Shown here one piece after another: positions 1 to 25,326 of a DNA stretch of 25,326 bases. Numbering within the stretch: position 1 is the stretch's first letter; each line of letters opens with the position of its first letter. Below the pieces are notes generated by a model. The model saw nothing but the letters and a program-made list of their open reading frames with translations. It searched no databases and was not told where the DNA came from. The stretch lies in assembly GCA_001179505.1 (NCBI GenBank), contig CDMY01000742.1, positions 1-25,326 on the forward strand, written 5' to 3'. This DNA is from Vitrella brassicaformis CCMP3155 (lineage: Eukaryota > Protista > Chromerida). The position numbers and the translations under genes are program-made.

Positions 1-234
1 CGTCTCGCGGGATGAGGGTAGGTGGAGGGGGTTGAGTGTAGTCCGATACACGCTCGCTCATCCGAAAAGGAGGAGAAACAGCCGAGAAATCACCAACTCA
101 ATCATGCCAGTGACTGATTCTTGCTGCACAGTGGGTTAGTACATAGCTGGCCCACTTACGCGTCTGACCCGCTTATACGTACTACAGAGCTGACCCACTT
201 GTTCTCCAGCGACTTCTGGAGTGATTTCTCGCTG
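1..234 (-). mobile_element. Small non-autonomous retroelement, copy 1 (5' part; continues off the window to the left)
   Basis: 1-106 matches 3000-3105 at 102/106 nt. The GC-rich sequence continues to 234, where an AT-rich viral ORF remnant starts abruptly. 79-93 is an inverted match to 221-234, which ties 107-234 to the same element. Confidence 0.7.
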
Positions 235-423
235 TAAATATGAAAATATAATTGAACAACTAAATAATCATAATGAATACAAAAAATAATTGAAACACAT
301 TATACGAAATGTAAAATCAAGATTAAAGAAACTCCTATTACTGGATATGATGTATTTACACATTTTAATTATGAAGATTGTATTATGGAAATAACTAAAA
401 AAAAAGAATATTCATGCGACTAA
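235..423 (+). pseudogene. 5'-truncated viral ORF remnant
   Basis: Reads ..KYENIIEQLNNHNEYKK, then after a break ..HYTKCKIKIKETPITGYDVFTHFNYEDCIMEITKKKEYSCD*. There is no start codon, and it abuts retroelement copy 1. Confidence 0.4.
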
Positions 424-427
424 CAAA

Positions 428-754
428 ATGGAAGTAAGTATTGAATATTTATATAATAAATTCTTCAAAGAAAAGATGGAAGATAAACCTGATAACTTTA
501 CTTATTCTGGAGTTATGAAACTTAATGATTTGATTTATGATGAAGAAGAAGAATATAGCGACAATCCTAAATCTATTCTAACATATTATCATCAATATAA
601 ATTTATTATAATAAAAACTAATGAAGAAGAAATTGAAGTAAAAATAAGTGCCGACCCTATTTGGAGAAGTGTTGATGAAGTAGATGATAGAAGTGATGAA
701 TATGAAGAATATATGGAAAATGCAATAAATTATATTCAGAACTTATTTGAATAA
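428..754 (+). CDS. Viral hypothetical acidic protein (108 aa)
   Basis: Intact AT-rich ORF packed tightly between its neighbours; no motif recognised. Confidence 0.7.
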   Translation: MEVSIEYLYNKFFKEKMEDKPDNFTYSGVMKLNDLIYDEEEEYSDNPKSILTYYHQYKFIIIKTNEEEIEVKISADPIWRSVDEVDDRSDEYEEYMENAINYIQNLFE

Positions 755-786
755 ATATCCATTTAAATACTTTGAAGCATATTCTT

Positions 787-1317
787 TTAACGATATTTGA
801 AAATATAGACACGGAACCTCTCATTAAACCTATAATCTTTTTTCAATGTATTACTAGTTAAATATGTAAATTGATATTCATTTTCGACATCAGTAATATA
901 AAACGGAAGAGAGCAATATTCAAGAAATGGATAGTGATAATTTAATTCTATCTCAAATAATACAAAGTCTTCACTATTTTTCTTGGTTAAACCTATTACA
1001 TATCTGTTCTGCAAATCATCATTATCACTCTGCAAACAGTGAATTTTAGCATAATAATAACCCTGTGTACTAAATTTAAAACTCTTTTTTTCTTCTTCAT
1101 TGATAGTTAAATAATCAAAATCGATATTATTCAGTTGGTCAATTTCAATATCATATCTCGTTTCATTATCACAGTTAGCAGAATGGCCGACAAATGAAGC
1201 AGTGAGTATTGGGAAAGGTTGAATATAGTTTAATAGACCAGAAGGTTTTATTTCTTTTCCCCTGTGATATATTTTATCCGCAGACAAATTGTTTGTTACT
1301 ATCCAGTGTTTAGACAT
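787..1317 (-). CDS. Viral hypothetical protein (176 aa)
   Basis: Intact ORF. The AATATATATAGATAA motif directly at its ATG is shared with the gene at 2358. Confidence 0.7.
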   Translation of the reverse strand: MSKHWIVTNNLSADKIYHRGKEIKPSGLLNYIQPFPILTASFVGHSANCDNETRYDIEIDQLNNIDFDYLTINEEEKKSFKFSTQGYYYAKIHCLQSDNDDLQNRYVIGLTKKNSEDFVLFEIELNYHYPFLEYCSLPFYITDVENEYQFTYLTSNTLKKDYRFNERFRVYIFKYR

Positions 1318-1334
1318 TATCTATATATATTAAA

Positions 1335-1931
1335 CTATAATATCATCTTGTGTATAATTATTATTATTCTTGATTTTTTGTCGTTTTCTTTAAATTTGAT
1401 ATTAAAGAAATCAGTAAATGTCATGCCTTCAATGTTATAGTATTCCTCTTTATATATCAGTTCATCAGTGAGTAAGGGAGAAATAGCCAAAAACTCATCT
1501 TTATCTTCATCTTCTCCTTCCCAGATTTTGTAATGCAGTGTTCTTTCTTTTTCGATTGCAAGAGCAAATTTATCAGCAAGAAATTCATACATACTTTTCA
1601 TTTTTCTTTTAATAATATCCAGTTCATCGAATGTAACAATTGGTAAGGTAAAATTATCAGCAAACTCTATAATTACTTTAATAAATTGTTTATCATTAGA
1701 AGTAATTGCTTGTGATTTACAAATTGGACATTCAAGTATACCGTAATTATTGTGTGATAATCTTAAAGGATATTTTAAAGATGGGTTATGTAAAATATAT
1801 AAATATTTGCTTTCATCTTTTTCATCAAATTCTTTTACAGCATCAATACATTTCTGGCAAAATTTGTGATTACACGGAAACTTAAATTTCTTTTTTGTTA
1901 ACTTCGATAGACAAATGGCACAATCAGTCAT
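1335..1931 (-). CDS. RING-HC (C3HC4) finger protein, putative E3 ubiquitin ligase
   Basis: CAIC-x12-C-N-H-x2-C-x2-C ... CPIC pattern at the N-terminus, with an unusually long second loop. Confidence 0.85.
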   Translation of the reverse strand: MTDCAICLSKLTKKKFKFPCNHKFCQKCIDAVKEFDEKDESKYLYILHNPSLKYPLRLSHNNYGILECPICKSQAITSNDKQFIKVIIEFADNFTLPIVTFDELDIIKRKMKSMYEFLADKFALAIEKERTLHYKIWEGEDEDKDEFLAISPLLTDELIYKEEYYNIEGMTFTDFFNIKFKENDKKSRIIIIIHKMIL

Positions 1932-1967
1932 TCTGGATTATTGTTGTATTATAGTATATATTTTCAT

Positions 1968-2270
1968 TTATTGAAAACAATCCTCGTAACAGTCATAAAA
2001 GACGAAGAATGGATATTTTGGATGTCTGTATACACAGAAATCATAAATATTTATATTTTTTCCGCATTTTTTACAGGTTCGGTATTGCTTTTTTTGACAT
2101 TGTTTACATAAATGTATTCTGATAGTATTGAAATTAATTAGTTCAAAAATTGGTGCATTAATATTACAGACACTGCAAAATGGCCTAGCACGTTCTTCAT
2201 CAGGTTTTTCAACCTCTTCTAACATAAACTTATAGACTAATTCTATATCATATTCTAGATTTTCTATCAT
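1968..2270 (-). CDS. Small Cys-rich, probable Zn-binding viral protein
   Basis: Four CxxC-type pairs: CSVC, CKQC, CKKC, CYEDC. Confidence 0.6.
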   Translation of the reverse strand: MIENLEYDIELVYKFMLEEVEKPDEERARPFCSVCNINAPIFELINFNTIRIHLCKQCQKKQYRTCKKCGKNINIYDFCVYRHPKYPFFVFYDCYEDCFQ

Positions 2271-2665
2271 AATTATATAAATGTTTTTCTGGTTCCTTTT
2301 GCATACTTATACTATCACCCTTTAAATAAATAGAACACTTAATATATATAGATAAAAATGGAAACATATAACAAATTGGTGAAAGAGTTTAAAGAGAAAA
2401 TTGAGAAGTTTGTATTACGAGAGGGTGAGGTGAAGTATAAATATATAGAAGATTTAAAAATATATGAAAAAAAACCGTATAATTTAATTAAAAGTAAACC
2501 TTTTTATGTCAGTAGAGAAAAAGAAATATTTAAATTCGATTATTTTAAGTGTAAAGTATGCGGGATGAATGTGGCAAGAACAAAAAGTTATCTGGATAGA
2601 CAGGCAATTCTAAAGGAACTAAACGAAAAATATAATGGGAAAAGAATAAAAGCACCAAAATACAA

Positions 2666-3112
2666 GGGGGGGGAAACTGTCATTAACCGTAACACTCGTC
2701 TGTGTGTCCGTGATACTCATACAAATACAGTCCCATCAGCACGCAGAGTCAAATAGGCTCAAGGGGAGGAGGGATCAATCCCCGCCCCATCAGCACACCC
2801 CAGTCCCGCAAACCCTCCCCTCCCTCCCCCACGCAGACAGAAGCTAGTCGCACGCGCGAGAAATTTGTGCATGTGCCGCGCTTGCAGTTGAGACAGTTAG
2901 TGCAGAGGCGCTTGTGATTCCGGCAGTCACATCGTCGGCTGCATGTGGACAGCGCAGACGTCCCTTTCTCGTTGCATGCGCAACAGGGGGGCCCGCCGCC
3001 GTCTCGCGGGATGAGGATAGGTGGAGGGGGTTGGGTGTAGTCCGATACACGCTCGCTCATCCGAAAAGGAGGAGGAACAGCCAAGAAATCACCAACTCAA
3101 TCATGAGGGGGG
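2666..3112 (-). mobile_element. Small retroelement, copy 2 (447 bp, 5'-truncated), with 12-bp TSD
   Basis: Flanked by ACCAAAATACAA at 2654-2665 and 3113-3124. It is a GC-rich island in AT-rich DNA, shares sequence with copies 1 and 3, and has short G runs at both junctions. Confidence 0.88.
2749..3060 (-). CDS. Short Cys-rich ORF inside the retroelement (103 aa), possibly the vestigial N-terminus of a non-LTR retrotransposon ORF
   Basis: MSERVSDYTQPPPP...CCACNEKGTSALSTCSRRCDCRNHKRLCTNCLNCKRGTCTN is a CXC-like cluster of ten Cys. The family assignment is inference. Confidence 0.45.
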   Translation of the reverse strand: MSERVSDYTQPPPPILIPRDGGGPPCCACNEKGTSALSTCSRRCDCRNHKRLCTNCLNCKRGTCTNFSRVRLASVCVGEGGEGLRDWGVLMGRGLIPPPLEPI

Positions 3113-3406
3113 ACCAAAATACAATTATAAACAAGTTTTGGACATTTTCAGATTAGAGAATAAAGTATTTTATCAAAGTAATTACAGAGATAAAGAACAG
3201 TTTTACAATGAAGTAAATGATAGTAATTTAAACGCTATTAATATTAAGTATGTTAACAAATGTAATATATGTGCGTCTTGTTTAAAAGGAAGAATGCAGC
3301 ATTTCAATACAAAATTTAAATCTACAAAAGAAGAAATAAAAAAATGTTTAACGCTTGAAGAATTAAGAAATATAGCGACATTCATTAAACTTCCTAATCT
3401 TGAAGT

Positions 3407-3474
3407 GCTGATGGGACTGTATTTGTATGAGTATCACGGACACACAGACGAGTGTTACGGTTAATGACAGTTTC
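3407..3474 (+). mobile_element. Small retroelement, copy 3 (68 bp, severely 5'-truncated), with 15-bp TSD
   Basis: Flanked by TCCTAATCTTGAAGT at 3392-3406 and 3475-3489. 3405-3474 is the exact reverse complement of 2673-2742 (70/70). Confidence 0.9.
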
Positions 3475-3564
3475 TCCTAATCTTGAAGTTTGTTTAAAAT
3501 ATGGGACAGATAAACTGTTGGATGAAATGATTAAATATGAAAAGGGAAAAGTTAATGTTCTGTA

Positions 3565-4046
3565 TTAAATAATAGATTGTAAAACCTTTTTACCATTTTC
3601 AATTTCTTCATCAATTACTTTACTACATCCATAACAGATATTAGCAGATATACTCCATATTTCATCAGGACACATCTTAATATTATTACAACGAACACAG
3701 AAAGCCAGTTTTTCACAATTTGTGCATCTTCTCTTGTATCGGTGCGTAAATTCAACTTCTGGTTCTTCTTTGTTGCAAAAACTACATTTTTTTTGCTTCG
3801 GTGGAGGCTTTAAATTTTCATATTCTTGTTTGAAGCATTCTTTACATTTATAATTCAATCCATCTTTTGTAGATTTATCCTTGCTAAATTCTTTCTGATT
3901 TTTCATAGATTGACATGCAGTGCATTTCTTACAATAATTTTCATCTATTTCTTTATGCTGTCTTTGTTTACGCAGTGTGTTTCTTCTTTCTTTCCATTAT
4001 CACATTTTCTACGGTAATTCTTATAACCATTTCCGTATTTTCCATA
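3565..4046 (-). pseudogene. Viral multi-Zn-ribbon protein, frameshifted near its 5' end
   Basis: ORF 3565-3906 extends upstream in frame as ..YCKKCTACQSMKNQKEFSKDKSTKDGLNYKCKEC, a CxxC...F...DG...CxxC ribbon common in viruses. An ATG at 4046 (MEKYGNGY..) joins it through a one-base frameshift. Confidence 0.6.
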
Positions 4047-4237
4047 ATGTTTAACAAATTCAATGATATTTAATTTCTGAAAGCATCTATTGCATTCACG
4101 TGTTTCCATGTTTTCTCGATATATATATTATCTTTATAAATCTTTAAATAGTAATAACCCCTTATTTTATTTTTCCCTTTAAAGATATGGAATGCTTGTT
4201 TATATAGATTGAGAAAAATATTGATACCTTTAATATA

Positions 4238-7200
4238 ATGCCTCCGAGATTTAATTTGGAAGAACTGGCAAAGAAGCATGCAGTGAGAAAACAAGGGGCA
4301 TTTTTACAGAGAAAACCTAAAATACAGAAAATAGAAGGAATGGATGGAAAAATGATTAATTGGGTTGCTAATACTGAAAAATTACAATTAATGGGAAATA
4401 ATATTAACTATTTGACAAGTGAAATAAAAGAGTATTACGAAAAAGTTGTTGAGGAATTTAAAAGTGAAAATCCAAATTTAATAGTGGAAATAAATATTAA
4501 TTTTATTTACTATCCAGAAGAAGGACAAGGTGTAAATAAGAAAACAATCGAAAAAACACACAAAGAAAGTTGTAGTTCAGTTAATGTAATCAAACATGCA
4601 TTGGAAAGTGCTATGGAAAAGTCCGTAAATCCAAGTCCCAGAACGTTTTATTTAGATAATGTTGAAATATTAATAGACCGAGGACAACCAGAAAGTGGTG
4701 GATGTAGTGGTAGAGAATATCACACAACAACTGACCCGATACCAACTCAATTTCCTCATTTTGCATCGATAAAAGGTAAGAAAATAGCGATTGACCCTAA
4801 TACATTCATGCAAGTTGATTTTACAACGCCGAAAGCCAAAAATAATAACTGTTTGTTTGCAATTAAAAGTGGACGGTAGAGCAATAAAAGCAGACAAAAT
4901 AAGACAAGATTTAGGTATTTCAAAAAACGTGCCTATTCATATCAATCAAGTTGAAGACATATTTAAGTATTACAAACATAAACTTGGTTTTTCTCAATGA
5001 AAAGGTTACATTTTAACCGATATTTTTTTAAATCAATTTAAGCATTATACGGAGGACGATGGTAATGTATTGATAGAGTTAGGAGTTGTTTATGGAAAAA
5101 TTAATGAAGGTCATTACGTTTTGATTAACGACGCTTATGAAGTTGGATTTTGTAAAAAATGTAAGTCAGAGTGGCAAAGAACACATACCGAAGAAGAGTG
5201 TAGTAAAGTTAGGAATAAAAAAATTAAAAGAAAATCATTGCAAAGAAATGAAATAGAAAAGATACAAGATAGAGTAAAAATACTTAATGTGACAGATAAA
5301 AAAGAAATTATTTATAAATACGCATTTGTGGGTTTTGATTTAGAAACGAAACAAGGAAAAAGTCTTTTATACGATAAAAACGGAAAGTTAACGGACATAT
5401 ATGCGAATGAATACATGATTAATGGAGAATATCAAATGAATAAAGGTGAAGGTTGTTTTCAGATATTTGTGGATAAATTAAAATATTTGTCAGATAAAAT
5501 TGTAACAGCATTTAATGGATGCAGATTTGATTTCTATTATTTACTTTCTTATTTAATAAATGATGGGATAGAGATTAGAAAATTGATTATCAACAATGGA
5601 AGAATCATGAGTTTTGAATTTGGAAATAACAATACAGTGTTTGATATTAATTTATTTCTCAGCACTTCATTGAAAGAAGCCTGCAAAGCTTATCAAATTC
5701 AAAATGGGAATTTGACCATAAAAAAATACAGACATGGGAAGATGTGAAGAAATGGGAATTTGAGTGGAAACCATATTTAAAATATGATGTTTTGGCGTTA
5801 ATGGAATTAATTGAAACGTTTGGACATCTTGTGTATACTCACAGACAATGTAACATCACCAGATTTATGACAGGTAGTCAAATGACTTATGATTTGTGGG
5901 CATCGCAATTGGATATTAGTGATTTAATTTGTAAACCAACAGAAGAGGAAAATAAAGTTGATAGAGAAGCGACAAGAGGTGCTCGATGTTTGCCACATAT
6001 AAGAGATTACGAAAGTTCATTATACAAGTTAATTGAAGCATTTAACTGTGTTAAAGAATTCGATGAAAAGCAGTGTATTAAACGCAAAATGGATATGCTT
6101 ACTCAAAGAGAAAAAAATAGAATAAGTATTATTAGAGATGCTAAAACGGATGAATATTTATCCTATAAATCAACACCTTTTAAATACAAAAACAAAACAT
6201 TTCACACGTCACCTTATGATATACACATGAGTATTGAATATAGAAAAATGGAAGAAAATTTATACAGGTATATTCAAGAGAAAAAAGATTTCATGGTATG
6301 TGTAGATGTCAGTAGTTTGTATCCGACTGCTATGGCAAATTATGAATATCCAATTGGAAAACGCATAAAATCATTAAATCAAAAGAGAGAATTTGAAGAC
6401 GGAAAAATTGGGATATATTACATTGAATACACACCGCCGACCAATATTAGAGTGCCAATATTAGCACGAAAAACAGAGAAACAGTGATATTGCATAATTA
6501 CAGACAATGGTTAGAATTTCGTAGAGATTACAGGTTTGAAAGTCATTCACTTACATCGGAAAAAAACTTCTTACTGTGAGAGGAGAAAAGAAAGAAAATG
6601 AGAAGAAAATAACAAAGCCCTCATATATTGGAACCTTTATTTTAGATTATTCAAAACACATAATGTTACGATACACGAAAATTATTGACCCAACACTGCA
6701 AACTCCTGTTTTCTATTACACAGACACCGATAGTTTATATTTGGATTATGAAGCGTTTGAAAAAATTAAAGCATCTGGTCAATTTAAAATAGAGGAAACA
6801 GTTGATGATAAGGATGAGAATGGAAAAGAAGTGAAAGAAGACAAAAGAGAAGAACAGATAGAAATTAATAAAGCAAAGCAGAGGAAGAAACTGGGAAAAT
6901 TAGCAGAATGTATTGTTGAAGACATAGAATTAGGTATTTTGACCAATGATATTGATGATGAAGGATTAATACTAAAAGCACGATTTGATGCACCTAAATG
7001 TTATGTTTGTGAGTATGTAGATATGAATACCAATATTTGTTTTGGTGATAATGGAAAGAAAAGAATTAAAGGAATACCTTTAAAAGAAAAAGGAGCGTCT
7101 TATAAAACTTTTGAGGAAATAAATTATGTTGAAATGAAGAAAAATACAAATGGAAATTGGTATGAGACAGGTAAGAAACACAAGGTCAAAGATACGTATT

Positions 7201-7475
7201 TTTCAAAAATAGATTTGAGTGATGTAGAAATACAACAAGACGAAAAACATTATATTACTTACGATATGTATTTTACAGATGAGCCTACAGTAATTAAGTT
7301 GCCTAATAGAATTAAAAAAGTAGCATTTAATCGAACAAAAAATCAGTTAATGAGCGGTGTGGATATATTCAGTATATTATGCAATGATGAGCAAAAAACA
7401 TTTAGAAAATCATTCTTCGATAAAATGGAATTTAAAGATGGACAATGGTATCCATCAAATTATTCTACACAATAA
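4238..7475 (+). pseudogene. polB: Protein-primed family B DNA polymerase (probable terminal protein, vOTU, exonuclease, polymerase), fragmented
   Basis: ExoI FVGFDLET, ExoII FNGCRFD, ExoIII YLKYD, motif A DVSSLYPTAM, PSYIGTFILDYSK, motif C YYTDTDS and PKCY are spread over ORFs 4238-4879, 5070-5747, 5744-6487 and 6576-7475. There are several frameshifts, and motif B (KxxxNSxYG) was not found. Confidence 0.95.
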
Positions 7476-7490
7476 TATAATGATACAATA

Positions 7491-8591
7491 ATGCCATTAT
7501 CAGATAATCAGAAGAAAATATTGAGAGATATCTATTACAGTCCAGCAACCGGATATCAATCAGCAACACAACTATATCGTAAAGCAAAACAACAAGATAA
7601 AAGTATTACACAGAAAGGCGTAAAAGATTTTTTAAGTCGTCAAGAGATACAGCAGACATACATACAAGTGACGAGAGCAAAGGGTTTTAGTTTTATCGCT
7701 CCTCACAAGCGTTTTGAGTTTCAAATTGACCTTGTTTTTTTGCCCAATCCTCGATTTAATAATGGATACATCGGTTTATTGACTTGCATCGATGTATTTA
7801 CCAAAAGAGCGTGGGCTGTGCCTATTAAAGACAAAAAAGCAGGAACTATAGTAGAAGCATTTAAAGTAATACAGACAAAGCTAGGGAAACCAAATTATAT
7901 ATTCTCTGATTTAGGCAGTGAATTTTTGGGTGAATTTACTGAATATTGCAGGCAAAATAATATCACATTATTGAATTCCAAAAGTAAGTCCGTATTTGTT
8001 GAACGATGGCATAGAACGATTAAACTGATGATGAATAAAGCGTTGAGAAGCAAAAACTCAAAATCTTGGATTAGTATATTAAATGATATATTGAATAACT
8101 ATAACTCATCTTATCATACAACAATTAAAATGGCACCTAATAATGCTGTGAAGGCGGAAAACCAGGAAGAAGTCATGAAGAATATTATTAAGAGAGCACA
8201 CAGAGAGCATATTAAAATACCACTGAATAAAGGAGATAAAGTAAGAATTAGAATTGTAAAAAATGTATTTACCAGAGGGTTTAAACCTACGTTTTGAAAA
8301 GAGATATATGAAATTCAAGAGGTTAACGATAATATACCGATGACACCGTATAAAGTCAATGGAAATTATTTCATGAGGGCTGATTTATTGAAAGTAGACG
8401 CAGAAGGAGTAGAAAGAAATGTTCAACCCATGCCAATTACTGTGCAGGAGAGGCGAGAACGTGAACAGAGAATAACCCAATCAAAGCAACCTGAAAATAG
8501 GATTGGTACTCGTGCTTTCGCTAAACAGAAAGGTTTTGGATTGAAAACGCAAAGAAAAGAAGGAAGACTTGAAGATTATGAGGAACTTTAA
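7491..8591 (+). pseudogene. int: Retroviral-type (rve, DDE) integrase of Polinton type with an in-frame TGA at 8295-8297
   Basis: FQIDLV, LTCIDVFTKRAWAVP, FSDLGSEF and VERWHRTIK motifs. The N-terminus IYYSP..LY is typical of Polinton integrases. ORF 8340-8591 is in the same frame after RGFKPTF*KEIYEI. Confidence 0.95.
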
Positions 8592-8600
8592 TCGCATTCA

Positions 8601-8924
8601 TTAAAAAACACCTGACGAAAAGACAAATAGACTATATGATGATTTAACTATAAATGCTAATACTACAATAGAAACTATTGATAAAGTAAAATTAGATCGC
8701 TCTTTGACCTCTTTTGGAAATCCAATTCCAAAAATGAATTCAAGCACCTCCATAGCACTTTTATATCCCTTATCAAGTAATACCCAAAATTCATTTAAAA
8801 TCATCTTCAAAGTATTTCGTAGCATATCACCGAATTTAGGAATATTAAGTAAATCACTCAAATTTATATTACCTAATCCACCTCCTTTCCCTCCACCTCC
8901 TATTAAATCGCCTAAAAAATCCAT
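8601..8924 (-). CDS. Small predicted membrane protein (Gly-rich N-terminus, C-terminal TM helix)
   Basis: MDFLGDLIGGGGKGGGLG..., amphipathic middle, hydrophobic FTLSIVSIVVLAFIV near the C-terminus. Confidence 0.7.
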   Translation of the reverse strand: MDFLGDLIGGGGKGGGLGNINLSDLLNIPKFGDMLRNTLKMILNEFWVLLDKGYKSAMEVLEFIFGIGFPKEVKERSNFTLSIVSIVVLAFIVKSSYSLFVFSSGVF

Positions 8925-8943
8925 TTAGTTAATATATAAATCC

Positions 8944-9219
8944 TTATAAAAGAATAATAAACATCGTAGCATAAACACCAAAAGCAATTAATGCTCCGAT
9001 ATAAATGAAACCAAATACCGACAAAAATGTCTCCCAGATTTGATTAAATATGTCTTTAACATCATCAAGAATAACCTGTATCGGTTTAAAGATTTCTTTT
9101 ATCATATCTTCCAAAGCACCAGTAATATCAAACCCGCCACCACCTCCTCCTAAAAAACCTTTTCCTCCTCCTGTTATTAAGTCTTTGGCACTTCCTACGG
9201 GGTCAGTAATCCAATTCAT
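8944..9219 (-). CDS. Small predicted membrane protein, probable paralog of 8601-8924
   Basis: DLITGGGKGFLGGGGGG, amphipathic middle, hydrophobic C-terminus FLSVFGFIYIGALIAFGVYATMFIILL. Confidence 0.7.
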   Translation of the reverse strand: MNWITDPVGSAKDLITGGGKGFLGGGGGGFDITGALEDMIKEIFKPIQVILDDVKDIFNQIWETFLSVFGFIYIGALIAFGVYATMFIILL

Positions 9220-9620
9220 TATTCAGTTATTTCTTTATAGAAACGTATATAATTACATAATTGATTTATGACAAATTCTTTATCTCCGTCAAACTCCATG
9301 TTTTCCAACACTTTCTTTACAAATTCTTCCAGTTTATTCTCATTAATTATCGGGTCAAAAATCATTAAAATGAAAAGTCTAACTCTCATTACATTATCTT
9401 TAACGAATTTTGGTGTGATTTTCATTTCAAGTAATTCATCATAACTACATTTTTTCAATTCTTCTTTTGCTCTTTCCTTTAACGCATCGGGTAATTCACC
9501 GATACAAAACTTATCTAATTTTTCTTTGTTAATTTTACTATATACGTTGTCTTTAATAAACGCCTGTAAATTTTGTCTTCTCCTTAAATAGATTAATAAA
9601 TTCTTCTGTAAACATTTCAC
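9219..9620 (-). CDS. Viral hypothetical helical protein (true ATG probably 9615 with an early frameshift)
   Basis: 133-codon ORF starting at GTG. An ATG at 9615 in another frame (MFTEEFINLFKEK) overlaps its start. Confidence 0.6.
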   Translation of the reverse strand: MKCLQKNLLIYLRRRQNLQAFIKDNVYSKINKEKLDKFCIGELPDALKERAKEELKKCSYDELLEMKITPKFVKDNVMRVRLFILMIFDPIINENKLEEFVKKVLENMEFDGDKEFVINQLCNYIRFYKEITE

Positions 9621-9631
9621 TTAAATTTAAG

Positions 9632-9662
9632 TATATATATGTATATATATATATATATATAT
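9632..9662. repeat. (TA)n tract between divergent viral genes
   Basis: Directly visible. Confidence 0.9.
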
Positions 9663-9670
9663 TAAAATTA

Positions 9671-9892
9671 ATGAATAAAAATAATAAACCGAAGTAAGAT
9701 GCTCAACGCAATCGTGATTATCAAAGAGATAGACAGCGAAAGATATATCAGAAATATCTGGAATATGAGAAAATGAAAGAAAACTATGATAAATTACTAA
9801 ATGACTACAAAACACTAATTGATAAGTATAATGATTTAACTAAAAAACAGAAACATTTAGAAATACAACTTGCTAAACTACATATTATTTAA
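9671..9892 (+). pseudogene. bZIP-like basic and leucine-zipper mini-protein with an in-frame TAA at codon 9
   Basis: MNKNNKPK*DAQRNRDYQRDRQRK...MKENYDKLLNDYKTLIDKYNDLTKKQKHLEIQLAKL has five Leu at exact 7-residue spacing. It is absent from the ORF track. Confidence 0.5.
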
Positions 9893-10152
9893 TTAGAATT
9901 CAGATACAGAATTACTAAATGATTTATTTTTTGAAAGGAAATATAAGACATATATAATAAAACAACTACCCAAAATGATGCCGAATGAGTTATTTATGAT
10001 GGATGATAAATTGATTTGTGATGCCATGGAAACAGATGGTGCATTTTGGTTATTTTCCTCTTCCAGTTTTTTTTGAGATTTTTTATTATTTCATCCATAT
10101 TTTCATCATTACTACTCGTATCAGGCATAGGAGGGATATTAAAATTTTCCAT
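9893..10152 (-). pseudogene. Small protein with C-terminal TM helix, frameshifted in an A8 run
   Basis: MENFNIPPMPD...KNLKK, then shifted frame LEEENNQN...SFGIILGSCFIIYVLYFLSKNK...*. Confidence 0.5.
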
Positions 10153-10228
10153 AATTACACGATTACTATATTTCAATACGAAAAAAAATATAAAACAATT
10201 GCAAATTAAATATAATGATATATAAAGG

Positions 10229-10809
10229 ATGCCACGAAGTAATAAAGCTTTTGATAAGTAATTGAGGATATTAAGAAATCAACCGATGATGTTGATACAT
10301 CAGATATGCTAGAAATAAATGAAGGCGAGACATCATTTAATCTTGAACAGGAGTTAGAAAAGGATATGTTGAAAGCAAAGTATAATTCCTACTGCTGTTT
10401 GTTTCCTCATAAAAACTTTCAAAAATTACAAGCAAATATAAGCATCGGAGAATTAAAAGACAGGTTAGAGTATTGCCGTCTCTCTTCACAAATGGCAACA
10501 GATGCGATAGATACATCAACCTCCTATATTATCAGTAATATAGGAATGGTTATTGAAAAATTATTGCCGAAACTGACAAAAATACCACTCGATGGATTGA
10601 CTGACATGTTAAAAGAAGATGGTAATTTTATTACGACTTTAAAGATGCTTCTAGTCGAAAATCTTGAATACATCCAAATCGATCCGAGAATTCGATTGAT
10701 TGGTCTTTTAGTCTTTGCCGTGATTAAATGTGGAATTCAAAATATGGTCAATCCGAAACCGACACCAGAAAAAACAGAAGAATTAAAAACTAAATATTCT
10801 AATATATAA
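10229..10809 (+). CDS. Viral helical protein of unknown function (likely 5' frameshift; ORF track start 10306)
   Basis: The 167-aa ORF extends upstream in frame. An ATG at 10229 in another frame follows a TATATAA. Confidence 0.65.
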
Positions 10810-10814
10810 TTAAT

Positions 10815-11840
10815 ATGCCTCATCGTCAGAAGTGGTTAGAAACTGACAATTTAGTTGTTGATAATGTGTTTGTAGAAAAGAATTTACAAGGTATTAAAAT
10901 AGGAGATAAGACTGAATATTACGATGAAAACAAACATAACATAGCGATTATAGATGAGACAGACAATTTTAAAGTATTGGAAATACCACCTATGGAATAT
11001 ATGCCTGATGGTAGAGTAGTTAGGGATTACCAAAATTTAGAATGGGTTGTATCGGAGCGGATGAGACATAGTAATTTTGAATGGGTAGGTGATATGATGG
11101 ATTGGGCAAATGGTTATTATGAAAATCCAAGTGGTCATAATTTCGGATACTATTTAAAAGCGCATCAAGAATTAGGGATAGATATAACTGATTATGTGGA
11201 TTATGCGAAAAAATGGAAACATGAAGATTATTTAATTTATCGTTTTACTATGGGAGGAATATATATTGAAAATGGTGAATTATACTGGAAAAGAATGGTT
11301 GAGCGTGTCATTAAATACGCACCAACCGATATGTCCGAAAAATGGATTAAAGAATTTGAAGATATTACTAAAAATTCTGTTGAAGCGACTTTGGAAACTT
11401 GGGATTATACACACTCACCATCGGGAAAAATTATATACGATGTTGATAATAAGAAATATATTTGGGTAAATGATGAGACAAAAAATGAAGAAGGAGGAGT
11501 ATATGACCCTGAAACAGGTTATACTTATCCTCCTGATGATAAACCGATAGTAGGCGATACTGATTATAGTAAAAAAGGTATATTTGCTATATTTTTCATT
11601 TTCTATGACTATGTTAGACTTATCTATGATTTTTACTATGAATTTTTTGATAAAATGTTAAATTTAAGTAAATATCCTACAATCAATCGTAATTACAACC
11701 CCGATGTTTCAAAAGACGCTTTTGGTAATTTTATGAGTATGGTTTTGATTTATTATGGTAGTATTATGTCAGTAGGCTCTTTTGTTAAGATTGTACAGAG
11801 TTCATTATGCGGTGAAAAGTTTATAATAATAATATATTAA
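10815..11840 (+). CDS. Viral hypothetical protein (341 aa) with hydrophobic C-terminal segments
   Basis: Intact ORF with hydrophobic stretches GIFAIFFIFYDYVRLIY and FMSMVLIYYGSIMSVGSFV. Confidence 0.72.
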   Translation: MPHRQKWLETDNLVVDNVFVEKNLQGIKIGDKTEYYDENKHNIAIIDETDNFKVLEIPPMEYMPDGRVVRDYQNLEWVVSERMRHSNFEWVGDMMDWANGYYENPSGHNFGYYLKAHQELGIDITDYVDYAKKWKHEDYLIYRFTMGGIYIENGELYWKRMVERVIKYAPTDMSEKWIKEFEDITKNSVEATLETWDYTHSPSGKIIYDVDNKKYIWVNDETKNEEGGVYDPETGYTYPPDDKPIVGDTDYSKKGIFAIFFIFYDYVRLIYDFYYEFFDKMLNLSKYPTINRNYNPDVSKDAFGNFMSMVLIYYGSIMSVGSFVKIVQSSLCGEKFIIIIY

Positions 11841-11847
11841 CAATAAA

Positions 11848-12114
11848 ATGTCTGATAGAGGAGCAGGAGGTTTTATAATGAACGAAATTGTATTTCCAGT
11901 TTGAGATACGCTTTACGAAATAATGTTTCGTGCGATAGATGGAGTTATGAACAATGCGTTAAAGAAATCAAACCCTGATTTAGACCCTCAACTTTCAAAA
12001 TATGGGAAGGGGAGCAGATTGTTTTTATCTTATATCGTAACTATAGTTGGGAGTGTAGTTGAAGCGGGAATAGCAATACGACTTTGGATGTTATTTGACC
12101 AATTGAGAAGATAA
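11848..12114 (+). pseudogene. Small predicted membrane protein with an in-frame TGA at 11902-11904
   Basis: MSDRGAGGFIMNEIVFPV*DTLYEIMFRAID...LFLSYIVTIVGSVVEAGIAIRLWMLF. Confidence 0.55.
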
Positions 12115-12160
12115 ATAAATTATTTATTTTTTTATATAAGATATATATAACTAATTTAGA

Positions 12161-12658
12161 ATGTCAGCAGAGTTAGAAGACCAAGCAACAAGTGGATTTG
12201 ATTTTCTTACATATTATGTAACATTCGTCCAAACTTTTGCTAAAACTAATATGAAAAGTATTATCACTTCGTCAATGGTCTGGGGCATACAGACAATAAA
12301 CCCCTATAAAAAGCAAAGACAGGAAAGATATGTAGCAGGATATAGAATATCCCCTGAAATTTATGAAGGTGTAAATTCTCTACTTACAACTTATAGTGAT
12401 GCTTTGAATGATATTTTGTTGTCACCTATTTTCTTGAATTTGCCTATGGAAAATAAACTTGTAGCATCAGGAATTAAAGGTGCGGTTTCACGAATGGTTA
12501 TGGAGTTGTTATTCAATCAAGATCCTGATTATTCACTGGCAGTGGTCTATTTCACCGCTCATGCTGGTGGTGAATTCGTAAGTGATATGATTATGGAAAA
12601 AATGACCACAACTACTCCGCCTGTCAATGAAGGAGAGAATACAGAACCATTAGCATAA
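12161..12658 (+). CDS. Viral hypothetical protein (165 aa), candidate structural protein
   Basis: Intact ORF immediately upstream of the MCP, preceded by a T-run/TATATAA motif. Confidence 0.72.
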   Translation: MSAELEDQATSGFDFLTYYVTFVQTFAKTNMKSIITSSMVWGIQTINPYKKQRQERYVAGYRISPEIYEGVNSLLTTYSDALNDILLSPIFLNLPMENKLVASGIKGAVSRMVMELLFNQDPDYSLAVVYFTAHAGGEFVSDMIMEKMTTTTPPVNEGENTEPLA

Positions 12659-12673
12659 ACCATAATTAATTAA

Positions 12674-12695
12674 TTAATATTTTTTTTATATATAA
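12674..12695 (+). promoter_or_regulatory. Putative viral late promoter TTAATA(T)8ATATATAA upstream of the MCP
   Basis: A near-identical copy at 14041-14064 precedes ORF 14080. Each ends 15-16 nt before the ATG. Confidence 0.55.
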
Positions 12696-12711
12696 TCAGT
12701 TTATAAGTGAT

Positions 12712-13946
12712 ATGTCAAAATCTGTTGTTGAGAAGTCCCTTTCACTTCCCAAAAATACGGACTCTATTTTACAGCGATTTACTCATAGGCCAATTAAATC
12801 AAAGTCAAACCTTGTTTTTAATCTACCAAGCCGCAGTTTATCAAATACTTCAAGTTGGAACCGAAGTGAATGGCGGGTGTATCATAAAATTTCTGGGCAA
12901 ACATCGTTTTCCGGAAGTGCTGTATGGGAATTGGAGGAAAACTTTATGTTGATTGAACCATATTTAGAAATCGAATTTGAACCCTTAACGCAGACTGGTG
13001 GAACTACACAATATTATCATCGCACAGCACTACTTATCGATACTATAACTCTGTTTAGCGGGGGTGGAAGTCATCAATTAAAGCAGATAGAAGGAACTGA
13101 TTTATATTTTAGCATACTATTTTCACACACTAAAGATGCTCTACAAACGATTAATAGTTTCAGCGGATTAGAAAGCAGTGTTGAACGCTCACAGAATAAT
13201 ACCGATGGCAAACTTCGGTATTTCTTACCTTTGAAGTCAGTATTTTTCAACACCAATATTCCGCTGTGGTATTTGAAATCGAAACTTCGTCTGGTCATCA
13301 AATTCAAGGATGCTTCGGTGGCAAGTTATGGAGATGGAACATCACCTTCAACTCCGGCGATTAAACACTGCCTGCTTCATTGTCATTATATGGATTACAA
13401 CAGAAGCGTTAAACAAGCACTAATAGCAAATCGTAATATTAAACATTATCGTGTCGTTTCAAGTCATCGCACTAAACTTCATATTCCATCAGGCACCCTT
13501 TCATTTGCTGACCAATACCTAAATTTCAACCATCCATCGATCGTATTACAAAGGTTAATGCGGAAGGAGATGATGTTATTGACAACAATGTGCCTATCAA
13601 ACAATTCGTGCTAAAAGACCAGAACGGGACAATTATTAGTTATGCTTCTCCAATCGATGGTGAGTTTTGTAGGTCGGTATTAGCGTATACTCAGTGGGAC
13701 AATTTTCTGAGGAACTCGCCTTTTCTTGACGTAAATACCCTTTATTTTTTCAGTTTTGCTCAAAATCCAGCAGTCGCACTTTTGACAGGAAATAACACGG
13801 GCTGGAGACGCTTATTTTCAAATGAGAGAATTACAATCGATTTCGATAGTCCTACATCAGAAGATTATACGCTTCATCTAATTAGTTATGCGTATGAAAT
13901 GCTACAATTAAATCCTGCTAATGGAAGTTTAGTTGTCCTTTCTTGA
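12712..13946 (+). pseudogene. MCP: Double-jelly-roll major capsid protein, split into two overlapping ORFs (12712-13614 and 13590-13946)
   Basis: LIDTITLFSGG...IEGTDLY, YFLPLKSVFF..NIPLWYLKSKLRLVIKF and C-terminal YFFSFAQNP...TG...YAYEMLQL resemble DJR MCP motifs. It lies in the same element as the packaging ATPase. Confidence 0.85.
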
Positions 13947-14079
13947 TGTGTTTGATATTTAATTCAGTACAATATCACTTAAAGCACTTATTATAATATA
14001 ATGAATGATAGATGTTTAAGTGAATATAATTTTAATTAAATTAATATTTTTTTTATATATATAACTTTGTTAAACAGAA

Positions 14080-14643
14080 ATGGCAGCAGTACCAGCAGCA
14101 ACTAATATTAACCCTCAGGGTCTTGTTAATGCAGTAAGTCAATTACGTCCAGTAGTACGTCCTGGTCAAACGGCAAGAGCAACAAGAGACAGCACAATTG
14201 AACCTCATGGAATTCAAGATAGTGAGTTATATAATATTATGCAAGGCTTGGGTCATGCAAATGCTGATTATCACGCTCAACCAATTGTTAATGACAGTGG
14301 AAATATCGACAAACAAATTATTCGCTTAACTAATTATATTCGTTCTGTTACTCAACTACAAGGCTACTTGACTAATAAACTCAATGAGCTTATTCGTATT
14401 CGGTCATACATTAAAAGTACTAAAATTTATTACATAACCAAATTTATGAGACTTGGATATACTGAAAATGAAGCTGTATCTATGGCACAAGCTGTCATTA
14501 ATCCTATTGCCTCTGCTGAACTTAAAATGGATAACGAACTACTACCTGACAAATTAAGTCAGTTAGCTATGCAGACACAGAGGCAGACATACAACGACCC
14601 GAACTTGCGTCTTGGTCAAGCTCTGATAAACCAAGGGAGGTAG
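14080..14643 (+). CDS. Viral hypothetical protein (187 aa), candidate virion protein
   Basis: Intact ORF sharing the MCP upstream motif. Confidence 0.75.
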   Translation: MAAVPAATNINPQGLVNAVSQLRPVVRPGQTARATRDSTIEPHGIQDSELYNIMQGLGHANADYHAQPIVNDSGNIDKQIIRLTNYIRSVTQLQGYLTNKLNELIRIRSYIKSTKIYYITKFMRLGYTENEAVSMAQAVINPIASAELKMDNELLPDKLSQLAMQTQRQTYNDPNLRLGQALINQGR

Positions 14644-14675
14644 GCAAAAAAAAATATATATATATAATATAGAAT

Positions 14676-15631
14676 ATGAGTGCTTCTAGTGAAGATACAT
14701 TACTTCATTCTATCTATAACATGGCTAATAATTCAACACAATTAAAAGAAATACATGACTTGTACTGGGGAATGAATGATGAAGAGCGACAAAATTATGA
14801 TGCTGGCCTGAACTATCTTAAATCACATGCTGAAAGTTTACTACCAAAAACACCTTTGTTTAGTCTACACAATGTTAGTGACATACCGCCTGAACTGGAA
14901 GAAGGGCAAATGTTATTTACTTTCCCTCCAATAAACAAGAAAAAAGGATTTACTTGGGATAAAGATACCTTCTATAATTTTAAAGATAATCGTGCTTTGC
15001 TTGTTAATGTGAATGAACTTAATAAAGAAAATAACTTGATGCTTTTTTGAATGTCGTTAAAAGAAATGATATACTTAAAGGTGCATTAAATAATAGAGAT
15101 AATGGGTTTAATGTTTATTCATCCAATTTAAATAATCCAACCATTAAATCATTCTTTCAGAAATTTTTGGGTAAAAATGCTAATGTTGATTTATCTGTTC
15201 AAGAGGTTCTTAAAGTAGCGGACAGTGATGAAATACAAGACCAATTAATTAATGCTCGGTATGTTCCACCTCCACAGCAACCAGCACCACCTCCTCTTCC
15301 ACCTCAAATTCCTCCTGCTGATGGAGGCTTGCCTGAACCATTAGAAGAATCGCCTTATGAACCACAACCTGAACCGGCAGAACCGCCACCTCCTGCATTA
15401 CCCGAACCAGCACCCGAACCGCCCACTAATTTTCCACCCAATTATGAACCAGAACCTGAAACAGGAGCAAGACAAATACCACCTCCTGCACCAGAGCCAC
15501 CGCTTAATATTCCACCTGAATGGAACCCTCCTGCACCAGCCTATGGGGAGGGGAGGGCAACAACACATCGAACAACAAGAGGGCCAAGAATAGAAGATAA
15601 CATACAACCGCTACTGCAAGTCCCACGTTAA
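14676..15631 (+). pseudogene. Viral protein with a Pro/Glu-rich C-terminal region, split by a probable 1-bp deletion near 15035
   Basis: ORFs 14676-15050 and 15047-15631 join as ..KEN(K)LDAFLNVVKR.. if one A is added. There are repeated PPPAPEPP motifs and a PPNY. Confidence 0.62.
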
Positions 15632-15632
15632 T

Positions 15633-16295
15633 TTATTCTATAATTCCAAACCATTTATAATCACAGTAATTCTCCTTTATTTCTGTGTTTGAACTGCGTG
15701 CATTTACTGAAACAAAACAATAATTATTAGTAGCATTATAAAAATACTTATAAAATTCTGATTTTTTCTTGCCATCATTAAATATCTCTTCGTGAAGAAT
15801 TGCCAGACTAGCATGGCCACATTGGCGTAATAAAAATGCAAAATCATAAATGCTTCTTATTAATGTTGATACTCTTTTTACAGACTGACTTATTAGAATA
15901 ATACTGACATTCATATGCCTAACAATAGTAAGTAATCTCTCAAATTCCTTGCTTCTCGTATTGTCCATCGTAGCAATACTATCATCAAGTATCATTAGCA
16001 CTCGTCTTCGCTTCTTTGTCTTCTCTTGATGTTCCGCCAACGCCTTGATTTGCTCTTCTGTTATTTTGGTCAAAACCTTATGACGCTTCACGCCAGTCTT
16101 CAACCACAGTTCAGGTTGCACCGTCACAATCACTTCATCATCAAACTTATTCCTATCCCGCAGATACCGATATAATGATAGTGCAATCAAGGTTTTTCCC
16201 GTATTTATACGTCCTGTAATTAACAATATCCAGCACTTCTTCTCGTTCGCGATCTTGTTGAATATCTCTCGGCAGTTCCGTATTTTTTCGTGCAT
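15633..16295 (-). CDS. A32/FtsK-HerA-like genome packaging ATPase, intact
   Basis: Walker A ITGRINTGKT, Walker B LMILDD, and downstream VRH and ISQ motifs. Confidence 0.93.
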   Translation of the reverse strand: MHEKIRNCREIFNKIANEKKCWILLITGRINTGKTLIALSLYRYLRDRNKFDDEVIVTVQPELWLKTGVKRHKVLTKITEEQIKALAEHQEKTKKRRRVLMILDDSIATMDNTRSKEFERLLTIVRHMNVSIILISQSVKRVSTLIRSIYDFAFLLRQCGHASLAILHEEIFNDGKKKSEFYKYFYNATNNYCFVSVNARSSNTEIKENYCDYKWFGIIE

Positions 16296-16308
16296 CTCAT
16301 TTATTAAT

Positions 16309-16497
16309 TTATATATTATTATTCTTTGATTCCATTTTTGTATTGACTGCGCGCTCTATCCGTCGAGCCACCTGCTCCGCATTCTTTACTTTCGCATTTT
16401 TCAGACGCTTTAAATAAAACTGGTAAAGTATTCTTCCATCATTATCATCGTTTGTATTTTTATTTTTTTTCAGTCGCTGAATTAGACTATTAGACAT
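16309..16497 (-). CDS. Small basic viral protein (62 aa)
   Basis: Lys/Arg-rich ORF directly upstream of the ATPase on the same strand, preceded by TATATA. Confidence 0.55.
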   Translation of the reverse strand: MSNSLIQRLKKNKNTNDDNDGRILYQFYLKRLKNAKVKNAEQVARRIERAVNTKMESKNNNI

Positions 16498-16540
16498 TAT
16501 ATATGATAAAATTAAAAAAACAACAACGCACTTTTAAAAT

Positions 16541-17083
16541 TCACCGCTGTGCATCGTGACAATATGGGGCGGTATTCACCTGCCCTGCCACCACCTGTTC
16601 ATTGTTTTGCCATTCTCCACACGCCCATTCCTCATTTCCTCTCCATTGTTTTTCTCATTTGTCACGAGTAGTCTTTTCATCTCGTGTCAATCGTCTTTTG
16701 ATCTCATCCATTTGTTTTTCTCATTTGTCACGAGTAGAGTTTCTATCTCGTGTCGGTCGTTTTTTGATTTTTGAACGTGTCTTTTTTTTCCTCTTTTTGA
16801 GGCACAGGCAACTGAGTGCCTTTCTCCTCCTCTTTGAGCCACCTCCGTTAATACCAAACCCCGTCCACTCTCCCTGTGAGAGCTGGCCGTTAGCAGGTCT
16901 AGCCGTTCGTTTAGTCGGCTCGTATCGTAAATTCCGTATACCATCCCCCTCCCAAGATTTGAACCTCTGCGGTAATGAATGGCATAAACCCAGTTTTCCC
17001 ACTGAACTATGGTGGCAGGCGTCGGGGGGGGTCTGCTTAGTATGGAGGAGGTGGTAAATCACTTAGTATGCTGGTAAATCACT
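16541..17083. repeat. Candidate right terminal inverted repeat of the virus
   Basis: Non-coding region of intermediate GC. It has an internal tandem duplication (26-bp exact core at 16646-16671 and 16712-16737) and a terminal repeat TGGTAAATCACTTA at 17052-17065 and 17072-17085. The partner TIR is not in the window. Confidence 0.5.
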
Positions 17084-17203
17084 TATTAAGCTCGCATCGT
17101 CTTTTCAGCGGGTCTCTTGTCGTTTCTGACGTCGCATCTGCCAGTTTCGCTTGTCGGTTGAGTTCCAGTCAACGTTTCCTCTGTTTTCATCCATTGGCAA
17201 GCG

Positions 17204-17712
17204 ATGGCGTGGACGTCACAGACCCAGTTGCCCTTCTTCGTCCTGATTTTGGGCATTCACGCCGTTGTGGTGCATCCGCTGTATCACAGCAAGGCCATCG
17301 ACCGCAACAGCAATGACCCCTTCCCGCACAGCCAGTGGGTAGAGGAGGTCAACGAAATCATCGAGAGCGCCGTGCGAAAGGTGCCTCGTGCGGCGATGGC
17401 GGGGCAGCAAGGGGGTAGCAGCAGCAGCAGCAGCAAGAAGAAACGACCGAGTGTGAACCTCGCCAACCAAGACCACACGTGTGCGCCACTTACGGCTGCA
17501 ACAACAAGGTGGGGTCGGGTCGGTGCAAGGTCTGCCACTGTTGCGGGAAGGCGGTGTGCAAGATGCACGGGAACGGGCACCACTACACCAACAACGAGGT
17601 GGTCGGCATGATACTCAACAAGATGAAGAAGATGGGAATGATGAGCGAGGAGAACTTCGTGTGCCTCAACTGTGTTAAGGTCAAGTTCGTCCAGGGTGTG
17701 AAGGCTCACTAA
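17204..17712 (+). pseudogene. Possible piggyBac-like transposase 3' remnant
   Basis: A GVDVTD motif resembles piggyBac GGVDxxD. It is followed by a hydrophobic L....A....LY helix and then, after a frameshift near 17478, CATYGC...CHCCGKAVCKMH...VCLNC, which resembles the piggyBac C-terminal Cys-rich domain. No TIR was found. Confidence 0.42.
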
Positions 17713-17840
17713 GTTGCCCATCCATGGCCTGTCTTGCCCATTCGATGGATGGATTAGTTGTGAGCGCGAGTTCACACCCTGGCCGACCTGCTCTTTTCTT
17801 GATGGATGGATGAATATGAGAGAGGCCAGCTCTCTGCTTC

Positions 17841-17871
<31 letters not shown>

Positions 17872-17961
17872 TATGCGGCTTGCCCATCTCTTTTGAGTGT
17901 CAGCCAACACAGACCGGTTGAGTGCACATTTCCCGTTGGACAAAGGTCACTGTGCGCGTGT

Positions 17962-18076
17962 GTGTGGAGGGGGGGGAGGGATTCATTGCATTCCATTCCA
18001 TCGCTTGGTGGACGCGTGTGTGTGTGGACCACGCAATGAAATGGAATGCAATGAATCCCTCCCCCCCCCTCCACAC
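17962..18076. repeat. Foldback hairpin (about 43-bp arms, 28-nt loop), MITE-like
   Basis: 17962-18004 matches the reverse complement of 18033-18076 with two substitutions and a one-base G-run difference. A partial third arm lies near 18190-18210. Confidence 0.85.
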
Positions 18077-18216
18077 CAGCCACACCGACAGAGACAGACA
18101 GACAGACAGACAAATGCGCGATATCAAAGACGGACGGGGGACATTTCGATGAGGGACAGTGGACGGACCTGTATGTCTTCATGTGGGCGGGGGATCCATT
18201 GCATTCCATTTGGTTG

Positions 18217-18246
18217 TGTGGTGTGGTGTGGTGTGGTGTGGTGTGG
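18217..18246. repeat. (TGTGG)6 microsatellite, one of many host simple repeats (others: TC about 17838-17870, CA about 18817-18864, GT about 19305-19330, GAG about 24394-24428)
   Basis: Directly visible. Confidence 0.9.
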
Positions 18247-18644
18247 TGCACCGTCCCTGGTGCCTGCTGGCTGGCTGGTAGCTGACGTGCCCTTTTCGGC
18301 CTACACGTAAAGGTGTGCTGAAACACACAACACACACAGAGACAGCCAATACGCACACCCATTGATGTGTGCGTGTGGTGTATATTTGTTTCTTTCAGTT
18401 TCTGATGCGTCTTCGCGATCTGCATCGATGAGCGAGGCCTCGGTTGGACACGCCGCACACGCGATGCTCTAAACTGCGAGCTCCCTCCTTCCCCCGTTCG
18501 CCGAAAAGTGCCGAGACCTTCTGTTAGGAAGCGAAGGAGACGCTGAGAGAGAAACGCTGGAAAACTGAAACGAAAAGCGGGCCTGGATTGCCAGCTTCGT
18601 CTCATGTGATTTATCGGTGGGTAAAGTGCGCTGATATAGGTCAT

Positions 18645-18731
18645 CTGAGTGTTCTCATTCCTATGTCCCCTCCCTGAGTGTTCTCATTTCCATGTCCCCT
18701 CCCTGAGTGTTCTCATTCCCATGTCCCCTCC
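18645..18731. repeat. 29-bp minisatellite, three copies
   Basis: CTGAGTGTTCTCATTCCTATGTCCCCTCC units start at 18645, 18674 and 18703 with no spacers. Confidence 0.95.
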
Positions 18732-19735
18732 CTGGCCGCGGAATGTCTCGCTTCGTTCTCCCATCTTCATGATGGCTCTCCCCCACAACACACACCCACC
18801 CACCCACCCACCGAATCACACACACACACACACACACCCCAACACACACACACCCACACACACACGTCCTCCCCCTCCACCCACACCCAGCACAGAGCAG
18901 CCGGTCGTCCGGCCCGCACGCACTCTCGATTCGAGTACACATGACTGCCTGGCAAACAGCCACACAGACACACTGTGGGACACATGGCCACAGATGCACT
19001 TATCGATTACAAAGACACACAGACACGACGAAGAAACAAACTACCGGCGATGGCACTTGAGCTGCAAGAGATGTCTCCTTCCCTCCCACCCCCACATGCA
19101 AACACACACACATGCACGCAGGCAGGCAGGCAGCATGCCACACGCAGACGCAAGACACGCATCAACAAGGCTTGTTCTACTTGCTGCACTGCACTGCACA
19201 GTCAGTCAGTCGATGTACGGGTGGTGAATGGAATGAGACGATAGATACTTGTGGACCGACCGACCAAGACAGAAAACATGGCGACAAAGAGGGACGAATA
19301 CGCACGTGTGTGTGTGTGTGTGTATGTGTGTATGGTGCAGGCCCACGCACACGAGAGAGTGAGCATAAGTGTGTGTGTGGCCGAGTCAGTCGAGTGCCTG
19401 TCTGTGATGGATATCATTGGAGGCCGGATGCGTGGATAAAAATGACTGACTGTATGACGTGACGTGCGTGTTGTGTGTCATCGGACTCTCTCGCCCCCAC
19501 GGAGGCGAGCACAAATCAAATACGATCATGCAGCCAGCAAACTTGAGGCATGCAACGCAGCCACGCACCCCCCCGCCCGACACAGACGCCCCAGCATTTA
19601 TTTGCTCATCCACCGAGGGAGCAAAATAAATCAGTGAATAAACGCATCCACGCAGACAGACAACGAATAATAACACGACAACACAGGAAGGAACGAAGGA
19701 AGATCGACCGAGCGAATCGTCCGCTCACCGCCCGC

Positions 19736-20445
19736 CTAGGGTCTGAGAAGGTTGCGTCCTGAGCCATTCTCAGCCTCGTCCGGCTCCTCGAAGGCGGCCT
19801 CAAAGACATGAAGCAGCTCAGTGCTGTTCAGCTCATCGAACTGGACCACGGGTAAATTGTCAAAGGTAGTGTCATTGCCGTGACGGGGCACAGGCTCTGA
19901 CACGCCAATGGGTCTCCCACCGGGGCAAAAGAGGGTGATTCTAGTCTGATCAGCACCACTTCGTTCTCTGATACCGTTGAAGCTCTGAAACAAACGGACA
20001 CACTACTGCATAGACGCAACGGCATCTCGAGATGTGCCTCCAGACTTACAGATCCGAAACAATCTATGGGGGCGTCGCCGGTCCAGCGCACTATGCCTTG
20101 GTCGCGGCGTCGGGCGAAAGCCACCCAGGTGTGGAAGCCGCCAATGTGGTCGACATCTCTGCGAGACACACATAACACGACTGTACCGCGCGGGCGGGAT
20201 ACTGAGCATTCCATATCTCACTGGATTGTCGCGCATTGGCCACGAGCGACGCTGGGGGTCTCCGGAAGAAATCCGAAACGACATTCGGGAGAGTCGAAAC
20301 TCTGGGGAAAAACTCTGATAATCATCAAGGGTGAAAAGGTCAGGGGGCAGTTGTTGCACAAGATAAAGGTGTGGGCTGAGATCCCAGGCAGGTGAATCGA
20401 CGCGCTGAGCAGAGCCAGGGCAATCGCAGCGAAAGAGCGGGCCAT
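19736..20445 (-). CDS. Host three-exon gene for a secreted Cys-containing protein (193 aa); exons 20445-20222, 20158-20050, 19984-19736
   Basis: Signal-peptide-like MARSFAAIALALLSASIHLPGISA. Introns of 63 nt (GTGAGA..CAG) and 65 nt (GTAAGT..TTTCAG) have compatible phases and give a 582-nt CDS. Confidence 0.75.
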
Positions 20446-21483
20446 GCTGAGAGAAAGAAGGCTGAGAGTTCTGACGGCCGGGTGGACAGTGTCTGTCAAG
20501 GCCTGGCGGTCCCTCTCCTTGCCGCACTGCTTCCGTTAGCGTCTTCGGTTAGCGTCATCTTTCGAATTCGGATCGCAGGCGTTGGCCACCTTCGCCATCT
20601 GCCATTAATTCGCCGGGGGGAGGAGATCACAGGAGACCACGCGAATCTTCGCGAGCTTGAATGCGAGCTTTAAAAAAACGGCCCTGCGTGCCCATTTTCC
20701 GGGCAGGATGGCGAAGAAGAAGATGACACATCGTCAGAAGAAGAAACAGCGGCACCAGATCATCATAGAGGAAGAAGCAACGCTGCGGCAGAAACAGCTC
20801 GACAAGCGGCGCAGGCGGCAGCAGAAGGACAACAACATGAAGGTCTGCCCAACGCCCTGTGCACAAAAGAGCCGCCGGACAGATCGACGAGTGGCTGGTG
20901 TGCGTTGTGCGTTTTGTGTGCAGGAGGACACGCCGCCTCAGGGTTCCAAGTGCATTCCTTGTATACACAACAAGCCATGACCAAGCAATGTACTCCGCTG
21001 TGTGTGGCGTTTCACACCAGATGTTGCCTTTGGCTTGGAGTATCTGCAGAAGAGCTCCACCATCGTCACAAGACCAGGCATGTCGACGAAGCAGATGGTC
21101 TTGTGCGAAACGGGCTCGATGCAAGTGCGAAATGGGCTCGCGCTTTGCAACGCCTCGGCCTTGCATCGGCATCTGTTTCCGCCCAACAGTTCTCTTCGGC
21201 AGCAAACGACTTCATCTCAGGCTCTGCGCCGCTAGCGAGATAAGGCGACCGGAATTCTAATACCCTAGCCCAGTTCAATTAAAAGTCCCACGTACACCCC
21301 GTTTGTGGAGGGAGAAGAAGGAGAGAGAAAAGAGGGATTCCCATCACTCCCACCTCCATCAGCATTCTTCAACCGCAGATCTTCACTTCCCGCCTTCGCG
21401 TCTTCGACTTCGACCTGTCAGCGACTCCCGACTCGCTCCCTCTGTCATCTCCTGCCTGTTTCGCTGAATTGTCTGTCATCATC

Positions 21484-21798
21484 ATGGCTCTCTTCCCGCG
21501 CCTGACGCTGTTGGTGCTCGCCGCTCTGCTGGTGGGGAGCATGGCCGAGGAGTGCGTGACGGACTCCGACTGCGACTCATCAGATGACGTCTGCAGGAAG
21601 AATGATGATGGAGAATGGCGGTGCGAATTTGCTGATAGTTGTGGAACCCCCTTTTGCGACTTGGATATCAAGATCCCATCCCCCCCTATAATGAATGACA
21701 TGAGAGGTCGATCTGCCCGCATCAAGCTAACTTGCACTTCATGGCCAGAAACGTGCATGAGTAGGTGCGGCGAAAGGAGTTCAAGTGAGATATGGTAG
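21484..21798 (+). CDS. Host small secreted Cys-rich protein (3' end may be spliced)
   Basis: MALFPRLTLLVLAALLVGSMA followed by EECVTDSDC...C; eight Cys in about 85 aa. Confidence 0.5.
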   Translation: MALFPRLTLLVLAALLVGSMAEECVTDSDCDSSDDVCRKNDDGEWRCEFADSCGTPFCDLDIKIPSPPIMNDMRGRSARIKLTCTSWPETCMSRCGERSSSEIW

Positions 21799-23143
21799 CG
21801 TCTTCTCTCCACGATTCCCTGGGAGGAGCAGGGAGGCGGCAAGCGTTCGGGTCGCTGTGAAACAATTGTACTTCTCCCTTCAGTTCCAACACTGTGTCTT
21901 TCCTTTCTTCGCATTCTCGCGTCATGAGCAAGGCGACGAGACACATGAATTTGATGAAATCATGGGGTGTCGTGCGTGTCGTGATCCTCGTGGTCCTGGT
22001 GATACTCGGCGCGACGCCAGGCGGTATGCAGCGGATGAGTGGTGGCAGTGGAAGGGTGGTGTGAGAAGGGGGGTGTTCGTGTGTGCAGGTAGTTGCCGTT
22101 CGGCGCGGCGGCAAGGGTGGAACGACACGCGCGGAGGGGAAGCGACATGTGGAGTGCTTTGTCGTGGGCGAGGAGGGTCGATTCGGGTGGAGGATGGTGA
22201 GTAGCAGCATTGAGGAGGTGGCCAACTGTGTGGCTCTGTTTTGTTTCAGGTGTGGCGAGTGAGACGATGGGTGCTGGTGAGCTATTGAGGCGACGAGTGT
22301 CAGCAATGCATGCGCCGTTACTGTTTGTCCCGCTGCGTGGTGGGAGCATAAGCGAATGTCGAGTGCTGGCGTGTCGTCGTCTGAGTGTGTGGGGGTGGTG
22401 TGTTGCGCAGGAGTGTGTGAGCGTTGGTCGAGGGACTTGCACTACACATATGCACGTAAGCGAGAGGGAGAGAAGACAGGAGGGCGAGGCAGGTGAGAGG
22501 CGCGTGTCCCTTCGAGAATCGAATGAATGGTGAAATACCGACTGAAAGGTAGGACACATGCCTGACTGAAAGGGCGTGTGGCGAAGGCGAGAATGAAAGC
22601 GAAATTGAGCGTGGCAAGAGCTACGTCCTCTGTGACGCGCGAGTGGAATGATTGGAATGTGATGGACGGGAAGGGGCATGTGCACAGATGATTAGGGAGA
22701 GGCACACAGAGAGCAGAGGAGGCACCGAGAGAAAGGGAGGTGACCATTGTCTGGTTTGATGATGTGTGCAGGTGCGGTGCGTCGTAATGTCCATGTCCAC
22801 ATGAGTATTGACGTGTAGGTAGAAGGATCTGTCCCATGACATGAACACGTAGATCCACATGAAGGTCGGGTTTCATGATGTGATGCACACACACACACAC
22901 ACAGTGCGGTCTGTACAAGATCCTCCACAAGAAATAACCACAAGAAATAACGCCCACAGAAAGAGAAAGACAGCCACATGCAAAGCAGCCACCACACTCA
23001 TCGATTCAGCGACTCCACCAGAAAGACACAGGCCAGAAAGAAGACACAGCTGTGCACAGCTCCCATGCACACAGAAAAAAAAGTCGCCAAGTGAGGCAGC
23101 ACGCCATAGAACACCAGCACTGTCAGAACGTAATCGTCCGTCT

Positions 23144-23336
23144 TGCTCTAAGATCCCCTCCCCCGCTCTCCGTAGCGGCCAGGCCATTTGGGACCCCACG
23201 CGGGTTCGAACGGCTGAGCTAGAATGACGGCCAACCTAAGATCCGCCACCAATAGACTATATAGCCGAGTTACTATCCTGAGCACCCGGTGGCCCTCGTC
23301 ATTGTCATGTGACCTCTTTCGCGCTACCCTGTAGCA
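23144..23336 (-). repeat. 3' LTR of the TRIM
   Basis: Direct repeat of 23442-23634, bounded by TG..CA. Confidence 0.9.
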
Positions 23337-23339
23337 TTA

Positions 23340-23349
23340 CCCCTCTTTC
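23340..23349 (-). promoter_or_regulatory. Polypurine tract
   Basis: Minus strand GAAAGAGGGG lies 3 nt before the 3' LTR. Confidence 0.75.
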
Positions 23350-23422
23350 ACGAGCGTTGAGCTCCGTCCAGCGCCCAGCCTCAAAGGTCACATACTTCCG
23401 ACGGCTACCTCGATCTTAGGCC

Positions 23423-23439
23423 TCCCGGACGGTGTACCA
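23423..23439 (-). promoter_or_regulatory. Primer-binding site, complementary to a tRNA 3' end (probably tRNA-Gly)
   Basis: Minus strand TGGTACACCGTCCGGGA starts 2 nt after the 5' LTR. Its complement CCCGG-ACGGTGT-A-CCA has T-stem, acceptor-stem, discriminator and CCA spacing. Confidence 0.75.
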
Positions 23440-23441
23440 AA

Positions 23442-23634
23442 TGCTTTAAGATCCCCTCCCACGCTCTCCGTAGCGGCCAGGCCATTTGGGACCCCACGCG
23501 GGTTCGAACGGCCGAGCTAGAATGACGGCCAACCTAAGATCCGCCACCAATAGACTATATAGCCGAGTTACTCTCCTGAGCACCCGATGGCCCTCGTCAT
23601 TGTCATGTGACCTCTTTCACGCTACCCTGTAGCA
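23442..23634 (-). repeat. 5' LTR of the TRIM
   Basis: Direct repeat of 23144-23336 at a 298-bp offset; contains TATATA. Confidence 0.9.
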
Positions 23635-24240
23635 GTCCACAGGACGGACAGATTGGTCTCGGGGTGGCGGCGATCGTTGTTGCACGTCCCGCCCTCCTGC
23701 GTCGTCGTGTTCGCGCACTGGATGCCGGCGTACATGCGGCGGCTGACAATGCTGCGTTGCATCTACACCACAGACACACACACACACACAAGATTAACAC
23801 TCCCTGCCCCTTACTCACCGCGCCAGGAAATTCCTTCATCCAGCACTTGCACTTGAACCAACGAGGGGGGTGGAGTGATGGCTGTTCGAATCGACACAGC
23901 CCACCAGACGTCAAAACTCCCATCAATTCACGTGCCACCGCACGAACCACCGCCCAAGCATGACACCCGATCACTCTCCTCTCAAGCTCTATAGCAACCA
24001 CCTTCCCATCTCAATACCGCCTGCAAACACCACAATACCTGCAGACTCCTCTAAACGACATCTGTCACTCACCGGCACTTTTGTGGAAAATGCATTTTCC
24101 AACCGAGCAGTGCGTCATTAGACGCCAGCACGCGTCCTGCAGCAGAGAGAAGGAGAGAAAACACGATCGGCGAGCTTTTCCTTGCGAGCTCAGGGCAAAT
24201 CCGGTGTTGTTCGTTCGTTCGTTCGTCGGAAGCGAACTCT

Positions 24241-24264
24241 GGCCGCCTTCGGCCGAAGGCGGCC
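24241..24264. repeat. Perfect 24-bp GC-rich palindrome
   Basis: GGCCGCCTTCGGCCGAAGGCGGCC equals its own reverse complement. Confidence 0.95.
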
Positions 24265-24529
24265 GTCAGAGAACTAGTCTAATATAAAAAGCCGTAACAA
24301 ACCCTAGCGAAACCCTGGACCAGGCTCGCCGAGGCTCGCCCTGCAGGCTCGCCCCCACGATCGCTGCCTGCCGCAGTAGAGAATGAACAAGGAAGGAGGA
24401 GGAGGAGGAGGAGGAGGAGGAGGAGGAGAAGGGACGTAGGGAGAGCGTTGGTGCTTGTTGCGGAGCCTTGGGGCAGGTGGGTGGGCGGGAGGGAGGGAGC
24501 TGACATGCATTGCCTTGACTGTTGGCCTT

Positions 24530-25151
24530 GATTCTTCGTGCAGGCCCGATCGCGCTTCTTTTCCTCGGCTCCCACCCGATCGGGTTTGCACGAAGAATTG
24601 CGTGTTGCAGACAGAGATTCGCCCAAATCTCAGACAGCGTCGCACTCATGAGCCAGCCGCCTTCAGAGACACCCTTGCTACGGGCCGCTCGCGAGCATGA
24701 CAGGCATGACGGCGACGGCTCACCCTCTCACAAATGCACATGGAGGACGGGGACGGCCACAGGGCATGCGCATTTCCACACTGGCCACGGGGCGGGGTGT
24801 GTGCGTGCCTCTGAGTGTTTGTTTCTGTCTGGCTTTGGCAGGGATGTGTGCCGTATTGGGCCGTTGAATGGGATGGTAAATGATTAGAATGATGAGGAGA
24901 GGAAGATGACTTCGTTCCTTATCAGGTGAGACGCAGCTCAAGACTGTAGCCATTGAATGATGTTTGGTATGGCTCTGTGCGGTCTGTGTGGTTATTGCTG
25001 ACAGGCGCCTCATGGGCCCGGGTTCCCTGAGGCTCGGGGCAGGTGGGTGGGTGGGAGGGAGGGATTCTTCTTGCAAGCCCGATCGCGCTTCTTTTTCTCG
25101 GCTCCCACCCGATCGTGTTTGCACGAAAAATTGCGTGTTGCAGACTGAGAT
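24530..25151. repeat. Dispersed 89-bp direct repeat (24530-24618 and 25063-25151)
   Basis: GATTCTTC...CCCGATCGCGCTTC...TTGCGTGTTGCAGAC.GAGAT occurs twice with a few substitutions. Both copies have an upstream GGGGCAGGTGGGTGGG.GGGAGGGAGGG block. Confidence 0.88.
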
Positions 25152-25326
25152 CCTGTGTAGTTTGCTGGCAGGCGCCTCATGGGCTTCCGCCTATGTCTTC
25201 GCTCCCGTTGGACGAGGATTGGGGGACCCGAGTGGACAACACAGTTGGTTTCATCGATTTTTGACCTCACACACCAGGGCAGATGGGAGCCAATGCATGA
25301 TGTGTGTGTGTTCTCTGTGTGTGTGT

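Follow-up and report, generated by a model that had tools for sequence, protein, structure and literature searches.

Three inserts in an endogenous polinton-like virus of Vitrella brassicaformis are very probably dead copies of an abundant R2-like host LINE

Contig CDMY01000742.1 of the chromerid alga Vitrella brassicaformis CCMP3155, analysed here as a window of 25,326 nt (the whole stretch considered below), carries an AT-rich endogenous virus with three GC-rich inserts, and it raises the question of what these inserts are and how they came to lie in viral DNA. The initial annotation took them for a separate family of small, tail-less retroelements of about 560 bp. Its account of the locus itself was confirmed: copy 1 (1-234, minus strand), copy 2 (2666-3112, minus strand) and copy 3 (3407-3474, plus strand) share sequence, with 96% identity between 1-106 of copy 1 and 3000-3105 of copy 2 (4 of 106 positions differ) and 99% between 2670-2742 of copy 2 and its complement at 3405-3477. 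The TSDs are exact, with 12 bp for copy 2 (2654-2665 = 3113-3124) and 15 bp for copy 3 (3392-3406 = 3475-3489). Copies 2 and 3 also have a common 3' end, and neither TIR, LTR nor poly(A) was seen on them, as initially described.

The DNA around the inserts belongs to a polinton-like endogenous virus, for which the following features were found:

235..16500: polinton-like endogenous virus, AT-rich (26-37% GC), right edge approximate
2358..3567, plus strand: viral ORF in three pieces with copies 2 and 3 between them (from excision and homologue alignment)
5744-6487: protein-primed PolB signal
7491-8297: rve integrase
15633-16295, minus strand: A32-type packaging ATPase

The PolB signal is located in one of three abutting ORFs. 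In a Pfam search, neither the 14 ORFs taken from the GC-rich flank nor 3 ORFs at 8.3-9.2 kb of the viral stretch had a match. When both inserts are cut out together with one TSD copy each, an open ORF of 222 aa starting at 2358 is restored, which aligns end to end with an independent homologue of the same length (P0001; 123 identical residues in 225 columns). This alignment is ungapped where copy 2 had been and has 1-aa gaps close to the copy-3 site. For a viral ORF searched by tblastn, phage records contained no match. At this locus, the copies have destroyed one viral ORF. The host flank was initially reported to be free of further copies, and none was found within 16.6-25.3 kb, either by repeat search or by tblastn with 12 family proteins.

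The origin of the inserts became evident from protein matches. The ORF across copy 2 matches P0002 (96% identity), which is from Vitrella brassicaformis CCMP3155 by its NCBI name, and P0003. P0002 starts with the residues of copies 1 and 2 and continues with the translation of the loose end that contigs show before 2861; 64 of its first 66 residues are identical to the head of copy 2, and its residues 1-20 match 61..2 of copy 1 at 100% identity (tblastn). The other side of the copy-2 junction, 2860-2762, is matched by the C-termini of P0004 and P0008. The initial annotation had envisaged an RT-encoding element with both termini, and through the matches to P0002, P0004 and P0008 such an element, a LINE, is found to exist. 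The inserts are resolved into its parts as follows:

1..234, minus strand: copy 1, cut by the window start; 5'UTR at 62-234 (173 nt) and LINE ORF codons 1-20 at 61-2
235..239: TAAAT, five bases common to the viral flank and the upstream sequence of other genomic copies
2654..2665: left TSD of copy 2, ACCAAAATACAA
2666..2672, minus strand: short oligo(C) tail, 7 C in element sense, after GTTTC; in other copies, 6-8 of these bases are matched and the sequence then diverges
2673..2758, minus strand: LINE 3'UTR, 86 nt, ending in ...GGTTAATGACAGTTTC, the end common to copies 2 and 3; stop codon at 2761-2759
2759..2860, minus strand: last 33 codons of the LINE ORF and stop (LARATSFCLRGGGR...DPSSP, then stop), aligned with P0004 aa 1079-1110 and the P0008 C-terminus
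2861..3060, minus strand: first 66 codons of the LINE ORF, ATG at 3060-3058, with an N-terminal Cys-rich motif; P0002 aa 1-66, P0004 aa 1-70
3061..3105, minus strand: LINE 5'UTR, 45 nt, giving the 5' truncation point of copy 2 (from the alignment)
3106..3112, minus strand: CCCCCCT (element sense), seven additional bases where copy 2 begins at its 5' junction; missing from copy 1
3113..3124: right TSD of copy 2, ACCAAAATACAA
3392..3406: left TSD of copy 3, TCCTAATCTTGAAGT
3407..3474, plus strand: copy 3, final 68 nt of the LINE 3'UTR, with the GTTTC end and no C run (from repeat and alignment)
3475..3489: right TSD of copy 3, TCCTAATCTTGAAGT

Copy 2 consists of the 5'UTR and codons 1-66 of the LINE, fused out of frame to its last 33 codons and 3'UTR, so that the 5' end of the LINE is directly joined to its 3' end and about 1,010 codons (~3 kb) are missing at the junction 2861|2860. 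Copy 3 represents the final 68 nt of the same LINE, and copy 1 its 5'UTR and ORF start. What had been regarded as a family of about 560 bp is both ends of a LINE with an ORF of about 1,110 codons from which ~3 kb have been deleted. Most other genomic copies have extra sequence between 2860 and 2861, and the contigs listed there from runs X1, X5, X9 and X2 all show the parent form, none of those listed bridging the junction. Since the LINE protein cannot be encoded by the copies, these are non-autonomous at best. It counts against our reading that full-length parent DNA from this genome was not seen, the parent being reconstructed from proteins and 30-nt loose ends. At the 3' junctions of other copies, loose ends falling at one place are merged into consensus lines of low agreement (0.51-0.67). 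A retrocopy of a spliced mRNA, considered for the junction at 2860|2861, was rejected, as the loose ends lack GT...AG on both strands and coding sequence makes up the missing part. The features of a SINE were not found either: Rfam gave no small-RNA head in 1-3700 at E<=1, and the body comes from the start and end of the LINE ORF itself. At this threshold, Rfam reported no family in 1-3700 besides two chance-level rows in viral DNA, and at E<=10 it yielded nothing credible in 1-300 and 2640-3140 (no ribozyme, rRNA, tRNA or snRNA). The predicted fold of the 3'UTR did not rise above that of shuffled sequences (z +0.8), and the 28-nt pattern of the 3' end had no exact match in viral, metagenome and genome contig collections.

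The 5' end of copy 1 requires a closer look. The loose ends of runs X1, X5 and X9 begin behind 239 and not behind 234, and with TAAAT common to the viral flank and those other copies the 5' junction is ambiguous by 5 nt; these bases are possibly a microhomology. As other genomic copies extend past 239, copy 1 is incomplete at its 5' end. It should also be noted that different sequence adjoins 107-234 in other contigs (loose ends at 130), which counts against assigning this part fully to the LINE. The initial prediction of a TSD beginning with TAAATATGAAAA about 330 bp to the left of the window presupposes that copy 1 shares the internal deletion of copy 2. Two of the junctions are covered by contigs of run X1, which may be the assembly's own data: with no differences and at single-copy depth, they span that of copy 1 (186-850) and the one at the 5' end of copy 2 (3045-3434). 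Contigs from 4 runs compared with the window show no joints, and thus no empty-site allele was seen in them.

The full-length sister P0004 (1,110 aa) contains a reverse transcriptase, behind which come a CCHC motif and a restriction-like nuclease. P0004 was among 11 proteins recovered by the family search at E<=0.001. Conservation was counted over 27 full-length members: the RT catalytic residues D454, A612 and D613, the CCHC residues C903, C906, H914 and C918 and the nuclease residues D967 and D983 are present in 27/27, D614 and K1012 in 26/27. RVT_1 was detected in 13 of the 27 members, together with no other Pfam family; searched by itself, P0004 had neither a Pfam hit nor, with phmmer, a hit in the PDB. 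With the 27-member profile, R2 proteins were the best matches in the PDB (9nl2, 8.9e-14), followed by LINE-1 ORF2p (1e-11). A second stretch of the 9nl2 match covers the CCHC/RHN/PD region and aligns with R2 residues 938-1021 at a stretch E-value of 3 and a conditional E-value of 1.7e-5, so that the nuclease match is weak by itself. The AlphaFold model (pLDDT 84.9; low confidence, below 55, in the Cys-rich residues 1-100) found R2 proteins as all of its top 7 Foldseek matches, and the fold alignment (VIA) to 9nl2 joined 730 residues of model positions 107-1089 (Z 24.3, rmsd 7.5). The Z of 20.9 for LINE-1 ORF2p is near the R2 score and counts against a specific likeness to R2. Among the nearest clusters of the ESM Atlas is one auto-named 'SLACS', which we treat as a lead only. 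Judging from the absence of a hit, an APE endonuclease at the N-terminus appears to be absent. By its protein sequences and model, the element can be classified as a non-LTR retrotransposon with a predicted R2-like architecture, as RT, CCHC motif and PD-(D/E)xK-type nuclease are found together with the marks of target-primed reverse transcription (TPRT); that the nuclease is active is inferred.

This family is a high-copy repeat of the host. In run X1, the summed contig depth, which is not equivalent to copy number, amounts to 18,000-22,000 at 2674-2707 and ~1,000 at 2861-2979, compared to 11 in the viral flank. While it climbs steeply toward the 3' end of the LINE, it is up again at 3031-3098 (3,000-6,000), and owing to this renewed rise depth does not simply fall off from 3' to 5'. 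Runs X2 and X9 contain pieces of the element with the viral part uncovered, a lack of cover that is to be read as a blank and not as evidence; no RNA data set is listed as containing the element, and that X9 and X17 are RNA runs is a guess only. Furthermore, the LINE ORF is fused into Vitrella gene models with PH or Myb domains on contigs of 30-57 kb. Since the inserts derive from an abundant host LINE by truncation or internal deletion, they belong to an ordinary transposon of the host, as opposed to a new parasite specific to viruses; the proposed 'undescribed parasite of endogenous viruses' is not borne out.

Taken together, the three inserts are very probably dead copies of one abundant R2-like host LINE, likely put into the endogenous polinton-like virus by TPRT. 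The initial annotation had already recognised the corresponding marks, namely TSDs of variable length, a common 3' end and 5' truncation, all of which are present. Its description of the element as tail-less has to be revised: copy 2 has seven extra C after GTTTC, and other genomic copies end in 6-8 C. Copy 3 is without a C run, which counts against such a 3' end as a general feature. In the proposed mechanism, the nuclease of the element would nick AT-rich target DNA, and the RT would copy the RNA starting from the 3' end that bears the short C run; an early stop of synthesis would leave a 5' truncation, and a second-strand cut 12-15 bp away would produce the TSD. The 3-kb internal deletion may go back to the source copy, in which case an already shortened derivative would have been mobilised in trans, or may have arisen by a template switch during copying. 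Similarly, CCCCCCT at the 5' junction of copy 2 could stem from a jump to a second RNA, at its C-tailed 3' end, or from untemplated addition.

LINEs that bear a nuclease include R2, R4, NeSL, CRE and Hero. The Vitrella LINE resembles R2 (9nl2, 9nl3, 9dou, 8gh6, 8ibw) in its single long ORF with RT, then CCHC, then a PD-(D/E)xK-type nuclease and no APE domain, in the best profile and fold matches, with an alignment that begins near residue 107 and runs to 1089, and in the 5' truncations and extra bases at 5' junctions that occur in both. However, R2 has its site in 28S rDNA, whereas the present insertions are found in a viral ORF and AT-rich DNA and are flanked by 12-15 bp TSDs, and Rfam detected no rRNA in 1-3700, so that the 28S site of a strict R2 is not in evidence. 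In addition, the N-terminus of the Vitrella LINE is a poorly modelled Cys-rich motif (pLDDT <55), its 3' end is a short C run, and its identity to R2 proteins is 13-17%. For the build of copy 2, the available text of PMC3414825 describes a close parallel in the SIDEs of Drosophila, short internally deleted R2 and R2/R1 elements for which template jumps occur in vivo: a LINE 5' end is joined to a 3' end, the coding body is gone, insertion is by TPRT, and template jumps add foreign RNA at 5' ends. Unlike SIDEs, copy 2 has no 5' ribozyme detectable with Rfam, its junction lies within the ORF and out of frame, and the deleted form is known here from copy 2.

[quoted passage not shown] As presented in the accessible part of PMC8547959, GC-rich Ngaro retroelements are nested in AT-rich endogenous viruses of the marine protist Cafeteria burkhardae, with a measured bias (91% of type 1 inside mavirus-like virophages). 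In contrast to the Vitrella LINE, these are elements of ~6 kb with split direct repeats and a tyrosine recombinase. Nested RT elements in PLVs of cryptophytes, ochrophytes and chrysophytes break up genes or spacers of the PLV, which is expected to be disabled by them, but they measure 4-9.5 kb with direct repeats or are of Ty3/Copia types, and the available sections of PMC12220804 and PMC10120064 do not describe short, TSD-flanked LINE stubs. For Vitrella itself, PMC4501334 (supplementary file 11) puts the genome-wide LINE content at 0.87%; the genome paper gives LINEs only as a total of 632 kb and SINEs as none.

Among the alternatives, it is possible, if doubtful, that the short form is a self-standing, internally deleted non-autonomous subfamily, mobilised in trans by the protein of the full-length LINE, and that it was the source of copies 1 and 2. 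Copy 2 has precisely such a build, copy 1 starts alike only 2.4 kb away, and the depth at 3031-3098 exceeds that of the adjoining ORF start as if the head had been kept and the body lost; the SIDEs of R2 would provide a precedent (PMC3414825, as far as available). However, the contigs listed at 2860/2861 show parent sequence only, the two copies differ at 4 of 106 positions, and the junction is out of frame with no sign of selection. That copy 2 was inserted long, near full length, and lost ~3 kb later by DNA deletion at the locus seems quite unlikely, given that a comparison of loose ends with the window shows no microhomology at the junction and that the remainder of the interrupted viral ORF is intact. 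Such a loss is conceivable for any nested repeat, and the virus has decayed elsewhere, with the PolB signal in one of three abutting ORFs.

We consider it very improbable that the inserts represent a new small, tail-less retroelement specialised on viral or AT-rich DNA, or used by the host to inactivate viruses. The element does not form a family of its own but is a piece of a host LINE, it abounds in host contigs, and PH- and Myb-domain host gene models on contigs of 30-57 kb contain its ORF in fused form. While the 16-kb viral stretch has three independent insertions within 3.5 kb, compared to none in 8.7 kb of GC-rich flank, and 749 of ~16,300 viral bases (4.6%) are LINE-derived compared to 0.87% genome-wide (PMC4501334), this is a single window chosen for this feature that cannot test enrichment; the destroyed viral ORF would fit such a role as well. 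A related proposal, which we regard as unlikely, is that the R2-like LINE itself prefers AT-rich polinton-like viral DNA, which would make it an independent alveolate counterpart of the virophage-seeking Ngaro of Cafeteria and a main route to the disabling of endogenous viruses in this alga. Finally, the view that the inserts are solo repeats or pieces left by a Ngaro/DIRS retrotransposon with a tyrosine recombinase, suggested by GC-rich inserts in an AT-rich endogenous virus as in the Ngaro picture (PMC8547959, accessible part), is refuted by the identity of the encoded protein, a LINE-type RT with a restriction-like nuclease for which no recombinase family was found, and is further contradicted by the exact 12- and 15-bp TSDs, the 68-nt 3' stub and the lack of split direct repeats in the window.

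With dead copies of an abundant R2-like host LINE as the best explanation, a claimed new parasite of endogenous viruses becomes a plain case of dead copies of a common host LINE. At the same time, the locus provides a first anatomy of this LINE family in a chromerid alga, with a single ORF for RT and restriction-like nuclease, a short C-run 3' end and pervasive 5' truncation. This family is part of a widespread group, as its C-terminal part falls into 2,309 representative clusters and 520 of 603 metagenome candidates are related loci. Furthermore, several annotated Vitrella proteins are chimeras of a host gene and the LINE ORF.

The three inserts at the start of the window are real: positions 1-106 match 3000-3105 at 96%, 2670-2742 and 3405-3477 are 99% complementary, and exact duplications of 12 bp and 15 bp surround copies 2 and 3, respectively. 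Furthermore, excision of copies 2 and 3 with one duplicate each yields an open 222-aa ORF, whose full length aligns with that of P0001, a 222-aa protein encoded on a metagenome contig and an independent homologue. Of the 225 alignment columns, 123 are identical; the copy-2 site is ungapped, and single-residue gaps lie near the copy-3 site. No other GC islands of this kind were found in the viral part, and a further copy in the GC-rich flank was detected neither by repeat search nor by tblastn.

The annotation had taken the inserts for a separate element of about 560 bp. However, an ORF across copy 2 (2749-3084, minus strand) matches two proteins with the NCBI name Vitrella brassicaformis CCMP3155. 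The N-terminus of the LINE family protein P0002 (MSERVSDYTQPPPP...) corresponds to the start encoded in copies 1 and 2, and past the residues encoded up to 2863, P0002 is the exact translation of the loose end (diverging contig part) before 2861. In another frame, 2860-2762 matches the C-termini of the full-length family proteins P0008 and P0004 (1,110 aa), with a stop at 2761-2759. Between 2860 and 2861, additional sequence is present in most of the other genomic copies. Copy 2 is thus a LINE 5' piece joined to a 3' piece, from which about 1,010 codons (counted on P0004) are absent.

Composition of the three copies
1-234, minus, copy 1: 5'UTR, 173 nt, followed by codons 1-20 up to the window edge
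2666-3112, minus, copy 2, in element sense:
part 1: 7 extra bases, CCCCCCT, at the 5' junction
part 2: 5'UTR, 45 nt
part 3: codons 1-66
part 4: last 33 codons, joined out of frame
part 5: 3'UTR, 86 nt
part 6: 7 extra C after the common GTTTC end
3407-3474, plus, copy 3: last 68 nt of the 3'UTR

Since the copies consist of pieces of LINE UTRs and ORF ends, the supposed small element is both ends of an autonomous LINE with a long ORF.

A search with P0002 residues 1-783 returned 11 proteins at E<=0.001, including Vitrella copies and full-length relatives at 31-42% identity; at the same threshold, the C-terminal part alone matched 2,309 representative clusters, and a metagenome scan gave 520 related loci out of 603 candidates. 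Among 27 aligned full-length members, the reverse transcriptase (RT) residues D454, A612, and D613 are found in all and D614 in 26, the CCHC motif (C903, C906, H914, C918) is complete in 27 of 27, and the nuclease signature comprises D967 and D983 (27/27) and K1012 (26/27). Pfam recognized RVT_1 in 13 of the 27 and no other family in any of them. The family profile matched R2 retrotransposon proteins best in the PDB (9nl2, a solved R2 protein, at 8.9e-14, with a weak second stretch spanning the CCHC/RHN/PD region), followed by LINE-1 ORF2p (1e-11). All 7 best Foldseek matches of the P0004 AlphaFold model (pLDDT 84.9, pTM 0.83) were R2 proteins, and VIA-align placed 9nl2 (Z 24.3, 730 residues aligned, rmsd 7.5, covering model residues 107-1089 through the nuclease domain) before LINE-1 ORF2p (Z 20.9). 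The element was classed as an R2-like LINE by its architecture rather than as true R2; it lies outside rDNA.

The initial annotation described the inserts well, and its retrotransposition model was right: variable TSDs, a common 3' end, 5' truncation, and an RT with nuclease point, by established LINE knowledge, to insertion through target-primed reverse transcription. The internal deletion would derive from a deleted source copy or from a template switch, and no contig bridging the deletion junction was found among the contigs listed. For R2, PMC3414825 describes SIDEs, which are derivatives with an internal deletion, as well as template jumps in vivo. The CCCCCCT at the copy 2 5' junction could, speculatively, reflect a template jump to another RNA molecule at its C-tailed end.

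The description of the family as tail-less was not borne out. Other copies share 6-8 of the terminal C of copy 2 and then pass into varied flanks (loose ends at 2665, 2667, and 2668), so that the family 3' end is a short C run; a 40-nt contig of run X9 covers 2668-2707 with zero differences. Of 36 metagenome relatives (loci L002-L080) in which a long ORF is followed by 60 nt or more, 12 show a simple repeat no further than 450 nt past the stop (A runs, ATT/TAA, AGT, ACT, ATGT, or AT), and none has a C run. Simple tails, or microsatellite targets, vary by lineage among these relatives.

In run X1, the viral DNA is covered at a depth of about 10-11, without differences, and the summed contig depth of the element, which is not to be taken as copy number, is far higher:

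2674-2707: 18,000-22,000
2742-2792: 7,000-9,000
2844-2860: 1,900
2861-2979: about 1,000
3031-3098: 3,000-6,000

The depth drops roughly 20-fold across the final 190 nt, which is consistent with 5' truncation of the kind found in copy 3 being very frequent. The rise at 3031-3098 may stem from further deletion derivatives or from subfamilies with a common 5'UTR.

R2-type elements carry 5' ribozymes. The 5'UTR of copy 1 (62-234, minus strand, 173 nt) folds far more stably than shuffled sequence, with an MFE of -60.7 kcal/mol that was equalled by 1 of 200 shuffles (z -2.95), including a 14-bp helix that pairs the first bases, 234-221, with 93-79, and Rfam found no ribozyme in it. Other genomic copies extend past position 239. 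In other contigs, stretch 130-239 adjoins different sequence on either side: loose ends stand before 130 (X1, X2), before 146 (X9), and behind 239 (X1, X5, X9). A 608-nt contig of X9, presumably an RNA run, bears this stretch at a depth of 568. It may represent a LINE 5'UTR that varies between copies, or part of some other abundant RNA acquired via template jump.

The surrounding DNA has a GC content of 26-37% between 235 and about 16.5 kb, rising to about 55% over the rest of the window, with these features:

5744-6487: protein-primed PolB signal, viral part
7491-8297: rve integrase, viral part
15633-16295, minus: A32-type packaging ATPase, viral part
17969-18068: 41-nt inverted arms, GC-rich flank
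23144/23442: 193-nt repeat pair, 97%, GC-rich flank
24530/25063: 89-nt repeat pair, 93%, GC-rich flank

Together with RING-finger ORFs, the viral genes identify the AT-rich part as an endogenous polinton-like virus (PLV). Its polymerase gene may be frameshifted, or the assembly may contain errors, as three ORFs abut in different frames (5070-5747, 5744-6487, 6576-7475) and only the middle one has a DNA_pol_B_2 match. Two 57-nt direct repeats, 88% alike, lie at the compositional transition (16646-16768) and may belong to the end of the PLV. A 470-nt X1 contig agrees with 2131-2571 before 29 unmatched letters, and X5 cover is absent at 2481-2604; a second, slightly different PLV copy may exist in the genome. 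Repeat-rich DNA surrounds the PLV, with repeats over 17969-18222 and 23144-25151 as well as CA/CT microsatellites, and no Pfam-recognizable ORF was found in the flank.

Retrotransposons inside endogenous virophages and PLVs are already published: PMC8547959 mentions Ngaro elements in Cafeteria virophages, PMC10120064 a chrysophyte PLV with nested Ty3/Gypsy, and PMC12220804 cryptophyte PLVs with 4-9.5 kb RT elements; PMC12721341 refers to Vitrella PLVs. Keyword searches of open-access literature yielded no account of LINE stubs inside PLVs, nor of the present R2-like LINE family in chromerids. Three hits within 3.5 kb of the 16-kb virus, versus none in 8.7 kb of flank, and LINE-derived bases making up 4.6% of the viral stretch versus 0.87% genome-wide, are suggestive of viral preference, in a window selected for this very feature and thus not a test of it. 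The Vitrella genome is given in PMC4501334 as 72.7 Mb with 632 kb of LINEs and no SINEs listed.

Long LINE ORF stretches also occur in three annotated Vitrella proteins (P0002, P0006, and P0007, named, one each, 'PH domain-containing', 'Myb-like domain-containing', and uncharacterised), which look like gene-model chimeras; in P0002, residues 1 to about 783 derive from the LINE, without the RT core. As the gene models with PH or Myb domains into which the LINE ORF is fused lie on 30-57 kb contigs, the family also resides in ordinary host DNA. The reading of the inserts as a new small virus-targeting element finds no support.

Follow-up and report, generated by a model that had tools for sequence, protein, structure and literature searches.

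Insertions of L1-type LINEs and SINEs made by target-primed reverse transcription have a constant 3' end, variable 5' truncation, target duplications of about 7-20 bp, and microhomology or added bases where the 5' end is joined, and they reach high copy number. Published cases already exist of GC-rich retroelements that lie within endogenous virophages or Polinton-like viruses (PMC8547959, PMC12220804; both used here as partial texts). In the Cafeteria burkhardae endogenous mavirus-like elements (EMALEs), GC-rich Ngaro retrotransposons interrupt integrated virophage-type elements, sometimes within genes and sometimes twice per element; according to the available part of that paper these Ngaros are approximately 6 kb in length, are of the tyrosine-recombinase type with split direct repeats, and are mostly intergenic (PMC8547959). 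Retroelements also disrupt viral genes in the Polinton-like viruses of cryptophytes and ochrophytes, where they are recognised by a local jump in GC content; the elements described in the available text are 4-9.5 kb long with a reverse transcriptase, often with direct repeats, and the authors expect the viral element to lose activity after a nested retroelement insertion (PMC12220804).

The locus described here lies in a DNA stretch of 25,326 nucleotides (the window, as analysed at full length) and displays the same nesting as the EMALEs, along with the GC jump reported for the Polinton-like viruses: a viral gene of 24-27% GC in its pieces holds an insert of 58% GC. Unlike the Ngaros, the window's inserts are 68 and 447 bp long, with duplications of 12-15 bp, a common 3' end and no coding capacity seen, a non-LTR/SINE-like signature. 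They likewise differ in kind from the long, reverse transcriptase-bearing elements of the Polinton-like viruses, an account whose available text describes no truncated non-LTR copy and no inverted pair within one gene (PMC12220804). The two copies of a high-copy host repeat very probably arose separately, each by target-primed reverse transcription of a non-LTR retroposon after viral integration, and their effect was likely gene inactivation only. The double interruption is most likely ordinary provirus decay by retroposon insertions.

The provirus and its twice-interrupted gene

Judged by its gene content, the AT-rich element is a Polinton/virophage-like provirus, with a polymerase B, an rve integrase and an A32-like ATPase among the following features.

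5070..7475, plus strand: protein-primed DNA polymerase B (PF03175, E 3.7e-19 on 5744-6487), with a YTDTDS motif in the third ORF
7491..8297, plus strand: rve-type integrase (PF00665, E 5.8e-8, with 33.4 bits where the cut-off is 32.6)
12712..13946, plus strand: capsid-candidate gene whose frame is broken once, near 13545-13548
15633..16295, minus strand: A32-like packaging ATPase (PF04665, E 1.1e-10)

A polymerase B, an rve integrase, an A32/FtsK-type ATPase, low GC content and residence in a eukaryotic genome are held in common with Polintons/Mavericks, Polinton-like viruses and virophages, whereas in this provirus the capsid is a candidate only, no protease was demonstrated, and the left end and terminal repeats lie outside the window. 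The provirus DNA (30% GC) adjoins host DNA of 55% GC, with its right end near 16500-16800 and its left end beyond the window, giving an element of about 16 kb or more. Frame breaks occur elsewhere in it as well, in the capsid-candidate gene and in the polymerase B, which is split over three frames with one break near 5720, at an A7 run, and another somewhere from 6487 to 6576. An intact 415-aa relative of the capsid candidate, P0002, encoded on a contig of 12,847 bases, is 86% and 90% identical to its two parts; the candidate itself matched no Pfam family, and its AF2 model (mean pLDDT 39) is too poor to classify. IMG/VR yielded no relatives of the integrase. It yielded none of the ATPase, and a word-based protein search with the ATPase found none either, so that the provirus lineage is poorly sampled. 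To its right, the 28 long ORFs in 16560-25326 gave no Pfam family.

The interrupted gene lies near the left side of the window, with RING-finger genes on one side and the Cys-rich convergent gene on the other, and consists of three open pieces separated by two inserts.

2358..2665, plus strand: viral gene piece 1, open from the start codon to the first break; the left copy of a 12-bp duplication is 2654-2665
2666..3112, minus strand: insert 1, 447 bp, with the repeat sense strand on the minus strand and a perfect 12-bp duplication
3113..3406, plus strand: viral gene piece 2, open; its first bases are the right 12-bp copy (3113-3124) and its last ones the left copy of a 15-bp duplication (3392-3406)
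3407..3474, plus strand: insert 2, 68 bp (70 bp with the GT at 3405-3406 that is common to the duplication), with a perfect 15-bp duplication
3475..3568, plus strand: viral gene piece 3, open; it starts with the right 15-bp copy (3475-3489) and has its stop codon at 3566-3568
3565..3906, minus strand: Cys-rich convergent ORF of 113 aa, for which no Pfam family was found

The sequence-only reading had proposed that one repeat family struck this gene (2358-3568, plus strand) twice, in opposite orientations, with a duplication at each insert, and that taking out each insert with one duplication copy gives a continuous frame of 222 aa. All of this was confirmed. The window contains the 12-bp duplication, ACCAAAATACAA, exactly two times (at 2654 and 3113), and likewise the 15-bp duplication, TCCTAATCTTGAAGT (at 3392 and 3475), which is made up of 13 bp and 2 bases of microhomology. 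An insert plus one duplication copy amounts to 459 bases (0 mod 3) for insert 1 and to 83 bases (2 mod 3) for insert 2; counted from 2358, the open frame is 0 in pieces 1 and 2 and 2 in piece 3, and in these frames the two copies of either duplication encode identical residues. By arithmetic alone, with no sequence joined, 1211-459-83 leaves 669 bases, or 222 codons and a stop. The restored ORF would end at 3568, where, also as proposed, its stop overlaps that of the convergent neighbour (end 3565), by 2 bases.

P0001, a 222-aa homologue that is intact and comes from elsewhere, on a contig of 10,728 bases, aligns collinearly with every piece; its matches are 2367-2663, 3117-3410 and 3494-3562, in that order. 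Identity is 61% for piece 1 (P0001 residues 6-104), 51% for piece 2 (residues 103-196/200) and 61% for piece 3 (residues 200-222). The alignment has no gap at the first break, where the KY of the 12-bp duplication aligns to residues 103-104 from either side, and differs in length by two residues at the second. P0001 was the sole relative found with HMMER, using piece 2 against 1.84 billion representative proteins; scans of IMG/VR with piece 1 and with P0001, and of JGI metagenomes with P0001, gave no relative. This single intact and collinear 222-aa relative shows that the interrupted orphan gene is real and its breaks clean. No Pfam family was found on the gene pieces, the best Pfam match of P0001 was LIM (E 0.022, below the cut-off), the best PDB sequence match had an E of 0.11, the best ESM Atlas score was 0.75, and the AF2 model of P0001 had a mean pLDDT of 53.3. 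Two CxxC pairs conserved between the window gene and P0001 suggest zinc binding.

The same evidence bears on whether a single complex event, such as a retroposition in which inversion occurred (twin priming) or a rearrangement by which part of insert 1 became both duplicated and inverted, could account for both inserts, which are identical over 70 bases, inverted, and only 279-294 bases apart. Twin priming in L1 elements yields inverted segments that are adjacent and lie inside a single duplication. Here the inserts have separate perfect duplications that differ in sequence and length, and the segment of the gene that separates them is unbroken and runs collinearly with P0001. We consider a single event highly improbable and retain two independent insertions.

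The gene had also been proposed to carry no other lesion and to have been intact when hit. This proposal has weaker support than claimed: 7% of point changes make a stop, and with a probability of no stop of 0.71 at 0.7% divergence and of 0.09 at 5%, a stop-free frame shows low divergence since disruption and no more than that. The further frame breaks in the provirus weaken the proposal as well. The proposed comparison with empty sites in sister copies brought no support: at 85% likeness, no contig joint in X1, X2, X4 or X9 skips either insert, which does not prove that such sites are absent. The joints found in these contigs were 1742>2670, 2788>2918 and 4061>4932, with one contig each. A diverged sister copy was seen to the left of the viral gene (15 differences and 21 gap letters over 824-1066; 38 of 301 over 1860-2160), and no second contig over the viral gene pieces occurred among the contigs of the same four runs at that likeness.

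The inserted repeat and its mode of insertion

A third copy of the repeat lies at the left edge of the window.

1..239, minus strand: copy 0 of the host repeat, 96% identical to 3000-3105 and exceeding insert 1 on the 5' side by about 130 bases

Copy 0 is itself 5'-truncated, its 3' part lies beyond the left edge of the window, and other genomic copies continue beyond position 239 with common sequence. Insert 1 ends at its 3' side in ...GACAGTTTC and a C-run (2666-2673 on the plus strand), and its 5' junction has 7 extra bases (3106-3112) that are absent from copy 0. Insert 2 corresponds to the last 68-70 bases of the sense strand of insert 1, that is, to the 3'-terminal part of the repeat only, in plus-strand sense and without the C-run; at its 5' junction a GT is common to the duplication and the element. 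With insert 2 terminal and copy 0 extending further 5', the three copies agree at one end and vary at the opposite end.

Depth over the repeat exceeds that over viral DNA by a factor of hundreds in each of the DNA data sets X1, X2 and X4. Summed depth, which is not equal to copy number, reached 26,050 (X1), 8,833 (X2) and 3,542 (X4) in the bin 2673-2839, against approximately 30-36, 9-11 and 3-7, respectively, in viral single-copy bins. In X1 it drops to 4,156 and 1,104 in bins further 5' along the repeat, roughly a 5'-truncation gradient. The loose ends of other copies have differing flanks (agreement 0.51-0.58) and cease to match at 2665-2668, indicating that the C-run belongs to the 3' end of the repeat; the run is about 8 bases long in insert 1, and other copies match 6-8 of these. 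As the flanks of other copies are mostly not AT-rich, the element is a general host repeat.

The great abundance of the repeat, together with the breaking of short-read contigs within it, would be compatible with repeat reads misplaced inside a viral gene during assembly. A contig of 390 letters matches 3045-3434 with 0 differences in 3 of 3 DNA runs (X1, X2 and X4, from three studies and under two organism labels), although the best-matching run may be the window's own source and the independence of the runs is not certain. This contig bridges the 3112/3113 junction and extends 28 letters into insert 2, where the bridge threshold is 31. Junction sequence is also included in an X1 contig over 2131-2694, which runs 29 letters into insert 1, and in contigs from all three runs that start at 3448 with 27 letters of insert 2. 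Misassembly, moreover, does not produce perfect duplications. In view of the matching contigs an assembly artefact was rejected as verging on negligible in probability, and the inserts are treated as genuine.

Insert 1 is not simply a 5'-truncated copy. The sequence of other copies departs from that of insert 1 at an internal breakpoint (2860/2861) and continues differently on both sides, which speaks against simple 5' truncation and would fit an internal deletion, a template-switch product or a composite subfamily. A metagenome contig (n=1) has another boundary, at 3109, so that insert 1 could instead be a full-length short element. Positions 2754, 2892 and 3017 of insert 1 differ from all other contigs there in X1, X2, X9 and four further runs; in X4, position 2754 does so against nearly all of the depth. 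These few private differences, the perfect duplications and the identity of the two inserts over their common 70 bases suggest that the insertions are young.

No reverse transcriptase or endonuclease ORF was seen, every frame of copy 0 and of insert 1 carrying stops, and the assignment to retroposons is consequently drawn from insertion signatures. A Cys-rich ORF of 103 aa (2749-3060, minus strand) was judged spurious; it spans the 2860/2861 breakpoint and matches no Pfam family. ARAGORN reported 0 tRNA genes in the window, and in an Rfam search nothing matched within the inserts at E values up to 5. No SINE-type head of tRNA, 5S or 7SL origin, with its internal pol III promoter, was thus recognised in the copies seen. 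A 24-base word of the repeat had 0 matches in JGI metagenomes, and a 17-base word had none in a literature search.

A short, high-copy repeat flanked by duplications, of which insert 1 and its duplication make up a multiple of 3, could also be read as a non-autonomous DNA transposon or as a spliced introner that left the gene functional. Against both, the duplication lengths differ, no terminal inverted repeats are found on the inserts, and insert 2 is a terminal fragment with a duplication of its own. Introners are further opposed by the splice sites. There is no GT in the first duplication or in the first bases of insert 1, which contains an in-frame stop at 2754-2756, and the sole GT...AG around insert 2 (3405...3488) takes out 84 bases and runs into a stop; at neither site would splicing remove the insert and one duplication copy in frame. 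Both forms of this reading were rejected and have very little probability.

Retroposition of a non-LTR element is instead indicated by the constant 3' end, the variable 5' ends with truncation, and the perfect duplications of different length (12 and 15 bp), one set to each insert. In the mechanism we propose, a first nick would fall at the start of the duplication and cDNA would be primed on the RNA 3' end (...GACAGTTTC and the C-run). Incomplete synthesis or a short template would give 5' truncation, and the 5' end would be joined by the 2-base microhomology at insert 2 or with the 7 extra bases at insert 1. Staggered second-strand cuts would then yield the duplications of 12 bp and 13-15 bp. 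These insertions would be later than viral integration. The presence of three copies within 3.5 kb may reflect the tolerance of a dead provirus to insertion, a local target preference, or both; the chance of finding three or more copies in a stretch of that length was put at about 2e-6 to 5e-5, a rough figure for which copy numbers and genome sizes were assumed.

The constant 3' end, 5' variation, variable duplications, junction microhomology or extra bases and high copy number of the window repeat are all features of L1-type insertions. In contrast to these, it has no poly-A, no ORF2-like gene was seen, and insert 1 is internally broken. The 3' tail counts against the retroposon reading in that it is a C-run and not a poly-A or known simple repeat, and in that insert 2 has none.

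The inverted pair and possible silencing

The opposite orientation of the inserts results in an inverted repeat.

2673..2742 (left) and 3405..3474 (right), no strand assigned: arms of a perfect inverted repeat of 70 bp

The sequence-only reading had described these arms as perfect, and pairwise alignment bore this out with 70 consecutive identical bases; a repeat search returned slightly longer arms (2670-2742 and 3405-3477) of 73 nt that are 99% complementary and 662 nt apart. It is conceivable, although very unlikely, that a hypothetical transcript through 2670-3477 folds into a hairpin of 70-73 bp with a 662-nt loop and is diced into small RNAs directed against the provirus or the repeat family. 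Consistent with such a role, the 70-bp arms match perfectly inside what was formerly one transcription unit, and the predicted RNA fold of 2650-3495 pairs both arms (MFE -337.4 kcal/mol, shuffles -215, z -11.6). Hairpin loci arising from inverted transposon copies are also known, as with Mu killer and MuDR in maize, where the available text likewise describes an inverted duplication of transposon sequence from which read-through from a flanking gene could give hairpin RNA (PMC3440606). Mu killer, however, has an arm of approximately 4 kb and genetically proven silencing (PMC3440606, partial text), whereas the window locus has 70-bp arms and a hairpin predicted from the DNA letters.

Several points weigh against silencing. 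Transcription of the viral locus is hypothetical; arm-derived small RNAs would target hundreds of repeat copies and not viral sequence, so that the viral flanks would be reachable only by spreading; and an inverted repeat of this sort arises by chance wherever two copies of a common repeat insert in opposite directions. Among the listed runs that contain the locus, none was RNA. Runs X14, X15, X16 and X20, of unknown kind or guessed to be RNA, cover only the repeat parts (7 of 30 bins each), which says nothing on expression. That the inverted pair would be a working hairpin locus, whose small RNAs act against the retroposon family and nucleate silencing of the provirus, we hold to be very unlikely. 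If it were true, read-through from the viral gene promoter would produce a 70-bp dsRNA, and a dead virus gene would serve as a trap for transposons or viruses in a protist-like host.

A nested record of probable provirus decay

Under the preferred reading of two retroposition events, the general view of provirus decay is unchanged, as retroelement insertions in endogenous virophages and Polinton-like viruses have already been described. The locus would be a clean and well-bounded case of nesting at three levels, with a host retroposon inside a Polinton/virophage-like virus inside the host genome. This nesting gives a relative order in time, namely integration followed by at least three retroposon hits. 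The locus also defines, for an abundant and uncharacterised repeat whose tail is a C-run, both the 3' end and the signature of insertion.

Coding content of the interrupted gene

The two inserts lie in one viral gene, and the window opens with a further copy of their repeat, the third.

Copies of the repeat and the gene they interrupt
1-239, sense on the minus strand: copy 0 of the repeat
2358-3568, plus strand: interrupted viral gene, in pieces 2358-2665, 3113-3406 and 3475-3568
2666-3112, sense on the minus strand: insert 1 (447 bp, 58% GC)
3407-3474, sense on the plus strand: insert 2 (68 bp)

Insert 1 is flanked by ACCAAAATACAA at 2654 and 3113 and insert 2 by TCCTAATCTTGAAGT at 3392 and 3475, and each of these sequences occurs exactly twice in the window. 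The inserts have 70 identical bases in common, in inverted orientation (2673-2742 versus 3405-3474), and a repeat search gives inverted arms of 73 nt at 99%. The reading frame was assessed from the separate pieces and by length arithmetic rather than on a joined insert-free sequence, with the natural homologue P0001 as the intact reference. Counted from 2358, the open frames of the pieces are 0, 0 and 2, and in these frames the two copies of each duplication encode identical residues. An insert together with a single duplication amounts to 459 bases for insert 1 and 83 for insert 2, and 1211-459-83 leaves 669 bases, or 222 codons and a stop at 3566-3568, which overlaps the convergent ORF at 3565-3906 by two bases. 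The sequence-only reading, in which removal of each insert with one duplication restores a 222-aa ORF overlapping its convergent neighbor's stop, was correct in every coordinate.

A protein search among entries longer than the first piece returned one relative, P0001 (222 aa), from another source's 10,728-base contig. Its residues 6-104, 103-200 and 200-222 align, in order, to 2367-2663, 3117-3410 and 3494-3562, at 61%, 51% and 61% identity. The first break is gap-free, since the KY of the first duplication matches residues 103-104 from both sides; at the second, the window is two residues longer than P0001. Exhaustive HMMER searching of piece 2 against 1.84 billion representative proteins found P0001 as the sole match, making the gene a conserved orphan. 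With an E limit of 0.01 none of the three pieces matched a Pfam family, nor did P0001 above cut-off; a PDB sequence search gave nothing below E 0.1, and an ESM Atlas search gave no useful match. The AF2 model of P0001 has a mean pLDDT of 53. Two conserved CxxC pairs in the gene hint at zinc binding. Small cysteine-rich genes flank it, namely a RING finger (1335-1931), a Prok-RING_2-like gene (1968-2270) and an orphan containing several CxxC pairs (3565-3906), so that genes for putative zinc-binding proteins cluster in this part of the provirus (1335-2270 and 3565-3906).

The inserts are probably not an assembly artefact. Zero-difference contigs in all three DNA sequencing runs (X1, X2 and X4) span 3045-3434 and bridge the 3112/3113 junction, and further contigs extend 27-29 letters into the inserts, just missing the bridge threshold of 31. 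A marine-sediment metagenome run, X9, also matched 2312-2611 without differences at depth 2. The best-matching runs may include the window's own source.

Separate duplications with intact gene sequence in between indicate two events, and the same features rule out the origin of both inserts by a single inversion. The inserts look young, given the perfect duplications, the identical shared 70 bases and the few private differences of insert 1, which departs from every other contig at 2754, 2892 and 3017 only (a small depth share in X4 excepted at 2754). Of the earlier proposal that the gene was intact when hit, the stop-free frame stands; that state is weak evidence of intactness, since 7% of point changes make stops and the probability of gaining none falls from 0.71 at 0.7% divergence to 0.38 at 2%. 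Three copies in 3.5 kb exceed uniform scatter (on rough assumptions, P is about 2e-6 to 5e-5), and the remaining 22 kb of the window holds no further copy. Insertion tolerance in dead DNA, local preference or both would fit this clustering.

Anatomy and abundance of the repeat

One end is common to all three copies in the window and the other end varies. Insert 2 corresponds to the final 68-70 bases of insert 1 read on the minus strand, and copy 0 has 96% identity to 3000-3105 and extends ~130 bases beyond. Copy 0 meets viral DNA at ~239/240. Compared with other genomic copies, which continue with common sequence, it is truncated at its 5' end.

Depth of the repeat in three DNA runs, summed over Logan contigs (such sums do not give copy numbers)
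X1: bin 2673-2839, 26,050; single-copy viral bins, about 30-36
X2: bin 2673-2839, 8,833; single-copy viral bins, about 9-11
X4: bin 2673-2839, 3,542; single-copy viral bins, about 3-7

Repeat depth drops toward the element's 5' side. Other copies cease matching at 2665-2668, where their flanks are unrelated and mostly GC-normal, which places the family 3' end at ...GACAGTTTC followed by a C-run and marks the family as a general host repeat. An earlier suggestion was that read-through dsRNA from the inverted arms could seed small-RNA silencing of the viral locus. A hypothetical transcript of 2650-3495 is predicted to fold with its arms base-paired (MFE -337 kcal/mol, z -11.6 versus 20 shuffles). 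The arms are repeat sequence, so that small RNAs would match the repeat's many copies and not the virus, and such an inverted repeat arises from any opposite insertion pair of a common repeat. We regard silencing by a hairpin transcript as very unlikely.

The duplications of the two inserts are unequal in length, the 5' junction of insert 2 shows two bases of microhomology, that of insert 1 carries seven extra bases, and the inserts have no terminal inverted repeats. Taken together, the constant 3' end, the variable 5' ends and the junctions bear the marks of target-primed reverse transcription by a non-LTR retroposon. Four features of the repeat fit less neatly, namely its coding capacity, its tail, the point 2860/2861 and a boundary at 3109. 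The window's copies have stops in every frame, and a search of them revealed no reverse transcriptase; no tRNA-like head and no Rfam family was found for the repeat. Its tail is C-rich, which is uncommon among retroposons, and insert 2 lacks it. Both ends of insert 1 carry plus-strand G-runs (C-runs on the sense strand) at 2666-2673 and 3106-3112, the 3' C-run being common to other copies. The 5' C-run may, speculatively, be a template-jump remnant. At 2860/2861 other copies part from insert 1 on both sides and continue with consistent different sequence, so that insert 1 carries an internal deletion, is the product of a template switch or belongs to a composite subfamily. Another boundary, at 3109 in one metagenome contig, indicates that insert 1 could be a short element in complete form. 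A variant skipping 2788-2918 occurs in single contigs of X1 and X14.

The provirus and its flanks

Layout of the window
1-239: GC-rich repeat (copy 0)
240 to about 16,500: low-GC block, 27-37% GC, dense coding
5070-7475: protein-primed polymerase B (PF03175, E 3.7e-19)
low-GC block: rve integrase (PF00665, just over cut-off)
low-GC block: A32-like packaging ATPase (PF04665, E 1.1e-10)
12712-13946: capsid candidate gene; intact 415-aa relative P0002, 86-90% identical
about 17,000 to 25,326: high-GC DNA, 54-57% GC, microsatellites

Other products of the low-GC block include RING-finger proteins and many orphans, and judged by its gene set it is a provirus of Polinton/Maverick, Polinton-like virus or virophage type. 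P0002 is encoded on a 12,847-base contig elsewhere, which indicates that a close relative of the window's virus has already been sampled. Pfam gave no match to the capsid candidate, for which the AF2 model has a mean pLDDT of 39.

The provirus is damaged beyond the interrupted gene. Polymerase B is split across three reading frames, with breaks at ~5720 (near an A7 run) and between 6487 and 6576, and the capsid candidate has one frame break near 13545-13548. These breaks may be real decay or assembly errors, homopolymer errors in the case of polymerase B.

The same DNA runs also contain a diverged second copy of provirus part 824-2160, with 15 differences and 21 gap letters over 824-1066 and 38/301 differences over 1860-2160; no second contig is listed over the interrupted gene. 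One X2 contig on 2131-2571 has 470 letters, of which 441 fit the window and ~29 at one end do not; the latter may reflect how the organism labelled B differs. A 66-base unit in 1.9 copies (16642-16768, 87% matches) sits where the low-GC block ends on the right and may belong to the provirus terminus; the left terminus falls outside the window.

No recognizable genes were found in the 54-57% GC part, the host flank. At 17969-18222 it holds a 41-nt inverted repeat (18-nt spacer, 93% complementary) with a related third arm at 18185-18222, and (CA)n and (GT)n tracts lie nearby, as does a 29-base unit repeated three times (18645-18734). Direct repeats comprise two 193-nt copies 298 bases apart (23144-23634, 97%) and 89-nt copies 533 bases apart at 93%, accompanied by shorter repeats (24463-25151).

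Retroelements in other virophage-type proviruses

GC-rich retroelements nested in endogenous virophage-type viruses have already been published (PMC8547959, PMC12220804). Roughly a quarter of the endogenous mavirus-like elements in Cafeteria contain a ~6-kb Ngaro element, some inside genes, with two adjacent insertions in one element (PMC8547959). Polinton-like viruses of cryptophytes and ochrophytes carry gene-disrupting reverse-transcriptase elements of 4-9.5 kb (PMC12220804). In contrast to these elements, the window's copies are short, of non-LTR type and flanked by 12-15-bp duplications, and the neat double hit in one small gene differs from both cases.

Follow-up and report, generated by a model that had tools for sequence, protein, structure and literature searches.

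The window, the whole stretch of 25,326 nucleotides analysed here, contains near its right end two direct repeats that enclose a very short interior. The question raised by this locus is whether the repeat pair is a miniature LTR retrotransposon that moved in this small form, the remnant of a longer element, or a local duplication that resembles one. Bases 1 to ~235 of the window are GC-rich (51-56%); positions ~236 to 16,800 are AT-rich (GC 22-37%) and filled with tightly packed frames; the DNA beyond ~16,800 has a GC content of 54-57%, is rich in microsatellites and contains no recognisable gene. The 491-bp element (23144-23634, minus strand; 193 + 105 + 193) sits within this GC-rich, non-coding right-hand part. 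It is real but ordinary, and it belongs to a well-described class, the TRIMs. We consider it a non-coding element with TRIM architecture that was likely transposed in its miniature form, with a probability of roughly 0.6.

The two LTRs are on the minus strand, with the 3' LTR at 23144..23336 and the 5' LTR at 23442..23634. Both are 193 nt long and have TGCT...AGCA ends, which read thus on either strand. A comparison by script showed 187/193 identical positions, with six substitutions and zero indels (97% in the repeat search). These values agree with the initial annotation, which had reported 193-bp LTRs of about 97% identity with TGCT..AGCA ends; its interior of only 105 bp was also confirmed (23337-23441). 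The orientation, which it did not state, is that of the minus strand, so that reverse-complementing 23442-23634 gives the 5' LTR. Read in this direction, the 5' LTR is followed by a 2-nt spacer (TT, 23440..23441) and by a putative primer-binding site (PBS) of 18 nt (23422..23439), TGGTACACCGTCCGGGAG, which starts with TGG. The next 72 nt (23350..23421) have no coding capacity. They are followed by a polypurine tract (PPT) of 10 purines (23340..23349), GAAAGAGGGG, and by a 3-nt spacer (TAA, 23337..23339) ahead of the 3' LTR. The PBS 2 nt past the 5' LTR and the PPT 3 nt ahead of the 3' LTR had both been noticed earlier, and both are present as described. Runs of 10/10 purines fill 0.9-1.5% of positions in the host part of the window, which is the background for the PPT. 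On the plus strand, no TGG follows the first repeat and no purine tract precedes the second. Because the PBS and the PPT are absent from the plus strand, the minus-strand orientation is unambiguous. Two short words recur within the element on the minus strand. Each LTR holds two copies of GGATCTTAG, one of them at the extreme end of U5, and the interior has a single copy of the reverse complement of this word. CGTGAAAGAGG is found at the PPT and again close to where the 5' LTR starts.

The complement of the PBS is CTCCCGGACGGTGTACCA, which ends with GTGTACCA and not with GTGCACCA. We take its layout to be that of tRNA positions 59-76, consisting of CCA, the discriminator, seven acceptor bases, and a five-base T-stem strand from C61. 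On the same assumption, the likeness to a tRNA is lost exactly past 18 nt, where A58 would stand. A tRNA 3' end that fits the PBS, with CCA added, would read CTCCCGGACGGTG(C/T)ACCA. The primer may be a Gly-type tRNA, as the initial annotation suggested, and if this tRNA ends with GCACCA, as we assume it might, the PBS holds one mismatch. In plants, the TRIM primer is the initiator tRNA-Met; the primer predicted for the element is different. Self-priming of the Tf1 type was also considered and rejected. The longest Watson-Crick pairing between the PBS and the LTR is 4 nt, below the 5-6 nt found in most of 500 shuffles of the PBS. Since the LTR contains no self-priming complement, a tRNA primer is the simplest reading. 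ARAGORN at default settings found no tRNA genes in the window.

The flanks of the element carry a putative 4-bp target-site duplication. The sequence at 23140..23143, which lies downstream when the element is read in its sense direction, is GTCT on the plus strand (AGAC on the minus strand), and that at 23635..23638 is GTCC (GGAC on the minus strand). They match at 3/4 positions, so the imperfect GTCT/GTCC duplication of the initial annotation was reproduced. To these flanks can be added the terminal dinucleotides, the PBS and the PPT, and the combination was compared with a chance control in which the 193 + 105 + 193 geometry was slid across both strands of 17000-25326, giving 15,656 placements with an arbitrary local duplication as the null. 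TG..CA ends were found in 0.72% of these placements and flanks agreeing at >=3/4 positions in 6.1%; a TGG stood 0-5 nt from the LTR in 11.1%, and 10 purines in a row stood 0-5 nt from the other LTR in 2.4%. The product of the four frequencies is 1.2e-6. All four features occurred together in one placement, which is the real one.

This control bears directly on the idea that a 298-bp unit, duplicated in tandem or segmentally (1.65 copies), mimics an LTR element. Local duplications do occur nearby, including tandem arrays and a second repeat at 24463-24618 / 25029-25151, and only a single copy of the element was seen. However, a duplication would have had to bring together by accident four hallmarks that coincide in 1/15,656 placements, and the other duplication of the window carries none of them. 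Such an origin is therefore very improbable. The second repeat is ~125-155 nt long and 92-93% identical, with a 33-nt indel and a 22-nt hairpin. Because it contains no TG..CA ends, PBS or PPT, it is different in kind from the LTR element, and is perhaps MITE-like. The GC-rich part also contains a long hairpin (17955-18082 / 18185-18222) with 41-nt arms that are 93% complementary. Several microRNA families matched this hairpin, all far under their gathering scores, and a third copy of its arm is found 119 nt downstream.

An assembly artefact is unlikely because the junction between the 3' LTR and its flank was recorded independently. This junction is crossed by a 104-aa frame (P0002), which was recorded from 2 contigs, the longest being 1,451 nt. 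With the element and one copy of the duplication removed, the restored empty site would read ...CGTCCGTC(Y)ACAGG.... The insertion site is palindromic (23128-23143 and 23635-23655): its left side carries GTCCGTC and its right side GACGGAC, and these would pair as a 7-bp stem that surrounds the empty site once restored. This palindrome is off-centre relative to the duplication and may be of chance origin. The frames that span the restored empty site are 41-176 aa long, no longer than many chance frames of GC-rich DNA. The idea that a gene was broken by the insertion was rejected as uninformative, since these frames resemble chance frames.

The element has no coding capacity. Six-frame translation showed stops in every frame, and the longest open stretch (56 aa) lies within an LTR. 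The five frames overlapping the element matched no Pfam family. The surrounding DNA (16500-25326) contains 53 stop-to-stop frames of at least 90 aa in 8.8 kb. None of these frames matched a Pfam family at E <=0.001, with one sub-threshold DUF match, and none contained a reverse transcriptase, retroelement integrase or gag domain. An autonomous LTR partner was not found within the 25-kb window, nor were any LTR or element fragments beyond the two repeats. Other types of small repeat-bounded elements were considered as well. A retrozyme was rejected because the hammerhead was not matched in 23100-23680 (Rfam, E up to 10). The DIRS and Ngaro groups were rejected on the basis of the plain direct TG..CA repeats, the PBS, the PPT and the near-matching flanks, and no recombinase domain is found nearby.

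Further copies and relatives of the element were searched in several collections. An LTR 38-mer and 21-mer gave no match in the viral contig set, a 24-mer gave none in the metagenome contig set, and a 24-mer and a 23-mer gave none in the prokaryote genome contig set. Peptides derived from the LTR retrieved only the window's own frame P0002 from a protein set of 5.8 billion clusters, and one unrelated repetitive protein (E 9e-4) from a set of 1.84 billion representative proteins. The peptide searches rely on spurious gene calls, and a 30-aa query missed even the window's own frame. Most of the material in the collections is of prokaryotic or viral origin, which gives low power for a eukaryotic repeat. 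These searches, being weak tests, give no sign of a family and do not establish single-copy status.

The PBS was searched separately as an 18-mer with one position set to R, which matched 47 metagenome loci and 1 viral locus. In none of the 48 loci does the match follow an LTR-like end within a repeat. Most of them lie in high-GC, bacterial-looking coding DNA, and one group has a common conserved context. The two loci in which the match is preceded by CA (L021 and L031) are both bacterial-looking over their full length. ARAGORN was applied to 6 of the 48 loci and found a single tRNA, distant from the match. The PBS and tRNA strings were also searched in the literature, and nothing relevant was found, as judged by title.

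The single copy and the divergence of the LTRs raise the alternative that the element is a one-off relic: an autonomous LTR retrotransposon would have inserted here and later lost its gag-pol region by deletion in place, so that the miniature form never transposed and no family exists. The LTRs, the PBS, the PPT and ~72 nt would then have been spared by accident. The searches agree with this in finding one copy only, although their power was low. The six differences between the LTRs correspond to 3.1% divergence (Jukes-Cantor distance ~0.032), which would leave time for decay. At assumed rates of 1e-9 to 1e-8 substitutions/site/year, which are not host-specific, the LTR age is ~1.6-16 million years. 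However, the deletion must have spared the 18-nt PBS and the 10-nt PPT and yet removed nearly all of the sequence between them, and no remnant of a coding domain is left. The decay of LTR elements more often gives solo LTRs or truncations, which also counts against a relic. We regard this origin as rather unlikely, but it should be kept in mind. Transposition in the miniature form is the preferred reading. The initial annotation had called the insertion fairly recent; the 3.1% LTR divergence, the imperfect duplication and the possible PBS mismatch point instead to an older copy.

The LTRs were also examined for promoter and RNA motifs. A TATA-like CTATATAG is found at 23257-23264 in the 3' LTR, ~70 nt into the LTR, and might act as a promoter element. 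The sense strand of both LTRs also contains an A-box-like TAGCTCAG, then a B-box-like GTTCGAACCC, and then a CCA-ended stretch, ...GGGGTCCCA. These words suggest another possibility, that Pol III drives the element, which would then be a Helenus-type TRIM (TRIMp3) with a cut-down tRNA-derived internal promoter in its LTR, made of TAGCTCAG, GTTCGAACCC and the CCA-ended tail. When relaxed to the 80% threshold, ARAGORN draws one sense-strand 'tRNA-Asp(gtc)' per LTR, which might favour this reading. However, no tRNA was found in the LTR at the default, 100% and 90% thresholds. At 80%, 30 dinucleotide shuffles of the host part gave a mean of 7.3 calls per 8.3 kb vs 4 in the real sequence. The two drawn cloverleaves have different acceptor stems and many mismatches. 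Rfam families were not matched in 23100-23680 at E up to 10, including tRNA, 5S and hammerhead; because the E-value is scaled to 4,227 families, a tRNA match of very low strength could stay hidden. The spacing between the A-box-like and B-box-like words is ~10 nt, whereas the usual spacing in tRNA genes is ~30-60 nt. The tRNA-like unit in the LTR was thus rejected as noise, since the shuffles outnumber the real calls and the drawings disagree, and a Pol III-driven element is improbable here. If it were true, the element would be a Helenus-like, Pol III-transcribed miniature retrotransposon and would represent a protist TRIM family outside animals, fungi and plants.

Under the preferred reading, in which a TRIM was transposed in its miniature form, we infer the helper, the membership of a multi-copy family and each step of the life cycle from the anatomy of this one copy. 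Transcription by RNA polymerase II would begin downstream of the 5' LTR's TATA-like CTATATAG and terminate within the 3' LTR. The primer for the minus-strand DNA would be a host tRNA, which may be of the Gly type, annealed to the PBS, and that for the plus strand would be the PPT. An autonomous LTR retrotransposon outside the window would supply in trans the reverse transcriptase, the RNase H and the integrase, the last of which would make a target cut staggered by 4 bp. In animals, 4-bp duplications are associated with Gypsy-type helpers and 5-bp duplications with Copia, as described in PMC10886601. By analogy, the 4-bp duplication may be a weak hint of a Gypsy-type helper.

According to the descriptions in PMC6934838 and PMC10886601, TRIMs measure less than 1000 bp, encode no protein, and have terminal direct repeats of 100-250 bp with an interior that runs from PBS to PPT. 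They were first described in potato and Arabidopsis and later in animals, as cited in the same two papers. The element fits this description: it is 491 bp long and non-coding, with 193-nt LTRs, a putative PBS of tRNA-type layout at the start of the interior and a PPT at its end. The TRIM-type structure proposed in the initial annotation therefore stands. The putative short target-site duplication would be a further likeness. The differences are that the element was seen as one copy, in a protist-like genome, and that its duplication is 4 bp and imperfect, whereas the plant and fungal elements have 5-bp duplications according to PMC10886601.

Helenus, Cassandra and Ajax were classified as TRIMp3 (Kojima 2024, PMC10886601). 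As described there, they are miniature LTR elements with a PBS and a PPT, as in the element, and the animal Helenus has 4-bp duplications and uses a tRNA 3' end as primer, both of which the element would share. However, the tRNA- or 5S-derived LTR unit that defines these groups was undetected in the element. The SMART elements, in the description of PMC10886601, are likewise non-autonomous LTR elements of very small size, the movement of which is attributed to an autonomous element. They are ~292 bp long, compared with 491 bp for the element. Retrozymes (PMC5680766) are also described as small non-autonomous LTR elements, but they contain hammerhead ribozymes, which were unmatched in the element.

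Among unicellular eukaryotes, 240 potential TRIM sequences, amounting to 5.48% of the genome, were reported for the haptophyte Tisochrysis lutea (PMC5963040). As described there, this set came from an automatic classifier with a limit of <4 kb and no manual check. The likeness to the element lies in the TRIM label, which was given there to LTR derivatives lacking coding capacity in a single-celled eukaryote that is not a plant. TRIM-class sequences are already on record from green algae. Among the papers retrieved on TRIMs in protists, none had such a report as its topic, as judged by title or abstract.

The left part of the window is of a different nature. The AT-rich block (window ~236-16800, ~16 kb) has GC-rich DNA on both sides. 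It contains a protein-primed family-B DNA polymerase (Pfam match at 5744-6487), which appears to be split over at least three frames (4208-4879, 5001-5747, 5651-6487 and 6540-7475), an rve integrase (7491-8297), and, on the minus strand, a Pox_A32-type packaging ATPase (15633-16295) and a RING protein (1335-1931). Such a set of genes fits an integrated Maverick/polinton-like virus, possibly one that is decaying or that carries frameshift errors. No close relative of its viral genes was found in the viral contig set, and the integrase matched only generic rve clusters in the protein atlas. The block is more notable than the miniature element that adjoins it.

Several repeats were observed in and around this block. 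A GC-rich island (2745-3105, 57-62% GC) lies inside the AT-rich DNA and contains a Cys-rich 103-aa frame (2749-3060, minus strand). The last 106 nt of the island (3000-3105) are 96% identical to window positions 1-106; because of this match, the GC-rich repeat stands once inside the viral block and once on the left border of this block. A 73-nt inverted repeat (2670-2742 / 3405-3477, 99% complementary) brackets the island together with 300 nt of AT-rich DNA. Its right arm (3405-3477) is flanked by a ~13-nt direct repeat, TCCTAATCTTGAA, as if inserted. A 66-bp unit is repeated 1.9 times (16642-16768) in the zone of rising GC content that ends the viral block on the right.

In summary, the element at 23144-23634 has the anatomy of a TRIM, with a combination of features that is improbable by chance. 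If a family exists, a protist genome would gain one further LTR retrotransposon of the non-autonomous kind, and a helper with the same tRNA primer, active now or until recently, would be indicated. Such a family would be an aid to repeat annotation and a possible strain marker, with no concept changed.
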